Source: an uncultured Candidatus Peribacteria bacterium (GTDB lineage: Bacteria; Patescibacteriota; Gracilibacteria; Peribacterales; Peribacteraceae). Taken from it: DNA of 64,000 bases. Both the position numbers and the translations under genes were made by a program. The stretch is taken from positions 316 to 64,315 of the forward strand of contig CAYRGC010000005.1 in NCBI GenBank assembly GCA_964423795.1. The letters are read 5' to 3'. Of the stretch, positions 1-64,000 are shown in pieces (position 1 is the stretch's first letter; every line of letters starts with the position of its first letter). Under the pieces are notes generated by a model. The model worked only from the letters and a program-made list of their open reading frames with translations, searched no databases and had not been told where the DNA came from.

Positions 1-2728
<2,728 letters not shown>

Positions 2729-2990
2729 AACGGGAGAGAGTGGGAGGAGTGCGGTCGACGGAAATTCGTCGCCGCAGGAAAACCGATCCACGACTCTCGC
2801 AACACAGTCGAAACCGCCGTGGGAATGCGTGAATTCTACGGAAAGGGCTTCACGATGCAAAAAAGAAATCCGAGAAAATGCCAAGATCTGTTGACAGAAT
2901 GTCAGTTTTGTTTGATCGGGATGAGGAAGACATGCTCGGAACGTATTTCCATCCGAAGGACACAATACTTTTGGCAACTGTGAAAGGAAG

Positions 2991-3989
2991 ATGGAGGATG
3001 GTGGAGTCGATTTTGTCGCGGGAAAGGAGAGTATTGATAGACTTCCTCCCATGTCCGCCGAATTTGGTGAACACGATGCCGTCGAATTACTGAAATTCAT
3101 ACTCGACGTCGCACATGCGGCAGCGGACAAGGCCATCGAGAAGGCGAGGGAAGGATTTCACGTCGGAATCAATTTCCTGCTGCGAAAACAGTTTCATCCT
3201 CCTCCGCCCGTCGTGCTGCAAACGGCGCTGGATGAAACGCCCATGCATGCGGAAGCTCGGGAGCTTTTGCGCCGGAACGTCATCGCCGAAGACATGGCGA
3301 TCTTCAGTAAGCGCATCTCGGACGTCGTGCTGCTGGCCATCATCGGCATGTTCGTGACGCATCCCAAGGCGAGCACCGTGGGAACCGCTGCTGCCGCGCG
3401 CTTCGTGACGGAGAAGATCGCGCGCCGCAAGCGAGAAATGGCCGATGAGTTTTTCGAGGAAGACAAGGCACTCCTCGTAAAGAGCGACGACCATGCCGAC
3501 GCCGCCGCGGAAGAGTTTCACCGGCTTAAGGACGATCCCGCGCCGCTCTCACGCGTCGAGAGGATCAGCGTCGTGAAGATCGGGTCACGGAACCACTTGG
3601 AGAGGAAGCTGCGATCGCATCCCGATTTGCAGCAAGCGTTTCTGCGGCACGACGGGAAACTCATCCAAGAAAAAATCGCGGCCGCAGAGGCGAAGAAGAA
3701 CCACGTCGGCATTGAAATCGCCGAGATCGACGACGAGGGAATCATCCCCGACGATCTGCGTCTTCTCGACGATGAACCGCGGATCGAGCGACACGCGACT
3801 CCCCTACCGCGTCAGCGCAACTTCAACTGGCTCAAGACGATGCGGGCGCGCTGGAGCTATGCGCCGACGACTACGCCGACCGCGCCCTTCCCCATTTCAC
3901 GACACGAACAACGCGAAGAACAGAGGATTGCCGCGAGAAAACCCCTGGAGAAGCACGTGCTTTATCACTCGCTGAAGTTCCATTCATGA
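2991..3989 (+). CDS. hypothetical protein
   Basis: 332-aa ORF with balanced, non-shadow composition (..LKFILDVAHAAADKAIEKAREGF..). I recognise no family. An alternative start is the ATG at 3051 (MSAEFGEHD). Confidence 0.5.
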   Translation: MEDGGVDFVAGKESIDRLPPMSAEFGEHDAVELLKFILDVAHAAADKAIEKAREGFHVGINFLLRKQFHPPPPVVLQTALDETPMHAEARELLRRNVIAEDMAIFSKRISDVVLLAIIGMFVTHPKASTVGTAAAARFVTEKIARRKREMADEFFEEDKALLVKSDDHADAAAEEFHRLKDDPAPLSRVERISVVKIGSRNHLERKLRSHPDLQQAFLRHDGKLIQEKIAAAEAKKNHVGIEIAEIDDEGIIPDDLRLLDDEPRIERHATPLPRQRNFNWLKTMRARWSYAPTTTPTAPFPISRHEQREEQRIAARKPLEKHVLYHSLKFHS

Positions 3990-3990
3990 C

Positions 3991-4086
3991 TCAGGCGGAT
4001 ATCTGTTGAGTCACGCATGCCCCTCGCCAGGCTCGGGGTGACAGGGCTTGTCCGAATAGTTACTTCGGTATCTGTTGAGTCACGCA
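3991..4086. repeat. reiterated aguA 3' end plus family-A hairpin
   Basis: An 18-nt direct repeat tatctgttgagtcacgca occurs at 4000-4017 and 4069-4086. The second copy is the real aguA end (..CVTQQIPK*). The first reads VTQQISA* on the minus strand with its own stop at 3991-3993. Between them lies cccctcgccaggctcggggtgac (4020-4042), a family-A motif. Confidence 0.75.
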
Positions 4087-5154
4087 ATGAAAGGATCCGA
4101 AGCCCCACGTAAGAACGCGGCTGTTGATAGGGACAATCCTGCGAGTCGGGAAGCACTTTTGCAGGGTTTCGATCGCCTTAGCATCGTGTGGATCGTCCCA
4201 CACAGGGAGGAGAACGCACTCGTTGCCGATATAAAAGTTGGCGTAGCTCGCGGGAATGCGGAAACCGTCTGCGTGATTGGAAACAGCCTTCGTCGGCTCG
4301 TGCTCGGAAACGAGGACGGGTTTGGGCTGCGTGATCGTGAGGATCTCCAGAGGCTGACTATCTTGGTCCGTCATCGTTTTCAGCCGCGTCAAATTTTCCT
4401 GGAGCGGCGCGTAGTCGGGATCCTTCGGATCGTCGGAGACGATCGTGACGACGGTCTTCGGTCCGACGAAGCGCGTGAGATCATCAACGTGTCCGCTCGT
4501 GTCGTCGCCTTGAATCCCCTCTCCGAGCCACAGTACTTTTTTGATACCGAGATATTTTTTCAAATTCTCTTCGATGTCTTCCTTCGTAAGACCCGGATTA
4601 CGGTCGGGATTGAGGAGGCAATCTTCCGTCGTGAGCAGAGTACCGAGGCCGTTGACGTCGATAGAACCGCCTTCGAGGACCATCGGAACCTTCAGGGACT
4701 TTTGCCCTACGGTTAGGGCTAAACGAGAGGGGACTTCGTCATCATTGGGGACTTCCCACTGCCCTCCCCATCCATTGAAGACCCAATCGAGGAAGAGGCG
4801 TTCTCCTTTGGAATTTTTAACGACGATCGGGCCGTGATCGCGCGCCCAAGAAAATTCGTTGGGGATGCGATGGAGATGCACGCGGGTACCGTTGACGCCC
4901 ATGGCGCTCATCGCGCTCTTCGCCAATTCCTCCGTCGCATCGTCGTGGATGGCGATGTGCACGTCCTCGCCCACTTCGAGCTCCTTCACCATGCGTGCCC
5001 AGATGAACGGGATGTGATCGAAGAGCCCGGGCCAGTGGGGATGCTCCTTCTTATTCTTCGGAATATGCGGCCACGTAAGCAGTGTCCCCTCATGAGGCTC
5101 CCATTCCGCCGGCATGCGGTACCCCGGGGCGCCGGGGAATGGAGACGTCGTCAT
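4060..5154 (-). CDS. aguA: agmatine deiminase
   Basis: 364 aa. N-terminal YRMPAEWEPHEGTLLTWPH, internal GGSIDVNGLGTLLTTEDCLLNPDRNPG, and C-terminal GSFHCVTQQ (catalytic Cys context) are typical of the agmatine deiminase / PAD_porph family. The start lies 2 nt after the aguB stop. Confidence 0.9.
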   Translation of the reverse strand: MTTSPFPGAPGYRMPAEWEPHEGTLLTWPHIPKNKKEHPHWPGLFDHIPFIWARMVKELEVGEDVHIAIHDDATEELAKSAMSAMGVNGTRVHLHRIPNEFSWARDHGPIVVKNSKGERLFLDWVFNGWGGQWEVPNDDEVPSRLALTVGQKSLKVPMVLEGGSIDVNGLGTLLTTEDCLLNPDRNPGLTKEDIEENLKKYLGIKKVLWLGEGIQGDDTSGHVDDLTRFVGPKTVVTIVSDDPKDPDYAPLQENLTRLKTMTDQDSQPLEILTITQPKPVLVSEHEPTKAVSNHADGFRIPASYANFYIGNECVLLPVWDDPHDAKAIETLQKCFPTRRIVPINSRVLTWGFGSFHCVTQQIPK

Positions 5155-5156
5155 GG

Positions 5157-6059
5157 TCAGGCGTGTTTGGGCGGACGGATCGTCGACGGATTTTTGAGCG
5201 GCTTCGTGAGCGCTCCGTACGTCTCGGGACGGCGGTTCTCAAAGAATCTCCACGCTTTTTGCAGCGGGACGACACGGTCAAAATCGCACTGCGCGAGCAG
5301 GATTTCTTCGCCCTTGCCTGCCAATGCCACAACTTTGCTGGAAGGATCGGCGACGAAGGATCCGCCCCAGAAGGAGATGGCTTCCTCTTTGCCGCCGCGG
5401 TTGATGGCCGCAACGAAGACGTTGTTACTCGCAGCGTGACCGAGCATGGCGTTGCGCCACATCTGTTCCCAATCCCCCGTGATGTTCTCCTCCACCGCTT
5501 CGTCCACGACACCGATGGCCGTGGGGTACACGATCAGTTCCGCGCCAAGCATGGCCGCCTGGCGCGCTGCCTCGGGATACCACTGGTCATAGCAGATGAG
5601 CGGGCAGATTTTTCCGAAGGGCGTGTCGAAGACGCGAATGCCCGTGTCGCCCGGAGCGAAGTAGTGCTGCTCGTGATAGAGGATGTCCTCCGGGATGTGC
5701 GTCTTGCGGTAGGTGCCGACGAGTTTTCCGTCGGAACCGAACACGACCGCCGTGTTGTAGTACTGGCCATCGGACGCTTTTTCGTAGAGCGATCCTCCCA
5801 CGAGCACGATGCCGTGCTGCTCCGCCGCGGCGGCAAGCGCCTCGCTCACGGAGCCGGGGATCGGCTCCGCGGTCTTGAAGGCGGAGTCGTCGTTCTTTTT
5901 TTGGCAAAAATACGGACTCAGAAAGAGCTCGGGCAAACACACGATCTGCGCACCCTTGCCCGCAGCTTCCTCGATCTTGAGGAGCGCGTGCTTCAGGTTC
6001 TTCTTCGCGTCCGCGGTGGGATGCGTCTGGATGAGGCCGACGGTGACGATGCGAGTCAT
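5157..6059 (-). CDS. aguB: N-carbamoylputrescine amidase (nitrilase superfamily)
   Basis: 300 aa. Nitrilase-superfamily E-K-C triad contexts are present: IVCLPELF, YRKTHIP, ICPLICYDQWYPE. It forms a tight operon with aguA. Confidence 0.87.
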   Translation of the reverse strand: MTRIVTVGLIQTHPTADAKKNLKHALLKIEEAAGKGAQIVCLPELFLSPYFCQKKNDDSAFKTAEPIPGSVSEALAAAAEQHGIVLVGGSLYEKASDGQYYNTAVVFGSDGKLVGTYRKTHIPEDILYHEQHYFAPGDTGIRVFDTPFGKICPLICYDQWYPEAARQAAMLGAELIVYPTAIGVVDEAVEENITGDWEQMWRNAMLGHAASNNVFVAAINRGGKEEAISFWGGSFVADPSSKVVALAGKGEEILLAQCDFDRVVPLQKAWRFFENRRPETYGALTKPLKNPSTIRPPKHA

Positions 6060-6064
6060 GGGGG

Positions 6065-6096
6065 AATTACGGATTGCGAATGATGAATGACGAATT
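6065..6096. repeat. tandem heptamer array (family-B type, single arm)
   Basis: aattacg gattgcg aatgatg aatgacg aatt, a 7-nt period directly upstream of the aguB start. I saw no clear partner arm. Confidence 0.5.
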
Positions 6097-6198
6097 GTTT
6101 ACTCTGAGTGAGTCGAAGAGCCCAAAGAGAATAGGAGAAATTCTCTGGAATGTGGAGGAAGATTCTATAGTCTTTGCGACGTTCCCCATCGATCTCCC

Positions 6199-7293
6199 AT
6201 GAAGAAGTTCAACAAGCTCTCCACCAACCTGCGCAAGCACATCGTTCCCGAAGGCGCGATCCCAAAAACCGGAACGGTAACGACGCACGTGAAGGGCAGT
6301 AAGACGCCCGTATCGACCTTCGCGGAGCGCGCGCTTCGGCACTGCAACGGCGGCTCCACGCTGCAATCCGCGCTGTGGCTGAAAGATCACTTGGATAACG
6401 GCGGCAAGCTTGTGGTGACGCTTGCGGGAGCATTGAGCTCCTTCCAGATCGGTGTGACGCTCGCGGAGCTGATCCGACAGGGCAAAGTGCACCTGGTCTC
6501 CGCGACGGGCGCCAACCACGAGGAGTCGTACTACCGCTACGTCGCGCACTCGCACTACGCCTACATCCCGCGCTACACGGAGCTGACGCCCGAGCAGGAG
6601 GCCGAGCTGCGCGACGCGGGCCTGCGCCGCATCACCGACACCTTCCTCCCGGAGGACGAGAGCGTGCGCATCATGGAGCCACACCTCCTCAAGATGTGGA
6701 AGGAGGCGGAGAAGGCGGGGAAGAGGTACTTCCCGCACGAGTACTTCCGGCGGCTGTTTGAGAAGAATCTCATCAAACCCGACCCCGCCGCGAACCCGAA
6801 CGACTGCTGGACGCGTGCCGCCTGGGAGAAAAACATCCCCATCGTCATCCCCGGGTTCGAGGACTCCACCATGGGAAACGTCTTCGCCAGCTACACCTAC
6901 ACGGGCAAGTACCGGAACAAGGACGGCGCGAACGTCAGTCCGACGGTCATGAAGACCGGTCTCGAGTACATGACCATGCTCTACGACTGGTACATGGAGG
7001 AATCGAAGGACGCGCCGATCGCCTTCCTCCAGCTCGGCGGCGGCATCGCGGCGGATTTCCCGATCTGCGTCGTCCCGTCCCTCAAGCACGACTTGCAGCA
7101 GAAGAAGGTGCGCGACTGGGCGGGCTTCGTCGAGATCGGCTCCTCCCCGATGAGCTACGGTTCGTACTCGGGCGCGGGCGGCAAGGAGAAGATCACCTGG
7201 GACAAGCTCAGCACGAAGAGCTACTTCCAGATCATCCAGAGCGACGTCACTGTCGCATTTCCCTGGATTGCCGCTGTGCTGCTCGGACTGTGA
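6199..7293 (+). CDS. deoxyhypusine synthase-like protein (possible homospermidine-forming enzyme)
   Basis: 364 aa. It shows DHS-family hallmarks: LAGALSSFQIG, SATGANHEES, IPIVIPGFEDSTMGN, LQLGGGIAADFPI. Confidence 0.85.
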   Translation: MKKFNKLSTNLRKHIVPEGAIPKTGTVTTHVKGSKTPVSTFAERALRHCNGGSTLQSALWLKDHLDNGGKLVVTLAGALSSFQIGVTLAELIRQGKVHLVSATGANHEESYYRYVAHSHYAYIPRYTELTPEQEAELRDAGLRRITDTFLPEDESVRIMEPHLLKMWKEAEKAGKRYFPHEYFRRLFEKNLIKPDPAANPNDCWTRAAWEKNIPIVIPGFEDSTMGNVFASYTYTGKYRNKDGANVSPTVMKTGLEYMTMLYDWYMEESKDAPIAFLQLGGGIAADFPICVVPSLKHDLQQKKVRDWAGFVEIGSSPMSYGSYSGAGGKEKITWDKLSTKSYFQIIQSDVTVAFPWIAAVLLGL

Positions 7294-7347
7294 TGCCGAG
7301 GATCGTTCCTTGGCATCGTCGGTATCCTCGGACTCCTCGGAATCCTT
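7294..7347. repeat. family-B periodic-arm hairpin (9-nt unit ..atcctcgg)
   Basis: gccgaggat..cgtcggtatcctcggactcctcggaatcc. CCGAGGAT (7296-7303) pairs with ATCCTCGG (7323-7330). The same 9-mer family occurs at 35086-35153. Confidence 0.6.
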
Positions 7348-7396
7348 TTCCAAAAAAATCCTCCCGATTTCGGTAACGCCATTTCCGAAAATTCTT

Positions 7397-7424
7397 TTGA
7401 CATAGCGGCCACGGGATCTAGTAT
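7397..7424 (+). promoter_or_regulatory. sigma-70-like promoter candidate for the decarboxylase gene
   Basis: TTGACA (7397-7402), 16-nt spacer, TAGTAT (7419-7424), about 30 nt upstream of the TTG start at 7455. Confidence 0.4.
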
Positions 7425-7454
7425 TCGCAAGTTTTCCTTTCCTCCTCACCCGCG

Positions 7455-9041
7455 TTGACGACGAAGAAGACCACGAAGAATCAGGAGCCTCCCCCCGACG
7501 GGGAACATCGGTTCACCCAGGTCTCCGGCCTGCCGGTCTCGCCGCGCTACATGCGCAGCCGCTGGGCGAATTTCCTGAGCCAGACGAAGAGCGGGATGCT
7601 CCTCATCGAGGGCGTTCCCGTGGACCAGCTGGTGCAGAAGTTCGGCACGCCCTTCTACGTGTACGTGGAAAGCGAAATCCGCCGCCGCTGCCGCCGCTTC
7701 AAGAAGACCTTCGGGAAGGACATCGATCTCCAGTACGCCGTGAAGTGCAACAGCAACCTCGAGGTGCTGAGGATCGTCCGCGAGGAGGGGCTCGGTCTCG
7801 ACTGCAGCTCCGTCGCGGAGCTCATCCTGGGGCTCCTCGCCGACTTCAAGCCGAAGCAGATGAGCCTCACGAGCTTGTACAAAAGCGAGCAAGACCTTCT
7901 CTTCGCAGCCAAAATGGGCATCGACGCCATCACGGCCGACTCCATCGAAGAGATCGAGCACATCGCCGCGACCGCGAAGAAGCTCAAGAAGCACATCGAT
8001 ACCGTCATCCGCGTGAACCCGATGCTCCAGGTGGGCACCTACTCCACCAAGGGCAACAAGTACGGCATCCCCGTGAACCACATCGACCGCGCCGTGGACC
8101 TCGCGCGTAAAAGCCCGTACGTGGACTTCAAGGGCTTCCACTTCATGGGCGGCTACGTCTACAACGCGAAGGTGTTCAAGGTGGCAGCGCGCAACATCGT
8201 GAAGATCATCAAGCGATGCGTCGATCGCGGCGTGCCGATCACGCGCCTCTCCCTCGGCGGCGGCTTCCCGGCCGCCATCGGCGAACAGGAGGCGTTCCCG
8301 ATCGAGGACATGCGCGACTTCCCGCGCTACTTCCAGAAGCTCCTCGAGCGCAGCGGCGTTCCGCCGCTCAAGCTGATCTTCGAGCCGGGAAAGAGCATCG
8401 TCCTCAACGCCGGCATGGGCCTCATGAAGGTCGTCGCCCGCAAGCGCCTCGGCATGAACAGCCGCATGGTCATCGCCGACGGCTCCACGTACAACTTCAT
8501 CCCGGACGCTCTCGTGCAGACGGACGTGCACTACGACATCCTCCCTGCCTCCAAGCTCAACTCCCCGCGCATCCACTCGGTGACGGTGGCCGGCAACACC
8601 TGCGACTGCTGGGACCTCATCGTGAAGAACATCGAGATGCCCAAGCTCCGCGCCGGCGACCTGCTCGTGGCGATGGACGTGGGCGCCTACGCCCAGGTGC
8701 TCGCAAACAACTTCAACACCATCCGCCGCGCGCCGATCGTGCTCCTCCGCGAGGACGGCCGCGCCAAGATCATCCGCCGCCGCGACCGCTTCTCCGAGAT
8801 GTTCGCGCCGGAACTGGACGTGCTCAAGCTCGCCGGCCCCAACGAGCTCGAGGCCTACAACAACCTCTACCGCGTGAACATCGACAAGATCTGGAAGGGC
8901 GGCGGCATCGGCAAGCTCGAGCGCGAGAAGTCTCGCGCGGTGCAGGCGTTCGAGGCCGCCGAGCGCGTGCTGCGCAGCGGCGGCAATAAGAAGCTGAATG
9001 GGAACGGCAACGGGAACGGGAAGAACGGAAAAAAGGCGTGA
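7455..9041 (+). CDS. PLP-dependent decarboxylase, fold type III (Orn/DAP/Arg decarboxylase family); probably arginine decarboxylase from context
   Basis: 528 aa with a TTG start. Motifs: FGTPFYVYVESEI, PLP-lysine context YAVKCNSN, LSLGGGFP, EPGKSIVLNAG, GNTCDCWD, VGAYA. It has an unusual C-terminal extension ending NGNGNGNGKNGKKA. The start is uncertain; the first in-frame Met (..SPRYMRSRW..) lies about 30 codons in. Confidence 0.8.
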   Translation: MTTKKTTKNQEPPPDGEHRFTQVSGLPVSPRYMRSRWANFLSQTKSGMLLIEGVPVDQLVQKFGTPFYVYVESEIRRRCRRFKKTFGKDIDLQYAVKCNSNLEVLRIVREEGLGLDCSSVAELILGLLADFKPKQMSLTSLYKSEQDLLFAAKMGIDAITADSIEEIEHIAATAKKLKKHIDTVIRVNPMLQVGTYSTKGNKYGIPVNHIDRAVDLARKSPYVDFKGFHFMGGYVYNAKVFKVAARNIVKIIKRCVDRGVPITRLSLGGGFPAAIGEQEAFPIEDMRDFPRYFQKLLERSGVPPLKLIFEPGKSIVLNAGMGLMKVVARKRLGMNSRMVIADGSTYNFIPDALVQTDVHYDILPASKLNSPRIHSVTVAGNTCDCWDLIVKNIEMPKLRAGDLLVAMDVGAYAQVLANNFNTIRRAPIVLLREDGRAKIIRRRDRFSEMFAPELDVLKLAGPNELEAYNNLYRVNIDKIWKGGGIGKLEREKSRAVQAFEAAERVLRSGGNKKLNGNGNGNGKNGKKA

Positions 9042-9074
9042 ACGGGGGCGCGTGCCGGGCTATGCTCGCCCCTT

Positions 9075-9941
9075 ATGTCTCCCTACCGTCCTCCGCGCCT
9101 CTCGGAACAGATCCGCGCGCTCGCGAACGCGCGCCGGTTCCCCGGACCCGAAGCGTACGGCGCGGACCGGGCGATCATGGACCTCGTGGAGACGTACCAG
9201 GCGCTCTACGCCGAATCGGTCGGCGCTAAACGCTCGCGGACACTGGATCACGTCCCCCATCTGGACCAGCATCGGTACGTCGCCGACGCGTGCCTGCACG
9301 ATTCCGCCGCCACCGCGGCGCTGATCAAGGAACTCCTCTTTTTGCCCGTCGCCCCGAACGCCGACGGATCCTTCGGCGCGGCCGATCTGGGAACGGGGAC
9401 GGGCGTGCTCGCGCTCGGCGCGACGATCGCTGGCCTGCGCGCCGGAGCGGAGCGCGTCACCGTGTACGCCTCGGACATCCATCCCCACCTGCTCATGCGG
9501 GCCTCGCAGGCTCTTTCGCACGTGGGAAACCGCGTGCGGTTCGAGATGCTGCGAGGGGATATCCGCGATCCCGCTTTCCTGTCGCTGATCCCGGCATCCG
9601 ACGTCCGCCTCTGGGTGAGCGAGACCATCAACGGGGCGACGCCCCGCCTCGACATCACGGAAGATGACGTTGTTGCCGCGGAGCAGGGATACGTCTTCGC
9701 GCCGGATCCCTATCCGCAGGTGTTGCGCGCCCTCGCGCGCGCGGTGCCCGGCTTCGTCCAAAGCATCCGCGAGAAACGCTCGCATCTCTTCCCGGACGCG
9801 ATCAACGGCGACTATCTGCCCGACGCGCGCGGCGGAAAACTGCGCCTCGCCACGTCGATCAGCCACGCGGAGCACGGACCGCTCGGGACCATCGGCCGGG
9901 ACTTTCGGAAACTGGCGAAGGCGGGGAGATCGCGGTGGTAG
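9075..9941 (+). CDS. putative class I SAM-dependent methyltransferase
   Basis: 288 aa. A glycine-rich motif I (ADLGTGTGVLALGA) is followed by an acidic residue (VYASDI). Confidence 0.55.
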   Translation: MSPYRPPRLSEQIRALANARRFPGPEAYGADRAIMDLVETYQALYAESVGAKRSRTLDHVPHLDQHRYVADACLHDSAATAALIKELLFLPVAPNADGSFGAADLGTGTGVLALGATIAGLRAGAERVTVYASDIHPHLLMRASQALSHVGNRVRFEMLRGDIRDPAFLSLIPASDVRLWVSETINGATPRLDITEDDVVAAEQGYVFAPDPYPQVLRALARAVPGFVQSIREKRSHLFPDAINGDYLPDARGGKLRLATSISHAEHGPLGTIGRDFRKLAKAGRSRW

Positions 9942-10043
9942 AACGGATCATGTGCCCGCCGGCTGCTTGAATCTCTTTCTCTCCCCCATCGATCGCCCTT
10001 CGTCTCGTCGCGCCCAGCGCGACTCTCCCGGGGCAGGCCCGGA

Positions 10044-10652
10044 TTATTTCGTTGCGGCCAAGAATCTCTTCTCCACTTCGGGCCACGAAACAATCTGCCA
10101 AAACGCCTTGATGTAATCGGGGCGCTTGTTTTGGTACTTGAGGTAGTACGCGTGCTCCCACACGTCGAGACCGAGGATCGGGGTCTGACCGGCACTGATG
10201 GGGGAATCCTGGTTCGGAAGGTTCACGACTTTCAGTTTCCCGGAATCGACGACGAGCCACGCCCAACCGGACCCGAACTGATTCGTAGCCGCGGCATTGA
10301 AGCTTTCGACGAACCTGTCCCAGCCGCCGAGATCGCTGTCGATCGCTTTCATCAGATCACCCGACGGTTTTCCTCCCGCCTTCGGCCCGATGATCGTCCA
10401 GAAGAGACCGTGGTTGAAGTGCCCACCGCCGTGGTTCCGGACCGCCCCCTTCTTGTCTTCGGGAACCTTGGAGAGGTTCTTCAGGAGCTCCTCGACCGGC
10501 TTCCCTTCCCACTCCGTGCCCGCGATCGCGGTATTGAGCTTATCGACGTACGTCTGATGGTGCTTCGTGTGGTGGATCTCCATCGTCTTGGCGTCGATGT
10601 GGGGCTCGAGCGCATCGTACGGGTAGGGCAGGGGCGGGAGGGTGTGGGCCAT
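10044..10652 (-). CDS. sodA: superoxide dismutase, Fe/Mn family (Mn-type signature)
   Basis: [49 protein letters not shown]-type motif. The GGGHFNH and NQDSP contexts favour the Mn type. The ATG at 10652 is preferred over the track start at 10790, whose extra 46 aa are repeat-derived. Confidence 0.92.
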
Positions 10653-11790
10653 GGCGAAAATGGGGAACTGGTTGCAGTGTACTCCCAAGACGAGCCTATC
10701 GCAGACTGATGACAGGTTTCGGGCATCGAGTGTCAGGATTCCGCTCTCGCAACCCGCAACCCGCAACCGTACACTGTCCCCCATAGCCATCCGCCTGCTG
10801 ACGTCGGCCGCCGACCTCGAGCGCTACGACGCGTGGGTCCAGTCGCACCCTGAGGGGACCCTCTGGCAGAGCCTCGAATGGAAGCGCTGCCAGGAAGCCC
10901 TGGGACGGACGGTACGCATCTACGTCGACGACGAGGCGGGAGACATCCGCGTCTCGGCGCTCGTCGTGATCGACCGGACGACGGGGGGACTTTCCACGTG
11001 GGAAGTGCCACGAGGGCCGCTCGCGGTTGCGGGTGACGAGTTGCGAGTTGCGGGATTGATTGCTGCGATCAAACGGGATGCAGTGAAAGACCGGTGTCTT
11101 TCTTTATATTTTTCACCTCTCGCACCTCTCGAGACCCGACACTCGCAACTCGCAACCTCGTCTCGACGCCACGTCCACCCCGAAGCCACGCGCATCATTG
11201 ATCTTCGCCCAACCGAGGAGGAGATCCTCGCCCAGATGAAGCAGAAAGGCCGGTACAACATTCGTCTGACAGAGAAGAACGGCGTCGCGGTGAAAAACTC
11301 GACCGATATCGATGTCTTCGCCCGTCTCATGGACGAGACGGCCGTCCGCGACGGCTTTCGGCCTTCCGGAGTCCGGAGTTACCGTGCTTTTTTGCAGAAC
11401 GCACCAGGTGCCTTTCTTTTGCTCGCCTACAGCCCCGAGCAAAACGGGAAGGACAATGACGCTCTCAAGCCCATCGCAGGCCTCCTGGGGGCAATCTGGA
11501 GCACGACGGGCATTTATTACTACGGTGCCTCGTCCTATGAGCAGCGTGAGCTCATGGCGCCCTACGCCCTGCAATGGGCCGCCATGCGGCACTGCAAAGC
11601 GGCGGGATGCCTCTCGTACGACCTCTTCGGCGTGGCGCCGGAGGGACAGATCGAGCATCCCTGGGCGGGCGTCAGCGAGTTCAAAGCCAAGTTCGGCGGC
11701 ACGTACGTGCAGTATCCACCGGAGCAGGAGATCGTCCTGCGGCCGGTGATGAAGGCCTTACTACAGATGAAGAGGCGAGTCTTGGGATAG
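10642..11790 (+). CDS. FemAB-family peptidoglycan interpeptide-bridge aminoacyltransferase
   Basis: [60 protein letters not shown]. The track start overlaps the sodA start. The true start is probably a non-ATG codon near 10770-10800, and no in-frame ATG exists there. Confidence 0.75.
10746..10768. repeat. heptamer array cgcaacc x3 (family-B arm)
   Basis: ctcgcaacccgcaacccgcaacc. Complementary arrays lie at 11038-11054, and a same-sense array at 11141-11160, inside the FemAB ORF. Confidence 0.6.
11038..11160. repeat. inverted heptamer arrays inside the FemAB coding sequence
   Basis: gagttgcgagttgcggg (11038-11054) and actcgcaactcgcaacctcg (11141-11160) share 13 nt of perfect complementarity. 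They encode DELRVAG and HSQLATS, flanking a native-looking segment. Confidence 0.6.
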
Positions 11791-11791
11791 G

Positions 11792-11831
11792 CCTCCATTC
11801 CCCTTGCCCCTTCCTCCGAGGGAGGAAGGGG
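11792..11831. repeat. family-C element (CCTCCAYCCC box plus CT/GA hairpin)
   Basis: cctccattcccc ttg ccccttcctcc gag ggaggaagggg, starting 1 nt after the FemAB stop (TAG 11788-11790). Confidence 0.75.
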
Positions 11832-11859
11832 AGGACGTCGCGCGCATATTCAACAGATT

Positions 11860-11895
11860 CCCCTCCTCCCGTGGAGGAGGGGTTAGGGGTGGAGG
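11860..11895. repeat. family-C element, opposite orientation
   Basis: cccctcctcc cgt ggaggagggg ttaggggtggagg. Its reverse complement matches 48738-48774 except for the 3-nt loop. Confidence 0.75.
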
Positions 11896-11903
11896 CCATA
11901 CGC

Positions 11904-11931
11904 AAAAGACCCCTCTCTTGCGAGAGGGGTC
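11904..11931 (-). terminator. rho-independent terminator of the SLH surface-protein gene
   Basis: On the minus strand: GACCCCTCTC gcaa GAGAGGGGTC followed by TTTT. 10-bp GC-rich stem. Confidence 0.7.
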
Positions 11932-11996
11932 CTTGCTGCCTTCATGGTGATCTGAATGGAACCATTGCGGCTGGACTACGAGTTCAAGTCTTGAGC

Positions 11997-14900
11997 TCAG
12001 CTCTGCTGGTAGCTCGTGGACTTGACCGTCGTGTCCGTGTACTCGACCCAGAGGAAGCGAGACTCGGTGGTCGTCCCAGACGTGCTGAGAGTGCCGGAGT
12101 CATCGTCGATCCAGTCGAGGTGGCTGACCGTGGAAGCGGTGCCCGGGCCGAAGGTGTTGGCTCCAATGTTGTTGAAGTTCTGGAGGCTCACCTGGAGCGT
12201 GAAGCTCGTCTGACCCGTGACCTTCGTCACGTTGGCCTGGAGGACGAACGTCTCGTCGCTGCCCTGGTCGATCGACGTGTTCACGCTGCTCGAACCGAGC
12301 ATGCCGCAAACGACGGCGAAGGAACCGGAAGCAGAAGCGAGAGCGCCGTTCGAAGAGTTCTTCGCCGTGCAGCTCGACGTGATCGAGGAGCCCGTCGTCT
12401 TGTTGTACAAGGCGAAGGAGCTGAGGATCACGTTGTTCGAGTCGATGTTAAACACAGCGCCCGAGAGGGTCACCTTGTTGGTGCCGTTCTTCGAGTTGTT
12501 GTGCGGAGCAGCGGAGAACTTGAACTGACCGATGGCGGAGACGCCCGTCGGGACGATCGAACCGTTGGCATCGGGGTTGGCGTTCGTGATGGAGGTGATC
12601 TTCGAGAGGACCGTAAGGTTCTTGGCGCCGATGATGTCGGAGCCGGAACCGAATCCACCCGTGGACCTGATCACCACCTGACCGCCGGCGACCTGGTGGC
12701 CGTCGTTGGCAACGAGGTTGTTGCTGGACTGGTCACCGCGGGCGCGGACCGCGCCGGAGCCGGAGGCGTTGTTCGAGACCGGCTGGCTGGTGATGAAGAA
12801 CGTGACGCCGGTGCCGGAAGTGGCGCCGTCGACATCGGACTTCATGCGGGGGCGGACGGAGATCTTCACGTCCGGACCACCCTTCGGAACGACGAGCTGG
12901 CGGCTCTGCATCTTGGCGCAGAAGGTCGTCACGCGCATCTCCTGGTTCTGCGTGAGAACATCGTCGGAGCCGCAACCACCAACCGTGGCGGAAGCGAACG
13001 GAGCCGTGGCGCCGTCCTTGTAGAGCTCGAGACGATCGACGCTGTTGGCGCGGGAACCGGAGGACGTCAGCTGGAGATCCGTGACGTCGACATCCTCGTA
13101 CTCAGCGTGGAGCTGGAGACGGAGGACGGGGTCGCCGAGCGTACCACCGAGGAGCTGGTGGCTGCGGAGCGTCGTCGTGTCCTTCGACACGATGAGGGAG
13201 CCCTGGCTCACGAGGCTGTAGAGCGTGGAGGTGGCCGTGGTGACGATGATGTCGCAAGACGTGCACGAAGCGCTGTCCGTCTTGATGCCCGAGAGGGCGG
13301 AACCGCGGTCGACCTGCTCCGCCTCGATGTAGGAGGTGTCACCCGTGCTGAACTTGAGCTGGAGCTGGCTGTCCGTGAGGGAAGCCGCGATGTCGGCGTG
13401 AACCTCGAAGACGACAGTCTTCTCCTTCGGGATGACGAAGCCGCCACCCGTGAGCTGGTTGAAGGTCACCTTGCTGTTCTGGGCGGACTGACCCTTCTCG
13501 AGGATCGTGTCCACCTTGCCGTCGGCATCGGTGTCGACCCAGAGAGTGTAGTTCTGACCGTTGTTCAGCGAGCCAGCGTTGCTGGCGAAGATGGCCTTGG
13601 TGAACAGGACGTCCTTCGCCTCACCGGCGCGAGCCTCGAAGCGGAGGAGGTTGATGTTCTTGCTGTTCTTCACAGCGGTGTCGGTCGCAGCACCGGACTT
13701 GACGGCAACCGTGAGGTTGGCGCCAGCGATGCGGTGCGCGTTACCCGTGATCGTGCCGCGCGGGCGGATGTCGTTGACCGTGTCGCCCGTGGACAGACCT
13801 TCGATCTCCATCTGGTAGGTGGAGCTCGTGTTGGCAGCGAGGAGGCCACCGAACACACAACCGACGGTGTTCGTGCCCGTGCTGACCTGCTTCGGCTCGC
13901 CACAGATGTGGACGCGGAACGTGTCACCGTTGAGCGGGTGAGCGGACGTGCCGTTGTCCTTGAAGTCGACGCGGAACTCGTACGTCTCCTTACCGTTCAC
14001 GGTGAAGTCGTCGAAGCGGTAGATCTGGTACGTGTAGTTCGTGGAGCTGATCGTAGCCGTACCCGCGGCGGAAGAGCCGAGGTTGACGGCGGAGACCGTG
14101 CGACCCGTCGTCTTGTTGCGGAGCGTCACGTTCTCGAGAACCTCCGTGATCGTGTCGGAAGCCGTGGAGCCGCCGAACGCGAACGTCTGGCCAGAGCTGG
14201 TCGTACCAGCGATGGCGATGAAGAGCTTCTTGACGTCGATGCGCTCGCCACCCGTCGTGAAGATGATGTTAGCGAGGATCGCGTCGTTCTGGTCGCGCGT
14301 GTAGGTTTGCTGCACGGGACCGTCGATCTCGATGGTGAACTCACCAGCGTCGATCGTGACCGTGGACGCGTTGTCCGAGGTCGGGAGGGTGACGCGGGAG
14401 CCGTAGAGCTGGCCGTTCACGCCGTACCCGTAGAGGGAACCGACGGCGAAGACGTCGGAGTCCTCCTCGAAGTGCATGATCACGCTCTCGCCGGAGCCGC
14501 CAACGACGTCACCGACAAGTTCGAAGGTCATGCGATCGCCCTCGAGGATGGTGAACGGAGGATCGAAGACGAAGGTGGCGAAGTCGCCAACGGTCGTCGC
14601 AACCGTGTTGCTGATCACCGTGCCATCGGAGCGGCGGATCTTGAGGTTCGTGACATCGCCGTCGCCGGCGGTGCCGTTCTGCTCGACAGTCACCGAGTAA
14701 AGGGTCTGGTCCTCAACGCTGTCCGAGGAAAGCTCGAACTTGCCGAGAACGACAGTCTTGTCACCGACTTCCACCTCATCGGGGGAGACGGTGCGGTAGC
14801 CGACGGAGAGCTTACCGCTGCGGACGGCGGCGACCTTGAAGGTGCTGCCGCGGAGCGGGAAGTTGCCGGTCACCTGCTTGGCGTTCGAGGTGAAATCGGA

Positions 14901-16244
14901 CGGGAGCTCAACAGCGAAGTTGTGCTCGGCGGCCGTGGTCGCCGTGGAGATGAAGTCCGCGACGAGGTCGAGGGTCACCGTCTTGCAAGCCGCGATCGTG
15001 AGGGGCTGCGAGAGGTGGATGTTGCCGGTCTGATCCTTGGAGTCGATCGAGCGCTTGCGGGAAAGGCGCGTGCCGTTCTGAGCGAGATAGACGCCGTCGA
15101 TGTCAGACTGAGCGCCGAAACCCTCGTGGAGGACGGTCACGTCCTCGATCGCGACGGCCTCGTCGCAGGAGGAAGTGAGGTCCATCGAGAGCATCGTGAC
15201 GCCGACCGCACCCTGCGGAACCGTGTCACCGACCGGGTTCTTGGAGGAAACGGAAACCTCGAGCGTGCCCTTGGAAGAGGGGAGGCTGGAGTAACCGTTG
15301 AAGGAGGCGGAGTCGGAGAACGTGTCGCCGTCAGCCGTCTCGATGTCGGAAGCGGTCACCGTGTACTCGGAACCGGCCGAGAGGCCGCTCGAGAGCGTGA
15401 GCTCGACCGTGTCATCGGCCGTCTGCTTGACAGACGTGACCGTGACGGCGGGCGAAGCGCCGGAGATCGCGTAGTTGCTGGCCATCTCAGCGGAGGCCTG
15501 GTCGACGTCCTGGTTGAACACGACTTCGACGACCATGCTGGAGAGAGCGCGAGCCGACTGAATGCCGGCCTCCGTGGTGCTGTTGCCACCGCAGTCCTGG
15601 CCGTACATGAGGCCCTGGTCGACGCGGTAGAGCATGACCACCATTTCAGCGCGGTTCATGTTGTCGTTCGGGCGAACGCGGCCCGTGGAGTCGTCACCCT
15701 GGAGGACGCAGTGATCAGCGGCAGACTGGATCGCATCCGTGTACCACTGGCCGGAGGGGTTGTCGACGAACTGAGCGGCATCGCCGGTCGCCTCGAGGTT
15801 GAAGGCGCGGACGATGAGAGCGGCAGCCTCAGCGCGGTTGATGTTCGCGCCGGGGCGGGAGTAACAGGGGTGGCTGCCGTAGCAGTTACCGTCACCCTTG
15901 ACCCAGCCCTCCTTGCCGGCCTCCTCCATGTACGCGTAGTACCAGGCCGACGACTTGACGTCATCGAAGCTGGCCACGGCCGGGGGAGTGGAAAGGAGTC
16001 CACCGTTCATCATGACGATGAGCTTGACGAACTCCGCGCGGTTGGCGAGATCGCCGCCGCGGAAGCGCGCCTGGGAGGCATCGAGGACGCCGTCATCCGT
16101 CAAAGCGGAGACAGCTTCCCCGTACCAGACACCCGAGGGAACGTCGGAGTACGCAGCGAACGCCGTCTTCACGCCGAATTGCGTGAGGGTGATCGCAGCA
16201 ACCGACATACCCGCGAGGACTTTCTTCAAACGAGAAAGATCCAT
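11997..16244 (-). CDS. large cell-surface protein with three N-terminal SLH domains (S-layer-type)
   Basis: The preferred start is MDLSRLKKVLAGMSVAAITLTQFGVKTAFA (signal peptide, ATG at 16244). Three SLH-like repeats follow: YSDVPSGVWYGEAV..NRAEFVKLIV, FDDVKSSAWYYAYM..NRAEAAALIV, FVDNPSGQWYTDAI..NRAEMVVMLY. Then come about 1150 aa of Thr/Ser/Gly/Val-rich beta-type sequence. The 1560-aa + ORF 11574..16256 is its shadow. Confidence 0.85.
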   Translation of the reverse strand: MDLSRLKKVLAGMSVAAITLTQFGVKTAFAAYSDVPSGVWYGEAVSALTDDGVLDASQARFRGGDLANRAEFVKLIVMMNGGLLSTPPAVASFDDVKSSAWYYAYMEEAGKEGWVKGDGNCYGSHPCYSRPGANINRAEAAALIVRAFNLEATGDAAQFVDNPSGQWYTDAIQSAADHCVLQGDDSTGRVRPNDNMNRAEMVVMLYRVDQGLMYGQDCGGNSTTEAGIQSARALSSMVVEVVFNQDVDQASAEMASNYAISGASPAVTVTSVKQTADDTVELTLSSGLSAGSEYTVTASDIETADGDTFSDSASFNGYSSLPSSKGTLEVSVSSKNPVGDTVPQGAVGVTMLSMDLTSSCDEAVAIEDVTVLHEGFGAQSDIDGVYLAQNGTRLSRKRSIDSKDQTGNIHLSQPLTIAACKTVTLDLVADFISTATTAAEHNFAVELPSDFTSNAKQVTGNFPLRGSTFKVAAVRSGKLSVGYRTVSPDEVEVGDKTVVLGKFELSSDSVEDQTLYSVTVEQNGTAGDGDVTNLKIRRSDGTVISNTVATTVGDFATFVFDPPFTILEGDRMTFELVGDVVGGSGESVIMHFEEDSDVFAVGSLYGYGVNGQLYGSRVTLPTSDNASTVTIDAGEFTIEIDGPVQQTYTRDQNDAILANIIFTTGGERIDVKKLFIAIAGTTSSGQTFAFGGSTASDTITEVLENVTLRNKTTGRTVSAVNLGSSAAGTATISSTNYTYQIYRFDDFTVNGKETYEFRVDFKDNGTSAHPLNGDTFRVHICGEPKQVSTGTNTVGCVFGGLLAANTSSTYQMEIEGLSTGDTVNDIRPRGTITGNAHRIAGANLTVAVKSGAATDTAVKNSKNINLLRFEARAGEAKDVLFTKAIFASNAGSLNNGQNYTLWVDTDADGKVDTILEKGQSAQNSKVTFNQLTGGGFVIPKEKTVVFEVHADIAASLTDSQLQLKFSTGDTSYIEAEQVDRGSALSGIKTDSASCTSCDIIVTTATSTLYSLVSQGSLIVSKDTTTLRSHQLLGGTLGDPVLRLQLHAEYEDVDVTDLQLTSSGSRANSVDRLELYKDGATAPFASATVGGCGSDDVLTQNQEMRVTTFCAKMQSRQLVVPKGGPDVKISVRPRMKSDVDGATSGTGVTFFITSQPVSNNASGSGAVRARGDQSSNNLVANDGHQVAGGQVVIRSTGGFGSGSDIIGAKNLTVLSKITSITNANPDANGSIVPTGVSAIGQFKFSAAPHNNSKNGTNKVTLSGAVFNIDSNNVILSSFALYNKTTGSSITSSCTAKNSSNGALASASGSFAVVCGMLGSSSVNTSIDQGSDETFVLQANVTKVTGQTSFTLQVSLQNFNNIGANTFGPGTASTVSHLDWIDDDSGTLSTSGTTTESRFLWVEYTDTTVKSTSYQQS

Positions 16245-17330
16245 AGAGGTAAGTAGGAGAGGAAAATAAAACGAAGTTGGTTGCAGGGGCTCCCCCTGCG
16301 GAGCAGGAATCCTTTCCTGCGAAGAAGATGAATGCGTACGGGTGGTGAAAGGCATCAGATCAAACCGCCGGGGTGATCGACGCGTTTGTGTCGCGGATGA
16401 GCACGAAGATTGAGTGACGTGCTTTCCTCCTTAAATATAAAGAGTCCACACAAAGGGCAGATACCGTTGCAATGGCAGGCTGACGTGAACCAGAGACACG
16501 ATTCAAGCCCACTCTAAAAAGAGTTGGGCGGGGAATGTGAGAAATTGTCCTCGAAGTCGAGGGCAATGGCCGAGATGTCAAAGACCATGAACGTTAGACC
16601 GCTCGCCTTCTCTTGAGCGGATTAGCGGAATCCTACCGAACCCGTTTCGGGAGAATCAAGCTAGCGCTACGAAGGAGCAGGCACCCAGAGAAACGCCAAA
16701 AGGCGGTGCGCGTTACGCGTGAACTCGGGGACATTTTGCGATTCTCCCGGAAAGAAAAGCGAGAATTCGGCTTTCTCTAATGAATTCTTCACAGAAAACT
16801 AGGGAGGAAGCGTGTGAAACGTCAGGAAAAAAGTCCTTGCCAGGGTCGAGGTTTGCTTAGTAAATATCGCATTTTCGTCAAGCGAAGTTTCCGTTTTGTC
16901 GCGTCCGCTCGACGTTATCTCGCTGAACAATGCTAAAACAAGCATTTTACGCAAGAATTCAGAGCTGTACGTACGGTTTTGTCGTGATCGAGTCCCCTTT
17001 TTACTGAGAATCCGTCTTCTGCATCCGGGCGGGAAGGGCGCAACGAGAAGGAAACTAGGCAGTTTCTCCTTCCGATAACCCAAAAATGACAAGAGGAACG
17101 GACAAGTATGTATGGTTTACTGTCCAAAACCTCCAATTTTCGCGCCTATTGCGTCGATTTTTCCTCCGCTTATGAATCCCCTCTCGCGATTTCGAACGTC
17201 GCTCCGAGGCCCCTTGGAGCACGTCGCGGTTCATGGGAGATGTCGGTTTTTTCTGACATCGATGTCAGGACGGTTCACCAAGAGTGCGGTCGAACGATGC
17301 GTAAGTAATGGTGAGTTCGGTTGGCACCGT

Positions 17331-17461
17331 GTCTCCCTCGTACGTTCGCGCGAGCTACTCAGGAGGACACTGCGTTGGTTCGTCCCTCGGGCTACACTCG
17401 AGATGACAAGCTCACTATGATAAAGCCTTCATTGTCATCCTTCGACTCCGCTCAGGATGAC
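17331..17461. repeat. three tandem family-A-like hairpins downstream of cysS
   Basis: gtcatccttcgactccgctcaggatgac (17434-17461, 8-bp stem, abutting the cysS stop), gtccctcgggctacactcgagatgac (17382-17407), and gtctccctcgtacgttcgcgcgagctactcaggaggac (17331-17368). Confidence 0.65.
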
Positions 17462-17463
17462 AC

Positions 17464-18951
17464 CTATTTCCTCCGCACCTGTTGTCCCTGCGCGGTGTCT
17501 TTCACGTCATACCCGAGCGCGGCGATCGCGTCGCGCAGGCGGTCGGACGCTGCGAAGTCCTTCGCCGCGCGCGCGGCCGCACGTTCGTCGACGAGCGCTT
17601 GCACGTTCGCGGGAACGGCCTCGTTTTCCGGCTCAAAGCAGCCAAAAACGTGACGTATCTTCTCGGTGAATGCCTGGAGCGCGGCCTTCGCTTCGGCATC
17701 GGGAGACGCCGCGCCGTTCGCCTTGTGCATGCATTCGAACACCGCGGCGAGCGCGCCGGGCGTGTTGAGGTCGCCGTCCATCGCGGCATCGAACTCGGCG
17801 GAGAACGCGGCGACGTCCGCGGCGGTGACCGTGCCCTTGTTCTTCTGCGTCGACTCCCCCGCCCCACCGCGCGCGATCCACTCGGTGATCGAGCGGCGGG
17901 ACTGCCTGGCATCGTCCATCCCCTTCCACGTGAACTTCAAGTTGGTGCGGTAGTGCACCGAGAGGAAGTAGTACCGCAGATCGAGCGGGGAATAGCCACG
18001 ATCTTTGACGTCGGGAATTGTTAACACGTTGCCAAGGCTCTTACTCATCTTCTCCCCCGCGAGGTCGATGCGCCTTTTGTGTAACCAAAGCCGAGAAAAC
18101 GGCTTTTTTTTACCCTGAGCGGCGTCGAAGGGCATCGCCGATTCGCTCTGGGCGATCTCGCACTCGTGGTGCGGGAAGATGTTGTCCTCGCCGCCGGTGT
18201 GCAGATCGAGCGTGTCGCCGAGGATCTTGCGCGCCATCGCGGAGCATTCGATGTGCCAGCCCGGGAAACCGGGGCCCCACGGAGACTCCCATCGGAGCAC
18301 ATGATGCGCGTTCTCGCCCACGGCCTTCTTCCAGAGGGCGAAGTCGGCGGGATGCTTCTTCCGCTCGTTCACGTGCACGCGCGCGCCGGCGTTGAGCTTC
18401 TCGAGCGTGTTGCCTGAGAGGCGGCCGTAGTCGGGGAACGACTCGACCGCGAAGTACACGCCGTCCTCCGTCTCGTACGCGTTCCCCTTCTTCACGAGCG
18501 TCTCGATGATCGCGATCATCTCGGGGATCGTTTCCGTGGCTTTGGGACGCGCGAAAGGCTCCAGGATATTCAGCGCCTTCTCGTCCTCCAAAAACTGCGA
18601 CGTATACATCTCCGCGACGCCGAGAACGTCCTGCATCGTGACCTCCGCGCCATCGCCGCGCTTCTGCTTCGCGATGATCTTGGCCTGCTTCTCCACCTTG
18701 TCCTCGCCCGAGTCGGCGTCGGCGACGAGATGCCCGACGTCGGTGATGTTCTTGACGTGCCGGACACGCCACCCGTGGCCCGCCTCCATCCAGCGACGGA
18801 GGAGATCGGCCATGAGGAACGACGAGTAGTTGCCGATGTGCGGACGCCCGTAGACGGTGGGGCCGCAGGTATACATCTTCACGTCCTTCGGATCCTGCGG
18901 AACGAATTCCTCCTCGGACTTGCTGAAGGTGTTGTAGAGGTGGAAGGGCAC
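17464..18951 (-). CDS. cysS: cysteine--tRNA ligase
   Basis: 495 aa. Class I motifs HIGN ([11 protein letters not shown]) and KMSKS ([10 protein letters not shown]), plus the zinc-site context YTCGPTVY. Confidence 0.95.
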
Positions 18952-19062
18952 GGGAAGAGAATACGTGGAAGACGATCAGGACGCCACGACGCCGGGGCGG
19001 TGAGAGGGAAGGAAGGGCTCAAAACTGAGCCGGCTTCCCGAAGGGGAGGCCGGCTCGGTGCG

Positions 19063-19305
19063 CTACCTCAGAGAGGAGCGCGAACTATTCGGCGCGTTCG
19101 GCTTCTGGACGACTTCCGTCGCCGGTGCCGATTCGGCGCCTGACTTGCCATGGATGGCCTCGTACACTTCCTGTCTGTGTACGGGGACCTCCCGGGGAGC
19201 GACGATCCCGAGACGGACTTTGCCGTCCCGGATCTCGACCACCGTCACCACGATGTCGCCGTTGATGACGATGCTTTCATTCTTTTTCCGAGAAAGAACG
19301 AGCAT
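19063..19305 (-). CDS. csrA: carbon storage regulator CsrA
   Basis: MLVLSRKKNESIVINGDIVVTVVEIRDGKVRLGIVAPREVPVHRQEVYE is the canonical CsrA sequence, with a 25-aa C-terminal tail. Confidence 0.9.
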   Translation of the reverse strand: MLVLSRKKNESIVINGDIVVTVVEIRDGKVRLGIVAPREVPVHRQEVYEAIHGKSGAESAPATEVVQKPNAPNSSRSSLR

Positions 19306-19417
19306 GGGCTACCTCCTTTTCGTTGTGCCCATTATGCCTCGAGCCACGACCGTCGCGGCCACAAGACGTGGCGAGTCTACTGCGCGCGGCGCTTCGCGCA
19401 ACGATTCCACGGAAGAA

Positions 19418-19447
19418 AGAGCCGACGTCGCAGGGACGTCGGCTCTG
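19418..19447 (-). terminator. hairpin after the small RHH-like ORF (terminator or attenuator candidate upstream of csrA)
   Basis: AGAGCCGACGTC gcaggg GACGTCGGCTCT is a 12-bp perfect stem, followed on the minus strand by TTCTTCC (only partly U-rich). Confidence 0.45.
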
Positions 19448-19458
19448 GAGGCGGCGTC

Positions 19459-19638
19459 TCAGTTTGCACTGGGACGCCTCCGTCTGGCCTTTTCCTCGAC
19501 CAGACCATTGAGGACTGCGGTCCGCACGAACTCTGAAAGCTGTTCGTCAGACCATCCACGTTTTTTCACCAGCTCAAACGCTTGTCCGAGCCGGCGAAAG
19601 GCGCGCGTGGTGCGCCTTGGTGAAGAATCATTCTTCAC
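19459..19638 (-). CDS. small basic protein, possibly ribbon-helix-helix-like DNA binder (59 aa; below the track cutoff)
   Basis: Manual translation gives (GTG)KNDSSPRRTTRAFRRLGQAFELVKKRGWSDEQLSEFVRTAVLNGLVEEKARRRRPSAN*. AAGGAG lies 6 nt upstream of the GTG. The ORF is followed by the 12-bp hairpin, and its composition is protein-like. The family assignment is tentative. Confidence 0.45.
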   Translation of the reverse strand: MKNDSSPRRTTRAFRRLGQAFELVKKRGWSDEQLSEFVRTAVLNGLVEEKARRRRPSAN

Positions 19639-19771
19639 GGCTTTCTCCTTGGAAGGAGACGCTTCCGCTCTCAGGAACCATCCATCGGTTCACATCCATG
19701 ATGCGGAAGTACGCGGAGTGTAGCGGAAAACCTTATTTATTATCAATACATATTTTTCTATTGTGTCAAAT

Positions 19772-20473
19772 ATGCCGCTTCGATACGATATGACCATGCA
19801 AATCGGACGATTCGAACTGGAGACCGATGAAAGCAGCGGCACGCTCTGGTCTCCCGATCGGGAGCACTATCTCCGCGTATCGTCTCGGCCGCTCTTGCGC
19901 CCGTTGGACGTTCACTTCAAGACCTTGCCGACCACGAGCGTCACAACCGGACGATCGCTCGATCAGTACAAAAAGGAGCTGCCTGATCTCGAGATCGACG
20001 ACGCAAAACAGTACGTCGAGGTCGGCGCCGGTTTTTCGGGGCTGCTGCACCACCTGGCGATGCGCCTATTGGGCAACGAACGCCGGCCGATCGCCATCGA
20101 TCCCGTCGACTACGCCCTCGCGGAAGAGATGCTCATCGAAGCCCTGAAACTGTCCGAAAAAGGCGAGCCCTTCTTCTCCCCGGAAATGGCGCGGATTTGC
20201 GAGGTATTGGCGCAATGCCAGACTATCCGTGACCGCAGCAAAGTCCTCCTCATCAACACGAACCTCAGCACCGCGCTCAACGAGCACCCGGAGATCGCGG
20301 GAACCGCGGATTATGTCGTTGACCTGCACGGCCCCTCCGAATACTCGCATACCGAACACGGGAACGTCCTGGCCACGAGCAGGGAAGAATTCAACCGGCA
20401 GACGATGAACATCATCACGATGGAACAGGCTCTGTTGAAACCCGGCGGAACAATCCTGACGGACAGGCGATAA
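19772..20473 (+). CDS. hypothetical protein, methyltransferase-like
   Basis: VEVGAGFSGLL (motif-I-like) and LLKPGGTIL. TATTGT lies 7 nt upstream of the ATG at 19772. Confidence 0.5.
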   Translation: MPLRYDMTMQIGRFELETDESSGTLWSPDREHYLRVSSRPLLRPLDVHFKTLPTTSVTTGRSLDQYKKELPDLEIDDAKQYVEVGAGFSGLLHHLAMRLLGNERRPIAIDPVDYALAEEMLIEALKLSEKGEPFFSPEMARICEVLAQCQTIRDRSKVLLINTNLSTALNEHPEIAGTADYVVDLHGPSEYSHTEHGNVLATSREEFNRQTMNIITMEQALLKPGGTILTDRR

Positions 20474-20559
20474 TCCTTACGCGAGGGTGACCCGGCTTCG
20501 TCCGACTTCGCCGAGGTCATTCGGAGAGAATTGAAGGACGACTGTTTCCTCGTTACGCC

Positions 20560-21627
<1,068 letters not shown>

Positions 21628-21925
21628 GGAGGCGGAGGAGGAAAGTGGTCGCTACGGTACCACGATTCGGCATAGACCGCAGGTCGGCTCCCGAACCTCT
21701 TTGCAGCTATTTCTTTCTTTTGTCTATTCCTAGCCACTCCCGAACAGGAGCACCATTTTCTGTGTCGCAAAAGCCCGGAATCTGCCACGCTGGCCGCCCC
21801 CGTTCTTTGGTAACACGGTCTGCCTTCCACGCACCCCACCTCGTCTATGGTGGGTCCGATCGCGCTTTGACGCGAACCGGGCAGCACCTGAGGTTGGGTG
21901 CTGTGGAGGACAAAAGGAGAACCTC

Positions 21926-22240
21926 ATGAATTCCTTGTTTCTTTGCGCCGCCTATCTGGTGGCGCAACCTAATCCGCTCGATACCTTTCCAAAGGTTACC
22001 GGGCCCCCTGAAGTCTCCTGTGAGTTCCGGTACAAGTCGGATAGCACCGATTTCTTGTTCAATCTTCGCATCATCGAGAAAAAAGAAATCTTTCTCGTGA
22101 TCGACAGCATCAACAAGAAGACCGGCGAGATCCGATTTTCGTACCTCTACCACGGGAAAAAAGAAGGAACGCGATGGCTATGGGAGGAGCGACCGCCTAT
22201 CAACGGCATCCGCTTCCCCAGTGCAATCGCGAGACCATGA
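21926..22240 (+). CDS. hypothetical small secreted protein
   Basis: 104 aa in a locally AT-richer region. AAGGAG lies 7 nt before the ATG. The N-terminus is hydrophobic (MNSLFLCAAYLVAQP). Confidence 0.5.
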   Translation: MNSLFLCAAYLVAQPNPLDTFPKVTGPPEVSCEFRYKSDSTDFLFNLRIIEKKEIFLVIDSINKKTGEIRFSYLYHGKKEGTRWLWEERPPINGIRFPSAIARP

Positions 22241-22310
22241 GTTCTCATGCGTCTTCCATCTTTCCCTCGGCCGGCTCATGTCGGCCGAGGGTTTTCAACG
22301 TGACGTTTGC

Positions 22311-23705
22311 CTATGAGCGAACGCTGAGGTGTTCGCGGTTCACTAAAATTTGCTGTCCGATGCCGAAGAGCGTCGAGACGCCCCAGTAGAGCGCGACCGC
22401 GGCGGGAGACTGGAAGGCGAAGAAGCCAATCATAAGCGGAAGGACGTAGAGCATCATCTTCTGTTGCATGTCCTGGGCTGAGGGTTCGTCCTTGGCCTTG
22501 GCGCCGACGTCGATGATCGCGTCCTTCTTCTTGGTCTTCCGTTTCTGAATTGCGAACGTGAGCTTCATCTGGAGGAACTGGAGGACGACGAGCGTGATCG
22601 GGAAGATGAACACCTCCGGCTTCACGAGATCGAGACCGAGGAAATGCGTGTCGAAGTGCCACGAAAGATTCTGGTACGGACCGTAGAAGAGATGCTGCGA
22701 GAGCGTGAGCGCGGAGCCGTCGCGGATCGTGGTGTAGAGACCGATCAGAATCGGGAACTGGAGGAGCATCGGGAGGCAGCTGCTGAACGGATTGATCTTG
22801 TGCTCCTTCCAGAGCTTCATCGTCTCCTCCTGGACGCGCTTCTGATCGTTCGGATACTTCTTCTGGAGCTCCTGGAGCTTGGGCTGGAGCATCTGCATCT
22901 TCTTCTGCCCCTCGAGCGCGTGCTGTGTCGGGAGGAAGAGCAGAAGCTTGATCGCGATCGTGAGGAGGATGATCGCGAGACCGAGGTTATGACCGGGCGT
23001 GAAGGACGCGATGAGGACGAGCAGGTTCAAGAGGGGAGCCGCGATGAACGTGCGATAGAGCTTGGTGAAGGCGCCGGGTTCGCTGATGGTGAAGCGCGCC
23101 ACGGACGCGGACGAGACAGAAGCACCCGAGCCGGTCGCGGCTACCGCGCCGCTCCCGGCGCCGGGCAGGCGTGCCTCAAACGCACCGACGCGCTCGAAAA
23201 GGGAGTACTTCCAAGGAGCCAGGCTCACCTGCACGCTGTCGCCAGGTTGCAGCGCGGGAATGGACTCGCACGGAACGATCGTCTCGGACGATGTGACACG
23301 TACGAACTTTTCCCAAGACTCCGGCATGTTTGCAAGGAAAAGATCGACAGGGGGTTCAGGACAACGCGAGGGAAGCGAGAGCGTCTTCCCCGTCTCCGTC
23401 ACCGCGAGCGCACGGCATTCTTGTTCCGACTTGTCCGATCCGAACTTGCGACCGATGGCGCAGAGCTTGGACAGGACATAGCCCCACGCGCCCTTGGATT
23501 CGCTCATCTCGGGAATGTTCTGCAGGACAAGTATCGGGTGGTGCCCGATCGTGATGCTCTGCGAAGCGGCCCGCAGATGCAAGCCCGGCACCGGCTTCTC
23601 GGCGTTCTGCTGGTTCCCGAAGAAAAGCTGCGTCCCGAAGTAGACGGCCAGGAAGATCAGGAAGAACTGGAGGAGGTTACTCTGCTTTTTCTCGGCGGGT
23701 GCCAT
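22311..23705 (-). CDS. yidC: membrane protein insertase YidC
   Basis: 464 aa. GLAIILLTIAIKLLLFPL-type helix, QKKMQMLQPKLQELQKKY, INPFSSCLPMLLQFPILIGLY. Confidence 0.92.
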   Translation of the reverse strand: MAPAEKKQSNLLQFFLIFLAVYFGTQLFFGNQQNAEKPVPGLHLRAASQSITIGHHPILVLQNIPEMSESKGAWGYVLSKLCAIGRKFGSDKSEQECRALAVTETGKTLSLPSRCPEPPVDLFLANMPESWEKFVRVTSSETIVPCESIPALQPGDSVQVSLAPWKYSLFERVGAFEARLPGAGSGAVAATGSGASVSSASVARFTISEPGAFTKLYRTFIAAPLLNLLVLIASFTPGHNLGLAIILLTIAIKLLLFLPTQHALEGQKKMQMLQPKLQELQKKYPNDQKRVQEETMKLWKEHKINPFSSCLPMLLQFPILIGLYTTIRDGSALTLSQHLFYGPYQNLSWHFDTHFLGLDLVKPEVFIFPITLVVLQFLQMKLTFAIQKRKTKKKDAIIDVGAKAKDEPSAQDMQQKMMLYVLPLMIGFFAFQSPAAVALYWGVSTLFGIGQQILVNREHLSVRS

Positions 23706-24069
23706 GGGTCGGGGACGGAAGTCGGAAGAACGACCGGAGGTCGTCTTGCAGCTCGGGGAACGGAGCCCAAAGACTAGAAGACCTGGGGGCGAGTAACAAC
23801 TGGATGGCGGGGATTCGGGCGTCGGTCTCCCGGAGCAGGAGGCGGAGGGCCTCGCGGCAACGGCGGCGCATGCGGTTGCGCTTGACGGCAGATTTGTCGA
23901 GCTTGGCCGACGCCACGGTACCCACGTAGACGGCGTCCGAGCGATCCGCCCCCGCGCGGCGCGGATGGCCGGGAAGGGAACGGATGGTCATGTGCTTGCC
24001 CTTCCACACCCTCCCCTTGCGCTGGAGATGATCGCAGATTTTCCGGCCCTGCAAACGAAGTAGCAGCAT
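23677..24069 (-). CDS. rnpA: ribonuclease P protein component
   Basis: 130 aa, basic. It carries the RNR-motif context KSAVKRNRMRRRCREALR and overlaps the yidC start by 29 nt. No rpmH lies upstream. Confidence 0.8.
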   Translation of the reverse strand: MLLLRLQGRKICDHLQRKGRVWKGKHMTIRSLPGHPRRAGADRSDAVYVGTVASAKLDKSAVKRNRMRRRCREALRLLLRETDARIPAIQLLLAPRSSSLWAPFPELQDDLRSFFRLPSPTHGTRREKAE

Positions 24070-24098
24070 TGGGAGGATGATAGAGGTGTTGCGAGAAG

Positions 24099-24620
24099 GT
24101 TACGAGCGACGAGCGACGGGAGGTTCCGCCAAAGACAAGAACTGAATTTTTGGCATGCGATTAAGTAAAACTCTAATGTCACGGATGCATATTCACTGGA
24201 GCCGTTTTCCGAATCTGCATGTACTACTACGGTAATCACATGACCACTACTCACCAATTCGAAGATCTCGATGTCTGGAAAGAGGCGCGCATCCTCGTAC
24301 GGGCAATTCGCGCGATATGTAAACAGCCAAAAGTTGCGAAAGATTATGCTTTCGTTGATCAAATCACTCGTGCGGCGCGCTCGATTTCTTCCAATATCGC
24401 AGAAGGATCCGAATCATCGAGCAATGAACAATTCAGTCTCTTCCTCAATTATTCGAAACGATCCTGCGGAGAGGTGCGCTCGCATTTGTATGACGCCTTA
24501 GATGAGCAGTATCTGTCCCAGGAACAGTTTGAAAACATGAAAAACCAAACTATCGTGATTGGACGCAGGCTCGGCTCTTTCATCAAATATCTACACTCGC
24601 ATTCCCGTCGCCCGTCGCTC
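24099..24620. mobile_element. IVS-like insertion: family-B inverted heptamer arms enclosing a four-helix-bundle gene
   Basis: The left arm is gttacgagcgacgagcgacggga (24099-24122). The right arm is tcccgtcgcccgtcgctc (24603-24620), whose reverse complement gagcgacgggcgacggga matches the left arm at 17 of 18 positions. The interior is markedly AT-richer than its surroundings. Confidence 0.5.
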
Positions 24621-24644
24621 AAAACCCATCACCATCTTTCCTAA
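24240..24644 (+). CDS. four-helix-bundle protein (23S rRNA intervening-sequence protein / Avd-like family)
   Basis: MTTTHQFEDLDVWKEARILVRAIRAI..QITRAARSISSNIAEGS..FLNYSKRSCGEVRSHLY is the characteristic pattern of this family. The track start at 24219 adds 7 aa. The last ~14 codons are encoded by the right repeat arm. Confidence 0.8.
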   Translation: MTTTHQFEDLDVWKEARILVRAIRAICKQPKVAKDYAFVDQITRAARSISSNIAEGSESSSNEQFSLFLNYSKRSCGEVRSHLYDALDEQYLSQEQFENMKNQTIVIGRRLGSFIKYLHSHSRRPSLKTHHHLS

Positions 24645-24688
24645 TTTTATCGACTTTACGACCCTCTGCGATAGACTACGGTCCTTCC

Positions 24689-24985
24689 ATGGCTTCTCTC
24701 TCCCCAGACCTTGTCCGGCACATCGCGAAGCTCGCGCGACTCGATCTCTCCGAGGCCGAGGTGGAGAAGTTCAGCAAGGAACTCACCCAGATCCTCGGGT
24801 ACGTGGACATGCTCGGCGAAGTGGACACGAAGAACGTGGCCCCGACGGCGCAGGTGACCGGCCAGACGAACGTGCTGCGCCCCGACGAGGTGCGGCAGGG
24901 CGGCGCGAATCCCGACGACCTGCTCGCCCAAAGCCCGCTGCCGGTGGCGGACCACCAGATCGTCACGCCGTCCGCGCACGGTTGA
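24689..24985 (+). CDS. gatC: Asp/Glu-tRNA amidotransferase subunit C
   Basis: VRHIAKLARLDLSEAEVEKFSKELTQILGYVDML..VDT..V is a typical GatC. Confidence 0.9.
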   Translation: MASLSPDLVRHIAKLARLDLSEAEVEKFSKELTQILGYVDMLGEVDTKNVAPTAQVTGQTNVLRPDEVRQGGANPDDLLAQSPLPVADHQIVTPSAHG

Positions 24986-25008
24986 GCCCAGTTCGAAGCC
25001 GAAATCCC

Positions 25009-26469
25009 ATGACCTCACCCTCTTCCCTCACCATCGCCCAGGCGCACGACCTGCTCAGGAGCAAGAAGCTCTCCTCGGAAGAGCTGACGCGCTCCTGCGT
25101 CGAACGCATCGAAGCGGTGGACGGAACCCTGAAAGCCGTCGTGCACCGGAATTTCGAGCGAGCCCTGGAGGAAGCCAAAAAGGCGGACGCGAAAGGGGCT
25201 TTTGATTCCCCGCTTTCGGGTATCCCGTACCTGGCCAAGGACGTGTACTGCGAACAGGGCGTCCAGACGACGGCGTGCTCCAACGTGCTCCGGGAGAAGA
25301 ACTACGTCCCGCCGTTCGATTCCACCACCACGGCGCGCCTGAAGGCCGCCGGCGCGATCTCCATCGGCAAGACGAACACCGACGAGTTCACGATGGGCGC
25401 CTCCACCGAGACTTCCTGCTACGGCGTCACCAGGAACCCCTGGAACACCGATTGCGTGGCCGGAGGCTCCTCCGGAGGCTCCGCCGCCGCCGTGGCCGCG
25501 GACGAGGCGCTCTTCGCGCTGGGCACCGACACGGGCGGCTCCATCCGCCAGCCCGCGGGATACTGCAACATCACGGGCATCCGTCCCACGTACGGCCGCA
25601 CGAGCCGCTACGGCGTGATGAGCATGGCGAGCTCCCTTGATACGATCGGGCCGATGTGCAAAAGCATCGAGGATCTCGCGATCGTGCTCGGCGCCATTGC
25701 GGGCAAGGATCCGCGCGACGCCACGACGGGGGACGCGCCCGTCCCCGACTACCGCGCGCTCCTCAAGAAGGACGTGAAGGGCCTCAGGATCGGGCTCCCG
25801 AAGGAATACTTCCTCAAGGGGATGAACCAGGAAGTGGAAGGAGCCGTGCGCGGCGCCGCGGAGGTGCTGAAGAGCCTCGGCGCCACGCTCCACGAGATCT
25901 CGCTCCCGCACACCAAGTACGCGACTGCGACCTACTACGTGCTCTGCCCGTGCGAGGTGAGCTCGAACATGGCCCGCTACGACGGCATCCGCTACGGGCA
26001 TACGGCCAAGGACCCGGAGAATCTCATCCAGTATTACAAGGACGTCCGCAGCTCCGGCTTCGGCGCCGAGGTGAAGCGCCGCATCATGATCGGCACCTAC
26101 GCGCTTTCCGCCGGTTACTTCGACGCGTACTACCGCCAGGCCCAGAAGGTGCGCACGCTGATCCTCCGCGACTTCGAGGAGGCATACAAGACCGTGGATG
26201 TGATCCTCTCGCCCGTGTCGCCCACGCCCGCCTTCAAGGTGGGCGCGCACGAGAACGACCCGGTGGCGATGTACCTCGAGGACGTGTTTTTGGACGGCCA
26301 GGTGATGGCGGGCATCCCGTGCCTCTCGGTGCCGTGCGGGTTCAGCAAGGACGGGCTCCCGATCGGCCTGCAAATGATGGGACCCCAGTGGGAGGAAGGC
26401 CGCATTCTTTCGGCGGCCCACGCCTACGAGCAAGCGACGGATTGGCACGCGCGAAAGCCGAAGATCTGA
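25009..26469 (+). CDS. gatA: Asp/Glu-tRNA amidotransferase subunit A
   Basis: Amidase signature GGSSGGSAAAVA..GTDTGGSIRQPA. The ATG at 25009 (MTSPSSLTIAQAHDLL) is preferred; the track ORF 24559.. has an Arg-rich false N-terminus. Confidence 0.95.
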   Translation: MTSPSSLTIAQAHDLLRSKKLSSEELTRSCVERIEAVDGTLKAVVHRNFERALEEAKKADAKGAFDSPLSGIPYLAKDVYCEQGVQTTACSNVLREKNYVPPFDSTTTARLKAAGAISIGKTNTDEFTMGASTETSCYGVTRNPWNTDCVAGGSSGGSAAAVAADEALFALGTDTGGSIRQPAGYCNITGIRPTYGRTSRYGVMSMASSLDTIGPMCKSIEDLAIVLGAIAGKDPRDATTGDAPVPDYRALLKKDVKGLRIGLPKEYFLKGMNQEVEGAVRGAAEVLKSLGATLHEISLPHTKYATATYYVLCPCEVSSNMARYDGIRYGHTAKDPENLIQYYKDVRSSGFGAEVKRRIMIGTYALSAGYFDAYYRQAQKVRTLILRDFEEAYKTVDVILSPVSPTPAFKVGAHENDPVAMYLEDVFLDGQVMAGIPCLSVPCGFSKDGLPIGLQMMGPQWEEGRILSAAHAYEQATDWHARKPKI

Positions 26470-26523
26470 GAAGAATCTGCGGAGAAATTGACTACGGGAT
26501 TTTTTGCCGCATGCTCGGAAACC

Positions 26524-27351
26524 ATGGAACTCCACCCGCTGGTTCCCCACGGCATCGATCGCCCTCTTCATGACGATTGGCGATCGTACCTCGTGGAAGA
26601 AGTGCTCGTGGATCGTCAGAAGGAAGACCAGGCCCGGCGGCGCGAAGAAGGAGCGGATCTTTCGTACGAAGAACTCCGGGACGTCGCGAAACGCCGTGAA
26701 CAATTGTCGATCCTGGCATCGCGCATCCGTTCGACCATCGCGAAGATGCTGGAAAAAAAGATCGACGTGGAACCCGCTTCGCCGACATGGCAGGCGCCGA
26801 GCCTCGTGGAAGAGGCATTCGAAGACCAGAGGCACGATATGCTGTCCTTCCTGGGCGACCAACTGATGCTCGAAGAGGCGATCCAGCACGCCGTACCGGA
26901 CGGAATCGGCAGCGGTCTTCACCGACTCTGCATCCTTCCCGCCGGGACCGTGGACGAGATCGCCGCGCTCCTGCCGAACCACCCGCGCTTCCGCGTCTAC
27001 GTGGAGCGATACGTGCTGGAGTCCTACAGAAAACAGCTCCTGTCACGGATCTTCGGCGGCACGAACGGCGATGAATGGAAGCGCGCGACGGTCGTGTGGG
27101 CGAGCGTGGAGTACCGCATCCGGTACTGCGCCTCTTCGCGCGCGGAAGAGACGGGCCGAACTCCCGACGACCCGGACGTTCTCAAGGACATCGCGTACGA
27201 ACAGACGCGCATGGACGAATGGCTGTCGCAAGAACCGACGCTGAAGGCGGCATTCTGGGGGCTCGCCGCGAGGATCGCGCAACCGCTGGGCACGATCTTC
27301 ACGCCCATTCCTCCGCAATTGCTCGCAGCCGGAATACCCAGGCCCCGATGA
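26524..27351 (+). CDS. hypothetical protein (paralog of 27393..28292)
   Basis: Starts MELHPLVP. It shares the blocks SLVEEAFEDQRHDMLSFLGDQLMLEEA and FRVYVERYVLESYRKQ with the next gene. Confidence 0.55.
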   Translation: MELHPLVPHGIDRPLHDDWRSYLVEEVLVDRQKEDQARRREEGADLSYEELRDVAKRREQLSILASRIRSTIAKMLEKKIDVEPASPTWQAPSLVEEAFEDQRHDMLSFLGDQLMLEEAIQHAVPDGIGSGLHRLCILPAGTVDEIAALLPNHPRFRVYVERYVLESYRKQLLSRIFGGTNGDEWKRATVVWASVEYRIRYCASSRAEETGRTPDDPDVLKDIAYEQTRMDEWLSQEPTLKAAFWGLAARIAQPLGTIFTPIPPQLLAAGIPRPR

Positions 27352-27359
27352 TCGGTTGA

Positions 27360-27377
27360 CCCTCTCCTAGGAGAGGG
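27360..27377. repeat. short CT/GA hairpin (family-C-like)
   Basis: ccctctcc ta ggagaggg, followed by aatccatccc. Confidence 0.45.
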
Positions 27378-27392
27378 CAGAATCCATCCCTG

Positions 27393-28292
27393 ATGGAAAA
27401 ACACCCTTTCGAGCCCGGCGTCGACCAGGTATCGGCGACCAACAGGCAGCGCTGGCGGCGCGAACGCGAACTGCGGTGGGAGCTCGACGCTATTCGCCAC
27501 GATCCCGACCTGGAACAGCGCGAGCGCATCGAAGCCGCTCACGATTTCCGCAGTCGCATCCTGGCCCTCCAGAACGAAATCCTCATGGTGATCCGCCAGG
27601 AATTCGCCGCCGTGCAAAGCCTGGCGCCGAAGAACGCGACGGGCGCCTCTCCGCTGCCACTCGTGACCGTGCCCGATGAGGAATTGGTGCAAGACACGTT
27701 TTCACACCAGATGAAGCTCATGTACCGCTTCTGCGAGGACGAGGAACTGATGCTCGAGGCCGATCTCGCGCTCGCGCCGAGCTGGAGGCAGCGCCTGGCG
27801 GCCAGGCTGGGGGCGGGCCCGGCGTTGGGATTGGAAGACGCCGTGGCGCTCGCGGCGAAGGCCGCGCCGTTCGGCCACACGCGCGTCCGCCTGCTCGTGG
27901 AACTGGAATGGCTCGATCGGTACAAGCAAGCGATCACCGTGCCGGACGAGGAACTCCCCGCGAATCCCCGGCTCCACCTGGAATCCCTCCGCGAGAACCA
28001 CGTGCAGATGCAGTACATCGAGATCGGACAACGGGCCCGCATGAACTACTGCATCCGCGATCGCATGGATGAATGCGGATACCATCCGTTCAACCGCAAT
28101 GCCGTCGCAAGCGCCCTGAAAGACTTCCAGCAAGAACGGAAGGAAACCGCCCGCTGGCTCGCGACGCTGCGACAATCGCAGGCATCCCTCTTCTCGGCGG
28201 TCCGTTCCTGGTTCACGAAAACGAAAGAGGGAACGCCGGAACCGCTCGCGCTCATGCCCGTCCTTCAGCGCTGGTCTCCGCCGAGGGCGTGA
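27393..28292 (+). CDS. hypothetical protein (paralog of 26524..27351)
   Basis: Starts MEKHPFEP. Blocks ELVQDTFSHQMKLMYRFCEDEELMLEAD and VRLLVELEWLDRYKQA align with the upstream gene. Confidence 0.55.
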   Translation: MEKHPFEPGVDQVSATNRQRWRRERELRWELDAIRHDPDLEQRERIEAAHDFRSRILALQNEILMVIRQEFAAVQSLAPKNATGASPLPLVTVPDEELVQDTFSHQMKLMYRFCEDEELMLEADLALAPSWRQRLAARLGAGPALGLEDAVALAAKAAPFGHTRVRLLVELEWLDRYKQAITVPDEELPANPRLHLESLRENHVQMQYIEIGQRARMNYCIRDRMDECGYHPFNRNAVASALKDFQQERKETARWLATLRQSQASLFSAVRSWFTKTKEGTPEPLALMPVLQRWSPPRA

Positions 28293-28689
28293 TGGTCTCG
28301 CGCGCGTACTGCTGCCACAGGTGGGCGAGCAGGCCGCCCTGCGCGACGAGCTCCGCGAAGGCCCCTTCCTCCACGATCTTGCCGCCGTCGAGCACCACGA
28401 CGCGGTCGAAGAGGGGAAGCAGGTGCAGGCGGTGGATGGAGGAAACGACGGTCTGTCCCGTGTGATGGTCGCGGTACCAGCGCATGAGAAGCTCCGTGAC
28501 CATGCGGTACATGGCTTCCCGGAAGTTCTTCGTGATCTGGAACGACAGGATGCGCTCCAGGTTGTGGGCGGGCCCGTGCATCGCCCAGAAGACCACGCTG
28601 AGCGACGAATAGAGCGCCAGCCAGAGCGTGGCGCGGCGGAACATGCCGTCCCCGCCCTCCTGGAGGATATTGACCACCTTGCCGAGCAC
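28252..28689 (-). pseudogene. relic of an ABC exporter (MsbA-like) with the nucleotide-binding core deleted
   Basis: The ORF joins a transmembrane-domain-like part (..LWLALYSSLSVVFWA..FREAMYRMVTELLMRWYRDHHTGQ) directly to the extreme C-terminus of an ABC ATPase (TVVSSIHRLHLLPLFDRVVVLDGGKIVEEGAFAELVAQGGLLAHLWQQY). Walker A, the signature motif and Walker B are missing. The frame stays open upstream to 28848 without an ATG. Confidence 0.5.
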
Positions 28690-28826
28690 GTACAGCCCGT
28701 GACGCCTTTCCGCGTGGGTCCACGCCGTCTTGAGCAGGAGGCCTAGGAGTTCCTCTTCGGTGAAGCGGAAACGGTGGTCATCGGGGGCAGAGAGAAGACG
28801 GGCTTCGCGGTGAGTTCTTTCCGCCT

Positions 28827-29234
28827 TCAGCGATCGGCGTTCCGGGCCTCATGCGCGAAGAGCGAGTCCCCGTGTTCGTAGGGGAGTTCCACGGGAAGCC
28901 GCGGCTGGGACCCGTGCCCCATGCCGTCGTTCACAGTATTGATGACGTACGCGAGGATCGTGGGCGCGGGTACGCCGAGCGTGAGGTTCGGATGGGCCAA
29001 GTCGGCCGCTTGCTTGAGCCTGCTCGAGAGCGCGGCAAGGACGGCTGGATCCTCTTCCCCCATGGCCAGCAACCGCAGGGGACGGTCGCGGCATTCCGCG
29101 CCCGCATGCTCGAGGAACAGCTGCCTGAGACGCTCCTGTGTGAGGTCCGGACCGCGATGGGCGAACGCACGCTCGAAGAACCGGTCCATCGCGTCGACCG
29201 TGCCGCCGATCATATTTTCCGCTTCGGGATGCAC
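28827..29234 (-). CDS. hypothetical protein
   Basis: 135-aa ORF with a GTG start and protein-like composition. I recognise no family. Confidence 0.4.
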   Translation of the reverse strand: MHPEAENMIGGTVDAMDRFFERAFAHRGPDLTQERLRQLFLEHAGAECRDRPLRLLAMGEEDPAVLAALSSRLKQAADLAHPNLTLGVPAPTILAYVINTVNDGMGHGSQPRLPVELPYEHGDSLFAHEARNADR

Positions 29235-29391
29235 CGGCGGAGTATGCGAACGCGCGTCGCTCCGCCAATCGGATTCCGGGCGAATCCGGTGAAATTGCGC
29301 ATTGTCAGGGGCAAAACGACCTGATACCGTTTGCGGGCCCCGGAACGGGTGGTTTCGGGCGTCCGTTCACAGCACCGTCATCCACGCGCGT

Positions 29392-29468
29392 GGATCCGTA
29401 GCTCAGCTGGTTAGAGCGCCACACTGTCACTGTGGAGGTCGCGGGTTCGAGTCCCGTCGGGTCCGCCA
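29392..29468 (+). tRNA. tRNA-Asp (anticodon GTC), CCA encoded
   Basis: Manual cloverleaf: GGATCCG ta GCTC agctggtta GAGC g CCACA ctGTCac TGTGG aggtc GCGGG ttcgagt CCCGT CGGGTCC g cca. Confidence 0.95.
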
Positions 29469-29840
29469 TTTTCGTGTTGTAGGAATAATGCTTTCGCGAA
29501 GAAGCAAAGAGAAGCCGATGACGAGAAGCCCGTGGTGAGCAAGTCCGCCGAAGCGGACGAGCCGAACCAAGTCCCGTCGGGTCCGCCATCCTTCGTCTCC
29601 GCTCAGGATGACATCCTGGAGACAAGAGCAAAGAGACGAGAATCCTGTGGTGAGCGAGTGAGCGAAGCGAACGAGACGAAGGGAGTCCCGCTTGCCCGGC
29701 GAAGTCAGCCGACGCCGACGAAGCGGGGTCGGGTCCGCCAGCATAAATACGCGACATCAACCCTCTCCACAGTCTTCAACTTCCCCCGAGACTCCTCGTA
29801 GCGCCGCAGCGCGTAGTGGGGTCGGGTCCGCGATTTTTTC
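29469..29840. repeat. array of partial copies of the tRNA-Asp 3' end with family-A motifs
   Basis: agtcccgtcgggtccgcca (29450-29468, real) recurs exactly at 29570-29588. The shorter gtcgggtccgcca occurs at 29728-29740 and gtcgggtccgcg at 29821-29832. The family-A motif CCATCCTTCGTCTCCGCTCAGGATGAC lies at 29586-29612. The loop-expanded relative gtggtgagcgagtgagcgaagcgaacgagacgaaggg lies at 29647-29683. Confidence 0.8.
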
Positions 29841-29851
29841 TTCTGCCGGAC

Positions 29852-30811
29852 TCACTTCTTGTCCGTCAACGCCTGCAGGCAGGCGGCGCGCGTCGCGAGG
29901 ACATTCCTGCCGCAACCGGCATTCGCCATCGTTCCGTCGTCCTGCGTGTCGGCAAGAAACAGCTTCGTACGTAGTCCGTTCTGCCGGAGAAAATCCTCGC
30001 AGAAACGCATCCGTTCGACGGACGCGGGGCGCAGCGATTCTCCGCCGACCGAATGACCGGCGTTGAACGACGACAGCTTCACGCGGAACGCGGCCGCGCG
30101 ATCGCGCAGATGCCGCACGATGGACCGCATGTTCCCGTCCGAATCCGTCTGACCGTCGATCATCGGAACGTTCAACGTCACGGGGAAGCCCATGACACCG
30201 ATGCGCTCGAGAGCGGGGAACACCTCGTCGATCGGCGGGGCGGGACGGGGAATGAACGCGTCGTGAACGAGAGGGCCGTAATAGCTGTAATGGAGACGCA
30301 ACCGTCCCGGGGCGTAGCGCGCGGCCAGCTCCTCGAATGCCGGAAGGAAACGCTTGTGATTGACGCCGATCGTGGAGAGACCGAGGTGATCCATCGGGGG
30401 TTCTTCCCGATCGAGCAAGACGCGCGCCGCGGCCAGCGCCTGAAGGTTGCTTCCGGCGTCCCCGTCGGCAAAGCCGCCCGCGTCGATGACGCGGATGTTC
30501 GGCGCCGATCTGCGCAGTCGCACGTGTTCGTCGATCTGACGCACGATTTCCTCGGACGTGAATAGCGGTTTTTGCAGCGTGTCGGGAAGACCGCTGGGGC
30601 AGACCCGCTCGCAGCGACCGACGCAACCGTTGGACACCGAAAAACTGATCGATAACCGCTCGCCGTTGAGGAAACTGGCCGAGTCGGCGTGGCGACTCCC
30701 GCCGTCGGGCGCGTCCGAGAGGCGCACGAGGCATTTCATGATGCGTCGATCGGGCGCCCCTTCCACGATCAGGGTGTCGTCCGTCGCCGAGAGGATATCG
30801 AGCGACTTCAT
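29852..30811 (-). CDS. divergent RlmN/Cfr-like radical-SAM-fold protein
   Basis: Collinear with RlmN. SISFSVSNGCVGRCERVCPSG replaces CvSSQvGCxxxCxFCxTG (the spacing here is Cx3Cx3C). LGLSTIG matches itvSTsG. LRLHYSY matches LAiSLHa. KLSSFNAG matches NLIpfNp. ANAGCGRN matches AACGQL. The ATG at 30811 (MKSLDIL) is preferred over the TTG at 30829. Confidence 0.6.
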   Translation of the reverse strand: MKSLDILSATDDTLIVEGAPDRRIMKCLVRLSDAPDGGSRHADSASFLNGERLSISFSVSNGCVGRCERVCPSGLPDTLQKPLFTSEEIVRQIDEHVRLRRSAPNIRVIDAGGFADGDAGSNLQALAAARVLLDREEPPMDHLGLSTIGVNHKRFLPAFEELAARYAPGRLRLHYSYYGPLVHDAFIPRPAPPIDEVFPALERIGVMGFPVTLNVPMIDGQTDSDGNMRSIVRHLRDRAAAFRVKLSSFNAGHSVGGESLRPASVERMRFCEDFLRQNGLRTKLFLADTQDDGTMANAGCGRNVLATRAACLQALTDKK

Positions 30812-30876
30812 TGCGCAATCATACGACAAAGCGAAACGGCAGTGGCTATTTTGCGAGTACCTTTTATCATTGATCC

Positions 30877-31701
30877 ATGCGCCTTCCCCGCCGTCCGCTC
30901 TTCTGGATCCTCGCGATCGCCTGCCTGCCGGTGATCGCCTATGCGCTCCTCCTGCTCACGACCCGTCCCCGCGGCGACCGTCTCTGGGCGGATGACCAGG
31001 CGAGGGCCGCGACCGTGGAGACGAAAGGCAACCTCGTCATCGTGCACGATCTCCGGGACTTCCAATACGTCGGGACGACGAAGGTGGTGCAGCAGTTCCG
31101 CGATCAGACGTACGACGCGGACAAGATCATGGACGTGTCGTTTCTCACCTCCCCGTTCAAGACGCTGCCGTCCGCCGCGCACACGTTCTTCAGCTTCCGC
31201 TTCGATAGCGGGCAGACGCTCGCCGTCTCGGTGGAAGCGCGCCGCGAGAAGGACGAGGCGTACAGCACCTGGAAAGGAGCCCTGCGACAGTACGAGCTTT
31301 TGTACGTGTGGGGGACCGAGCGAGACCTGGTGCGCCTGCGCGCCGTGGCGCGCGAGGACAAGATCGAGATGTTCAAGACGGCGCTGACGCCCGCGCAGGG
31401 CAAGGCGCTTCTCCTGGCGCTCGCGCGGCAGAGCGAACAGGCACGGACATCGCCCCGCTTCTACAACACACTCGTCTCCAACTGCACCACAGAGGCTTTC
31501 CGCGCCCTCAACGCGGCGCTCGGGACCTCGCTGCCGACGTGGGGAACACGCATGATCCTCTCCGCCAAGACCCCCGAGACGCTGGCGGAAGCGGGTCTCA
31601 TCAAGGACACGATCGACCACGCGAAGGCGGACAAGACCGCGACGATCCGTTCGATCTCGAACGACGCTAAATTCTCCGAACGCCTCCGGCAGGCGAATTA
31701 A
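30877..31701 (+). CDS. DUF4105-family membrane-anchored protein
   Basis: An N-terminal TM segment, then HTFFSFRFDSGQTLAVSVEARREKDEAYS..YELLYVWGTERDLVRLR..YNTLVSNCTTE, the typical DUF4105 pattern. Confidence 0.72.
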   Translation: MRLPRRPLFWILAIACLPVIAYALLLLTTRPRGDRLWADDQARAATVETKGNLVIVHDLRDFQYVGTTKVVQQFRDQTYDADKIMDVSFLTSPFKTLPSAAHTFFSFRFDSGQTLAVSVEARREKDEAYSTWKGALRQYELLYVWGTERDLVRLRAVAREDKIEMFKTALTPAQGKALLLALARQSEQARTSPRFYNTLVSNCTTEAFRALNAALGTSLPTWGTRMILSAKTPETLAEAGLIKDTIDHAKADKTATIRSISNDAKFSERLRQAN

Positions 31702-31829
31702 AGGCGCGCGGTGAGCGTGCTCGACAGCGCGAGACACACCGTCGCGACGAAGACCCAGATGCCGAGCGCACGCCAGACAGCGGCGTCGGCAAGAAATTCT
31801 TTGAACGTGGGTTTGCGTTGGGTATTCAT
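31698..31829 (-). CDS. small membrane protein (43 aa; below the track cutoff)
   Basis: Manual translation gives MNTQRKPTFKEFLADAAVWRALGIWVFVATVCLALSSTLTARL*, with one clear TM helix. It is preceded by a near-consensus promoter. Confidence 0.4.
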   Translation of the reverse strand: MNTQRKPTFKEFLADAAVWRALGIWVFVATVCLALSSTLTARL

Positions 31830-31838
31830 GTTGTTATT

Positions 31839-31867
31839 ATTATACAATATTTTTAGATATATGTAAA
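31839..31867 (-). promoter_or_regulatory. near-consensus sigma-70 promoter
   Basis: On the minus strand: TTTACA (31867-31862), 17-nt spacer, TATAAT (31844-31839), then 9 nt to the ATG at 31829. It sits in the most AT-rich patch of the window. Confidence 0.55.
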
Positions 31868-31877
31868 TATCCTGCTA

Positions 31878-31913
31878 CCTCCATCCCTAGCCCTTCTTCC
31901 AAAGGAGGAAGGG
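31878..31913. repeat. family-C element
   Basis: cctccatccc tag cccttcttcc aaa ggaggaaggg. Confidence 0.7.
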
Positions 31914-31931
31914 AATTTCCGCTTCCGTGTA

Positions 31932-31971
31932 CCCCTCTCCTCCGGAGAGGGGCCCCGATGGGTGGAAGAGG
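31932..31971. repeat. family-C element abutting the M23 gene stop
   Basis: cccctctcc tcc ggagagggg ccccgatgggtggaagagg. On the minus strand it starts immediately after the TGA (31972-31974) as CCTCTTCCACCC... Confidence 0.7.
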
Positions 31972-33033
31972 TCACTCGAGGTACAGCAGCGGGTTCTTTT
32001 TGACGCCGTTCACGCGGACCTCGAAGTGGATGTGGATGCCGGTGGGCCCGTGGACGAGACCGGTATTGCCCATCCAGGCAACACGCTGACCACGGCTGAC
32101 CGTGTCACCAACCTTCACGTAGAGCTCCTTGTTGTGGCCGTAGAGCGTCACGAGTCCGTTGCCGTGATCGATCTCGATCACGTTGCCGTAACCGCCGTTC
32201 CACCCGAGATCCGCACGGATCACGGTGCCCGCCTCCGCGGCGAAGATCGGTCCGCCTCCGCGGGTCTGGATATCGAGCGCGTAGTGGCCGGGATGGAAGT
32301 TCTGGGTGATTTGGCAATTCTCGCAGGGCATCTGCAGCGTCGTCGCGGTGAGGACAGCGGCCGCGGCGGGGCCGGCGCCGGGATTCGCCGTCGCGGCCGC
32401 GGCGGCGGCAGGGGCGTTCGGGAGGTTCAGGCGCAGTTTGATCTCGCGCTGCGGCAAGCGGTCGACGAAGCGCAGTGCCTCGCTCGTCGCAAGCTCCGGA
32501 GAGATGGCGCCGATGGGCTTGCCGCCCGGGATGATGAGCTGTTGGCCCGCCACGATGTACCCGCCGCGCACGTGGTTCTGGCGGACGATCGCGTCCTGCG
32601 GGATGTCGTAGAGCTCGGCGATTTTCGAGAGCGTCTGTCCGCGACGCACAGTGTGCAGCACGCCGTTGACCGGGAGGATGATCAGATCCTGGCCCGGCTT
32701 GATGCCTTCGTCATCCTGAAGGCCGTTGGCCCAGCGGATCGTCTCCGTGGTGACGCCGTACTGGTTGGCGATCCGATCGAGCGATTCGCCTTCCTTCACG
32801 GTATGCACCATTCCCTCGCTATACGCGAGGCGCGACCCCTGCTCGCCCACCGAGGAAGTCTTCATCAGGAAACCGTCCTCCACGAAAAGGAACTGGCGGG
32901 AGGACGTGGTCATCTCCTCCGCGCCGAGCGCGGTGGTCGGCACGTAGGGGGGCAACAGGGCGGCGACGAGGAAAACCGCAGCCAGGAGGAGGCGCAGGCG
33001 CAACGCGATCCAGTGGAGGACGGGGGAGCGCAT
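31972..33033 (-). CDS. LysM-domain M23 family peptidoglycan endopeptidase
   Basis: Two LysM repeats (HTVKEGESLDRIANQYGV..; HTVRRGQTLSKIAELYDI..) and the M23 core HYALDI..GYGNVIEIDHGNGLVTLYGH..GNTGLVHGPTGIHIHFEV. Confidence 0.9.
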   Translation of the reverse strand: MRSPVLHWIALRLRLLLAAVFLVAALLPPYVPTTALGAEEMTTSSRQFLFVEDGFLMKTSSVGEQGSRLAYSEGMVHTVKEGESLDRIANQYGVTTETIRWANGLQDDEGIKPGQDLIILPVNGVLHTVRRGQTLSKIAELYDIPQDAIVRQNHVRGGYIVAGQQLIIPGGKPIGAISPELATSEALRFVDRLPQREIKLRLNLPNAPAAAAAATANPGAGPAAAAVLTATTLQMPCENCQITQNFHPGHYALDIQTRGGGPIFAAEAGTVIRADLGWNGGYGNVIEIDHGNGLVTLYGHNKELYVKVGDTVSRGQRVAWMGNTGLVHGPTGIHIHFEVRVNGVKKNPLLYLE

Positions 33034-33041
33034 GGGAAACG

Positions 33042-33971
33042 TCAGGCGCGAAGATCATCGAGCGCCCGGAGCACGACCTGCATGTCGACGTACCGGGCGG
33101 CGGAATTGAGCAGGACGACCAGGAATTCGCGTCCGTGCTCCTGCACGACGGACACGAGGCATTCGCCGGCACCCACCGTGGTACCCGTCTTGCCGGCGAC
33201 GACGGCGGTGTGCTTGTGAAGGAAGGCGTGCGTGTTCGAGAGCGCGACCGTGCGGCCTTCCTGGCTCACGATCTTGGCGTCGCTCATGGACATCCGCGCG
33301 CGGATCTCCGGAAAGCGCAGGGCGAAGGCGGCGAGCCACGCGATGTCGCGGGGCGTGGACCACTGGTTCTCGTTATCGAAGCCGATGGGATTCTCGAAGG
33401 ACGTATCCTGCAGCCCGAGCGCGCGGGCGCGCTGGTTCATCTTCTCGGCGAAGACGGGGATCGAGCCGCTGTCGAACGCCGCGAGGGTATAAGCGGCGTC
33501 GTTCGACGAGGAGATCAGCAACGCCGAGAGAAGATCGCCCACGGTGAAGGTGTCCCCCGCGGTGAGGTACCGCTCGCCGTCGAGCACGGTGGCCGCCTTG
33601 GGCACGGTGACGACCTCGTCCAGGGAATGATTCTCCACGACGAGCACGGCCGTCATGAGCTTGGCGAGGCTCGCGACCGAGCGCCTCTTGTCGACGTTGC
33701 GTCCGTAGAGCGGCTGGGCGCTCTGCAGATCCACCACCAGCACGCCGGAAGCGGTCATCCCCCGGCCGATATCAGCGAGGAGGGACCCGCCTTGGGACGG
33801 CGCGGGAAGCGCGACCGAGAGGTGATCGGCCGGGACTGCCGGGACATCGGGCAACTCCCACGCCGGAATCATCCCCATCATGAGGACAGAGAGGACAGCG
33901 GTGACCATCTGCCGGAATTGTAGCGCCGGAGAGGGATGCCGGGAAGCGTTCTCTTGATTTTTCTGCGTCAA
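33042..33971 (-). CDS. D-alanyl-D-alanine carboxypeptidase (S11, PBP5/6-like)
   Basis: SxxK (SLAKLMT), SxN (SSSNDAA), KTG (AGKTGTT). The track start is a TTG at 33971; an ATG at 33908 (MVTAVLSVLMMG) is an alternative. Confidence 0.87.
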   Translation of the reverse strand: MTQKNQENASRHPSPALQFRQMVTAVLSVLMMGMIPAWELPDVPAVPADHLSVALPAPSQGGSLLADIGRGMTASGVLVVDLQSAQPLYGRNVDKRRSVASLAKLMTAVLVVENHSLDEVVTVPKAATVLDGERYLTAGDTFTVGDLLSALLISSSNDAAYTLAAFDSGSIPVFAEKMNQRARALGLQDTSFENPIGFDNENQWSTPRDIAWLAAFALRFPEIRARMSMSDAKIVSQEGRTVALSNTHAFLHKHTAVVAGKTGTTVGAGECLVSVVQEHGREFLVVLLNSAARYVDMQVVLRALDDLRA

Positions 33972-34055
33972 AAACAGGTTCTGTCAAAATCATGGCGAGC
34001 CCTTCCGTCCGCCGAAAAGAGACGGCGGATGCCGCACGAACACCCTCATATCGGT

Positions 34056-35027
34056 TCACCGGAAGACCACGCGTCCGTTGAGGCGGAGATCGACGTACCG
34101 TTTAACCTCCTTCGTGCCGACGGCCTTGAGGAATGTGCGGTATCGCGCCAGCTGCTCGGCAAGCGGCGTCTTCACGTCGAACCAGAGGCTGAAACCGCCC
34201 ATGTCCAAGTGGTATTCCTGGCCGCGGACGTACACCGTCCTTCCCTTGCTCTGCTGTCCGAACTGCTCCGCGAGCGCGGTCTCCGTGTCGCGGATGCGCT
34301 GCAGGAACGCCGGGGAGAGGAGCGGGGTGTTCGGCACCGGGCGCACCGCCCAATCGACGATGGTGAGCGTGAGCAGGTTGCTGCCCGACTGCGCGCTCGG
34401 CGTGCTCACGTAGATCCCGTTCTCCGTGAGGTAGTCGTACTTCTGCACGGCGGCCTGCTGGAGCGCGGGATTGAAGAAACCGGCCCCCGAGCCCGCGGCG
34501 GGGGGCGGCGGAAGACCGGGGGCGACGGACGATTTTGCCCCCTCGATGAGCAGGCGGGCGACGACAGGCTTGAGCGTGACGCGCACGATGAGCTTGTGGG
34601 GGTAGGACTTGCGGATGCTGACCGTGTCCAAATCCGGGATCACTTCGCGCAGCGGTTCCGTGACGTCATGCGTGCCCACGAAGACCAGATGCTTGCCATA
34701 GACCGGCGTGAGCGCGGAGACGACCTGGCGCACGTCGACGCGCGTCTGGGTGCGCTGGATGGAGATCTCCCGCACCTCGAACATGGGCGAGAAGAGCGCG
34801 AACGCCACGGCGCCGACGACCGCGATGGCGATCCCGAAGGGGAACCACCTGCGCGTGAATTCCCAGGAGGACCGCGCGAACGCCGCGCCGCGTCTCGCGG
34901 TGCGCTTCCAGCGCTCGACGTTGCGCTTGCGCGCCTTCGCGTGCCGGCGCCGCACGAACGTGCGCGTCTGCGTACTCACCCGACGTCGGAATTGTCGCGG
35001 CAAAGGACGCCGCGGTCGTTCGAGCAT
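34056..35027 (-). CDS. ftsQ: cell division protein FtsQ (POTRA domain) with an Arg-rich N-terminal tail
   Basis: A basic cytoplasmic tail and a single TM segment (FPFGIAIAVVGAVAFALF). These are followed by a POTRA-like FEVREISIQRTQTRVDVRQV... and the C-terminal YVDLRLNGRVVFR typical of FtsQ/DivIB. Confidence 0.78.
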   Translation of the reverse strand: MLERPRRPLPRQFRRRVSTQTRTFVRRRHAKARKRNVERWKRTARRGAAFARSSWEFTRRWFPFGIAIAVVGAVAFALFSPMFEVREISIQRTQTRVDVRQVVSALTPVYGKHLVFVGTHDVTEPLREVIPDLDTVSIRKSYPHKLIVRVTLKPVVARLLIEGAKSSVAPGLPPPPAAGSGAGFFNPALQQAAVQKYDYLTENGIYVSTPSAQSGSNLLTLTIVDWAVRPVPNTPLLSPAFLQRIRDTETALAEQFGQQSKGRTVYVRGQEYHLDMGGFSLWFDVKTPLAEQLARYRTFLKAVGTKEVKRYVDLRLNGRVVFR

Positions 35028-35085
35028 CGGGGATTATCGTAGCAGACGGAACGACGAGGATCGGAAATGATAGCCGGATATCGAC

Positions 35086-35153
35086 GATGCCAAGGAATCC
35101 GAGGATATCGAGGATCCTCGGAATCTTCGGTTTCTTCGGAATCCTCGGTATCC
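35086..35153. repeat. family-B periodic-arm hairpin (9-nt unit)
   Basis: gatgccaagg aatccgagg atatcgagg atcctcgg aatcttcgg tttcttcgg aatcctcgg tatcc. The centre cgaggatcctcg is a perfect palindrome. Confidence 0.65.
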
Positions 35154-35162
35154 TTACTTCCG

Positions 35163-36263
35163 ATGAAACTCGCCCTCGTCGCGGACTGGCTGACGACCTT
35201 CGGCGGCGCCGAACACGTCCTGGAGGAGCTCCATGCCCTCTGGCCGGACGCGCCGATCCATACGAGCGTGGCGCGCCCCGAGGCGCTCGGCCCCCTCAAG
35301 GACGCCGACATCCGGGTCACCCGCCTGCAGCGGCTGTACCGTCTCACGGGAAAGCACCAGCTGCTCCTGCCGTTCCTGCCGCGGGCGATGGAAAGCATCG
35401 ACCTGCGGGGGTACGACGTGGTGCTGAGCTCGTCCCATGCCGTCGGCAAGGGAGTGATCCCGCCTCCCGCGGCGACGCACGTGTGCTACTGCCACACGCC
35501 CATGCGGTACGCCTGGGAGATGGAAGCGCAGTACCTCGACGACTTCGGCGTTCCCGGGTTCCTCCGCTCGCGCGCCCGCGCGCTCCTCTCGCGCCTGCGG
35601 CGCTGGGACCTCTCGACGGCGAAACGCGTCGACGCGTTCATCGCCAACTCTCGCGAGACCCAGGAGCGCATCGCGCGCATCTACGGACGGGCGTCGGTGG
35701 TGGCCAACCCGCCGGTGAACGATCGCTTCCTCGCGGCGCCCCTCTCCCCGCGGGGGCGACGCAAGGGATATCTCGCGATCGGGCGGCTCGTGCCCTACAA
35801 GCGCTTCGACCTGCTCGTGGAGTGGGCAAACGCGACGAAGAGCGACCTCACCATCGCCGGGCGCGGACAGGAGGAGAAGCGGCTTCGCGCCATGGCGGGA
35901 CCCACCGTGCGCTTCGCGGGCTTCGTAGCCGACCGCGATCTGCCCTCGCTCTACGGCGGCGCCGAGGCGCTGCTCTTCCCCGCGCACGAGGACGCCGGCA
36001 TCGTCCCCCTGGAGGCCCAGGCGAGCGGTACGCCGGTGATCGCGTACGGCCGGGGCGGGGCGCGCGACTCCGTGGAGGACGGGAAGACGGGTGTCTTCTT
36101 CGCCGAGCAGACCGTCGCGTCCGTCACGGACGCGGTACGGCGTTTCGAGGGTACGACCTTCGATCCCGCGACGGTGCGGCGCTGGGCCGAGCGGTTCTCG
36201 AGCGCCCGGTTCCGCGAGACGGTACGGGACGTGATGGAACGCGCTCGCGACCTCAAGCGCTGA
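35163..36263 (+). CDS. glycosyltransferase family 4 (GT-B fold)
   Basis: [19 protein letters not shown]..; C-terminal [35 protein letters not shown] (EX7E-type motif). Confidence 0.87.
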
Positions 36264-36287
36264 CGCGGCGTTTCCCGGAGGGGTAGG

Positions 36288-37070
36288 ATGGAACCGATGC
36301 GTCGTCGACCGGATTCCCACAAGGGCGAGAACGGCAAGGTCGCCGTGATCGGCGGTTCCGCGCCGCAGCACGGCGCACCCCTCTTTTCCGCGCTCGCGGC
36401 GGAAGCCGGGGGAGCGGACCTGCTCTTCGTGCGCGTGCCGGCCTGCCACGCGCTCGTGGCGCGGACGGCGTCGCTCAACTTCCAGGTGACCCCGTTCGCC
36501 GGCGACGAATTCGCGCGGGCGGACCTGCGCTCCACGTTGGAGCTGCTCGCGACCGTCGACTGCGCGGTCGTCGGCCCCGGCATCGCCCGGGACGCGGCGA
36601 CGCTCGACGCGCTGCGAGAGCTCGTCCGCTCCGCCCCCTGCCCCCTCGTGCTGGACGCCTCCGCCCTGCAGCCCTGGACGCTTCAGGCGGCGAAGGGACG
36701 CGGCTGCGTCGTGACGCCCCACCTGGGCGAACTGGAACGCATGGGCATCGACCCCTCCGCGATCGCGGGAGCGGCCGCCGAGTACGGCGTCACCGTGCTC
36801 GCGAAAGGACCCGTCGACCGCGTGACCGTGGGAGACGGCACCGTAATCGACATTGAGGGCGGGGACCCGGGCCTCACGGTGGGAGGGACGGGCGACGCGC
36901 TGGCCGGCCTTGCGGCCTCGCTGCTCGCCCAGGGCATGACCGCTCCAGACGCGTGCGTCCTCGCCTCGCGCACGATCAAGCGCGCGGGCGTGATCCTGCG
37001 CGAGACGCGCGAGACATACGCGACCCGCGACGTGATCTCGCTCATCCCGGTCGTGCTGCGGCACGACTGA
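36288..37070 (+). CDS. nnrD: ADP-dependent NAD(P)H-hydrate dehydratase (YjeF C-terminal domain type)
   Basis: HKGENGKVAVIGGS.., VLDASAL, VTPHLGE, GGTGDALAG. Confidence 0.85.
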   Translation: MEPMRRRPDSHKGENGKVAVIGGSAPQHGAPLFSALAAEAGGADLLFVRVPACHALVARTASLNFQVTPFAGDEFARADLRSTLELLATVDCAVVGPGIARDAATLDALRELVRSAPCPLVLDASALQPWTLQAAKGRGCVVTPHLGELERMGIDPSAIAGAAAEYGVTVLAKGPVDRVTVGDGTVIDIEGGDPGLTVGGTGDALAGLAASLLAQGMTAPDACVLASRTIKRAGVILRETRETYATRDVISLIPVVLRHD

Positions 37071-37127
37071 ATCACCGCGGAAGGAATCGGGTTTGTGCGG
37101 CTCGTCTTTGCTCGTACACTGCCGCCG

Positions 37128-37781
37128 ATGCCGACCCGTTCCCGCGCCGTCTGGTTCCTCCCCGGTCTTGTGGCCGGCGTGCTGCTCGGTGCCTCGCTGC
37201 CCAAGAAGACGCCCTCCGTCGAGCCCCAACCGAGCGCGCTCGGATCGCTTATCGAGAAGCGTGTGCAAGAGCAGCAGGTGGAACCCGTCCGTTGCGGAGC
37301 GGAAGTCGATACGGAGGGATGGAAGACCTTCCGCGATGAGGGGCTCGCCGTGGAATTCCGGTACCCCCCGAGTTACGAACTCGCCGTCGACGGCGACACG
37401 ATGACGCTCTCTCCCTCCGACGGGAGTCCCGACGGAAAGATCGTCCTGGAAAAATTCCGCGGAGTGCCCCAGCGGGAAGTGACGAGGGACTGGCAGATGG
37501 CCTCCTGGAAAGTGGCCGATCGCAAGACCTTCGCCATGACGAGCGGCTACTTCAACGACGACGCGGGAAAACTGTGGTCGACCTACCTCTTCATCCGCGA
37601 TTTCCCCCTGGGCAACGGCGGCAGCTCATTCCCCATGGTCCGCGCGACCATCGCCTCGCCGATCACCGCCCAGGAATACGCCGCCGCCAGGCGGGCGGGA
37701 AACGTCGACTACGAGAGCCTGCTCACCCTCCCGGAACAGATCCTCTCCACGTTCCGGTTCCTCCAAAACGAGGAGCTGTGA
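37128..37781 (+). CDS. hypothetical membrane-anchored or secreted protein
   Basis: MPTRSRAVWFLPGLVAGVLLGASLP signal-anchor. I recognise no family. The track start is a GTG at 37095. Confidence 0.5.
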   Translation: MPTRSRAVWFLPGLVAGVLLGASLPKKTPSVEPQPSALGSLIEKRVQEQQVEPVRCGAEVDTEGWKTFRDEGLAVEFRYPPSYELAVDGDTMTLSPSDGSPDGKIVLEKFRGVPQREVTRDWQMASWKVADRKTFAMTSGYFNDDAGKLWSTYLFIRDFPLGNGGSSFPMVRATIASPITAQEYAAARRAGNVDYESLLTLPEQILSTFRFLQNEEL

Positions 37782-38148
37782 CGCCGGGGGAGCGAGGGTG
37801 TCGCCAAGAAGCGACAAACCAACCGGACTTGAGAAGGAGAAACAACCCCTTTTAGCGATTCTGAAGCATTTTCGGGGTGTGATCGAGTCCGGAAGATGGA
37901 ATGCGTTCTTGACGCCGTGTCAGGATCGATTGACTAGTTTTCACGACGTTTTCCCGGGAAAGAAGATGTGTCTCCGGGGGGATCGGAGTACCATCGCCCG
38001 AGTCTCAACGGCGCGTCAGGACTGGTACGTTTCTTCCTATCGCTTGCTCAGGGAGGCCTACTCTCCCCGGACCGAGGTCCGTGGATGCGGCCACCCACCT
38101 GGTTTCCAGGGACAAGCGTCCCCGTCCAACGGCCGTTTGGACGTGAGG

Positions 38149-38228
38149 AAGTTACGGGTCACGAGTTACGGGTTTCGGGAACTTGTGGATTCTCGTAACT
38201 CGTAACCCGCAACTCGTAACTCACGGGT
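38149..38228. repeat. family-B periodic-arm hairpin (heptamer agttacg / cgtaact)
   Basis: The left arm is gaagttacgggtcacgagttacgggtttcggg. The loop is aacttgtggattc. The right arm is tcgtaactcgtaacccgcaactcgtaactcacggg. Confidence 0.7.
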
Positions 38229-38245
38229 ATACTCTCCTGTCCATC

Positions 38246-39328
38246 ATGACAAATCTGAGAGACCGACTGGAGGCAATGCAGGCGCTGCTCGCCCCGTACG
38301 CGATCCCGCACGGCGGCAGGCTGGGGCGCGAAACGCCGGAGCCGGAGGACCCCACACGCACGCCGTTCCAGCGGGACCGCGACCGCGTGATCCACGCCGA
38401 CGCCTTCCGTCGCCTGCAAGGCAAGACGCAGGTCTTCCTAGCGGGGGAGGGCGACCACTTCCGCACGCGCCTCACGCACACCATGGAGGTCGCCCAGATC
38501 GCGCGGGACATCGCGAGGACGCTCCGGCTCAACGAGGACGTCGCAGAGACGATCGCGCTGGCGCACGACCTCGGCCACCCGCCCTTTGGCCACCGGGGGG
38601 AGCAGGCGCTCGACGCGTGGCTGCGCGCGCACGGGAGCTCCTTCGAGCACAACGCCCAGTCCCTCAGGATCGTGACGCTCCTGGAGGAGCACGCGGCCGG
38701 CGTTCCCGGCCTCAACCTGAACCGCGAGATCCTGGAGGGGCTCCAGAAACACGTGGAGACGGACCGCCCCGGGGGTCGCTCGCTGAGCATCGAGGCGCAG
38801 GCGGTGAACGTCGCCGACGAGATCGCCTACTGCGCCCACGACTGCGACGACGGACTGCGCGCCCGCCTCTTCACCCGCGAGGACCTGCTGCGGGCGGGGA
38901 TCGCACGCCGTGCGGCCGAGCACGCGGAAGCGAGAGGCACCTCGCTGCGCGGCGCGCTCATCCATCTCCTCCTGGAGGACCTCTACGTAGAGACGGCGAA
39001 GCGCCTGCGGAACGTCGCGAGCGTCGAGGACGCGGAGAGCAACCGAGCGCCGCTCGTCGGTTTTTCCGAAGGCACCACGCGCGACCTCTCCGTCCTTAAG
39101 ACGTTCCTCTGGGACCGCATGTACTCTCACGAGCGCGTGACCGCCGCGAGCGAGGCGGGACAAGGCGTGATCGAGGAGCTCTGCGACCGATATCTCACGT
39201 CGCCGCCCGCGAAGGTGCTCGAGCTGCAACGGCGCACCGGAAGCTCGCTCCCCGACGCGGTGAAAGACTACGTCGCGGGGATGACCGACGGCTTCGCCGT
39301 GGAGTCTCTGGGAGCGATGGGCGGTTAG
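38246..39328 (+). CDS. dgt: dGTPase-family HD-domain triphosphohydrolase
   Basis: TPFQRDRDRVIHADAFRRLQGKTQVF..DHFRTRLTHTMEVAQIAR..ALAHDLGHPPFGH. The ATG at 38246 is preceded by TATACT (38228-38233). Confidence 0.88.
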   Translation: MTNLRDRLEAMQALLAPYAIPHGGRLGRETPEPEDPTRTPFQRDRDRVIHADAFRRLQGKTQVFLAGEGDHFRTRLTHTMEVAQIARDIARTLRLNEDVAETIALAHDLGHPPFGHRGEQALDAWLRAHGSSFEHNAQSLRIVTLLEEHAAGVPGLNLNREILEGLQKHVETDRPGGRSLSIEAQAVNVADEIAYCAHDCDDGLRARLFTREDLLRAGIARRAAEHAEARGTSLRGALIHLLLEDLYVETAKRLRNVASVEDAESNRAPLVGFSEGTTRDLSVLKTFLWDRMYSHERVTAASEAGQGVIEELCDRYLTSPPAKVLELQRRTGSSLPDAVKDYVAGMTDGFAVESLGAMGG

Positions 39329-39408
39329 CGATCGGCGATTGGAAAAAGGACGACAGAGGATCTGCCTGTACCTCTTTCCTCTCATCACCAATCACTCGTC
39401 GCTCCTCA
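39324..39408. repeat. family-B-like imperfect hairpin between convergent dgt and M23 genes
   Basis: gttagcgatcggcgattgg ... ctcatcaccaatcactcgtcgctcctcac. The right arm has a 7-nt period, and both stop codons are embedded in the arms. Confidence 0.5.
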
Positions 39409-40416
39409 CTGCAAGGAGGGCAGATACGGCACCGCATCGATCGCCTTGCCGCCGACGTAGAGGCCGAAGTGCACGTGGGGACCCGTGGAGAATCCCGCTC
39501 CGGGCGTGCCGGGCATGCCGCCGGAAAAGCCGATGGCGTCGCCCGCGGCGACGAACTGCCCTGGCTTCACCGAGAACTTGGACAAGTGGCCGTAGAGCGT
39601 GGCGAATCCGCCCGGGTGCTCGATCGTGACGTAGTTGAAGCCGAGACCGTGATCGACCACGTCTTTCACCGTGCCGCTTGCGGCGGCGCGGACGATGGTG
39701 CCCTGATCCGTCGGGATATCGATGCCGAAGTGCTTGAACTTGAAGCGCTGCTCATACCCCGAATCGAGGAAGGTCGCGGAAAGTCCGTGCAACGGATCGA
39801 CCGGCCAGGCAAGCACGATCTGCGCGCCCTGCGCGAGCTGGCTCTTGCCAAGCTCGACGCCGCGCCCGTCGGCTTCCCAGATCTGGTGCAGCGTCCCCAG
39901 CAGGAACTGCTCGGCCCTCTTCTCGTCCTGGAGGAGCGTAAGCAAGAGACGCGTGCTCTGGCGGAACTGCTCCTCGAGGCTCTCGTCGACGACGTCGCCG
40001 AGCTTCGCGCGCTGCTCCTTGAGCACCTCGAGCTCGTAGCGGATCACGTCCTCGCGTTCGCGCAGGAGCTGCTGCGCGGCGCGCGCCTCCATGGCGCGGC
40101 TCTGCGCGGTGGCGAGCTGCATCGCGAGCGAGGCGTCGATCGAACGGGAGGAGCTGCTGGCGGCGACGGGCGCGACGGGATGCTCGTCAATCTGCGTCGG
40201 GACGACGGACGGGAATCCATCCTCGTCCGAAACGGGCGAGGGAATCGCGGGGACGGCGACGGGAGACGAAGAAGACGATGAAGCCGCGATGAGCTGCGCC
40301 GCGGGGGCGACCATCGAGGCCGTGTTCTCGCTGAAGAGCACCGTCGCCCAACCGCTCGCCGCGGCGAGGAACAGGAACAACGTGCCGGGCCGAGGAATAT
40401 GGATGTCGATGTGCAT
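39406..40416 (-). CDS. M23 family peptidase with coiled-coil region (EnvC-like)
   Basis: An N-terminal anchor and a coiled coil (..REDVIRYELEVLKEQRAKL..). The M23 core is FKHFGIDIP..GFNYVTIEHPGGFATLYGH..GPHVHFGLY. Confidence 0.88.
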   Translation of the reverse strand: MHIDIHIPRPGTLFLFLAAASGWATVLFSENTASMVAPAAQLIAASSSSSSPVAVPAIPSPVSDEDGFPSVVPTQIDEHPVAPVAASSSSRSIDASLAMQLATAQSRAMEARAAQQLLREREDVIRYELEVLKEQRAKLGDVVDESLEEQFRQSTRLLLTLLQDEKRAEQFLLGTLHQIWEADGRGVELGKSQLAQGAQIVLAWPVDPLHGLSATFLDSGYEQRFKFKHFGIDIPTDQGTIVRAAASGTVKDVVDHGLGFNYVTIEHPGGFATLYGHLSKFSVKPGQFVAAGDAIGFSGGMPGTPGAGFSTGPHVHFGLYVGGKAIDAVPYLPSLQ

Positions 40417-40483
40417 GTATCGCGACAGTATACCAAAAAACCAGCTCCGGCTCCATGCCTGGGGACCGTGAAACGCGGTAATG

Positions 40484-41059
40484 TCAAGGACGGGATTTTC
40501 GCCTTCCGCCCGGTGTTTTCTTCCCGTTCGCGCTCGACTTCCTCATTCGCGAAACGGATGTCGCCAGCAACCGCGCGACGAGGATCAAGAGGGCGAGGAT
40601 GCCGAGCTTCGCCGGCAGGAAGACCTTGTCCCCGGAAACGTAGGGCTCGATCATAAACTGCGCGTCGCCGAAGCGATTCTCGACGAGAACGTCGATGACG
40701 TTGTCGCCGGAGCGCAGCGCGCGACCCAGGGGCAAAACCCCCTCCTTCGCGCACGACTCGAACGGCTCGAGATTGACCGTCTTGCCGTTGAGGCGGAAGT
40801 CGACCAGGCAATCGTCCACGGCGATGCGATAAAGAACGGGATGGATCGCCGGAAGCGTCATCACGAGGTGCACCTTCACCTGCGAGGACGCGTTCACGAG
40901 ATACAGAGGCAGTCTTCCCTTGGTATCGATGCGCCCCTGATTGTACGTCAGACTGACCGCTGGACGCGCGAGCAACCAGAGCCCCTGCGAGAGGATCGCG
41001 ACCGCAGCAACGAAAATCGGCAGTGCGCGGAGGCGCTCAGCCGGCTTGACGGACGCCAT
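40484..41059 (-). CDS. hypothetical bitopic membrane protein
   Basis: The preferred start is MASVKPAERLRALPIFVAAVAILSQGLWLL (ATG 41059). A C-terminal TM segment is followed by a basic tail. It overlaps the upstream gene by 23 nt. Confidence 0.5.
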   Translation of the reverse strand: MASVKPAERLRALPIFVAAVAILSQGLWLLARPAVSLTYNQGRIDTKGRLPLYLVNASSQVKVHLVMTLPAIHPVLYRIAVDDCLVDFRLNGKTVNLEPFESCAKEGVLPLGRALRSGDNVIDVLVENRFGDAQFMIEPYVSGDKVFLPAKLGILALLILVARLLATSVSRMRKSSANGKKTPGGRRKSRP

Positions 41060-41534
41060 AGAGGTTCCTGAGGAAGGAGTACGCGGACGCGACGACGCGC
41101 GCCTTGGGGCGGCAACGGTATTTTCCGTCCCGCTCTTCGAGCCAACGCTTGCGAACGAGAAGTTCGAGGCGGGAAGAGAACATCCATTCGAGGGGGTACC
41201 GGTCATCCAGCTCCGCATCGCTCAGCACGCCGCCCGCCTCCCAGAGCTCGCCGAGGATGCGCACGGAGAGGGAACGGTAGAGCCCGACGTACAGGTGAAG
41301 GTACGCGAGGACGAGGAAAGCGAAGAGCGGTATCCCGAAGCCGATCGCATCCGGCAGCGAGACCGCGGACGACGCGAGAACGAGAGCCGCGGCGGCAAAG
41401 AAGCAGGCGGCGGCGATCGCGACGAAGGCGAAGAGCCCCCTCATCGGGGTCGCGCGCCAGAGCAGCAGCTGCAAGAGGACGGTCGCGACGAAGGCGCAGC
41501 AGGGGATGCCGGCGAGGACGATGATCTCCTTCAT
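41037..41534 (-). CDS. hypothetical 3-TM protein with a C-terminal winged-helix-like domain (paralog 2)
   Basis: MKEIIVLAGIPCCAFVATVLLQLLLW.. The ATG overlaps the upstream stop in an ATGA arrangement (41534-41531). It is homologous to 41531..42034: YRSLSVRILGEL versus YRGFSHTLLTDV, and LELLVRKRWLEERDGKYR versus LRTMEQAGLIRREEDRWT. Confidence 0.55.
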   Translation of the reverse strand: MKEIIVLAGIPCCAFVATVLLQLLLWRATPMRGLFAFVAIAAACFFAAAALVLASSAVSLPDAIGFGIPLFAFLVLAYLHLYVGLYRSLSVRILGELWEAGGVLSDAELDDRYPLEWMFSSRLELLVRKRWLEERDGKYRCRPKARVVASAYSFLRNLYGVRQAG

Positions 41535-42034
41535 CCTCCTTTTCCCAAACGGAACGTATTCTTGAAAAGAACGCCGAACTTGGCGCCGCGCTCGGCGGAC
41601 GGAAGGAGAGTCCACCGATCCTCTTCCCGGCGGATGAGCCCCGCCTGTTCCATGGTGCGCAGGCGTCGCGCGAGCATTTCTTCCTTGCCGGTCCCCTCCG
41701 CGAATTCGCGCAGGATGTCTTCGACCGTCACCTCGCCCAAGCGATGCACGTCGGTGAGCAGCGTGTGCGAGAAGCCCCGATACGTCTTGAACATCAGCTC
41801 CATGTACCCGAGCGTCAGGAAGCCGAAGAGGAACGCGCCCGCGAGCGCGGCCTTCACCGGCGCTTCCGTCGCCACGCACGCCAGGACGTACCCTAGGAAC
41901 CCCGCGGCGAAGGCGAGAGCCAGCATCCGCATCATCCTCGACGGAACGGGGCGCGCGCGCATGACGAGCAGGTGCGCCAGGCCGGCGAAGGCGGCGGAAG
42001 CGAAGGCCATCAGATGGACGACGACGTATTCCAT
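41531..42034 (-). CDS. hypothetical 3-TM protein with a C-terminal winged-helix-like domain (paralog 1)
   Basis: 167-aa ORF. Its start lies 3 nt after the stop of the GT-C-like gene. Confidence 0.55.
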   Translation of the reverse strand: MEYVVVHLMAFASAAFAGLAHLLVMRARPVPSRMMRMLALAFAAGFLGYVLACVATEAPVKAALAGAFLFGFLTLGYMELMFKTYRGFSHTLLTDVHRLGEVTVEDILREFAEGTGKEEMLARRLRTMEQAGLIRREEDRWTLLPSAERGAKFGVLFKNTFRLGKGG

Positions 42035-42037
42035 GCG

Positions 42038-43663
42038 TCAGGGGGCCTGGAAAGCATAGACGTCGACGGCGTATCCGTCGGAGCGGTACGTCCTTTTCCA
42101 AAGCTGGGTGTACTGCGACTGCAGCGTCTCGAGCATCGGCTGGTTCCGGAAGAAGGGATAGGCGAGGAAATAGAGGGGTTCCCCCTTGGCGATCGGACCG
42201 AGTATCCAGGGCGACACCTCGTTGAGCGATTGGAAGTATCGCAGATGGCACGCGTTCTCCCGGCGCTTGGTCGGCTGATGCGTGTCGCAATCGACGGTCG
42301 GCAGCTCGAAGATCGCGTTTTTACCCACGACGAGCGGCGTATGAGGCGTCGGCTTGATATCGGCGAAAATCTTGCGGGTCAGGTCGTCGAGGCGGGTGAA
42401 TTCCAGGTTATACGTCATCTCGTCACGGCGTTGCGTGCCGAAGAACGAGATCATGTCGAGCAGGTCATGATCGCCGAACGGAAACGTCCCGAAGGCGCCT
42501 CGGGACACCGGATCGACCGTGCGAAAGCAGGAAACGACGAAGAGCAGGACCACCCCCCAAAGAACGCCGGCGCGGACGAGCCTCGAACGGAAGAGTCTCA
42601 CCGCCGAAAAGCAGGCGCAGAGGATGAGCGGCGGATAGGCGGCGAGCACGTACCGCGTGTTGTTCCAGGGTCGTACGCGCGTGGTGAGATAGACCGTGCC
42701 CAGGAGCAGGAAAATGGCGAACAGCACGTCCTTGTTTTTCAGTTTTTTCGCGTCCCCGACGGACGGCGCGAGCCATGCCTGCGACACGAGCCAATGGAGG
42801 GATCCCGCGATGAGCAGGAGCAGCAGGATCCAGTGGAAGTTGAGAACGAAGATGTCGATCAAAAACGCCTTCATGCTGTTCGTGGGCGCCACATCGAAGA
42901 GCAACGCGGCATAGGACGAGAGGTCCTTCGCTCCGCCGTCCTTCCAGTACAGGGATCCCCCGACGCTGAACTGCACCCAGAGCAGGAAAGCGATGAGCGC
43001 CTCGACGGGGATCAGGAACGCGGGGCTCGCGCGCAGATAGCTCCAGGCGTTGCGGCGGACGGATTTGCGCGGCTCCCATACCTCGAACGCGGCGTACAGG
43101 ACGGCGGTGAGGACGAGCACGCCGATGCCGGTCTCCTTCGAGAGGACCATGGCCGCGAAAGGCAGTGCCGCCGCGCCGAAGCGCTTCGCGAAGAGCAGGT
43201 CGAGACCGATGACCCAGAAGAAGACCATCGGCGTGTCCAGATTGATATGGAAGATGTGCGCGACCGCCACGGGAGTGAGGATGAGCATCGCCGCGGCGAG
43301 CGGGGGCATCCACGGATCATCCGTCCGCAGGAGCCGTCGGACGAGCCGCGCGAAGGAAATCCCCGCGGCGCAACCGAGGGCGATGTTGAACAGGTACACG
43401 AGCGCGACATTGCCGTAATCGAGCGCCTGCAGCGCGCCCACGAGAAGCAGGTACGCCGGCGCCCCGTGCGCCGCGCAGCGGAAGTTGGCGATGTCGAAGG
43501 ATTTCTCGATGGCTTCCGTGGCGCACTTCAAGTAGGCGCCGCCATCCCAAAACGGAATGAAGCCGATGTGCGGCAACGTGACCGCCGCATACGCGCCGAG
43601 GACGAGGAGGAGACGCCAATGCTGAGAAAGCAAGCGCGGGATAGCCGCCTTGTATCGGTCCAT
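42038..43663 (-). CDS. polytopic membrane protein, GT-C-fold glycosyltransferase-like (ArnT/PMT_2-like)
   Basis: 541 aa, with about 11 predicted hydrophobic helices and then a soluble C-terminal domain. The N-terminal loop IGFIPFWDGGAY resembles GT-C first-loop acidic motifs. The assignment is by architecture only. Confidence 0.6.
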   Translation of the reverse strand: MDRYKAAIPRLLSQHWRLLLVLGAYAAVTLPHIGFIPFWDGGAYLKCATEAIEKSFDIANFRCAAHGAPAYLLLVGALQALDYGNVALVYLFNIALGCAAGISFARLVRRLLRTDDPWMPPLAAAMLILTPVAVAHIFHINLDTPMVFFWVIGLDLLFAKRFGAAALPFAAMVLSKETGIGVLVLTAVLYAAFEVWEPRKSVRRNAWSYLRASPAFLIPVEALIAFLLWVQFSVGGSLYWKDGGAKDLSSYAALLFDVAPTNSMKAFLIDIFVLNFHWILLLLLIAGSLHWLVSQAWLAPSVGDAKKLKNKDVLFAIFLLLGTVYLTTRVRPWNNTRYVLAAYPPLILCACFSAVRLFRSRLVRAGVLWGVVLLFVVSCFRTVDPVSRGAFGTFPFGDHDLLDMISFFGTQRRDEMTYNLEFTRLDDLTRKIFADIKPTPHTPLVVGKNAIFELPTVDCDTHQPTKRRENACHLRYFQSLNEVSPWILGPIAKGEPLYFLAYPFFRNQPMLETLQSQYTQLWKRTYRSDGYAVDVYAFQAP

Positions 43664-43792
43664 CGGAACGATACTTTACAGCTTGGGGATACGACTTCGG
43701 GTTGACGCCGCCTCGAACGAGGGGTGGGAGGGACGAAGCCGCCGAAGGGGTGCCAAGGGCGCGGGCAACGGGTACAATGGGCAGCCCGGCCC

Positions 43793-45425
43793 ATGACAAG
43801 CAAACCGTCCGGTTTCGGCATGGAATTGCACGCCGCGTTCGCACAGGAACAGCAGCAGTTGCAACAGATGAGCCGGCATCAAGCGGTTCCCAAAAACAAA
43901 TTCGCCAAACACCGCTTCGAGCTCTTCGCGGAAGGACCGCTCGAACGGCGGCTGCGCGAGGGCGCGACGGACGACGTCGTGCAGAAAGCCATACGCGATT
44001 TCATCAAGCGCGTGCGCGACGTCGCCGATCCCGACGACTATTTCTTCGACGAGCCGACGCATCGCAAGTACCTGGAGCAGCGTCAGCGCGGCGAACGGGC
44101 GGGCGGCGCGTGCCTCAACCACGCGTCGCTCGCGCTCGAGCAGCCCGACGTCATGCGGGCGGCGAACAACGCCACCGAGATCGAGCGGTTCGCGCTCAGA
44201 AAGGAAGCGGAGATGGCGCACATGCTTACCGAGCAGGTGCACGTCAGCTCCGGGAACGCCTGTCCGTCCTATTCGGCATCCCTCCCCACTGGTTCGCGCT
44301 CACGCGCAACGCCGGCGAGGCGTCGCTGCTCGCCGCGACGCTCTCGGGAATGCACTCGCGCCGCGGCGACGTCTCCACGCCCGCGTTCGCGGACGGCACG
44401 CACATCAGCACCATACTCAACATGCTGCTCGTGGGCGACGCGGGCAACGTGGGAGGACGCGATCCCTGGAGCGCGTACGCCAGCCATTTCCAGCCCCGCG
44501 ACCACGCCGGGATCGGCCGATGGCTGGGCCAGAACGGCTTCCTCGTGTTCGGCGCGCGCGGCAAGAAGCCAGCGAGGATCCAGGAGGAAATCCAGCGACA
44601 AGTCCTCGGTACGCCGAGCCGCCACGTCGTCCTCACGCACGTGAACCGCGCGACCGGCGAAGAGTTGCCCGTCCGCTCCTTGGGTCAATACATCAAGAAG
44701 GAAGGCGGCCTGGACTACCGCGTCATCGTCGACGGAGCCATGGCCATGGGAAACATCGACGTCGATCTCGGCGGACTCATGGCCGGCGACGCCGGCACCA
44801 AGAGCGTGGACTACTACATCGGCGCCCTGCACAAGGCCATGGGATGCCCCACGGTGGGCGTGCTGGCATTCGACGCGCGAACGCTGGTGGATTCGCCGGG
44901 ATTCGATCAGCTGCGCAAGGCCCACGTGCACAGGAACCTGCCGGTGCTCCGCGGCATGTTCGATCCGTCGCTGAAGATCCAACCCACGACGGAAGACGCC
45001 ATCGGCCTGGGCGACCTGTGGGGAGCGCTCCAATCGATCGATAAGAAAAGGGATTGATTACTGATCACGAACGCCCCCGACAAGCCCACGATGACCGTGC
45101 GCCGCATGGCGGAGGAACGCCAACCCCTCAAAGACTTCTTCCTGCAGCAACTCCGGAGCGAACTTTTGGGATCCCCGCAGGTCATCATGCAAGCGTTCCC
45201 GCTGAAGATGCCCGCAACGCCGTTCATCCACGCGTTCCGCCTTCCGGAAATCGACATGCGCGCCTACGTCGAGGAACTGAGCAAGCGCAGGATCTTCTGT
45301 ACGTACATCGCGAGCCTGGACGCCGTGCGCGTTTCCTTCGATCAGGAACAAAAAAATCCGAACTCTCGCTCGCGGCGAAAGTCATGGCGGATGAAGCCCG
45401 GGAAGCCCTCAGGAGAGCCACTTGA
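43793..45425 (+). pseudogene. class V (cysteine desulfurase / isopenicillin-N-epimerase-like) aminotransferase, disrupted at three points
   Basis: Segment 1 (43793 to ~44235, track ORF 43724..44644) carries ..ACLNHASLALEQPDVMRAA... Segment 2 is in another frame (track ORF 43702..45057): ARQLRERLSVLFGIPPHWFALTRNAGEA.. ..DGAMAMGNIDVDL.., ending at the TGA at 45055-45057. The same frame continues with ..FIHAFRLPEIDMRAYVEELSKRRIFCTYIASLDAVRVSFDQEQ. After an A7 run (45350-45356) the plausible C-terminus SELSLAAKVMADEAREALRRAT* is in a third frame, with its stop at 45423-45425. Confidence 0.7.
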
Positions 45426-46446
45426 GCAGCCGGATCACTCCCATCTTCGCCGGCTGGCGATGCGCGGGCACATCGTCGCCCCGCTTCAGCGTGGCGCGAT
45501 GCTCGCGGTAGAACCCGTATGCTTTCCACAGCATGTCCTGGTTGGTCAGGGTGGGCTTCCACCCGAGGACGGATTTGATCTTGGACGTGTCGAAGACGAA
45601 GTCCTCGGCGATCATCTTGTATTGGTACGGGCCCAGCGGGGAAAGGCCGAGACGGTACGCGAGCCGCATGGCGGGGAGCACGAACGGCGCCGGCAGCGAT
45701 GCGACGCGCGCGCCCGTTCCCGCGCGCCGGCACACGGACTCGTACAGCGCCCGGAAGCTCGGGACGTCGTCGGAACCGATGTGGAACACTTCCGATCCTT
45801 TCCGCTCGTAGCAGCGCACGCAGGCCTCCGCGAGGTCCTCGGCGTAGATGAACTGGTAGACGTTCTTCCCGCCGCCCACGACCCAGACCTTCCGCCCCTC
45901 GTCGATGAACTCGAAGAGGATGGAAAGAAGCCCGAGACGACCGCTGTCGATGATCGTGCAGCAGCGGAGGATATCGACGTCGACGGCACTCTCGTACGAC
46001 CGGAGGACGTTCTCGCCTTCCAGCTTGGACCTGCCGTAGATCTCGACCGGACACGGTTCGTCGTCCTCGCGGACGGGACGGCCCATGGCGCGTCCCCAGA
46101 GGCAGTTGCTCGAGGTGAAGACGATCTTCCGCACGCCGTACTTCTTCGCGGCTTCCGCGATGTTCCGCGTGCCGTCGACGTTGCTCGTCCAGAGGAAGCC
46201 CTTGTCCCGCACCGCGTGGGCGAGCACCGCGGCGCAGTGGAACACGCCGTCGAACTTCCCCTCGGCGAACACGCGGTCGAGCAGCGCGGCATCGCGGATA
46301 TCGCCACGGACCGACCGGAGGTTTTGGTGACGGTCCTCGTCCTCGCACAGATCGACGCTGACGCAGGAAAAGCCGCGACGCAGAAGCTCGCGCTTGAGGA
46401 TTCCGCCGAAGAAACCGGATCCGCCGGTAACGAGAACGGATGGCAT
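45409..46446 (-). CDS. NAD-dependent epimerase/dehydratase (extended SDR)
   Basis: MPSVLVTGGSGFFGG (Rossmann GxxGxxG) and the YGRSK (YxxxK) active site. The ATG at 46446 is preferred. Confidence 0.87.
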   Translation of the reverse strand: MPSVLVTGGSGFFGGILKRELLRRGFSCVSVDLCEDEDRHQNLRSVRGDIRDAALLDRVFAEGKFDGVFHCAAVLAHAVRDKGFLWTSNVDGTRNIAEAAKKYGVRKIVFTSSNCLWGRAMGRPVREDDEPCPVEIYGRSKLEGENVLRSYESAVDVDILRCCTIIDSGRLGLLSILFEFIDEGRKVWVVGGGKNVYQFIYAEDLAEACVRCYERKGSEVFHIGSDDVPSFRALYESVCRRAGTGARVASLPAPFVLPAMRLAYRLGLSPLGPYQYKMIAEDFVFDTSKIKSVLGWKPTLTNQDMLWKAYGFYREHRATLKRGDDVPAHRQPAKMGVIRLLKWLS

Positions 46447-46496
46447 CCGGCTCTCCTTATACCACGGGGAATCCGGCATCCATACATCATGATGAT

Positions 46497-46618
46497 TGGC
46501 AGGCGCGGCAGGGATCCCTTCGTCTCGTTCGCCTATCGGCTCACTCGCTCAGGGTAAACTTCCCACTGTCAGCAAATCATTGTTCATTAACGATTGTCAT
46601 CCTGAGCCTGACGAAGGA
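46497..46618. repeat. duplicate of the tRNA-Trp 3' end plus two family-A motifs
   Basis: tggcaggcgcggcagggatc at 46497-46516 is identical to 46619-46638, the 3' 20 nt of the tRNA on the minus strand. Between them lie cccttcgtctcgttcgcctatcggctcactcgctcagggt (46516-46555) and gtcatcctgagcctgacgaaggatg (46596-46620). Confidence 0.8.
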
Positions 46619-46694
46619 TGGCAGGCGCGGCAGGGATCGAACCCGCGACCCTCGGTTTTGGAGACCGATGCTCTACCAGCTGAGCTACGCGCCT
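46619..46694 (-). tRNA. tRNA-Trp (anticodon CCA), CCA encoded
   Basis: Minus strand: AGGCGCG ta GCTC agctggta GAGC a TCGGT ctCCAaa ACCGA gggtc GCGGG ttcgatc CCTGC CGCGCCT g cca. Confidence 0.95.
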
Positions 46695-46809
46695 ACACGA
46701 GGAATGAATGACCGATGCGACTCCGCCCGCTAAAACCACGGGCAAGGCCGGGCGAAATGGTACGGCAGACGGGAATCCATGGAAAGCGGGTTTGTGCCAT
46801 ACTTGAGCG

Positions 46810-48750
46810 GTGAAGATCCTCGAACATCGCTGGTATTGGGCCCTGGCGGCTCTTCTCTCGATCCCCCTCGCCGCGTACCTGGCGTTCGGCCGCTCGCTCA
46901 TCCTCGGCTTCGCGCCGATCGACGACATCCTGCTTGTGACCCAGAACCTCGCGGCGCACGGCCTTTCCTGGGAGCACCTCAAGCTCGCCTTCACGACGTA
47001 CGATCCGGAGCTCTATATTCCGCTCACGCTCGCGAGCTTCCAGGTCGATTTCTCGCTCGGGGGACTGATGCCGCACCAGTTCCACCTGACGAACCTGCTC
47101 CTGCACGCGTGCAACGGCGTCCTCGCGGCGCTGCTCCTCCGCAAGCTCACGGGTTCCCGGTGGGGGAGCGTGCTCGGCGGACTGCTCTTCGCTGTCCATC
47201 CGCTGCAGACGGAAGCGGTCGTGTGGATCGCGGGACGCAAGGATCTGCTCTTCGCGCTCTTCGCGCTGCTGTCGCTCCTCTTCTGGACGGATCGCGAGCG
47301 CGGATGGTGGCGGACCGCACTCTCCATCGGATTCCTCGCGCTGGCGCTCCTTGCGAAGGTGACGGCCGTGATCGTGCTTCCGCTGTGGGTGCTGATCGAT
47401 TGGTTTGTCGGAAGGCAGAAAAGGGAGAAGACGGAGAAAAGGGGAAAAAGGTGGTGGCAGCAAAAAATCAGCGACCTTTCGTCCCTTTTTTCCCTTTCAA
47501 ACCTTTTCTCCCTCTCGTCTCTCGCACCCCTCAGCGGCCTCGTACTCTGTACCATCTTCGGCCTCGTCTCTCTCGGCGGCAAGGAGCGCGTGCTCGGGTC
47601 GCAGCCGGTCTTCGAGATGCTCCTCACGGGCTTCCGGAGCGTATGGTTTTACGTCACGCAATTCGTCGCGCCGGTCTCCCTCTCGATCTCGCACGAGTGG
47701 GCGGGCGGCTTCTCGCCGACGCATCCCGCGCTCTGGGCGGGAACGCTGCTAACCGCCGGAGCGACGTGGCAGGCGTGGAGATGCCGCCAGCGCGCGCCGT
47801 GGGTGACGTTCGGCTGGCTCTTCTTCCTCATCGCGCTCGCGCCGACGTTTCTGGGCTCGCGGAAGGGCGGCATGCTGCTCTTCGCGGTCGACCGGTACGC
47901 GTACGTGCCGCTCCTCGGCCTCGTCTTCCTCGCCGCGGAGACGGGAAGGCGCGCGGCGGAGCGATGGAGCGCCGGGAAGATCGCGGCAGGAGCCGGACTC
48001 GCCGTCGTCGGGATAGCGATCCTACTGTCCCGCGCGCAGACGCGCACGTGGGACTCGCCCGAGAAGATCTTCGAGCAGGCGCTGCGCGTGACGCCCTCCT
48101 CGGTGGGATCCCGCGTGAGCCTCGCGAGCGTCATCCTCCAGAAAGGCGATACTGAGAAGGCGTTCGTCGTGCTCAAGGAAGGGCTCAAGTACGGGAAGGA
48201 CAAGGAGCTGAACCTTCTCGCCGGGCAGATCTACGCCAAGGCGGGGGACACCGCCTCGGCGCGCGAGCAGTTCGCGACCGTTCTCAACGAGGATCCGAAG
48301 AATCCCGACGCGCTCTTCGCCCTGGGCTCGCTCGACGAGCAGGAGCAGGATCACGACGCGGCGCTGGAGGAGTACCGCAAGGCCGTCGACGCCGATCCGT
48401 CGTACGTCTCCGCGCGTAACGGCATCGCGCGCATCAGCCTGCAACGGAACGACGACGCGACGGCGGAAGCGGAACTCGCGGCGGCGCTCCACTGGAACCC
48501 GAGCACCGGCGAAAGCCACCGCCTGCTCGGGCTGCATCTCGAGAAGAAGAAGGACTACGCCGGCGCGGAGGATCATTTGCGCAAGGCGATCGATTCGCGC
48601 GGAAAGTCCGTGGACCTGCTCCTCGCCCTCGCGGGCGTGCTCCACGCGCAAGGGAAAGACGCCGAGGCGAAGACAACGCTCGAGGAGGTGCTGCGGGCGG
48701 ATCCGCGGAACGGGGAGGCGAAGGAAATGATGAATTCCCTCCACCCCTAA
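46810..48750 (+). CDS. TMTC-like membrane protein: polytopic GT-C-type N-terminal domain plus C-terminal TPR repeats
   Basis: 646 aa with a GTG start. The N-terminal FAPIDDILLV and HLTNLLLHACNGVL are typical of DUF1736/PMT_2-TPR proteins. At least four TPR-like repeats lie in the last ~230 aa. The last 4 codons and the stop lie inside a family-C repeat. Confidence 0.8.
   Translation: MKILEHRWYWALAALLSIPLAAYLAFGRSLILGFAPIDDILLVTQNLAAHGLSWEHLKLAFTTYDPELYIPLTLASFQVDFSLGGLMPHQFHLTNLLLHACNGVLAALLLRKLTGSRWGSVLGGLLFAVHPLQTEAVVWIAGRKDLLFALFALLSLLFWTDRERGWWRTALSIGFLALALLAKVTAVIVLPLWVLIDWFVGRQKREKTEKRGKRWWQQKISDLSSLFSLSNLFSLSSLAPLSGLVLCTIFGLVSLGGKERVLGSQPVFEMLLTGFRSVWFYVTQFVAPVSLSISHEWAGGFSPTHPALWAGTLLTAGATWQAWRCRQRAPWVTFGWLFFLIALAPTFLGSRKGGMLLFAVDRYAYVPLLGLVFLAAETGRRAAERWSAGKIAAGAGLAVVGIAILLSRAQTRTWDSPEKIFEQALRVTPSSVGSRVSLASVILQKGDTEKAFVVLKEGLKYGKDKELNLLAGQIYAKAGDTASAREQFATVLNEDPKNPDALFALGSLDEQEQDHDAALEEYRKAVDADPSYVSARNGIARISLQRNDDATAEAELAAALHWNPSTGESHRLLGLHLEKKKDYAGAEDHLRKAIDSRGKSVDLLLALAGVLHAQGKDAEAKTTLEEVLRADPRNGEAKEMMNSLHP
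47418..47527. repeat. family-B periodic-arm palindrome (9-nt unit) inside the TMTC-like coding sequence
   Basis: The left arm is gaaaagggagaagacggagaaaaggggaaaaagg. The right arm is cctttcgtc ccttttttc cctttcaaa ccttttctc cctctcgtc tctcgcac. Complementary blocks include ggagaaaagg/ccttttctcc. The element is translated in frame as ..KREKTEKRGKRWWQQKISDLSSLFSLSNLFSLSSLAP.. Confidence 0.65.
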
Positions 48751-48774
48751 CCCCTCCTCCGAGGGAGGAGGGGA
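48738..48774. repeat. family-C element supplying the stop codon of the TMTC-like gene
   Basis: cctccacccctaa cccctcctcc gag ggaggagggg. The TAA at 48748-48750 is the gene's stop. Confidence 0.75.
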
Positions 48775-48801
48775 ACAGAGGAAAATGCTCTTTGCTGTTC
48801 T

Positions 48802-48840
48802 CCCCTTCCTCCCCTGGAGGAAGGGGCCGGGGGATGGAGG
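48802..48840. repeat. family-C element abutting the topA stop
   Basis: ccccttcctcc cct ggaggaagggg ccgggggatggagg. On the minus strand it reads TGA-CCTCCATCCCCC... Confidence 0.75.
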
Positions 48841-51189
48841 TCACCCCCGCTTCTTCCACTTCGCCGGACCGCGGGCGCGCTTCTTCACGAGGATCTCCTC
48901 GGCCTGCGCCTGGGTGATCGTCGCGGGGTCGTAGTTCTTCCCGAGGCTCGCGTTCGTCTTGCCGTCGGTGACGTACGGGCCGAAGCGGCCGTCCTTGACG
49001 TAGATGATGCCGCCGGAGACGGGGTCCGCGCCGAAGGTCTTGAGCGGTTCCGCCGCCTTCTTGCGCTGCTCCTTCACCTCCGTGAGGAGTTTGACCGCGG
49101 TATCGAAATCGATCGTCGCCGGGTCGTTGAGGCCGTCGCGCAGGCTCACCGAGGTCTCGCCGTTCTTGATATACGGGCCGAAGCGGCCGATGGCCACCAC
49201 GAGCGGCGCGCCGTTGTGCATGCCGAGATCGCGGGGGAACGAGAGCTGGGCGAGGGCCACCTCGAGCGTGAGAGCGTCGATGGAGACGCCCTTCGGGATG
49301 CTCGCGCTCTTCGGCTTGTCCTCCTTCTTGATCTTCTTGCCCTTCTCGGCAGGCGGCATGTGGCCGAGCTGCACGAAGGGGCCGAAGCGGCCGAGCTTCG
49401 CGATCACTTCGAGGCCCGTCTTCGGATCGACGCCGACGATGCGCTCCTTCATCACGTCCTTCTTCTGGATCTCCTCCGTCTTGCTGTCGACGAGCTTCTT
49501 GAACGGCTTGTAGAAGGCTCCGAGGAACTCCGCGCCCGTCTCGCCGCCGTCGGCGATGTCGTCGAGCTGTTGCTCCATCTTGGCCGTGAAAGCGAGGTCC
49601 ACGATGTCCCGGAAGTGCTCCGATAGGAGATCCGTGACGGTGAACGCCACGTCCTCCGGGGCAAGCTGCTTTCCCTCCTTCTTGATGTACCCGCGCTGCT
49701 GGATCGTCGAGATCGTGGGCGCGTAGGTGCTCGGGCGGCCGATGCCTTCCTCTTCCAGCTTTTTGACGAGGCTCGCTTCCGTGTACCGCGGCGGCGGCTT
49801 CGTGAAGTGCTGCTCGGGCTTCAGCGGCTCGCTCAGCGACAAGGCTTCGCCCTTGTCGAGGGGCGGAAGGATCTTCTCGCCGTCCTGCTCCTCCTCGTGC
49901 ACGGCGTCGCCCTCGTCCTTGCCCTCCTGGTACACGCGGAGGAAGCCGTCGAACGCGATCGTCTGGCCCGTGGCGCGGAAGCCGTAGCCGTTGGCCTCGA
50001 TATCGACGCCGACCCTCTTGAGCTCGGCGGCGGCCATCTGGGTGGCCATCGTGCGGTTCCACACGAGCGTGTAGAGCTTGAGCTGCTGGTGATCGAGCAC
50101 GTTGGCGAGCGACTGCGGCGTGCGGCTGATCTCGGTGGGGCGGATGGCCTCGTGCGCCTCCTGCGCGCCCTTCGCCTTCGTCTTGTACTTGCGCGGCTCG
50201 GAGAGGACGTACTCGCGGCCGTAGAGCTTCTGGATCGTCTCGTTGGCGTCGGCGATGGCCTTGTCGCTCAGGTTCACGGAGTCGGTACGCATGTAGGTGA
50301 TGAGACCCACGTGCCCCTCGTCGCCGATATCGATGCCTTCGTAGAGTTGCTGCGCCACGACCATCGTCTGCTTCACGGAAAAGCCGAGCTTGCGCGCGCC
50401 CTCCTGCTGGAGCGTCGAGGTGGTGAACGGCGCCGGCGGCGTCTTCTTCACCTCCTTTTCCTCGATCGCGGAGACCGAGTAGTTCGCGTTCTCGAGGTCA
50501 TTAAGGATGCCGTCGACCTGCTCCTTCGAGGACATCTCGAGCTTCTGGCCCGCCTTCTTCTGGAGCGTCGCCGTGAATTCCTTGCCGTCCTCCTTCTTGA
50601 GGAGCGCCTCCATCGACCAGTACTCCACCGGGTTGAATGCTTTGATCTCGCGTTCGCGGTCCACGATGATCTTCACCGCGACGGACTGCACGCGTCCCGC
50701 GGAAAGCCCGCGGTACACCTTCTTCCAGAGGAAGGGGGAGAGCGTGTAACCGACGAGACGGTCGAGGACGCGGCGCGCCTGCTGCGCGTCGACGAGCTTG
50801 GTGTTGAGAACGCGCGGGTGCTCCACGGCGGCCTTGATGGCCGTCTCCGTGATCTCGTGGAACACGATGCGCTTCGTGGTCTTCGGGTCCTCCTTGAGCA
50901 CCTGCGTGAGGTGCCAGCCGATCGCCTCCCCCTCGCGGTCCTCATCAGTCGCGATCCAGAGGTCATCCGCCTTCTTGAGCGCCTCCCTGAGCTTCTTCAC
51001 CGTCGCCTGCTTCTCCTTCGGCACCTCGTACTCGGGTTCGAAATCATGCTCGACATCCACCGCGAGCGTGGAGCCCGGGAGATCGCGCACGTGACCCATG
51101 CTCGCCTCCACGAGAAAATCCTTCCCGAGGAAGCGCTTGATGGTCTTCGCCTTAGCGGGAGACTCGACGACGACGAGGTGCTTGGCCAT
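48841..51189 (-). CDS. topA: DNA topoisomerase I
   Basis: MAKHLVVVESPAKAKTIKRFLG (Toprim) with the active-site Tyr context ITYMRTDS. The C-terminal repeats are the Cys-less type (GRFGPFVQLG, GRFGPYIKNG, GRFGPYVTDG). The ATG at 51189 is preferred over the track start at 51375. Confidence 0.95.
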   Translation of the reverse strand: MAKHLVVVESPAKAKTIKRFLGKDFLVEASMGHVRDLPGSTLAVDVEHDFEPEYEVPKEKQATVKKLREALKKADDLWIATDEDREGEAIGWHLTQVLKEDPKTTKRIVFHEITETAIKAAVEHPRVLNTKLVDAQQARRVLDRLVGYTLSPFLWKKVYRGLSAGRVQSVAVKIIVDREREIKAFNPVEYWSMEALLKKEDGKEFTATLQKKAGQKLEMSSKEQVDGILNDLENANYSVSAIEEKEVKKTPPAPFTTSTLQQEGARKLGFSVKQTMVVAQQLYEGIDIGDEGHVGLITYMRTDSVNLSDKAIADANETIQKLYGREYVLSEPRKYKTKAKGAQEAHEAIRPTEISRTPQSLANVLDHQQLKLYTLVWNRTMATQMAAAELKRVGVDIEANGYGFRATGQTIAFDGFLRVYQEGKDEGDAVHEEEQDGEKILPPLDKGEALSLSEPLKPEQHFTKPPPRYTEASLVKKLEEEGIGRPSTYAPTISTIQQRGYIKKEGKQLAPEDVAFTVTDLLSEHFRDIVDLAFTAKMEQQLDDIADGGETGAEFLGAFYKPFKKLVDSKTEEIQKKDVMKERIVGVDPKTGLEVIAKLGRFGPFVQLGHMPPAEKGKKIKKEDKPKSASIPKGVSIDALTLEVALAQLSFPRDLGMHNGAPLVVAIGRFGPYIKNGETSVSLRDGLNDPATIDFDTAVKLLTEVKEQRKKAAEPLKTFGADPVSGGIIYVKDGRFGPYVTDGKTNASLGKNYDPATITQAQAEEILVKKRARGPAKWKKRG

Positions 51190-51527
51190 GTGAACGTAGT
51201 GGAGAAGAAAAACCGCGAAGCGACGTTCCGGCTCCGGGCAACGAGCGGGAGGGTAGAGAGGGGAGGGAAACGTGTCAAAAAACGGATGGAAAAAGAAGAT
51301 GTCGCGCACGTGCGCATGCCGCCGTTTCGCCGCCGAATCCCGGCTCACAGAACCGAATGGAAGAGTCTCCACCATTCGTTGACGATCCGGGATTCTGCCA
51401 TGGCGTAGACAAAAAACCCGGTTTTACGCCGTTTCTCGTACATTTTTCGTACTCATGGTTTTTGGCTTTCCTAAGCCATTGTAAAAGAAACATGCCTTAC
51501 GCAAGCCAAAAACTCCGATGCGATGGC

Positions 51528-51555
51528 TTGCACAAGCGGAAAGCGGGACTAGACT
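51528..51555 (+). promoter_or_regulatory. weak promoter candidate for hup
   Basis: TTGCAC, 16 nt, TAGACT, 30 nt upstream of the ATG at 51586. Confidence 0.3.
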
Positions 51556-51585
51556 TCCGGTGTCTACCCCTTCCCCCATCCCTTT

Positions 51586-51861
51586 ATGTCCAAGCAGGAC
51601 CTCATCGCCGCGATCGCGGATGCCGCCGGCATCACGAAGCGCGCCGCCGCGGACTCGCTCCAGGCGATCATCAACATCGTCATCAAGAACCTCAAGAAGG
51701 GTCAGCCGGTCACCATCACGGGCTTCGGCACCTTCAAGCTCTCGCACCGCGCCGCTCGCACGGGCGTCAACCCCCGCAACCCCTCCCAGAAGATCTCCAT
51801 CCCCGCGATGAAGGTCCCGTCCTTCAAGGCCGGCAAGACGCTCAAGGACGCCGTTCGCTAA
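51586..51861 (+). CDS. hup: HU family DNA-binding protein
   Basis: MSKQDLIAAIADAAGITKRAAADSL..GFGTFKLSHRAARTGVNPRNP..I.IPA..VPSFKAGK.LKDAV. Confidence 0.93.
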   Translation: MSKQDLIAAIADAAGITKRAAADSLQAIINIVIKNLKKGQPVTITGFGTFKLSHRAARTGVNPRNPSQKISIPAMKVPSFKAGKTLKDAVR

Positions 51862-51882
51862 ATCCGTTTCGCAATCGTGAAG

Positions 51883-51910
51883 AAGCCTCCGTGAGAACGG
51901 GGGCTTTTTT
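51883..51910 (+). terminator. rho-independent terminator of hup
   Basis: AAGCCTCCG tgagaa CGGGGGCTT followed by TTTT. The stem is 9 bp with one G-U pair. Confidence 0.75.
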
Positions 51911-52033
51911 GTGAATGACCAAATCCCAAGGATCAAAACCCTAACTCTTGGGATTTGAGATTTGGTCCTTGGTCCTTCCCTCGTTTGTCCTTCCACCGCC
52001 ACCTGCTATTCTCCTCTCGAACCCTCATCCCCT

Positions 52034-52573
52034 ATGGACGCCACTTCGCTGAAGGACATTCTCGGCAAGCTCCTCGAGCTCCTCTCCCTCCCCTTTACCG
52101 ACCTCGTGGTCTCGCAGGACGGAGACATCACGCGCGTCGACATCGTGTCGCCCGAGGCGAGCCGCCTCATCGGCTGGCACGGCGAGACGCTCAACTCCGT
52201 GCAGCACCTGCTCAAGTCGATCGTGCGCACCAAGGAGAACCTGGACCGCAGCCCCTTCATCGTCCTCGACATCGACGGCTACCGCCGCATGCAGGAGGAC
52301 AAGGTGCGACGCATCGCGGAGCAGAAGGCCGATTTCGTCCGCCGCACGGGCAACCGCATCGCGCTCGCCCCGATGAGCCCGTACTTCCGCCGCATCGTGC
52401 ACCTGCACGTCGCGAACACTCCCGCGCTCGCCGATCTCATGACCGAGAGCGTGGGCGAGGGCGAATACCGCCAGGTGGTGATGCGCCTCAAGGAAGAAGA
52501 GAAGGGGAAGACGAGCGAGGAACTCACGCCCGTGATCAGCAAGGACGACGGGTTGGAGAATTTGGATATCTGA
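52034..52573 (+). CDS. khpB: RNA-binding protein KhpB/Jag (KH plus R3H domains)
   Basis: RLIGWHGETLNSVQHLL (KH GxxG context) and the R3H context PMSPYFRRIVHLHV. The ATG at 52034 is preferred. Confidence 0.8.
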   Translation: MDATSLKDILGKLLELLSLPFTDLVVSQDGDITRVDIVSPEASRLIGWHGETLNSVQHLLKSIVRTKENLDRSPFIVLDIDGYRRMQEDKVRRIAEQKADFVRRTGNRIALAPMSPYFRRIVHLHVANTPALADLMTESVGEGEYRQVVMRLKEEEKGKTSEELTPVISKDDGLENLDI

Positions 52574-52576
52574 GAA

Positions 52577-52649
52577 GCAACCGGGATTCCAGGCAACCAA
52601 GCAACCAGGAGATCATCCTGGTTACGTGGTTTCTCGGTTGCCTGGTTGC
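52577..52649. repeat. family-B periodic-arm hairpin (7-nt unit) between convergent khpB and dnaJ
   Basis: The left arm is gcaaccgggattccaggcaaccaagcaaccagga. The loop is gatca. The right arm is tcctggttacgtggtttctcggttgcctggttgc. Confidence 0.75.
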
Positions 52650-52650
52650 T

Positions 52651-53733
52651 TTACGTTAGCTTCTTCCACTCTTCCACGAGCTTCCTCTCCTCCCGGCTGA
52701 GCTTCGAGGGGATCTCCACCGTGACCGTGACGAAGTGATCGCCGTGGCGCGAGGTTTGCAGCACGGGCATCCCTTTGCCTTTGATCCTGAGCATCTGGCC
52801 CGACTGCGTGCCGGCGGGCACCTTGAGCGTGACGGGGCCCTGGACCGTCTGCACCGTCATCTCGGCGCCGAGGATGGCGTCGGGCACGGAAACGACGAGC
52901 GTCGAATGGATATCGTCCCCCTCGCGGGCGAACCGTGGATCAGGTTCCACGCGCACGTGGACGTAGAGATCGCCCGCGGCGGCGGCGCGCTCGCCGGCGT
53001 TGCCTTCGCCGCGGACACGGAGCGTCTGTCCGTCGGCGATGCCGGCGGGAACGTCGACTGTCACCTTCGCGCGCTCGCGGCGGCGTCCCGTGCCGTCGCA
53101 ACGGGGACACGCCTTGTCCGGCACCTTGCCAGAGCCGCGGCACTTGGGGCACTGCATTCTCTGCTGCACCTGGCCGAAAAAGGACGACGCGACGCGCGTC
53201 ACCTGGCCCGTGCCGCCGCACTCCGAGCACGCGGAGACCTTGGAGCCCGGCGCGGCGCCGTCGCCCTTGCACTCGGAGCAGGCGCGCAGCGCCTCAAACT
53301 CGAGCGCGCGGGAGAGACCGCTCACCGAGTCGGCGAACTCGATCTCGATCGCCACCTCGACGTCCGCGCCCTTCGCGGGGCCGCGCTGCCGGCCGCCGCC
53401 CCCGCCGAAGAATCCCTCGAAGAGATCGCCGAAGTCGAAGGCCTGGCCGTTGCCGCCCGAGAAGTCGAAACCGCCGAAGCCCCCTCCTGCGCCGGGACGG
53501 AAACCGCCCGCGCCGTTGCCCGTCGTCCCGAACTGATCGTACATCTGTTTCTTCTGCGGGTTACTCAAGGTCTCGTACGCCTCATTCACTTCCTTGAATG
53601 TGTTCTCGGCGCCCTTGTCGCCCTTGTGCTTGTCGGGATGCAGTTCCTTGCTCAGGCGACGGTACGCCTTTTTGATATCGTCCGCGGAGGCGGAGCGGGA
53701 AAGGCCGAGAATCTCGTAGAAATCGCGTGGCAT
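52651..53733 (-). CDS. dnaJ: molecular chaperone DnaJ
   Basis: J domain DFYEILGLSRSASADDIKKAYRRLSKELHPDK, a G/F region, and four CxxCxG zinc-finger motifs (CSECKGDG, CSECGGTG, CPKCRGSG, CPRCDGTG). Confidence 0.95.
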   Translation of the reverse strand: MPRDFYEILGLSRSASADDIKKAYRRLSKELHPDKHKGDKGAENTFKEVNEAYETLSNPQKKQMYDQFGTTGNGAGGFRPGAGGGFGGFDFSGGNGQAFDFGDLFEGFFGGGGGRQRGPAKGADVEVAIEIEFADSVSGLSRALEFEALRACSECKGDGAAPGSKVSACSECGGTGQVTRVASSFFGQVQQRMQCPKCRGSGKVPDKACPRCDGTGRRRERAKVTVDVPAGIADGQTLRVRGEGNAGERAAAAGDLYVHVRVEPDPRFAREGDDIHSTLVVSVPDAILGAEMTVQTVQGPVTLKVPAGTQSGQMLRIKGKGMPVLQTSRHGDHFVTVTVEIPSKLSREERKLVEEWKKLT

Positions 53734-53767
53734 GGGGTGTTTTTCCTCTTCAAAGACTAGACGAAAA

Positions 53768-53777
53768 ATGGTACAAT
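53768..53777 (+). promoter_or_regulatory. extended -10 box (TGgTACAAT) 6 nt upstream of a start codon
   Basis: atgGTACAATgtcacgATG: TACAAT lies at 53772-53777 and the ATG at 53784. Confidence 0.35.
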
Positions 53778-53783
53778 GTCACG

Positions 53784-54839
53784 ATGCCGTCGCGAAAAAA
53801 CATCCTTTCCGTCTGCTTCTCCGCGCTCTCCCTGAGCTACGCGTGGCTGCTGGTGAGCGTCTACGCGCCGGACACGTTCGGCGTGCCCCGCGAATTGCGG
53901 CTCCAGGCGCTCCTCACGCAGCAGAACATCAGCATCGAGGACGTGCCATGGAAGACCTTCGACCCCACGGATCTCGACAAGGGCGTGACGCTCCCCGCCG
54001 GCACCAACGTGGTCTTCACGATTCCGCCCGACAGCGAGGAGATCACGCGCGAGGTGCTCTTCACCGACGCCGGCAAGACCGTCCGCTACTGGGGCTACTG
54101 CTTCGATCCGGACTACGATTACACGCAATCGAAGACCGTCGCCCAGTCCGGTTTCCCGGGGAAGATGTTCCTCTCGGAGGCCGAACGGGCGTGGCGCACG
54201 CTCCGCGAGAAGGCAAAGAAGCCTCTCTACACGATCTTTAATCCCCCCACCAAGGAGGAACTGGGCGCCATGCCGGTGAACGGACCGATCCGGCATCAGG
54301 TCGAGAAGTTCAAGCCGGGGACCACCTGTTACGTGATGTCGGAAAAAACGATCCCCTTCGGTTCGGATCGCGACGGAGACGGGCTCAACGCCGAGATGGA
54401 AAAGGCGCTCAAGACCGATCCTGAGAGCCCCGACAGCGACAGTGACGGCATCTTCGACGGCGTGGAGGCGCTCATGCTCGGTACCGATCCGCTGCGCCGC
54501 GACACCGACGGCGACGGCCTCATCGACGGCCTCGAGGACCGCGGGCACGACGGCAACGTGGACCTCGGCGACACGAACCCCCTCAAGAAGGACACCGATA
54601 GCGACGGCCTCTGCGACGGCTACTGCCGCCAATTCACGGAGAATCGCATCTGCGGCGACAACGTGGGCCGCGACTGCAAGGAGCTCCTCTACGGCCGCTG
54701 GATGGGCGAGGACAAGAACCTTAACGGCAAGTTGGACAGCGGCGAAACCGACCCCCGCCTGTGGTCCACGACCCAGGACGGCATCAGCGACATGCAGACC
54801 TATTACAAGTGCATCCTCGCCGGAGGGAAGAATTGCTGA
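53784..54839 (+). CDS. secreted protein with thrombospondin type-3-like calcium-binding repeats
   Basis: Signal-like MPSRKNILSVCFSALSLSYAWLLVS. The C-terminal half carries repeated DxDxDG motifs (SDRDGDGLN, DSDSDGIFDG, DTDGDGLIDG, DTDSDGLCDG). Confidence 0.7.
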   Translation: MPSRKNILSVCFSALSLSYAWLLVSVYAPDTFGVPRELRLQALLTQQNISIEDVPWKTFDPTDLDKGVTLPAGTNVVFTIPPDSEEITREVLFTDAGKTVRYWGYCFDPDYDYTQSKTVAQSGFPGKMFLSEAERAWRTLREKAKKPLYTIFNPPTKEELGAMPVNGPIRHQVEKFKPGTTCYVMSEKTIPFGSDRDGDGLNAEMEKALKTDPESPDSDSDGIFDGVEALMLGTDPLRRDTDGDGLIDGLEDRGHDGNVDLGDTNPLKKDTDSDGLCDGYCRQFTENRICGDNVGRDCKELLYGRWMGEDKNLNGKLDSGETDPRLWSTTQDGISDMQTYYKCILAGGKNC

Positions 54840-54861
54840 AACGGCCCATATCCGCTATACT

Positions 54862-55446
54862 ATGATGATGCGTCCATACCAATACTCACTCCTCGGCCTC
54901 GCCGCCCTGCTCCTCCCGGGACTCTCCGCGGCGCAGATCTACCTCGGTCCCGAGGACGTGCTCTACATGAACGCGAAGCAGACGCAGCGCTTGAACCCTC
55001 GCAGCGCCGAGAAGAGCGTGATGGAGCGTGAGGCGAAGATCCAAAGCCAGCAGAGCAGCGCCCGCCCGACCGTGAAGGAGTGGTGGGACGAGTCCGAGAC
55101 CGCCTCTCCGACGGTCCAGGACGTGGTGACCCCCCACCTGAGCGATCAGACCTCCTCCGTTTCCACGCACCAAGCGGCCGACTCCTCCTCGTCCGAGCCG
55201 TCGCTCCATCCCGGCGCGAACGTGAAGGGCTCGAGCACGGATCGTATCCAGCAGCGCCTCCTTGAGCGCATCCAAAACGGCCAGTACCGCGTGGTGCCGG
55301 TCGAACTCCCGGAAGTCGTCCGGTACTACAGGGACGGCTACCTCGTGCATTCCGGGCCGGAGAGCGCGCTCGTCGTGCTCGCGATGGTTCCCGCCGCGTA
55401 CTTCGTCATCCGCAAGGCGCGGAAGATGGAGAAGTTCGTGCGCTGA
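54862..55446 (+). CDS. hypothetical protein with signal peptide and C-terminal TM anchor
   Basis: MMMRPYQYSLLGLAALLLPGLSAAQ.. ..ALVVLAMVPAAYFVIRKARK. TATACT (54856-54861) directly precedes the three ATGs, so the third (54868) is the likely leaderless start. Confidence 0.55.
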   Translation: MMMRPYQYSLLGLAALLLPGLSAAQIYLGPEDVLYMNAKQTQRLNPRSAEKSVMEREAKIQSQQSSARPTVKEWWDESETASPTVQDVVTPHLSDQTSSVSTHQAADSSSSEPSLHPGANVKGSSTDRIQQRLLERIQNGQYRVVPVELPEVVRYYRDGYLVHSGPESALVVLAMVPAAYFVIRKARKMEKFVR

Positions 55447-55450
55447 GGTT

Positions 55451-55565
55451 TCAAAGGGGACAAAGGGTACAAGGGGCACAAAGGTAGTTTCGCTTTTCGC
55501 GTATGTATGGATTCCTTTGTCCCTATTTGTACCCTTTGACACCTTTGCAACCTTTGTACCTTTCC
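55451..55565. repeat. family-B periodic-arm hairpin (8-9-nt unit)
   Basis: The left arm is caaaggggacaaagggtacaaggggcacaaagg. The loop is about 29 nt. The right arm is cctttgtcc ctatttgta ccctttgac acctttgca acctttgta cctttccc. Confidence 0.75.
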
Positions 55566-55687
55566 CTTGCGTTCCGCCAGACCAGAGAACGCCGGGAAAG
55601 CCTCGGCAAAGCCGATAACCGAGCGTTGCCAGACAAAAACCCGACGACCTTCCCCGCGTGAACGCCGGGTCTGTTAAGGTGCGCTCG

Positions 55688-57349
55688 ATGTCCTCACCCG
55701 ACCTCTCCCTCACCGGCAAGCGTTGGCACGGGCGCCTCGGGACGACCCGGCATCCCGACATCGCGTCCCTCACGGCGGCGCTCAGGGCCCACCGCGGGGT
55801 CGATGCCGGTACCGGCGGGCCGTTTCCCATCGCGACCCTGCCGGACGCCGCGAAGGCGATCGACCGCGTGACGCGCGCGGTGAAGGACGGAGAGCGCATC
55901 GCCGTCTTCGGCGACTACGACTGCGACGGCATCACCTCGACGGCCCTTCTCGCCCGCATGCTGCGCCGCAGGGGCGCGAAACCGTTGCTCCGCCTGCCCC
56001 ATCGCCAGCGCGAGGGCTACGGCCTCAAGATGCCGATCGTGGAGGAGATGGCGCGCGAAGGGGTGACGCTGCTGCTTACCGCGGATACCGGCGGTTCCTG
56101 CGTGGCGGAGATCGCGGAGGCGGCGCGGCGGGGGATCGACGTGATCGTCCTCGATCACCACCACCTGCCGTCGACGGGCCTGCCGCCCGCGTACGCGCTC
56201 TTGCACCCCGCGCTCCTGCCCGTCCCGCTCGCTTCGCCGCCAGCGGCCGCCGGCGTGACGTGGGCGTTCGTGGACGCCGTCGAACGCGCGGAAGGCTCCG
56301 CCGACTGGGAGGACCGCGACACGGATCTCGCGCTCGCCGCCCTGGGCACGGTGGCGGACCTCGTGGAGCTCAAAGACGGAAACCGCTTGCTCACGCAGGA
56401 GGGGCTCCGCGCCCTCGGAAGGCTGGAACGGGGGGCGCTCGCCTTCCTGAAGATGCAGGCGGGCATCGAGGGAACGCCCAAGAGCAGCGACATCGCGTTC
56501 CGCCTGGCGCCGCGCATCAACGCCGCCGGGCGCATGGCGGACCCCGCCGTGGCCCTCGAGGCGCTGCTCGGCAGCACCGAGGCGGCGCTCCAACTCGAAG
56601 ACTGGAACCGCGAACGGCAGTCGCTCGTCTCCGTCCTCGCGGAGGACGCGACGCGCTCCGCGGGCGACGACGCCATGATCTGCCTGATGGACCCGCGCTA
56701 CTCGCCGGGCGTCTGCGGGCTCATCGCGGGAAAGGTAACCGACAAGTTCGGCCGCCCCTCGCTCGCCGCCTCCGCGGACCCGGACGGACGCTCCACCGCG
56801 TCGCTGCGCAGCGTGCCGGGATACAACGTGACGGAAGGACTCGAGCGCGTCTCGGACCTGCTGACCTCCTTCGGCGGGCACGCCATGGCCGCGGGCTGCA
56901 CGTTCGAGTCGCGGAACTTCCCGGAGCTTAGCCGGCGGCTCGCCGAGGACGTCCGCGCCCGCATGGACGCGTCGGCACTGGTGCCGAGCCTCGCGTACGA
57001 CGCGGAACTGCGCCTGCCGCACGTCACGCTCGACCTGTGCCGCGCGCTCTCCGATCTCGAACCCTTCGGGCAGGGCAATCCCGAGCCGCGCTTCGTCCTC
57101 CACGGCGTACGCCTCACCGACGCGCGGCGCGTGGGACGCGACGCGACGCATCTCCAGGCGCGCGCGGGCAGCTGCAAGCTCATCGGCTTCGGGCTCGGGC
57201 ACCTCGCGCAGGAGACGGCGATCCCTCTCGACCTGCTCGTGCAGGTGGGCATCGATACGTGGCAGGGCGCCATGCGGCCGCAGATGTATCTGCAGGACCT
57301 GCGGGTGCCGGTCGCTCAGGAAGTAGGAGGAAAGAGGAGAGAGCTTTAA
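55688..57349 (+). CDS. recJ: single-stranded-DNA-specific exonuclease RecJ
   Basis: DHH motifs IAVFGDYDCDGITSTAL, LLLTADTG, VIVLDHHH, and GGHAMAAG (DHHA1). Confidence 0.9.
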   Translation: MSSPDLSLTGKRWHGRLGTTRHPDIASLTAALRAHRGVDAGTGGPFPIATLPDAAKAIDRVTRAVKDGERIAVFGDYDCDGITSTALLARMLRRRGAKPLLRLPHRQREGYGLKMPIVEEMAREGVTLLLTADTGGSCVAEIAEAARRGIDVIVLDHHHLPSTGLPPAYALLHPALLPVPLASPPAAAGVTWAFVDAVERAEGSADWEDRDTDLALAALGTVADLVELKDGNRLLTQEGLRALGRLERGALAFLKMQAGIEGTPKSSDIAFRLAPRINAAGRMADPAVALEALLGSTEAALQLEDWNRERQSLVSVLAEDATRSAGDDAMICLMDPRYSPGVCGLIAGKVTDKFGRPSLAASADPDGRSTASLRSVPGYNVTEGLERVSDLLTSFGGHAMAAGCTFESRNFPELSRRLAEDVRARMDASALVPSLAYDAELRLPHVTLDLCRALSDLEPFGQGNPEPRFVLHGVRLTDARRVGRDATHLQARAGSCKLIGFGLGHLAQETAIPLDLLVQVGIDTWQGAMRPQMYLQDLRVPVAQEVGGKRREL

Positions 57350-57392
57350 GCCTGGACAAGCTAAAAAGCTTCCCAAGCTCTTTCCTCTTTCC
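57326..57392. repeat. imperfect hairpin spanning the recJ stop (between convergent recJ and XRE genes)
   Basis: ggaggaaagaggagagagctt (57326-57346) pairs with aagctctttcctctttcc (57375-57392). Confidence 0.6.
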
Positions 57393-57402
57393 TTCGCTCT
57401 TT

Positions 57403-57627
57403 CTAGACCGGCGCCAGCTTCCCCTCCATCGTGAACACCTCCGTCACGCTCACGTTGAGCGCGGAGGCGATCTTGAGAGCAAGGAGGATGGACGGGTTCG
57501 TGCGGCCGCGCTCGATCGACATGATCGTCTGGCGGCTCACTCCCACGCGCAGCGCCAACTCCTCCTGCGTCATGTTCCGCTCGAAACGGAGACGGCGGAT
57601 GGCATTGCGGAGGGAGGCGGTCGACAT
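57403..57627 (-). CDS. XRE-family helix-turn-helix transcriptional regulator
   Basis: 74 aa. LRFERNMTQEELALRVGVSRQTIMSIERGRTNPSILLALKIASALNVSV is a canonical Cro/C1 HTH. Confidence 0.87.
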   Translation of the reverse strand: MSTASLRNAIRRLRFERNMTQEELALRVGVSRQTIMSIERGRTNPSILLALKIASALNVSVTEVFTMEGKLAPV

Positions 57628-57858
57628 GGATTGGAGAGGTGGTGGATGAATTCTACTGATGAAGTCTGGTGGGGCAAGTCTCGTTCACGTCGACGCTCCG
57701 AAGTCGCGTCCGTCGCAGACGACACCTCGGAAAAATACACGCGACACGCGTCCGTGTCCGATGACCGAGATGACAGACCGCGAGACTATGCCCGGATACC
57801 ATTCGCACGCGGGAGTGACAGCACCTCATAACTCATCGGAGAGCGCCACTTGGACTTT

Positions 57859-57888
57859 TTGCCATCGGAAAGCGACGCTTGATAGAAT
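57859..57888 (+). promoter_or_regulatory. promoter candidate for hsp20, leaderless geometry
   Basis: TTGCCA (57859-57864), 18 nt, TAGAAT (57883-57888), then 9 nt to the ATG at 57898. Confidence 0.4.
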
Positions 57889-57897
57889 CCACGCCTG

Positions 57898-58380
57898 ATG
57901 GGATCGTCTCCATTCCACGGGATCTTCGCGGCACTCGCGCAAGGACAGGAAGCGCAAGACGCGGCGCCTGCGCGCTCGCAGGCGAGCCAGCCCGCGCGCG
58001 ACGATTCCGCGGCGGCGCGCTCGTCGTCGCCCTCTTCGTCGTCGACGCCGCAGGTCGGACGCGTGGCGGTCGACATCTTCGAGCAGGACGACTACTTCAT
58101 CATCAAGGCGCCGATCGCCGGCGTGCGCATGAGCGACATCGACCTCGAGGTGAACGACAACGTTCTCACGATCCGCGGCCAGCGGAAGCAGACCGATGCT
58201 GCCGCGGACGGACAGTACTTCCTCCGCGAGTGCTTCTGGGGCTCCTTCGCGCGCAGCATCACGCTCCCGATGAGCATCGACCCGCGCAAGATCAAAGCCA
58301 CGTTCAACAAGGACTGCGTGCTGAAGATCCTCGTGCCCAAGGAAGAGCGCGTGAAGATCGTGAAAATCAGCGAGGCGTGA
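57898..58380 (+). CDS. Hsp20/alpha-crystallin family small heat-shock protein
   Basis: The alpha-crystallin domain VDIFEQDDYFIIKAPIAGVRMSDIDLEVNDNVLTIRGQR..FARSITLP..KATFNKDCVLKILVPK follows a Ser/Ala-rich N-terminal region. Confidence 0.9.
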   Translation: MGSSPFHGIFAALAQGQEAQDAAPARSQASQPARDDSAAARSSSPSSSSTPQVGRVAVDIFEQDDYFIIKAPIAGVRMSDIDLEVNDNVLTIRGQRKQTDAAADGQYFLRECFWGSFARSITLPMSIDPRKIKATFNKDCVLKILVPKEERVKIVKISEA

Positions 58381-58383
58381 CGA

Positions 58384-58450
58384 GGTAACCAGGTAACCAA
58401 GAAACCAGGTAACCAGGAAAAATCCTGGTTACCTGGTTACGGGTTGCTGG
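58384..58450. repeat. family-B periodic-arm hairpin (8-nt unit ggtaacca)
   Basis: The left arm is ggtaacca ggtaacca agaaacca ggtaacca gga. The loop is aaaa. The right arm is tcctggttacctggttacgggttgctgg. Confidence 0.8.
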
Positions 58451-58458
58451 GATGCTTT

Positions 58459-58836
58459 TTAGCGGCGCGACTTCTTCTTTCCCTTCACCTTGCTCACGCG
58501 CGATTTAGAGACGGCCTTCGCCTTCGGCGCGGGCATCGCCTTCTTCGCCTTCGCGGCGACGGCCTTGAGGTGGCGCGTGGAGGACGGCGACTTGCGCAGG
58601 AGCGCGAGCGCGTCGGTCGGCAGGGCCTTCAGGGACTGCCACACGTCCTCGCCGCCCATGTAGCGGTGGTCGGCGCGCTGGAGGAGCGTCTGGAACTCCT
58701 TCAGGGACGCGTGCGTCTCCCGGCGGATCACCGGATCCGTGAGATCGCTCTCGAGGAGCTTGATGAGGCGCGTCTGCACGGCGTACAGATTCTGGACGCG
58801 CTCGAGCGCACGATCGATCGAGGAAACGGGGTTCAT
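58459..58836 (-). CDS. hypothetical protein with a Lys/Ala-rich C-terminal tail
   Basis: The preferred start is MNPVSSIDRALERVQNLY (ATG 58836). The C-terminus is ..KAVAAKAKKAMPAPKAKAVSKSRVSKVKGKKKSRR. Confidence 0.5.
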   Translation of the reverse strand: MNPVSSIDRALERVQNLYAVQTRLIKLLESDLTDPVIRRETHASLKEFQTLLQRADHRYMGGEDVWQSLKALPTDALALLRKSPSSTRHLKAVAAKAKKAMPAPKAKAVSKSRVSKVKGKKKSRR

Positions 58837-59016
58837 ATGGATATGTATGTGAAGTACGTGCCTTATTCTAGCGAAAAACACGATGGAAGGAAAGTCGGAG
58901 GCAAAAGTAGGGAGTATTTGGCAGATGATATTTTGCCTAAAGGAAGCGGAAAAAGTGGGAATGAAATTTCCCATGCCAGATACAATCTACGCACCGTATT
59001 CTGCTACCCTACCAAC

Positions 59017-59841
59017 ATGAAGCTTGCACAAGCCATTCTCCCCGTCGCGGGCCTCGGCACGCGCTTCCTTCCGTGGACCAAGGCGGTACCGAAGGAGCTG
59101 CTGCCCATCGGGAATCAGCCGATCATCGCGCTGCTTGTGGACGAGTGCTTGAGCGTCGGCATTACCGACGTCTGTTTCGTCATCAACCGCGGCAAGGAGG
59201 CGATCCCCCAATACTTCTACGAGAACCCCGCGCTGAGCGCGGAGCTGGAGCGGAAGGGCAAGACGCACCTGCTCGAGGATCTCACGCGCTACGACTCGGT
59301 GAACTTCCACGTGACCTACCAGGAGCAGATGCTCGGCGACGGCCACGCGCTCCTGCAGGCGCGTCACTGGGTGAAGACGCCGGAGGTGGCCGTGCTCTTC
59401 GGCGACGACCTGATCGTAGGGAAGCGCAACGGTCTCCAGCAGCTGACGGCGGCGATGGACGCCACCAAGGGCGACCGCGACGCCGTGATGCTCTGCCTGC
59501 AGAAGATCGACCCCAAGCACACGGAGAAGTACGGCATCGTGGCGGTGGATAACTCTGCCGCGAAGGGCAACGTGCGCCGCGTGACGGGCCTGGTGGAAAA
59601 GCCGAAGCCCAAGGATGCGCCAAGCGACCTCGGGATCGTGGGGAAGTACGTCGTCCCCAAGATGATCTTCGACAAGCTCCATTTGATCGAGGAGGGCTCG
59701 CACGGCGGCGAGATCCGCCTGATCGACGCGCTCATCGCGAACAGGGACGCCGTCGACATCTTCGGCTGCGTCTTCGATGGCAAACGGTACGACACGGGCA
59801 CCCCCGAAGGCTACAAAGAAGCCGTCCTCGACCTTGGATAA
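59017..59841 (+). CDS. galU: UTP--glucose-1-phosphate uridylyltransferase
   Basis: ILPVAGLGTRFLPWTKAVPKELLPI.., GDGHALL, VEKPKP. The ATG at 59017 is preferred over the track start at 58444. Confidence 0.93.
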   Translation: MKLAQAILPVAGLGTRFLPWTKAVPKELLPIGNQPIIALLVDECLSVGITDVCFVINRGKEAIPQYFYENPALSAELERKGKTHLLEDLTRYDSVNFHVTYQEQMLGDGHALLQARHWVKTPEVAVLFGDDLIVGKRNGLQQLTAAMDATKGDRDAVMLCLQKIDPKHTEKYGIVAVDNSAAKGNVRRVTGLVEKPKPKDAPSDLGIVGKYVVPKMIFDKLHLIEEGSHGGEIRLIDALIANRDAVDIFGCVFDGKRYDTGTPEGYKEAVLDLG

Positions 59842-60082
59842 TCACTGAGTGTCACCCTGAGCGGAGTCGAGGGACGACACGGGCACGCCCGAGGGATAGA
59901 AGGAGGCGGTACTCGACCTTGGCTAAGTGTCACCCTGAGCGGAGTCGAAGGGCGACACCGGCACCCCTGAGGGGTACAAGGAGGCGGTACTCGACCTTGG
60001 CTAAGTGTCACCCTGAGCGGAGTCGAAGGGCGACACCGGCACCCCTGAGGGGTACAAGGAGGCGGTCCTCGACTTGGGCTGA
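59842..60082. repeat. three tandem units (85, 78, 78 nt), each a family-A hairpin plus a copy of the last 16 galU codons and a stop
   Basis: The units span 59842-59926, 59927-60004 and 60005-60082. Each contains gtgtcaccctgagcggagtcga(a/g)gg.gac followed by gac ac. ggc ac. cc. gag gg. ta. aag gag gcg gt. ctc gac .t. ggc t.a. Confidence 0.9.
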
Positions 60083-60105
60083 CGATTCGCCTACGCTCCC
60101 CGGCC

Positions 60106-60462
60106 ATGGCCGCGGAAGACCACATCGGCATCGTCGAGTTCGACTTGTTCCAGCGAGGCACGCGGCCGCGGGAACTCACGTATCTCGAGGCCGAGGCGCT
60201 CGAGGAAGAGATCGAAAACAGAAGGAGGGAGATCTATTCGCTCTTGGGCCGACTGATCTTCTGCCTGAGCGGCGCCGTGACGACGCGCGTCTCGAGCGAG
60301 GTGAATCCGCGCTTCCCTTACGTCCTCAGCGAGCGGATCAGGATCGCGATGGTCGGGGAAGGAAAAAAGGTGGAAGACGCGCATGAGGCCGTCGGCTCCT
60401 TCGTACAGGGGATCGTGCTTGAGATGCCGGAATGGGGGAAACAAGGCTCGTCGAGATTCTGA
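60106..60462 (+). CDS. hypothetical protein
   Basis: 118-aa ORF with protein-like composition (..ELTYLEAEALEEEIENRRREIYSLLGRL..). I recognise no family. Confidence 0.45.
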   Translation: MAAEDHIGIVEFDLFQRGTRPRELTYLEAEALEEEIENRRREIYSLLGRLIFCLSGAVTTRVSSEVNPRFPYVLSERIRIAMVGEGKKVEDAHEAVGSFVQGIVLEMPEWGKQGSSRF

Positions 60463-60465
60463 CGA

Positions 60466-60622
60466 TCACTTCGTCGTCAGTTCCCGTCTGAAGAGCTCCT
60501 CCTCGTCTGCGCTCGGGATGACAACGGTTATTTCGTCGTCAGCTCCCTCCTGAGTAATTCAATCTCATGGCGAAGATCGGCAGCCTTTTCGCCCTTCGAC
60601 AGGCTCAGGGTGACAGAAGGAG
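60466..60622. repeat. two reiterated copies of the uvrB 3' end interleaved with family-A hairpins
   Basis: On the minus strand, copy 2 (60528-60590) reads [20 protein letters not shown]. Copy 3 (60466-60510) reads ADEEELFRRELTTK*. The family-A motifs are cccttcgacaggctcagggtgac (60592-60614) and cctcgtctgcgctcgggatgac (60501-60522). Confidence 0.85.
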
Positions 60623-62653
60623 CTATTTCGTCGTGAGCTCCCTCCTCAAGAGCTCAATTTCGTCTCGCAGGTCAGCAGCCTTCTCAAATTCCAGGTTCTG
60701 CGCGGCGATCTCCATCTGCTTCTCGAGCTCTTCCATGAGGCGCTTACGCTCGTCGAGCGGGATCTTCGTGTGATCGCGCTTCGGGCGGCGGAGTTCCATC
60801 TTACGGCTCTCCTCGGCGATGTCGCGCACGGCCTTGATGATCGTCTTCGGCGTGATGCCGTGCTTTTTGTTGTACGCCTCCTGGATGCCGCGGCGGCGCT
60901 CCGTCTCCCCGATGGCGGCCTTCATGGCGTCGGTGATGCGGGGCTTCTTCGTGTCCGGGTCCGGCGAGGCGTAGAGCGTGACGTGGCCGTTGACGTTACG
61001 GGCGGCGCGGCCGATCGTCTGGATGAGGGCGTCGCGCGAGCGGAGAAAACCCTGCTTGTCGGCGTCGAGGATCGCGATGAAACTCACCTCGGGGAGATCG
61101 AGACCTTCGCGCAGGAGGTTGATGCCGACGAGGATGTCGATCTCGCCGGTACGGAGCTGCCGGAGGATCTCGATGCGCTCGAGCGTCTCCACGTCGCTGT
61201 GGAGGTAACGGACCTTCTTGCCCTGCTCCGTGAGGTACTTCGTGAGGTCCTCGGCCATCTTCTTCGTGAGCGTCGTGATGAGCACGCGCTCGCCGCGCTT
61301 GATCGTGGCCTCCACCTCGCCCGAGATGTCGTCGATCTGGTTCTTCGAGGGCTTCACGGTCACGACCGGATCGATGAGACCCGTCGGGCGGATGATCTGC
61401 TCCGCGAAAAACGCCTTCTGCGTGTTCTTGAACTCGTACGGGCCAGGCGTGGCCGAGACGTAGACGCGCTGCGGGCAGCGGTCCTCGAACTCGTCGAAAC
61501 GGAGCGGGCGGTTGTCGTGCGCGGAGGGCAGGCGGAAGCCGTAGTCGACGAGGGTGTTCTTGCGGCTGCGGTTGCCCTCGTGCATGCCGCCGATCTGCGG
61601 GATGGAGATGTGCGACTCGTCCACGACGAGCAGGAAGTCGTTCGGGAAGTAGTCGAGGAGCGTCGACGGGGGGCAGCCGGGAGCCTGGTTATTGAGGTAC
61701 CGCACGTAGTTCTCGATGCCGGTGCAATAACCCGTCTCGCGGAGCATCTCGATGTCGTACTCCGTGCGCATGCGGATGCGCTCGGCCTTGGCGTGTTCGC
61801 CGTGCGCTAGGAAGAACTTCTCCTGCTCCACCATCTCGGCCTTGATGCCGTCCACAGCCTGGTCGATCTTCTCCTTGGTGGTGACGTTGTGGGCGGCCGG
61901 GAAGATCATCACCTCCTGGAGCTCGTTCAAAAGTTCTCCGGTGAAGCTGTCGACCTCCTGGATCACGTCGATCTCGTCGAAGGGGACCTCGATGCGGATC
62001 ACCGTGTCGCCGCTCGGCGGGAAGATCTCCACGGTGTCGCCGAGCACGTGGACCATGCCCTGCTTGAAGTCCATGCCGGAGCGGCGGTACTGGATGTCCG
62101 TGAGGCGGCGGAGCAGCTGATCGCGCTTGATGGGCATCCCGCGCTTGAGCGTGATCGCCAGCGCCTCGTAATCCTCGACGTTGCCGAGACCGTAGATGCA
62201 GGAGACGGACGCGACGATGAGCACGTCCCGGCGCGTGAGCAGGTTGAATGTGGCGGCGTGGCGGAACTTCTCGATCTCCTCGTTGATGCTCGCGTCCTTC
62301 TCGATGTAGGTATCGGTCGTGGGGAGGTACGCCTCCGGCTGGTAGTAATCGTAGTAGGAGACGAAGTACGAAATGGCGTTCTCCGGGAAGAACTGCTGGA
62401 ACTCGTTGCAGAGCTGCGCGGCGAGCGTCTTATTGTGCGCGAGCACGAGCGTGGGGCGCTGCACCTGCTGCACGATGTTGGCGATCGTGAACGTCTTGCC
62501 CGTGCCCGTGGCGCCGAGGAGCGTCTGATGCTTCTCGCCGGCGTTCACGCCCTTCACGAGTTGCTCGATGGCCGCGGGCTGGTCGCCCATGGGCTGGAAC
62601 GGCGACACCAGCTTGAAGGGCTGGTTCTGCACGAGTTTGAGGGAGCTCGACAT
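60623..62653 (-). CDS. uvrB: excinuclease ABC subunit B
   Basis: Walker [18 protein letters not shown], helicase motifs, and the C-terminal UVR domain ..[17 protein letters not shown]. The ATG at 62653 (MSSSLKLV) is preferred and is preceded by TATGCT 9 nt upstream. Confidence 0.95.
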
Positions 62654-62725
62654 AAGATGCTGAGCATACCACAAGAAAGATCCGGATGGCAGGGGCGAAC
62701 ACCGAAAAGCGGGAAATTCCGCACA

Positions 62726-62759
62726 TAAAAAGTCCGGCGTAGCACGAGTGCCACGCCGG
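62726..62759 (-). terminator. rho-independent terminator candidate after the 41-aa ORF
   Basis: On the minus strand: CCGGCGT ggcactcgtgct ACGCCGG followed by ACTTTTTAT. Confidence 0.5.
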
Positions 62760-62779
62760 AAAGGTGATAATGGGCCGCC

Positions 62780-62905
62780 CTACTGGGGCGGCGTCGGTCG
62801 AACCAGTGCAAGCACTGGTTCGACCAGAAACCCGAGGATGAGGATCGCAAACGTTGCGATCCCCACCGTGAAACAGAGAGCTGCTTCGACGAGTGGATTT
62901 CTCAT
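62780..62905 (-). CDS. possible 41-aa hydrophobic peptide (below the track cutoff), built largely from palindromes
   Basis: Manual translation gives MRNPLVEAALCFTVGIATFAILILGFLVEPVLALVRPTPPQ*. AAAGGAGGTG lies 6 nt upstream of the ATG. The coding region contains a perfect 14-bp-arm palindrome, ggtcgaaccagtgc aa gcactggttcgacc, and also gatcgcaa acg ttgcgatc. It may therefore be structural RNA or DNA rather than a gene. Confidence 0.35.
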   Translation of the reverse strand: MRNPLVEAALCFTVGIATFAILILGFLVEPVLALVRPTPPQ

Positions 62906-63041
62906 TTTTTCACCTCCTTTCTGGTTCGAAAGAACCGTATCCATTCTATCATATTTCGTATTTTTTCGCCAGGGATTGAGGAAACCCGTCCTCAGCAGCG
63001 GACATCATTGACTCCCGCGGAAGACGCGCTTGAATTGCGGC

Positions 63042-63596
63042 ATGCGCGGCAAACAACTCACCACGCTCGAGGCGAACTACGAGGACGCTCGGAGCATCAT
63101 GGTTGCGCAGATAGCCGAAGATCTCGCGGGTTGCCCGCAGGTGCCGGAGGAGAAGCGGCGGCTTTTCGCGGATCCGGACGTGCCGAAAAGCCTCACGCAT
63201 AAAACGGGGTTCGTCTTCAGCGAGGAACACTATGCCGCGGAATTCCGCGTGCAATTGGGAGCGCTGATCATCATCGAGAGCACCATTCTCCCCGATGACA
63301 GCCTGGACGGAGCCGTCGCCGAGACGGGAGAGAACATCGACGGATACCTGACGCAGGCGCGTTCCCAGCAAATCATCGAGAGCCTTCCGCCGCTCTTCCG
63401 ATCCGCCTTCATCGAGATCCTTCGCGCAAGGACCCGCGAAACGATCGACGGGACCTTGGCTTCCTGCGAGGAGCAGAATCAGAACGGACAGACGCCCCCC
63501 TATAACCTCGCACGCTTGGAAAAAGGGTTGGAAAAAGCCCTCGATGGCTACTGCGCCGACATGCTGAGAGAGGGGGAGGCGGATGCGGGTGCATGA
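63042..63596 (+). CDS. hypothetical protein
   Basis: 184-aa acidic protein (the track start is a TTG at 63030; the ATG is at 63042). I recognise no family. Confidence 0.5.
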   Translation: MRGKQLTTLEANYEDARSIMVAQIAEDLAGCPQVPEEKRRLFADPDVPKSLTHKTGFVFSEEHYAAEFRVQLGALIIIESTILPDDSLDGAVAETGENIDGYLTQARSQQIIESLPPLFRSAFIEILRARTRETIDGTLASCEEQNQNGQTPPYNLARLEKGLEKALDGYCADMLREGEADAGA

Positions 63597-63623
63597 CGCC
63601 TCGGGTTGCGGTATTCTCCGAAT

Positions 63624-64000
63624 ATGATCGATTTGAATGACCTCCGGGAGCGGCCCGACGCCTACAAGAAGGCCGCGACGAAGAAGCGCATCAAGGTGGA
63701 TATCGACGCGTTCCTGAAGCTCGACGCCGAACGCCTGACCGTCCTCAAGGGCGTGCAGGAGATGCGCGAGAAGAAGAACGCCGTGAGCAAGGAGGTGCCG
63801 AAGATGAAAGGCGACGACAAGGCGAAGGCGATCGCGGACATGAAGATGCTCTCGGACGACCTGAAGAAGAAGGAAGAGGCCATGGCCACGCTCGAGGCCG
63901 AGTGGATGAAGCTCCAGCTCCTCGTCCCGAGCATCCCGCTCGACAAGGTGCCGGAAGGCAAGGACGACACTGAGAACGTGGAGATCCGCAAGCACGGCGA
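63624..64000 (+). CDS. serS: serine--tRNA ligase, N-terminal coiled-coil arm; truncated by the window end
   Basis: Absent from the track because there is no stop. Manual translation gives MIDLNDLRERPDAYKKAATKKRIKVDIDAFLKLDAERLTVLKGVQEMREKKNAVSKEV...LQLLVPSIPLDKVPEGKDDTENVEIRKHG, the typical SerS N-terminus. TATTCT lies 6 nt upstream of the ATG. Confidence 0.9.
   Translation, partial: MIDLNDLRERPDAYKKAATKKRIKVDIDAFLKLDAERLTVLKGVQEMREKKNAVSKEVPKMKGDDKAKAIADMKMLSDDLKKKEEAMATLEAEWMKLQLLVPSIPLDKVPEGKDDTENVEIRKHG

What the first reader, a model, noticed from the sequence alone, without database searches (positions are those of the whole stretch)
24099..24644. A four-helix-bundle (23S-IVS / Avd-type) gene sits in the loop of one periodic-arm hairpin, where rpmH would normally be
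Arms gttacgagcgacgagcgacggga (24099-24122) and tcccgtcgcccgtcgctc (24603-24620) are inverted heptamer arrays matching at 17 of 18 positions. They enclose an AT-rich segment encoding a typical four-helix-bundle protein (QFEDLDVWKEA..SNIAEGS..). The last ~14 codons of the ORF are supplied by the right arm.

This protein family was first found inside the stem-loop intervening sequences of 23S rRNA. To my knowledge it also includes the Avd accessory proteins of diversity-generating retroelements. Finding it inside the same hairpin architecture that is ORF-less at a dozen other loci suggests those hairpins could be empty versions of an IVS-like element.

The insertion lies immediately upstream of rnpA-yidC, and no rpmH is present. 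I translated 24070-24240 on the minus strand and found no L34-like ORF.
Basis: partly seen in the sequence, partly recalled or inferred. Interest (0 to 1): 0.62.

Follow-up and report, generated by a model that had tools for sequence, protein, structure and literature searches.

The report
Hairpin-bracketed four-helix-bundle gene cassette
A small gene of unknown function, from the family first found inside ribosomal-RNA intervening sequences, sits here between rnpA and gatC, bracketed by two mirror-image arrays of 7-base units; the same gene-plus-arms package turned up around about 86% of its relatives sampled across many bacterial phyla.

Summary
Window 24240-24644 (+) encodes a PF05635/TIGR02436 four-helix-bundle (4HB) protein. 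It lies in a 47% G+C island, bracketed by inverted heptamer arrays at 24098-24121 and 24603-24626.

The architecture is general. Of 87 related 4HB genes from many phyla, none in rRNA, 75 have flanking inverted arrays of 7-9-nt units. Most units start GTT or GTC. Arm type tracks protein similarity, even across phyla, so arms and gene travel together.

These cassettes sit tightly between genes and usually point the same way as the upstream gene. ORF-less hairpins with the same units occur in the same genomes, including this window.

A syntenic relative (L002) keeps the cassette. Its ORF is under purifying selection, its arms are 92-96% identical where neutral sites are about 47% identical, and each arm has gained one extra heptamer.

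The rpmH remark is not supported. The divergent rnpA-gatC pair without rpmH is ancestral in this clade, and three relatives carry ORF-less periodic hairpins at the same site.

Best reading: an rRNA-IVS-type cassette living outside rRNA. Its periodic arms probably pair and are probably bound by the pentameric 4HB protein. That mechanism is inferred, not shown. It is not a DGR.

The parts
24098..24121 (.). Left arm: GGTTACGA GCGACGA GCGACGG GA, a period-7 array
   Evidence: 23 of 24 bases are identical in L002, which also has one extra heptamer.
24603..24626 (.). Right arm: TCCCGTCGCCCGTCGCTCAAAACC, the inverted complement of the left arm. It also encodes residues about 122-129 of the ORF tail.
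   Evidence: 22 of 24 bases are identical in L002, which also has one extra heptamer.
24240..24644 (+). Four-helix-bundle protein gene (134 aa; PF05635 / TIGR02436). The domain covers residues 8-118 and the C-terminal tail is disordered.
   Evidence: Against L002, dN is 0.106 and synonymous sites are saturated.
24122..24239 (+). Leader between the left arm and the start codon. The first ~30 nt are 79% conserved with L002; the rest is at neutral level (48%).
24071..24097 (.). Predicted imperfect outer extension of the stem, pairing with 24627-24641
   Evidence: RNA folds of both strands. 86% identical in L002. Pairing is predicted only.
24627..24641 (.). Partner of the predicted outer stem extension; it ends at the ORF stop codon
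38150..38222 (.). ORF-less hairpin of the same unit class (GTTACGG GTCACGA GTTACGG ... / ...CGTAAC x4) and the same arm polarity as the cassette
11024..11157 (.). ORF-less inverted arrays of the same unit class (GTTGCGG GTGACGA GTTGCGA... / ...CTCGCAAC), lying inside a FemAB-family ORF
10746..10769 (.). Third array of the same unit class (CGCAACC x3), upstream of the FemAB-family gene

Best explanation
This is a ~0.53-kb cassette of the same kind as the ORF-carrying intervening sequences of 23S rRNA, but it lives between protein-coding genes. It consists of a 4HB gene of the Xcc0516/BT_0352 type plus two inverted arrays of short units.

Shown:
- Arms and gene are inherited and transferred together.
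- The cassette occupies the rnpA-gatC spacer, which is short in most relatives.
- It has been kept since the split from L002, with purifying selection on both the ORF and the arms, and the two arms change in step.

Inferred:
- The arms pair, most likely in the transcript, and loop the cassette out of whatever it is inserted in. This is what a 23S IVS stem does before RNase III cuts it.
- The 4HB protein, expected to be a pentameric ring like its solved relatives, binds the periodic arms roughly one unit per protomer. It would recognise the invariant GTY triplet and/or bases flipped out at the periodically mismatched positions, as the Avd pentamer does with its RNA stem-loop.
- ORF-less hairpins with the same units would then be non-autonomous partners or remnants.

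How the cassette moves is unknown.
For: - Family and fold.
- General architecture: 75 of 87 4HB genes have flanking inverted arms above the 95th percentile of the null, and 64 of 87 exceed the null maximum. Arm periods are 7 (45 loci), 8 (18) and 9 (11).
- Conserved polarity: the upstream arm reads GTT/GTC-N4-6 in 56 of 75 loci.
- Coupled arms: unit numbers in the left and right arms correlate (rho 0.64).
- Arms and protein co-vary: pairs sharing arm 6-mers have 61% protein identity against 44% for other pairs, with 0 of 2000 permutations reaching this. L012 (Verrucomicrobiaceae) and L022 (Pirellula) share arms and 84% protein identity.
- Packing: the upstream gene is co-oriented in 60 of 68 loci. 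The left arm starts a median of 3 nt after the upstream ORF, and the right arm ends a median of 14 nt before the next ORF.
- None of 96 loci carries the 23S sarcin-ricin motif.
- Window versus L002: same site, a matching extra heptamer in both arms, arms 92-96% identical against 47% at third codon positions, and dN 0.106 with saturated dS.
- Short spacers in relatives: 75-149 nt in five loci.
- The arms pair in the MFE and centroid folds of both strands.
- Mismatches between arms are phase-specific: 0-4% at the GTY positions and 25-27% at phases 3 and 6.
- Precedents: the Coxiella IVS stem with heptamers, cut by RNase III (PMC4990558). The Avd pentamer binds an RNA stem-loop through flipped-out bases held between protomers (bioRxiv 10.1101/2023.10.23.563531).
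Against: - No RNA data exist for this organism; only DNA runs were found. Pairing, processing and expression are therefore untested.
- Mismatch types between arms show no excess of sense-strand G-U-compatible changes (69 against 87 for the antisense strand). There is no positive sign of selection on a sense RNA stem.
- A universally conserved GTY triplet argues for sequence recognition rather than mere pairing. It fits a DNA-level role equally well.
- No transposase, no target-site duplication and no mobility mechanism were found.
- The window's own context (upstream gene divergent) is the minority arrangement, seen in 5 of 65 loci.
- The survey covers only relatives 32-57% identical to this protein (plus the syntenic L002 at 82%), not the whole PF05635 family (7431 clusters).
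- Protein-arm binding rests on analogy with Avd, which shares only 13% identity.
Confidence: 0.55

Rival explanations
1. A DNA-level mobile element. The arrays are terminal inverted repeats made of iterated binding sites, and the 4HB protein binds them on DNA (single- or double-stranded) to recruit or direct a host recombination or replication function. [quoted passage not shown]
For: - The GTY triplet is invariant in sequence and is conserved across phyla.
- There is no strand bias in wobble-compatible mismatches.
- Gene and arms are shared across phyla at 84% protein identity.
- ORF-less partners with the same units, resembling MITEs, occur in the same genomes.
- The island has low G+C.
Against: - No catalytic domain is recognisable in the 134-aa protein.
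- No target-site duplication is visible at the junctions.
- A 7-9-bp period does not match the helical repeat of duplex DNA.
- The strong co-orientation with upstream genes and the tight stop-to-arm spacing point to a link with transcription or translation.
- The characterised relatives act on RNA.
Confidence: 0.22
2. The periodic hairpins are made and kept by the host genome, through slippage plus templated correction of quasi-palindromes, or as functional intercistronic structures like cyanobacterial STRR hairpins. The 4HB gene would be a passenger that lands in their loops.
For: - Three relatives have ORF-less periodic hairpins, with unrelated units, at the orthologous rnpA-gatC spacer.
- The window contains several ORF-less periodic hairpins with other units and with either polarity.
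- STRR 7-bp hairpins between genes are known in cyanobacteria (PMC2670836).
- Heptamer arrays occur even inside a FemAB-family ORF.
Against: - Arm type follows the 4HB protein and not the host, including across phyla.
- Polarity and the GTY start are conserved around 4HB genes.
- 86% of 4HB genes are bracketed by such arms, while strictly defined ORF-less periodic hairpins number only about 22 in 585 kb of the same loci.
Confidence: 0.13
3. An accessory (Avd) protein of a diversity-generating retroelement.
For: Fold similarity to Bordetella phage Avd and to Avd in the DGR ribonucleoprotein (4DWL, 8UBE, 8UB7; TM up to 0.85 on the target).
Against: - The immediate neighbours are rnpA, yidC, gatC and gatA.
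- No reverse transcriptase was found among 12 further neighbouring ORFs scanned between about 17.5 and 33 kb.
- No template/variable repeat pair appears among the local direct repeats.
- Avd is not reached by sequence search at E<=0.01.
- The closest solved relatives are Xcc0516 and BT_0352, which the PDB entries do not describe as DGR components.
Confidence: 0.03
4. A chance inverted repeat around an ordinary small gene.
For: The 18-mer alone, with up to 3 mismatches, is not very rare: 0.5 matches are expected per window.
Against: - The arm score exceeds every one of the 153 null placements.
- The arms are conserved with a matched indel in L002.
- The same architecture is found in 75 of 87 relatives.
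Confidence: 0.01

Closest known systems
ORF-carrying intervening sequences of 23S rRNA (Coxiella burnetii helix-45 IVS; also Leptospira and Haemophilus)
   Same: - Size is about 0.45-0.55 kb.
- Terminal inverted repeats form a long stem that encloses an ORF of the same protein family.
- Tandem heptamers in the 5' arm vary in number between strains (PMC4990558). Here the window and L002 differ by one heptamer per arm.
   Different: - This cassette is not in rRNA. It lies between rnpA and gatC, there is no rRNA in the window, and none of 96 related loci is in 23S rRNA.
- The Coxiella heptamer GACAGAT does not read GTY on the sense strand of the upstream arm.
- RNase III excision is shown for Coxiella and untested here.
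- The Coxiella ORF is described as decaying and probably not translated. This ORF is under purifying selection.
Xcc0516 (PDB 2GSC) and BT_0352 (PDB 2RLD), 'S23 ribosomal protein family' four-helix bundles
   Same: Both are sequence and fold relatives: E 1.8e-17 and 5.6e-11, TM 0.77/0.91 and 0.71/0.87. Xcc0516 is a homopentamer of four-helix bundles (cited in PMC4990558).
   Different: No function is known for either. The oligomeric state of the window protein was not tested.
Avd of diversity-generating retroelements (PDB 4DWL; DGR ribonucleoprotein 8UB7/8UBE)
   Same: It has the same fold. Avd is a positively charged pentamer that binds an RNA stem-loop through flipped-out bases held between protomers. 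This suggests how a periodic stem could be read.
   Different: Identity is only 13% and Avd is not reached by sequence search. There is no reverse transcriptase or TR/VR pair nearby.
Cyanobacterial STRR (short tandemly repeated repetitive) heptamer hairpins
   Same: They are arrays of 7-bp units that can form hairpins between genes such as hupS and hupL, with unknown function (PMC2670836). STRR sequences also occur inside the RNase P RNA gene (Vioque 1997, known here only from a reference list).
   Different: In the papers I could read they are described without any cargo gene and without a link to 4HB proteins. The organisms here are not cyanobacteria.
MITE / autonomous-element pairs and integron gene cassettes
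   Same: - Short elements bounded by inverted repeats.
- ORF-less copies share ends with an ORF-bearing copy.
- A promoterless-looking small ORF is packed co-directionally behind a host gene.
   Different: There is no transposase or integrase, no target-site duplication, and no attC-type site. The ends are periodic arrays rather than unique terminal repeats.

Membership tests
PF05635 / TIGR02436 four-helix-bundle (23S rRNA IVS protein) family | Profile score above the curated cut-off | tested here: met
   PF05635 scores 103.2 bits (cut-off 33.8). TIGR02436 scores 98.3 bits (cut-off 24).
PF05635 / TIGR02436 four-helix-bundle (23S rRNA IVS protein) family | Up-down four-helix-bundle fold like Xcc0516 and BT_0352 | tested here: met
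   The AF2 model has pLDDT 90.8 and four long helices. TM is 0.77/0.91 to 2GSC and 0.71/0.87 to 2RLD.
PF05635 / TIGR02436 four-helix-bundle (23S rRNA IVS protein) family | Conserved motif GxxRxxxSxxxNxxE (as given in PMC3936711) | tested here: met
   R44-x3-S48-x3-N52-x2-E55 is present and invariant in alignment A2. The leading G is Q41 throughout this subfamily.
PF05635 / TIGR02436 four-helix-bundle (23S rRNA IVS protein) family | Homopentameric ring | not testable with these tools
   Only a monomer was modelled.
23S rRNA intervening sequence (IVS) | Inserted in a 23S rRNA helix (helix 25 or 45) | tested here: not met
   The cassette lies between rnpA and gatC. Rfam finds only two tRNAs in the window. 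No sarcin-ricin motif occurs in any of 96 loci.
23S rRNA intervening sequence (IVS) | Terminal inverted repeats forming a long stem around the ORF | tested here: met
23S rRNA intervening sequence (IVS) | Excision from the precursor by RNase III | not testable with these tools
   No RNA runs hold this sequence.
DGR accessory protein Avd | Encoded next to a DGR reverse transcriptase and a template/variable repeat pair | tested here: not met
   The four flanking genes and 12 further neighbouring ORFs scanned between about 17.5 and 33 kb include no reverse transcriptase; 5 of the 12 had no Pfam match and smaller ORFs were not scanned. No long direct repeat pair is present locally.
DGR accessory protein Avd | Sequence or fold similarity to bAvd | tested here: inconclusive
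   Similarity is at fold level only: 4DWL TM 0.69/0.85 at 13% identity. A profile search of the PDB does not reach it.
TIR transposon / MITE | Terminal inverted repeats | tested here: met
TIR transposon / MITE | Target-site duplication at the junctions | tested here: not met
   The flanks ...GCGAGAAG|arm and arm|CATCACCA share no direct repeat. This was judged by eye.
TIR transposon / MITE | A cognate transposase, in cis or in trans | tested here: not met
   The only ORF is the 4HB protein, which has no nuclease, recombinase or defence-family match. The rest of the genome is unavailable.
STRR-type periodic hairpins | Tandem ~7-nt units in inverted arrays able to form an intergenic hairpin | tested here: met
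   Compare PMC2670836.

The most novel reading that the evidence does not exclude
PF05635 four-helix-bundle genes, together with inverted arrays of GTY-N4-6 units, form a pan-bacterial class of autonomous hairpin cassette that I could not find described. In this reading a pentameric ring protein reads a periodic nucleic-acid array one unit per protomer. ORF-less periodic hairpins (STRR-type) are its non-autonomous derivatives. The classical ORF-carrying rRNA intervening sequences are simply the copies that happened to land in rRNA.
Probability: 0.35. Interest if true: 0.85.

Novelty: new variant of a known kind. Interest (0 to 1): 0.72.

Why it matters
PF05635 is a very large family of unknown function: 7431 clusters at 50% identity match this protein. 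Its members are scattered through operons, including cas loci (PMC3936711), and it includes the DGR accessory protein fold.

If the gene and its periodic arms are one unit, four things follow:
- The family gets a concrete, testable ligand, namely its own arm arrays.
- The origin of ORF-carrying rRNA intervening sequences is explained.
- There is a candidate source for heptamer-repeat hairpins, which have been known since 1990 without a function.
- Annotation pipelines could recognise a common class of small insertion.

For this window specifically, it shows that the low-G+C island between rnpA and gatC is a long-retained cassette and not a displaced rpmH locus.

Tried and rejected
- rpmH displacement. 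tblastn with two L34 sequences found nothing in the window or in relatives. rnpA and gatC are divergent neighbours without rpmH in 8 related loci. Rejected.
- DGR. No reverse transcriptase was found among the neighbouring ORFs scanned. Rejected.
- Defence system or phage gene. There were no PADLOC hits and only one weak PHROG hit. Only 3 relatives were found in 2.9 million viral contigs, and 2 of those carry periodic arms.
- Promoter and terminator scan of the element. Nothing rose above the shuffled expectation.
- Known RNA families. None was found in the region.
- RNA-seq. Only DNA runs hold the window. Laying their contigs on the region showed no variant lacking the cassette. A try for RNA runs of a Chitinophaga-labelled relative (L063) gave only partial matches of unknown kind and was not pursued.
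- Strand of a putative RNA stem. Counts of wobble-compatible mismatches were 69 for the sense strand and 87 for the antisense strand, which is inconclusive. The antisense strand of the window element folds somewhat better (z -3.2 against -1.95), which is not decisive.
- Literature. Nine full-text searches found no description of 4HB genes bracketed by periodic inverted arrays outside rRNA. Ralph & McClelland 1993/1994 and Vioque 1997 are not held, so I could not read them.
- Counting error. The count of ORF-less hairpins (26) included four runs of N. The corrected figure is about 22.
Full report
**1. What is in the window**

Between rnpA (23677-24069, minus strand; PF00825) and gatC (24689-24985, plus strand; PF02686) lies a 619-nt spacer. 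yidC follows rnpA and gatA follows gatC. G+C falls to 45-47% inside the spacer, against 60-71% around it.

The spacer holds one real ORF, 24240-24644 on the plus strand. It matches PF05635 (23S_rRNA_IVP) at E 1.1e-29 over the whole model and TIGR02436 'four helix bundle protein' at E 2.9e-28. The start at 24240 fits the family alignment.

An AlphaFold2 model built on 20 relatives has mean pLDDT 90.8 and four long helices. Its best structural matches are Xcc0516 (2GSC; TM 0.77 on the query, 0.91 on the target) and BT_0352 (2RLD). Next come Bordetella phage Avd and Avd in the DGR ribonucleoprotein, at 13-14% identity. By sequence only 2GSC and 2RLD are reached. The protein is therefore a true member of the IVS-protein family and an Avd relative at fold level only.

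**2. The arms**

The inverted pair extends to 24 nt: 24098-24121 GGTTACGAGCGACGAGCGACGGGA and 24603-24626 TCCCGTCGCCCGTCGCTCAAAACC. The arms are 88% complementary and 481 nt apart. Both are period-7 arrays.

I compared the 220 nt upstream of the gene with the reverse complement of the 220 nt downstream by local alignment. The window scores 33. The same geometry placed at 153 other positions in related loci gave a median of 18, a 99th percentile of 26.5 and a maximum of 28.

The right arm and the 18 nt after it supply the last 14 codons, including the stop. That tail lies outside the domain, varies between relatives and is modelled with low confidence. The arms pair in the minimum-energy and centroid folds of both strands. 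A weaker outer extension is also predicted, 24071-24097 with 24627-24641.

**3. The same insertion in a relative**

A JGI metagenome contig (L002) has the same gene order. Its proteins are 79-86% identical for YidC, RnpA and GatC, and its 4HB protein is 82% identical.

Between the two lineages, third codon positions of the 4HB gene are 47% identical and most of the leader is 48% identical. This is close to saturation. dN is 0.106, about the same as for gatC (0.100). The protein has therefore been kept under purifying selection for a long time.

Apart from one indel each, the arms are 23/24 and 22/24 identical. L002 has one extra heptamer in the left arm (GCAACGA) and one extra in the right arm (TCGCTCA). 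Arms conserved far above the neutral level, and changing length together, mean they are functional and coupled to each other.

**4. Is it an insertion, and was rpmH displaced?**

I fetched eleven metagenome loci that encode YidC relatives (43-62% identity).
- In L087, L088, L093, L095 and L096, rnpA and gatC are divergent neighbours separated by only 75-149 nt.
- In L089 and in L090/L091, the spacer is about 500 nt and holds unrelated small ORFs.

No L34-like sequence appears in the window or in any of these loci at E<0.05. The rnpA-gatC pairing without rpmH is therefore the ancestral state of this clade. The 4HB cassette is an addition to a short spacer, and nothing was displaced.

The cassette (529 nt) plus 28 nt and 62 nt of flank accounts for the whole window spacer.

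In three of the short-spacer relatives the spacer itself is an ORF-less hairpin with periodic arms, each with different units:
- L088: about AAGAATN.
- L095: a 9-mer, about GAGGAAACC.
- L096: about GGGATAA / GGGGTAA.

**5. The architecture is general**

A scan of one genome per species with a profile of the family returned 80 loci from Peribacteria, Verrucomicrobiota, Planctomycetota, Acidobacteriota, Chloroflexota, Bacteroidota, Nitrospirota, Desulfobacterota, Omnitrophota and others. With three further contexts from metagenomes, 87 non-redundant 4HB genes could be tested.
- 75 have flanking inverted arms above the null 95th percentile, and 64 exceed the null maximum.
- The arms are periodic, with period 7 in 45 loci, 8 in 18 and 9 in 11.
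- The element spans 434-713 nt, with a median of 519.
- Each arm has a median of 3.6 units. Left and right unit numbers correlate (rho 0.64, p 8e-10).
- The unit differs between loci, but in 56 of 75 loci the upstream arm reads GTT or GTC followed by 4-6 variable bases. The opposite polarity is seen in only 10 loci.
- Mismatches between the two arms are phase-specific: 0-4% at the G, T and Y positions and 25-27% at phases 3 and 6.
- None of the 96 loci contains the 23S sarcin-ricin motif, so all these copies are outside rRNA.
- Two of the three relatives found in viral contigs also have such arms.

**6. Arms and gene travel together**

Pairs of loci that share at least 30% of their arm 6-mers have a mean protein identity of 61%. 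All other pairs average 44%. None of 2000 label permutations reached this difference.

The pairs include cross-phylum cases. L012 (Verrucomicrobiaceae) and L022 (Pirellula) share GTTCTTG-type arms and 84% protein identity. This argues against the idea that each host makes the arms locally and that the gene is a passenger.

**7. Where the cassettes sit**

The nearest upstream gene is co-oriented with the 4HB gene in 60 of 68 loci, and the downstream gene in 54 of 71. The left arm starts a median of 3 nt after the end of the upstream ORF. The right arm ends a median of 14 nt before the next ORF. The ORF calls behind these figures are crude, but random calls would give a 50:50 split.

The cassettes are thus wedged into operons or placed directly behind stop codons. 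This agrees with earlier reports of these genes interspersed in cas operons (PMC3936711). The window's own context, with a divergent upstream gene, is the minority arrangement (5 of 65).

**8. ORF-less partners**

In the window, arrays of three units matching GYBRCGR give 10 matches on both strands, grouped at about four places, against 0.4 expected from shuffles:
- the cassette's left arm;
- a tight hairpin at 38150-38222;
- three arrays in and just before a FemAB-family gene (10746-10769, 11024-11054, 11135-11157).

The arms of a Peribacteria cassette elsewhere (L006, AGTTGCGGGTGTCGAGTTGCGAG) are close to the 11024 array.

In L012 and L022, ORF-less hairpins 1.4-3 kb from the cassette use the same units as that cassette. 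L012 also has an extra proximal arm just before the start codon, which allows alternative pairings.

Across all loci, strictly defined periodic hairpins outside the cassettes number about 22 in 585 kb, against none in shuffled sequence.

Other periodic hairpins in the window have different units or the opposite polarity (35076-35153, 47422-47522, 52589-52645, 55446-55570, 57328-57393, 58376-58449). The statement 'all are empty cassettes' therefore goes beyond the evidence.

**9. How it most likely works**

Shown: the unit of inheritance is gene plus arms; both are under selection; the arms co-vary in length; the cassettes are packed co-directionally behind genes.

Inferred from the closest characterised systems:
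- In Coxiella the same kind of element sits in 23S rRNA. Its terminal repeats form a 28-bp stem that RNase III cuts. The 5' arm carries tandem heptamers whose number varies between strains (PMC4990558).
- In the DGR ribonucleoprotein, the Avd pentamer holds an RNA stem-loop by taking flipped-out bases into the crevices between protomers. The same residues from different protomers are used each time (bioRxiv 10.1101/2023.10.23.563531).

A stem with invariant GUY/RAC triplets and mismatches at fixed phases is the sort of ligand a ring of identical subunits could read, about one unit per protomer. My preferred model is that the arms pair in the transcript and loop the cassette out of its host RNA, which keeps the insertion harmless. 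The 4HB ring would bind that periodic stem, or one arm of it.

The weak points are as follows:
- There are no RNA data.
- There is no strand bias in wobble-compatible mismatches (69 against 87).
- Nothing indicates how the element moves.
- The conserved GTY triplet fits a DNA-level role equally well, which is the main rival.

**10. Comparison with what is known, and novelty**

The protein family, the rRNA IVS and cyanobacterial heptamer (STRR) hairpins between genes (PMC2670836) are all known.

I could not find the following described in nine full-text searches:
- that the IVS-type package of periodic inverted arms plus a 4HB gene is the normal state of this gene family outside rRNA, across phyla;
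- that it has a conserved unit polarity;
- that arms and protein co-vary;
- that ORF-less partners with the same units occur alongside.

Some key older papers were not readable, so this claim of novelty is provisional.

I file the feature as a new variant of a known kind. It fails the defining location test for a 23S IVS and the context test for a DGR Avd, while matching the IVS in anatomy.

The organism is probably a Peribacteria-like member of the candidate phyla radiation. This rests only on the nearest 4HB relatives and is not established.

Noticed in passing
window 10642-11790 (arrays at 10746-10769, 11024-11054, 11135-11157): A FemAB-family ORF (PF02388, E 5e-41) carries two inverted heptamer arrays inside its reading frame. 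They flank an ~80-nt stretch that reads like ordinary FemAB sequence. A third array lies just upstream of the gene. This suggests periodic arrays of this unit class can sit in coding sequence.
   Followed up: partly
window 59848-60077: A tandem repeat of a 78-nt unit: 3.0 copies, 94% matching, TRF score 397. It lies between predicted genes.
   Followed up: no
L089:3139-3639 and L090:3099-3627 (the L091 copy looks the same): The rnpA-gatC spacer of two other relatives holds unrelated ~500-nt insertions. One has a ~100-aa ORF on the opposite strand. The other encodes a small hydrophobic protein that looks like a pilin (judged by eye). The spacer seems to be an insertion hotspot.
   Followed up: no
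window and L002, L086-L096: No ribosomal protein L34 gene lies next to rnpA in any of these loci, and none is found anywhere in the 64-kb window, so rpmH must lie elsewhere in these genomes.
   Followed up: partly
L055:2963-3417 and L055:5930-6369: Two 4HB cassettes lie 3 kb apart in one Terriglobia genome and use different units. One has GTTCCGA x4. The other has about 16 copies of AGTGCTG/AGTCCTG in its left arm.
   Followed up: partly
L012:2880-3412: This cassette has an extra inverted arm between the left arm and the start codon, in the order [A]-45 nt-[rcA]-ORF-[rcA]. The left arm could therefore pair with either of two partners.
   Followed up: no
window 58376-58449, 55446-55570, 52589-52645, 57328-57393, 35076-35153: Further ORF-less periodic hairpins have other units (8- and 9-mers). 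They fill whole intergenic spacers, and two begin exactly at a stop codon. Several have the opposite arm polarity to the 4HB cassettes. The 58424 arm resembles the arms of a Peribacteraceae cassette (L067, CTGGTTGCTGGTTACTGG).
   Followed up: partly
literature: The Beggiatoaceae/cyanobacterial TAACTGA direct repeats (PMC4679880) read GTTATCA on the other strand. The three classical cyanobacterial STRR heptamers, as I recall them (CCCCAGT, TTGGTCA, CAACAGT), can each be rotated to GTC-N4. They may belong to the same GTY-N4 unit class.
   Followed up: no
literature (PMC10910872, PMC3936711): 23S_rRNA_IVP is listed as a CRISPR-associated domain in two surveys. That association may simply reflect these cassettes inserting into cas operons, or their periodic arms lying near arrays.
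   Followed up: no
window 37574-38150 and 21645-22240: These stretches have low third-position G+C and no Pfam match. They lie next to a periodic hairpin and to yidC respectively, and may be non-coding or foreign.
   Followed up: no

What the first reader, a model, noticed from the sequence alone, without database searches (positions are those of the whole stretch)
29392..29840. tRNA-Asp is followed by three partial copies of its own 3' end within 370 nt, with no integrase
The 3' 19 nt agtcccgtcgggtccgcca (29450-29468) recurs exactly at 29570-29588. Shorter versions occur at 29728-29740 (gtcgggtccgcca) and 29821-29832 (gtcgggtccgcg, followed by a T-run).

The intervals are 100-150 nt. They contain the family-A hairpin, whose 5' arm begins with the CCA of the copy (CCATCCTTCGTCTCCGCTCAGGATGAC), and a loop-expanded relative (..gagcgagtgagcgaagcgaacgagacgaaggg).

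Direct repeats of a tRNA 3' end are the classic scar of site-specific integration. Here, however, the supposed elements are only about 100 nt long and no recombinase gene is nearby. The flanking genes are atypical: an ABC relic and a paralogous hypothetical pair on one side, and a degenerate radical-SAM gene on the other.
Basis: partly seen in the sequence, partly recalled or inferred. Interest (0 to 1): 0.6.

Follow-up and report, generated by a model that had tools for sequence, protein, structure and literature searches.

The report
Stacked mini-insertions behind tRNA-Asp
The three leftover copies of the tRNA-Asp end mark two complete and one decayed copy of a small folded DNA module that sits behind many tRNA genes in this uncultured Peribacteria bacterium. 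The module looks like a gene-less relative of tiny nuclease-gene cassettes that insert at tRNA genes and rebuild the tRNA end.

Summary
In detail: GTCGGGTCCGC occurs four times in the window, all in this array, against 0.19 expected by chance.

It is not peculiar to tRNA-Asp. About 20 of the 46 tRNA genes in this 1.28-Mb Candidatus Peribacteria genome carry exact copies of their own 3' end 70-140 nt downstream, or of their 5' end about 90 nt upstream.

Each Asp unit is a conserved module:
- a spacer;
- a GAGAAG box;
- a hairpin, NNN-TGAGCG..CGAA-N'N'N', whose stem covaries;
- a copy of tRNA nt 58/59-76.

The module core occurs in 13 of 61 related genomes. It always lies downstream of a tRNA, in the same orientation, and is followed by that tRNA's own end. 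Within the genus, tRNA-Asp has about three units here, one in G002 and none in G001.

In G001 the same position at two other tRNAs holds an 85-88-aa GIY-YIG nuclease gene. Its stop codon is the TGA of the same hairpin, and a copy of the tRNA 3' end follows.

My best reading, at about 0.55, is that these are stacked, gene-less derivatives of nuclease cassettes that rebuild the tRNA end. The closest mechanistic analogue is the fungal mitochondrial mORF. The resulting pattern resembles the tRNA-linked repeats of E. coli. Transcription and raw reads could not be checked.

The parts
29392..29468 (+). tRNA-Asp(GTC), intact, CCA encoded
   Evidence: ARAGORN; Rfam RF00005, 70.1 bits. It is 100% identical in congeners G001 and G002.
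29469..29519 (+). Unit 1 spacer. It starts TTTTCGTG, similar to the TTTTGGCGTG trailer of the empty site in G001.
29520..29532 (+). Unit 1: GAC, which pairs with GTC at nt 59-61 of the copy (weak P1), followed by the J box GAGAAGCCCG
   Evidence: The same Asp-type J box (GAGAAGCCYG) is found in the Asp modules of G002 and G021.
29533..29569 (+). Unit 1 hairpin core: TGG-TGAGC-[GTCCGC CGAA GCGGAC]-..CGAA-CCA
   Evidence: Fold: -26.7 kcal/mol, z = -2.06. The P2 stem TGG/CCA covaries with CGG/CCG in G002 and CCC/GGG elsewhere.
29570..29588 (+). Copy 1: exact copy of tRNA-Asp nt 58-76, including CCA
29589..29612 (+). Its first 11 nt pair with 29673-29683, so the two ends of unit 2 form terminal inverted repeats.
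   Evidence: inverted repeat I2, 10 nt, 100% complementary; minimum-free-energy fold pairs the two ends
29613..29647 (+). Unit 2 spacer and J box (GAGAATCCTG at 29638-29647). This stretch is homologous to unit 1: 88% identity over 25 nt.
   Evidence: repeat families D3, D6
29648..29683 (+). Unit 2 hairpin core (TGG TGAGCGAGTGAGCGAAGCGAACGAGACGAAGGG). P2 is no longer complementary (TGG against GGG), so this copy is hybrid or decayed.
29684..29690 (+). Copy 2, first part (AGTCCCG = tRNA nt 58-64)
29691..29727 (+). Nested 37-nt hairpin inserted into copy 2 at the junction of the T-stem and the acceptor stem. A similar nested insert sits in the distal copy behind tRNA-Leu-gag.
   Evidence: inverted repeat I1; (-23.6 kcal/mol, not better than shuffles)
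29728..29740 (+). Copy 2, second part (GTCGGGTCCGCCA = tRNA nt 64-76)
29741..29819 (+). Unit 3 body. No recognisable core, so probably the oldest and most decayed unit.
   Evidence: no core motif found
29820..29832 (+). Copy 3 remnant (GGTCGGGTCCGCG; the CCA has become GCG)
29833..29840 (+). T-run. Together with the remnant it forms a terminator-like site. It is plausibly the original trailer of the tRNA, pushed downstream.
   Evidence: terminator-like site at 29816-29831 plus GATTTTTT. The tRNA itself and the empty G001 site are also followed by TTTT.
46497..46618 (-). A second member of the family in the window: a module behind tRNA-Trp. It consists of a reverse minimal hairpin directly after the CCA, GGGAAGTTTA, a CCC..GGG hairpin, and an exact 20-nt copy of the tRNA-Trp 3' end.

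Best explanation
**What it is.** The tail of tRNA-Asp is a stack of small non-coding insertion modules. Unit 1 is intact, unit 2 is damaged and carries a nested hairpin, and unit 3 is almost erased. They belong to a Peribacteria-wide family of elements that insert at tRNA genes and duplicate the tRNA end.

**Module layout.** Each module has a spacer, a GAGAAG box, a hairpin of the dispersed YCC-TGAGCG..CGAA-GGR family, and a copy of the tRNA from T-loop position 58/59 to CCA.

**Proposed origin.** The modules are gene-less, MITE-like relatives of cassettes that carry an 85-105-aa GIY-YIG nuclease made of the catalytic domain only.

**Proposed mechanism (inferred, homing-type):**
1. The nuclease breaks a tRNA gene in or near the T-loop.
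2. The break is repaired from a cassette-bearing copy.
3. The cassette supplies a new tRNA 3' end, so the tRNA stays intact.
4. The old 3' end, with the hairpin lodged in its T-loop, is pushed downstream.
5. That displaced copy then serves as the only right-hand homology arm in genomes whose tRNA trailers are otherwise unrelated.

Repeated events, plus unequal recombination between the 19-nt repeats, build arrays. The youngest unit lies next to the tRNA.

**Shown:** the module anatomy, the covariation, the strict linkage to tRNAs, presence and absence among congeners, the nuclease-bearing cassettes with the same hairpin and the same repeat, and the enrichment of the nuclease genes behind tRNAs.

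**Inferred:** that the nuclease drives insertion, where it cuts, and that the gene-less modules descend from, or are moved by, the gene-bearing ones.
For: 1. **Genome-wide.** About 20 of 46 tRNA genes carry exact copies of 15 nt or more of their own ends, with sharp boundaries: nt 57-59 to 76 downstream, nt 1 to 17-19 upstream.
2. **Conserved core.** GAGAAGTTTA-NNN-TGAGCG occurs in 13 of 61 relatives, with no hits for the reversed control pattern. In every one of about 40 cases it lies downstream of a co-oriented tRNA of ten amino-acid types and is followed by that tRNA's own nt 59-76.
3. **Structure.** P2 is paired in 36 of 37 modules, using at least five different pair combinations. The 7 nt before the box are complementary to the copy's nt 59-65 (5.7 of 7 Watson-Crick pairs, against 3.8 for mismatched partners). 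G.U pairs of the tRNA T-stem appear as A-T in 11 of 12 readable cases.
4. **Mobility.** The same hairpin subfamily occurs at different tRNAs and in different genera. The set of occupied tRNAs differs widely among the three congeners. tRNA-Asp has about three units here, one in G002 and none in G001.
5. **Gene-bearing versions.** In G001, tRNA-Pro-ggg and tRNA-Leu-tag are each followed by a leader and a GIY-YIG gene (PF01541, E = 1e-14 and 2e-11). The gene's last codons run through a copy of the T-loop. Its stop codon is the TGA of CCC-TGA-GCG..CGAAGGG. tRNA nt 60-76 follow directly. A mirror-image cassette sits in front of tRNA-His.
6. **Box resembles the gene end.** The end of the box (AGT TTA CCC TGA, or AGC CTG CCC TGA) differs from the G001 gene end (AGC TTG CCC TGA) only at synonymous positions of Ser-Leu-Pro-stop.
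7. **Enrichment behind tRNAs.** Of about 24 short GIY-YIG genes sampled across the family, 14 have a co-oriented tRNA within 260 nt upstream. Five are followed by a displaced tRNA 3' copy with a palindrome in its T-loop.
8. **Long GIY-YIG genes end in the same hairpin**.
9. **Copy-number correlation.** Hairpin load per genome tracks GIY-YIG copy number (rho = 0.50, p = 4e-5, n = 61). It does not track Y1 transposases.
10. **Decay gradient.** Copies decay with distance from the tRNA in the Asp, Leu-gag and Ser-gga arrays.
11. **Precedent.** Fungal mitochondrial mORFs show the same logic: an endonuclease ORF, an inserted replacement gene end and a displaced native end (PMC3630166).
Against: - No GIY-YIG gene or recognisable remnant lies inside any GAGAAG-type module, including the Asp units.
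- No Asp cassette with a gene was found in any collection.
- The nuclease could be cargo rather than driver. Other unrelated genes also sit between tRNAs and displaced copies: an AbiTii gene, unknown ORFs, and a serine-recombinase island.
- A nuclease that cuts tRNA genes would also cut the rebuilt tRNA, unless recognition includes the trailer. I have no evidence for the cut site.
- The G001 cassettes lack the complementary 7-mer (P1a) that characterises the gene-less modules.
- The copy-number correlation is not corrected for phylogeny.
- Comparisons of filled and empty sites among the three congeners were uninformative, because tRNA trailers are too divergent.
- Some arrays, such as Trp in G002 and L009 and L028, are plain identical tandem duplications. 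Not every copy needs an insertion event.
Confidence: 0.55

Rival explanations
1. Functional trailer RNAs. The modules are co-transcribed with the tRNA and released by the tRNA 3'-end maturation machinery, because each ends in a tRNA-like 3' end. They would then act as small RNAs, processing or termination signals, or decoys, as shown for some E. coli tRNA-linked repeats behind rRNA operons.
For: - The modules are always co-oriented with the tRNA.
- There is covariation in P2, and P1 tracks each tRNA.
- The copy is kept identical to the tRNA end in 28 of 37 modules, even though T-stems differ between genera.
- On the + strand of 29200-29950, the only terminator-like sites are the tRNA end itself and the site after the last copy, so the array would be one transcript.
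- The E. coli TLRs RrA, RrB and RrF are transcribed, processed and bind proteins (PMC8144298).
Against: - Distribution among congeners is patchy and different in each.
- Copy number is variable, and distal units are decayed or interrupted.
- The same core occurs at unrelated tRNAs.
- Nuclease-gene and cargo-gene versions occupy the same position.
- There is no Rfam match.
- The acceptor 3' strand of the copy has no 5' partner, so the 3' tail would be single-stranded.
- This reading is not exclusive of a selfish origin.
Confidence: 0.15
2. REP-like hairpins plus local duplication. The hairpins are REP-type elements moved by the genome's RAYT-like Y1 (IS200-type) transposases, or they simply stall replication. 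The duplicated tRNA ends would be by-products of template switching or unequal crossing-over next to a strong hairpin.
For: - There are three Y1_Tnp genes in the genome, and one is followed by a reverse minimal hairpin.
- The hairpins are dispersed at about 45-65 copies, like REPs.
- Identical tandem units exist (Trp in G002; L009, L027, L028).
- Direct repeats sometimes run 3-12 nt past the CCA.
Against: - Y1_Tnp is absent from 3 of the 13 genomes with the module core, and from 4 genomes with 20 or more hairpins. Hairpin load does not correlate with Y1 copy number.
- The left boundary of the copy is fixed in the T-loop (56-60) in all modules, not scattered as slippage would give.
- Tandem units can share the spacer yet carry different hairpins, as in the Leu-gag array.
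Confidence: 0.15
3. Ordinary decay of integrase or recombinase att sites. Successive genomic islands integrated into the T-loop-to-CCA segment of tRNA-Asp and were later deleted, leaving attR-like copies.
For: - Direct repeats running from the T-loop to the CCA are what T-loop-targeting integrases leave (my own knowledge of the tRNA sublocation preferences of integrases).
- In this genome a 4.5-kb island with a large serine recombinase lies between tRNA-Ser-gga and three modules.
Against: - Every unit carries the same conserved structured core rather than random island remnants.
- More than 20 tRNAs are affected in a 1.28-Mb genome that has one Xer-like tyrosine recombinase and one serine recombinase seen.
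- Unit sizes cluster at 90-150 nt.
- The tRNA 5' ends are duplicated as often as the 3' ends.
Confidence: 0.08

Closest known systems
E. coli tRNA-linked repeats (TLRs; Egan and Landy 1978, Rudd 1999, as summarised in PMC8144298)
   Same: Both are short non-coding units directly downstream of tRNA (or rRNA) genes, in one to five copies. In both, the last 18-19 bp are identical to the 3' end of the upstream gene. The origin of the tRNA-linked ones is unknown.
   Different: - No sequence relation was tested or is expected.
- The Peribacteria modules have a conserved hairpin core shared by many tRNAs and genera.
- They have a mirror-image class at tRNA 5' ends.
- They have gene-bearing relatives with a GIY-YIG nuclease.
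- None of this is reported for TLRs.
Mobile endonuclease ORFs (mORFs) of fungal mitochondria that carry a replacement gene end (Allomyces macrogynus atp6; Glomus atp6, atp9, cox2, nad3; PMC3630166)
   Same: Both show an endonuclease gene flanked by a newly supplied 3' end of the target gene and the displaced native 3' end. The host gene stays intact and the displaced end decays.
   Different: - The targets here are bacterial tRNA genes, and according to earlier notes also protein-gene ends.
- The nuclease is a catalytic-domain-only UPF0213-type GIY-YIG of about 85 aa.
- A hairpin interrupts the displaced copy.
- Most copies, including all at tRNA-Asp, have no ORF at all.
Genomic islands and prophages integrated in tRNA genes by tyrosine or serine recombinases
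   Same: Both show a direct repeat of the tRNA 3' segment starting in the T-loop, a regenerated tRNA, and tandem accretion.
   Different: No recombinase is associated with the modules. The elements are 90-150 nt long, have a conserved structured core, and also occur in 5'-end versions.
MITEs and REP elements
   Same: Both are short, non-coding, multi-copy and hairpin-forming. Unit 2 has 10-11-nt terminal inverted repeats. An autonomous relative is inferred.
   Different: The flanking direct repeat is a 17-20-nt functional piece of the target gene with a fixed boundary in the T-loop, not a short duplication of fixed length. The modules are strictly oriented relative to the tRNA.
Free-standing GIY-YIG homing endonucleases next to tRNA genes (phage T4 SegB; my own knowledge)
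   Same: Both involve a GIY-YIG nuclease gene lying among or behind tRNA genes and thought to promote its own inheritance by cutting the tRNA region of naive genomes.
   Different: Seg proteins have DNA-binding domains and leave no duplicated tRNA ends. The proteins here consist of the catalytic domain alone.

Membership tests
E. coli-type tRNA-linked repeats (TLR), as a descriptive class | Lies immediately downstream of a tRNA or rRNA gene, in the same orientation | tested here: met
   all parsed modules lie downstream of a co-oriented tRNA
E. coli-type tRNA-linked repeats (TLR), as a descriptive class | The last 18-19 bp of the unit are identical to the 3' end of the upstream gene | tested here: met
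   Asp unit 1 is identical over 19/19 nt. 28 of 37 modules are identical over 18/18 nt.
E. coli-type tRNA-linked repeats (TLR), as a descriptive class | Sequence homology to the enterobacterial TLRs | not tested
   No comparison with E. coli TLR sequences was run. The class is used here only as a description.
Integrase att-site scars (tRNA-integrated islands) | A tyrosine or serine recombinase gene in or next to the element, or in intact relatives of it | tested here: not met
   The genome has one PF00589 gene, on contig C13. None was found between tRNA-Asp and its copies in G000, G001 or G002. The serine recombinase is found only at tRNA-Ser-gga.
Integrase att-site scars (tRNA-integrated islands) | A direct repeat of the tRNA 3' segment bounding the inserted DNA | tested here: met
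mORF-type homing cassettes with a replacement gene end | An endonuclease ORF between the functional gene end and a displaced copy of that end | tested here: inconclusive
   Met at tRNA-Pro-ggg, tRNA-Leu-tag and tRNA-His of G001 and at five of the sampled family loci. Not met in the Asp array itself, which has no ORF.
mORF-type homing cassettes with a replacement gene end | The new end is foreign and the displaced end is native | not testable with these tools
   The tRNA ends are identical, so the donor and the native copy cannot be told apart. Trailer comparisons were uninformative.
mORF-type homing cassettes with a replacement gene end | The endonuclease cleaves the unoccupied target and drives homing | not testable with these tools
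   This needs biochemistry or a homing assay.
MITE | Terminal inverted repeats | tested here: inconclusive
   Unit 2 has 10-11-nt inverted ends, and so do the Trp and L001 modules. Unit 1 and many other modules lack them.
MITE | A short target-site duplication of fixed length made by the transposase | tested here: not met
   The repeat is 17-20 nt, starts at a fixed T-loop position and ends at or 0-12 nt past the CCA.
REP / RAYT system | Hairpin repeats flanking, and co-occurring with, a RAYT (Y1 transposase) gene | tested here: inconclusive
   There are three Y1_Tnp genes, one next to a hairpin. However, four hairpin-rich genomes lack Y1_Tnp and there is no copy-number correlation.
Hammerhead ribozyme (considered because of CUGA..GAA) | An invariant C3 within CUGANGA, and stems I and III that pair with other partners | tested here: not met
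   The C position covaries with the 3' side (CCC/GGG, TGG/CCA, CGG/CCG). There was no Rfam hit at E up to 1.

The most novel reading that the evidence does not exclude
tRNA tails in Peribacteria may act as an integron-like gene-capture platform. In this reading the hairpin plus the copy of the tRNA end is the recombination site that bounds each cassette. Tiny catalytic-domain-only GIY-YIG nucleases would mobilise cassettes in trans, and the 7-mer complementary to each tRNA's nt 59-65 would help define the target. Arrays would accumulate empty cassettes, as at tRNA-Asp, as well as cargo such as AbiTii, Fic-type and unknown genes.
Probability: 0.15. Interest if true: 0.85.

Novelty: new variant of a known kind. 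Interest (0 to 1): 0.6.

Why it matters
Short repeats of tRNA 3' ends behind tRNA genes have been known in E. coli since 1978 without an explanation of their origin.

Here the same pattern can be studied in a lineage where it is active and abundant. It affects roughly half of all tRNA genes and differs between species of one genus. It is also physically linked to a candidate enzyme, a very small GIY-YIG nuclease of the widespread but functionally unexplained UPF0213 family.

If the link holds, three things follow:
- The UPF0213 family would gain a function.
- It would explain why tRNA flanks are hypervariable hot spots in candidate-phyla-radiation genomes.
- It would give a testable model for how tRNA-linked repeats, and duplicated gene ends in general, arise without an integrase.

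There are also practical consequences. These modules create tRNA pseudo-fragments and spurious small ORFs. They can mislead annotation and the detection of genomic islands by tRNA-repeat methods.

Tried and rejected
- **Ribozyme idea.** The CUGA..GAA core looked hammerhead-like. The 'invariant' C covaries as part of a 3-bp stem, and Rfam gave no hit. Rejected.
- **Retro-element idea.** I considered reverse transcription of the tRNA 3' end stopping at position 58, as with retroviral primer-binding sites. I dropped it because the direct repeats sometimes run 3-12 nt beyond the CCA into the trailer, and because DNA-level gene cassettes occupy the same sites. No reverse-transcriptase search was run.
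- **Integrase scars.** Rejected as the main explanation.
- **Filled versus empty site comparison.** I fetched all tRNA flanks of G000, G001 and G002. The trailers are too divergent to show whether new material enters at the T-loop or after the CCA. The only hint is at Asp, where the post-distal trailer scores 13 and the proximal trailer 6 against the empty G001 site.
- **Strain-level variants of the Asp locus.** Public contig scans gave nothing in the metagenomes for the upstream flank. The module pattern found only G002 in the genome collection and one chance hit in the metagenomes.
- **Plasmid collection.** Only generic tRNA matches.
- **Failed scripts.** Two first-pass regular expressions gave unusable output and were replaced.
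- **Literature.** Searches found no description of these modules in Peregrinibacteria or Peribacteria and no indexed paper holding both 'YhbQ' and 'GIY-YIG'.
Full report
**1. The observation**

The window holds tRNA-Asp(GTC) at 29392-29468. Its last 19 nt recur exactly at 29570-29588. Shorter versions lie at 29728-29740 and 29821-29832, the last followed by a T-run. GTCGGGTCCGC occurs four times in 64 kb, only here. The expectation is 0.19, and none of 100 shuffles reached four.

The second copy is in fact complete. It is split after AGTCCCG (29684-29690) by a nested 37-nt hairpin at 29691-29727.

**2. The organism and the scale of the phenomenon**

The window is part of a 1.28-Mb, 63% G+C, 44-contig genome with 46 tRNA genes. 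A congener found with the Asp module pattern is recorded as an uncultured Candidatus Peribacteria MAG.

I scanned every tRNA gene for copies of itself. About 20 of the 46 carry one of two things:
- an exact copy of nt 57-59 to 76, placed 70-140 nt downstream. This applies to Pro-cgg, Pro-tgg, Gln, Asn, Gly-gcc, Ser-cga, Asp, Trp and Leu-gag;
- an exact copy of nt 1 to 17-19, placed about 90 nt upstream. This applies to Arg-tct, Lys-ctt, Ala-tgc, Thr-ggt, Phe, Pro-ggg, Val-tac and Leu-caa.

The boundaries always fall in the T-loop or the D-loop.

**3. Anatomy of the unit**

The downstream units share a conserved layout:
- a variable spacer;
- a 5-7-nt stretch (P1a) complementary to nt 59-65 of the following copy;
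- a box, GAGAAGTTTA (GAGAAGCCYG at Asp);
- a hairpin, NNN-TGAGCG-[variable stem-loop]-CGAA-N'N'N';
- an A;
- the tRNA's nt 59-76.

In 37 parsed modules from 14 genomes:
- The 3-bp stem P2 is paired in 36. The pair types are CCC/GGG, TCC/GGG, TCC/GGA, TGG/CCA, CGG/CCG and TGC/GTA.
- P1a forms 5.7 of 7 Watson-Crick pairs with its own copy, against 3.8 with other copies.
- Positions 59-60, which are unpaired in a tRNA, are paired in 30 of 37.
- Where the tRNA's T-stem has a G.U pair, P1 has A-T in 11 of 12 readable cases.
- The copy is identical to the tRNA over 18/18 nt in 28 modules.

Asp unit 1 folds as expected (-26.7 kcal/mol, z = -2.06). Rfam has no matching family. A hammerhead reading fails because its invariant C covaries.

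The hairpin belongs to a dispersed family, (T)GTCA-YCC-TGAGCGNAGNCGAA-GGR-TGAC. It has about 45-65 copies in this genome. At Asp unit 2, and behind tRNA-Trp, that reverse hairpin sits directly after the CCA and pairs with the far end of the unit. This gives terminal inverted repeats.

**4. Distribution**

The core pattern occurs in 13 of 61 related genomes. Twelve belong to the same family. The reversed control pattern gave no hits. In all of the roughly 40 cases the core lies downstream of a co-oriented tRNA of ten amino-acid types, followed by that tRNA's own end.

The same hairpin subfamily appears at different tRNAs and in different genera. For example, gagccgcagcgaga occurs at Gln in G005 and at Ser in G000.

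Among the three species of the genus, the occupied tRNAs differ strongly. G000 and G002 each have about 22 affected tRNAs, but different sets. G001 has about 8. The tRNA-Asp gene is identical in all three, but it has about three units here, one in G002 and none in G001. The G002 unit has a compensatory CGG/CCG stem, and its repeat runs 6 nt past the CCA. The downstream genes differ in all three.

**5. Gene-bearing versions**

This genome has one Xer-like tyrosine recombinase, three RAYT-like Y1 transposases, and five small GIY-YIG genes besides two longer reading frames with a GIY-YIG match.

The long GIY-YIG genes (about 125 aa) end inside the hairpin family.

In G001, tRNA-Pro-ggg and tRNA-Leu-tag are each followed by the following, in order:
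1. a leader, TTCGTCGCCCCGCTCAGGGGGC..;
2. an 85-88-aa GIY-YIG gene (PF01541, E = 1e-14 and 2e-11). Its closest solved relatives are the UPF0213 proteins 1ZG2 and 1YWL, and it has no other domain;
3. a copy of the T-loop (GGTTCAAG), read through by the last codons of the gene;
4. the hairpin CCC-TGA-GCG..CGAAGGG, whose TGA is the stop codon;
5. tRNA nt 60-76.

A mirror-image cassette precedes tRNA-His. It consists of a displaced tRNA nt 1-38 with a palindrome in the D-loop, then the GIY-YIG gene, then the intact tRNA.

I sampled 40 GIY-YIG loci across the family:
- About 16 are of the long type and end in the hairpin (..TCA CCC TGA GC.. or ..TCA TGG TGA GC..).
- About 24 are of the short type.
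- Of the short type, 14 have a co-oriented tRNA within 260 nt upstream. I estimate chance at about 0.5% per gene.
- Five are followed by a displaced tRNA 3' copy with a palindrome lodged in its T-loop.

The end of the module box (AGT TTA CCC TGA, or AGC CTG CCC TGA) differs from the G001 gene end (AGC TTG CCC TGA) only at synonymous sites of Ser-Leu-Pro-stop. This suggests that the box is a relic of the end of such a gene.

Across 61 genomes, hairpin load tracks GIY-YIG copy number (rho = 0.50, p = 4e-5). It does not track Y1 transposases (rho = 0.23). Four hairpin-rich genomes have no Y1 gene. This test is not corrected for phylogeny.

**6. Interpretation**

The best-supported reading is that the Asp tail is a stack of gene-less members of this cassette family. 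The units decay with distance from the tRNA:
- unit 1 is exact;
- unit 2 has a broken P2 and a nested insert;
- unit 3 is almost erased, but still carries a T-run like the trailer of the tRNA and of the empty G001 site.

The Leu-gag and Ser-gga arrays show the same gradient. This fits successive insertions next to the functional tRNA. Unequal recombination between the repeats is a second source of copies, since identical tandem units exist elsewhere.

The mechanism I propose is homing-type. It is modelled on the mitochondrial mORFs, which carry a replacement gene end. A break in the tRNA gene is repaired from a cassette-bearing donor. The cassette restores the tRNA. The displaced end remains as the right-hand homology arm. 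Such an arm is needed because the trailers are otherwise unrelated between genomes.

These mechanistic steps are inferred, not shown.

**7. What weakens the reading**

- No nuclease gene or remnant lies in any GAGAAG-type module.
- No Asp cassette with a gene was found.
- Other cargo occupies the same kind of position, so the nuclease could be a passenger. Examples are an AbiTii gene, unknown ORFs, and a 4.5-kb island with a large serine recombinase and a Fic-motif protein at tRNA-Ser-gga.
- How the rebuilt tRNA would escape re-cutting is unknown.
- A host function as a processed trailer RNA is not excluded and could coexist with a selfish origin. The E. coli TLRs behind rRNA operons are such RNAs.
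- Transcription and raw reads could not be examined.

**8. Comparison with what is known, and novelty**

As a pattern, this matches the E. coli tRNA-linked repeats: 18-19 bp of the upstream gene's 3' end, in one to five copies, with no known function for the tRNA-linked ones.

As a mechanism, the closest analogue is the mORF with an inserted foreign C-terminus and a displaced native one.

It differs from both in four ways:
- the conserved hairpin that interrupts the displaced copy;
- the mirror-image class at tRNA 5' ends;
- the catalytic-domain-only nuclease;
- the abundance of gene-less copies.

Literature searches found no description of it. Earlier notes of this scan had pointed to GIY-YIG genes and to TLRs as leads. 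I tested both here. I rate the finding a new variant of a known kind, of moderate to high interest.

Noticed in passing
G000 contigs C1, C3, C6, C9, C12, C17, C35 (outside the window); e.g. C12:10025-10200, C17:17332-17520: There is a mirror-image class of modules upstream of tRNA genes. Each has an exact copy of tRNA nt 1-17/19, a locus-specific hairpin, GAGC, a conserved GCTCGGTCCC box, and a 35-45-nt leader. They are often in tandem pairs (Phe, Pro-ggg).
   Followed up: partly
G000 contig C9:26079-31000 (outside the window): A 4.5-kb island lies between tRNA-Ser-gga and three modules ending in the Ser 3' end. It carries a membrane protein, a methyltransferase-like ORF, a 447-aa large serine recombinase (Resolvase + Recombinase + Zn_ribbon) and a protein with a Fic-type motif.
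   Followed up: partly
G000 contig C6:50489-50735 and about 52316 (outside the window): Downstream of tRNA-Ala-tgc lies a second, broken tRNA-Ala copy. It has a 56-nt insert in the D-loop and a minimal CCTGAGC..CGAAGG hairpin inserted between T-loop nt 59 and 60. A further copy of the hairpin plus the 3' end lies 1.8 kb away. A similarly broken tRNA-Arg(tcg) copy follows that gene on contig C2.
   Followed up: partly
window 59930-60030 (contig C5 60249-60344): Two identical minimal hairpins, 78 nt apart, each preceded by the same ..CTTGGCTAA gene end. This is the duplicated galU end noted by earlier readers. It looks like the protein-gene counterpart of the tRNA modules.
   Followed up: no
G000 contigs C16:16774-17400, C8:10149-10800, C14:11674-12400: Three GIY-YIG genes of about 125 aa end in ..VVPRLRSG-stop (two of them), which is encoded by a reverse hairpin. 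Each is followed by a forward GTCATGGTGAGCG..CGAACCATGAC hairpin. The stop-to-stop frames (182-241 aa) extend far upstream of the first Met, so the genes may be fused in frame to the end of a host gene.
   Followed up: partly
L010 (G021), between tRNA-Asn and its module: A 332-aa AT-rich ORF with an AbiTii (abortive infection) domain sits as cargo between the tRNA and the displaced 3' copy. Unknown ORFs of 97-177 aa sit likewise behind tRNA-Gly-ccc in G000 and G002 and between two Gln modules in G017.
   Followed up: partly
related genome G057 (same class, different family): It has 29 Y1_Tnp (IS200-like) copies, and each match contains 5-10 in-frame TGA codons. This suggests that the lineage reads TGA as an amino acid.
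   Followed up: no
after the CCA of many tRNAs and displaced copies; e.g. G000 C1 after the Gln module, C1:43642-43768 between tRNA-Leu-taa and a 98-aa GIY-YIG gene: There is another trailer element, TCCG(G/T)CTTCGTC-[palindrome]-ACTACGCCG(A/T)GATG. It resembles the leader of the G001 nuclease cassettes (TTCGTC-[palindrome]-..CATGG) and may mark the left ends of cassettes.
   Followed up: partly
window 29852-30829 (-) and 26488-29234: The gene downstream of the array is only a weak radical-SAM match (20.8 bits, below the Pfam cut-off). The four ORFs upstream have no Pfam family. The array therefore sits in a poorly conserved stretch whose content differs in all three congeners.
   Followed up: partly

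Follow-up and report, generated by a model that had tools for sequence, protein, structure and literature searches.

Gene ends in the genome of an uncultured Candidatus Peribacteria bacterium, a member of the CPR/Peregrinibacteria class, carry long palindromes whose arms are themselves tandem arrays of 7–9-nt units, and the same architecture recurs across the class, at orthologous gene boundaries, with unit sequences that are unrelated from genome to genome. We consider it about an even bet (probability roughly 0.5) that these periodic-arm hairpins are lineage-wide, fast-evolving, self-homogenising intergenic repeats, comparable to REP/BIME elements and kept at permissive gene ends. They would then represent a third route, besides REP/MITE families and plain terminators, by which hairpins populate bacterial gene ends, one in which the palindrome architecture is kept by concerted evolution of short tandem units and the sequence itself turns over freely. 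The stretch of DNA analysed here, called the window below, is 64,000 nt long.

Architecture of the hairpin at 58384–58450

The focal hairpin sits between the Hsp20 gene at 57898–58380 (+) and a conserved gene at 58459–58974 (-), whose stop codons face each other, and its left arm starts 3 nt past the Hsp20 stop codon (58378–58380). It consists of the following parts:

58384–58418: left arm, GGTAACCA GGTAACCA AGAAACCA GGTAACCA GGA, that is four 8-nt units followed by GGA
58419–58422: loop, AAAA (TTTT in the close relative described below)
58423–58450: right arm, TCCTGGTTACCTGGTTACGGGTTGCTGG, pairing with the left arm and parsed as TCC TGGTTACC TGGTTAC GGGTTGC TGG
58456–58460 (+): T5 run 3' of the hairpin, overlapping the stop codon (58459–58461) of the minus-strand gene 58459–58974

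The units of the left arm, the AAAA loop and the complementary right arm can be read directly from the sequence, exactly as described in the first-pass annotation. The left arm shows autocorrelation at lag 8 (p = 0.0005 against 2000 shuffles), and the periodicity of the right arm is likewise significant in the shuffle test (p = 0.0015). Folded as RNA, the plus strand reaches -46.6 kcal/mol compared to -19.7 ± 2.9 for shuffles (z = -9.4), and the minus strand -38.4 kcal/mol. The hairpin is not an assembly artefact, because an independent Logan assembly gives the same sequence for it and for the neighbouring hairpin, and MAGs from many studies show the trait as well. Gene calls in this area and elsewhere were curated from Pfam, PDB alignment, Logan gene calls and cross-species matches; they replace, among others, the ORF at 58444–59841 (+), a shadow ORF mis-called by codon-model and homology callers.

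Periodic arms in the window

Eight of the ten longest inverted repeats of the window coincide with tandem arrays of period 7–9, and 11 periodic segments are found in total, against 1.0 ± 0.9 in 100 dinucleotide shuffles. As in long simple sequence repeats, head-to-tail units of 5–11 nt in at least three copies are over-represented relative to shuffles. Apart from the focal hairpin, the elements are (with the shorter name used in the text in brackets where it differs):

52577–52649: GCAACCRR 8-nt units, a paralogous copy of the focal element; fills exactly the stop-to-stop space of Jag/KhpB (+) and DnaJ (-)
55447–55565 (55451): period-9 hairpin with GGGnACAAA / CCTTTGTNC units; directly 3' of the stop of gene 54865–55446 (+), upstream of recJ
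57326–57400: purine/pyrimidine hairpin with weak period 7; convergent gap between recJ and an HTH gene
39324–39408: hairpin with weak period 7; occupies the space from the dGTPase (+) stop to the M23 peptidase (-) stop
38150–38224 (38149): period-7 hairpin with AGTTACG / CGTAACT units; about 20 nt upstream of the dGTPase start
35076–35153 (35076, arms tested as 35086): period-9 hairpin with GGATNNCGA / TCGGNNTCC units; divergent gap between FtsQ-like (-) and glycosyltransferase (+, ATG at 35166) genes
7294–7347: small hairpin followed by a period-9 TCCTCGGAA array; directly 3' of the deoxyhypusine synthase stop
47418–47527: period-9 hairpin read in frame inside the CDS 46810–48750 (membrane/TPR protein)
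11026–11158 (arrays 11038 and 11141): two inverted period-7 arrays (GAGTTGC / ACTCGCA), 80 nt apart, inside a FemAB-family CDS
10746–10770: single array, CGCAACC in three copies; divergent gap between SOD and FemAB
24099–24121: single period-7 array (GAGCGAC) adjoining the rnpA start, with its complement at 24603–24622
6065–6096: single-arm period-7 array in a divergent gap

The left arm of 57326 is formed by the last recJ codons, with the stop codon TAA (57347–57349) just within the loop, and its right arm ends 3 nt short of the stop of the convergent HTH gene. The 39324 hairpin folds better on the minus strand (-42.2 vs -31.8 kcal/mol), and the region of the FemAB-family protein that holds the 11026–11158 arrays aligns to solved FemX-type structures.

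Autocorrelation at lag 7, 8 or 9 reached p ≤ 0.005 against 2000 shuffles at 58384, 52577, 55451, 38149, 35086, 7294 and 47418, as well as at 10746, 11038/11141, 24099 and 6065. In the same arm-shuffle test, control hairpins without periodicity (51458, 51872 and 19024) gave p = 0.5–0.95; 57326 was marginal (p = 0.05–0.09) and 39324 modest. Apart from these last two, the 7–9-nt arm periodicity that had been proposed from reading the sequence thus stands above shuffled controls in nearly every arm listed. Not every listed locus is a hairpin: 6065 and 10746 are single arrays, and 24099/24603 do not form a hairpin, since the two arrays are about 500 nt apart. A search of the whole window with Rfam covariance models returned two tRNAs only, and the hairpins matched no family at gathering score.

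Quasi-palindromic units could be imagined as a general source of the second arm, which fits CCWGGTWA, CCNNGGAT and GTWAC-type units when judged by eye but fails for the purine/pyrimidine units of 55451 and 57326. A G-quadruplex reading, as in Xanthomonas, was rejected because most units are without G-tracts.

The window also contains a hairpin family without periodicity, CCCYTCCTCC-GAGG/CNTGG-GGAGGARGGG, found at 11801–11889 and 48751–48825 with two hairpins per site in a REP/BIME-like arrangement. These occupy the convergent gaps between FemAB and an S-layer protein and between a TPR protein and ClpB, with fold z-scores of -4 to -5.

Position relative to genes and the terminator question

Four hairpins of the window lie in convergent gaps (58384, 52577, 57326 and 39324), where they fill the stop-to-stop space almost exactly, three lie between co-directional genes and one (35076) in a divergent gap. 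Among the co-directional cases 55451 and 7294 are directly 3' of the upstream stop and 38149 is just 5' of the next start. The onset of the hairpin is 0–5 nt from a stop codon at 58384, 52577, 57326, 39324, 55451 and 7294, and not at 38149, 35076 or in the two elements that are internal to CDSs (47418 and 11026–11158). Divergent or 5' regions hold, in addition to hairpin 35076, the three single arrays. The first-pass annotation had placed most elements between convergent stops or just upstream of starts; the full picture is mixed, with two elements within CDSs and two 3' of co-directional stops.

In the Peribacteria set, periodic hairpins with callable flanking strands number 9 in convergent, 1 in divergent and 3 in tandem arrangement; many cases in the automatic gene-context table are without a strand call, so these counts refer to callable cases only, and the convergent ones represent three orthologous gaps and are not independent, because all comparison loci surround recJ. 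Permissiveness alone could account for this positional bias.

The elements might instead be the Rho-independent terminators of the lineage, often working bidirectionally between convergent genes, with the periodicity being incidental. At least six loci of the window are immediately 3' of stop codons, the focal hairpin is followed by T5 and is more stable by 8 kcal/mol when the sense strand is folded, and in two genomes (L012 and L086) a canonical terminator with a GC stem and T-run is found in an orthologous gap that elsewhere holds periodic hairpins. Against this, a T-rich tail, defined as at least six T in the 10 nt past the stem on either strand, accompanies just 2 of 33 Peribacteria periodic hairpins, the mean number of T being 2.8 compared to a background of 2.1. 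The 33 hairpins span 87 nt on average with 31 pairs, and 43% of these pairs are G-C, far from the short GC-rich stem of about 5–14 bp, and some elements are in 5' regions or CDSs. Ordinary terminators with a GC-rich stem and T-run are present separately in the same genome:

51872–51917 (+): ordinary terminator
19024–19059 (-): ordinary terminator
62733–62760 (-): ordinary terminator

Given the scarcity of T-rich tails, the long stems that are not GC-rich and the separate ordinary terminators, the periodic hairpins are not canonical intrinsic terminators. The idea of bidirectional terminators, raised when the sequence was first read, fails by the canonical features of tail and stem, and we regard the terminator explanation as improbable. 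A role in RNA is suggested by the position of the elements and by the canonical terminators at the same orthologous sites, and we think that they probably serve as 3' stem-loops.

Distribution across Peribacteria

RecJ (55658–57349) assigns the window to Candidatus Peribacteria. The comparison set consisted of one close relative (RecJ 83% identical) and about 25 further Peribacteria loci (44–54% identical), and one detector, registering a periodic array with an inverted partner within 120 nt, was applied to all loci. Peribacteria sequence (450 kb) has about 87 such pairs per Mb and the controls (1.7 Mb) have about 4, distributed as follows:

Peribacteria, 450 kb scanned: period 7, 19; period 8, 8; period 9, 12; each other period from 4 to 12, at most 1
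Clostridia controls, surroundings of the same gene, 1.71 Mb: 7 in total, all periods pooled

In the GC-rich control loci there were no periodic arrays with an inverted partner. The counts by period in Peribacteria and controls therefore indicate that the trait is class-wide and confined to unit lengths of 7–9 nt. A run of about ten tandem GTTAGG/GCTAGG units, a telomere-like hexamer without an inverted partner, was seen in another Peregrinibacteria locus (L015, 5737–5797).

The orthologous convergent gaps Jag|DnaJ, RecJ|HTH and Hsp20|next gene hold periodic-arm hairpins in different Peribacteria, with unrelated units. Such hairpins are present in 5 of 17, 7 of 23 and 4 of 22 genomes at the three gaps, or in about a quarter to a third, compared to 0 of 21 genomes at an intra-operon junction. 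After recJ the units in six genomes are TGGCATT, AGTGGTC, ATTTTCA, AGCTAACT, AACCAAA and CTGAAAT, with GGAAAGA in the window, and after Jag/KhpB they are AATTGAT, CACTACT, AACCAATA, TCGGTAACT, GAGCTTT and GCAACCAG. Across orthologous intergenic regions, then, the architecture persists and the unit changes; the first-pass annotation had proposed this comparison.

Turnover and concerted change in a close relative

A metagenome scan with RecJ gave no match closer than about 50% identity, and protein searches with Hsp20 and dGTPase gave one close relative only. This relative is represented by L002 and L162, which overlap over 896 nt at 100% and are one organism; it is syntenic with the window over 29.3–64 kb at 75–80% nucleotide identity. 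Four of eight periodic hairpins (58384, 52577, 38149 and 35076) are common to both and the other four (39324, 47418, 55451 and 57326) are absent or replaced. At the site of 39324 the dGTPase and M23 peptidase genes of the relative are 9 nt apart, at 47418 its protein, otherwise 75% identical, is without 27 residues that are present here, the 55451 element is missing and the site of 57326 holds a different hairpin. Of those retained, 38149 is still a hairpin despite many substitutions, and the right arm of 35076 (35117–35153) is identical at 39 of 40 positions against a 75% background.

At 58384 three of the four left units read GGTAACC in the window and GGCAACC in the relative, and the right units carry the complementary change. 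The window retains the C form in its outermost right unit, and the relative has the aberrant third unit, AAGAAACC, at the same place. Parallel changes over units and over both arms are the signature of concerted evolution and not of independent substitutions. The change fits homogenisation at the DNA level, by slippage, conversion or template switching, and the AAAA/TTTT inversion of the loop would be the expected product of arm–arm recombination or template switching. Polymorphism in unit number, which slippage would leave, was not seen in this sole close comparator, where the differences are substitutions and gain or loss of whole elements, with no unit-sized indels; the near-identical Rifle strains L027, L084 and L085 have as their sole length difference a run of N (a scaffold gap).

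The comparison revealed further features that are separate from the periodic hairpins. Just 5' of the 38149 element and of dGTPase lies a 37-nt block (38109–38145, GGGACAAGCGTCCCCGTCCAACGGCCGTTTGGACGTG) that forms two small hairpins. Its identity to the relative is 100%, where the background is about 75%; it has no match in Rfam and may be a small regulatory RNA or a leader. Directly past the stop of gene 59016–59841, a 78-nt unit is repeated 3.0 times (59848–60077, 94% matches), and about 190 nt of this area are missing from the alignment with the relative, so the copy number differs. The tRNA-Trp at 46619–46694 is 100% identical in the relative but inverted relative to the flanking synteny, and two partial extra copies of its 3' part are found nearby there (tRNA-Trp region at L002 850–926, 1033–1059 and 1166–1201). 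About 1.7 kb of the window (43724–45408), with ambiguous ORFs on both strands, are absent from the relative, where the flanks are joined directly (L162 12869–12907), and may be an insertion.

Sequence families and the possibility of mobile hairpins

The hairpins at 58384 and 52577 and the orthologues of both in the relative can be aligned across the entire element at 75%, and their odd units are inherited in place (AAGAAACC at 58384 and GATTCCAG at 52577). A stretch of 21/22 nt and the TCCTCGGAA unit are common to 35076–35153 and 7294–7347, and a CGYAAC-type heptamer is common to 10746, 11038, 11141 and 38149, with 24099 and 6065 resembling it by eye only. Elsewhere in the clade one genome (L003) has three full-length copies of an element and another (L013) has two copies with matching arms around unrelated loops of 40–50 nt; homology thus extends over the whole length, including the interior, for 58384/52577 and the L003 copies, and not for those of L013. 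Pairs of periodic loci sharing sequence (score ≥ 11) make up 5.6% within genomes and 0.8% between genomes, a difference of about sevenfold. In these partial genomes the families have 2–3 copies per 20–64 kb, alongside many unrelated units.

The initial impression that the sequence differs at every locus is therefore correct only in part: many units are unrelated, but 58384/52577, 35086/7294 and the CGYAAC-type loci share sequence. The stronger statement, that all loci share only a rule of construction, does not survive the paralogous families and the excess of within-genome sharing; conversely, the loci do not collapse into one family on alignment, as ordinary MITEs would, and fall into several small ones. 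Such small families and within-genome sharing mean that copying or ectopic conversion occurs, as in REP/MITE-type repeats.

This brings up the possibility of non-autonomous mobile hairpins, MITE- or REP/BIME-like, moved in trans, for example by a Y1/HUH transposase acting on single-stranded DNA hairpins. The periodic arms would be an ancestral property of such elements and their location at gene ends would reflect tolerated insertion without a host function. The paralogous copies within genomes and the varying presence of elements between close relatives are as expected for mobile elements, and the in-frame insertion in a CDS at 47418 recalls the Rickettsia palindromic elements. There is also one candidate for a target-site duplication: GGAGCGATGG, at 39310–39322 on the left flank of 39324, is single-copy in the relative, where it is the complement of the C-terminal codons of the peptidase, and the right flank (39409–39420) holds a synonymously diverged copy of it. 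No target-site duplication was found at 55451, 57326 or 47418. Against mobility stand the many small families with unrelated units, in place of one or a few high-copy families, and the L013 copies that share arms but not loops; nor does mobility explain why the units changed in concert at the orthologous 58384. Conserved termini were not seen either, with no common terminal motif evident in alignments of the 58384/52577, L003 and L013 copies, and there was no transposase among the part of the window proteins that was scanned against Pfam. We hold this explanation to be rather unlikely.

Proposed origin and maintenance

The self-homogenising repeats that we favour could arise and persist in four steps. 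Replication slippage would generate and maintain short tandem arrays of 7–9-nt units. A nearby inverted copy would then arise, giving the second arm, after which arms and units could correct each other via intrastrand template switching or gene conversion, so that a change in one unit would spread to both arms, the architecture staying and the unit sequence drifting. Occasional copying or conversion of whole arms to other loci would produce small families in each genome. Finally, elements would survive where insertion is harmless, above all in the few bases between convergent stop codons. Once transcribed there, a stem of about 30 bp would probably act as a 3'-end stem-loop that hinders read-through and 3' exonucleases, and possibly as an RNase III site. 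We infer the involvement of slippage and template switching from three of the observations above: units that changed in concert, families within genomes, and turnover of elements. The two elements internal to CDSs and the one in a 5' region count against this explanation, the sharp 7–9-nt window is not obviously predicted by plain slippage, and arms shared around unrelated long loops, as in L013, fit neither simple copy-paste nor purely local growth.

These last features could be accommodated by a dedicated templated process that creates both the units and the inverted complement de novo at gene ends, either by hairpin-primed synthesis or by copying a short template reiteratively, as telomerase does. 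This is the strongest form of what the first-pass annotation suggested. The narrow 7–9-nt range resembles a molecular ruler, unit repertoires are genome-specific, identical arms surround unrelated loops and one loop differs by apparent inversion. However, there is no candidate enzyme or template, known mutational processes suffice, and the variant units at 58384 and 52577 are inherited in place, which shows vertical descent and not rewriting. We find such a process highly improbable, and retain it at all because of the 7–9 window and the shared arms with unrelated loops. Put in more general terms, a DNA-level process of Peribacteria with a 7–9-nt 'ruler' that writes units and inverted complement at gene ends has a slim chance of being real; it may use hairpin-priming, a reiterative polymerase or a hairpin-specific mobilising enzyme, and, if true, it would give each genome its own repertoire of units and account for the identical arms around unrelated loops.

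Scarcely probable, in our opinion, is that the units are sites for a nucleic-acid-binding protein with 7–9 nt per monomer, such as one of the cold-shock/OB-fold type bound to single-stranded RNA or DNA; the arrays would then be regulatory and the hairpin would modulate access. The narrow range of unit lengths would agree with this, and single arrays adjoin starts (10746, 24099 and 6065), as does the right arm at 35117–35153, which abuts a start codon and is conserved far above background. CspB has been reported on heptamer repeats with one protein per unit (PMC4679880). Most units are, however, base-paired in hairpins, and unit sequences differ so widely within and between genomes that no single sequence-specific binder fits.

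Relation to known repeat systems

The first-pass annotation was not aware of a described mechanism for such elements; read as a lack of precedent, this is too strong. Xanthomonas genomes contain tandem GGGAATC arrays in 70–75 inverted, stem-loop-capable pairs per genome, mostly 0–50 nt past the stop of the upstream ORF, which keep their positions from species to species but vary in length and sequence (Rehm et al., 2015; PMC4692102). The same paper cites a hypothesis relating the excess of heptamers in bacteria to the DNA polymerase footprint and slippage. As in Peribacteria, two tandem arrays of one unit are found close by on opposite strands. In contrast to the one G-rich unit used genome-wide in Xanthomonas and read as G-quadruplex forming, Peribacteria, a CPR lineage, have dozens of unrelated units with periods of 7, 8 and 9 and no general G-tract pattern (most units are without G3). 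The Xanthomonas arrays are thus a partial precedent.

Cyanobacterial STRR heptamers, attributed to Mazel et al. in 1990, are intergenic tandem 7-nt arrays, strongly over-represented in particular lineages. In Beggiatoaceae, TAACTGA forms intergenic tandem 7-nt direct repeats, likewise strongly over-represented, with one inverted case among the 170 sets surveyed (PMC4679880). Both are essentially direct, fixed in sequence and mostly upstream of starts, whereas Peribacteria have inverted pairs with varied units.

REP/BIME elements are extragenic, species-specific palindromes found 3' of genes, often where two genes converge, which form inverted pairs with variable linkers and for which mRNA stabilisation and termination have been proposed (PMC3333891, PMC3733652). 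The Peribacteria elements are alike in being palindromes at gene 3' ends, often in convergent gaps, and differ in their arms, as those of REP are not tandem arrays; REP families are high-copy, carry a conserved GTAG/CGTC end and go together with a cognate RAYT transposase. The Rickettsia palindromic elements are in-frame MITE-type inserts of one sequence family, without internal short-period structure, and they resemble the hairpin repeat at 47418–47527 in residing inside a CDS with the frame preserved. Intrinsic terminators include long 'I-shaped' hairpins without a U-trail, which occur in GC-rich bacteria. The stem-loop directly past stops, which may be arranged bidirectionally, is common to these and to Peribacteria, where 31 of 33 hairpins lack a U-tract and stems are about 31 bp with 43% G-C. 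Lastly, quasipalindrome template-switch mutagenesis and slipped-strand mispairing in E. coli give arm correction, loop inversion and unit gain or loss. They are mutational mechanisms and not an element class, with products as we propose for Peribacteria, and they are not known to build a genome-wide architecture.

We found no description of such structures in the literature on Peribacteria or the wider CPR. The kind itself is known, if poorly understood, and what is new here is its multi-unit, clade-wide form. It ties the heptamer-array reports from Xanthomonas, cyanobacteria and Beggiatoaceae into one broader phenomenon. An array of period 7–9 with an inverted partner would also offer a countable signature of slippage and palindrome self-correction in an uncultured, repair-poor CPR lineage. 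For annotation some caution is advised, as terminator predictors that depend on a U-tract and repeat finders that depend on families miss these gene-end structures.

Other structured intergenic stretches

Two long stretches of the window without periodic hairpins may be of separate interest. The 1.1 kb at 16356–17463 contain no convincing ORF and include a structured segment at 16872–16961 (z = -4.9). A gap of 457 nt between apparently divergent genes (19305–19763) may encode an unannotated RNA; at 19417–19506 (minus strand) it holds the most structured 90-nt intergenic stretch of the window (-57.8 kcal/mol, z = -10.6), inside which lies a perfect 12-bp palindrome (19418–19446).
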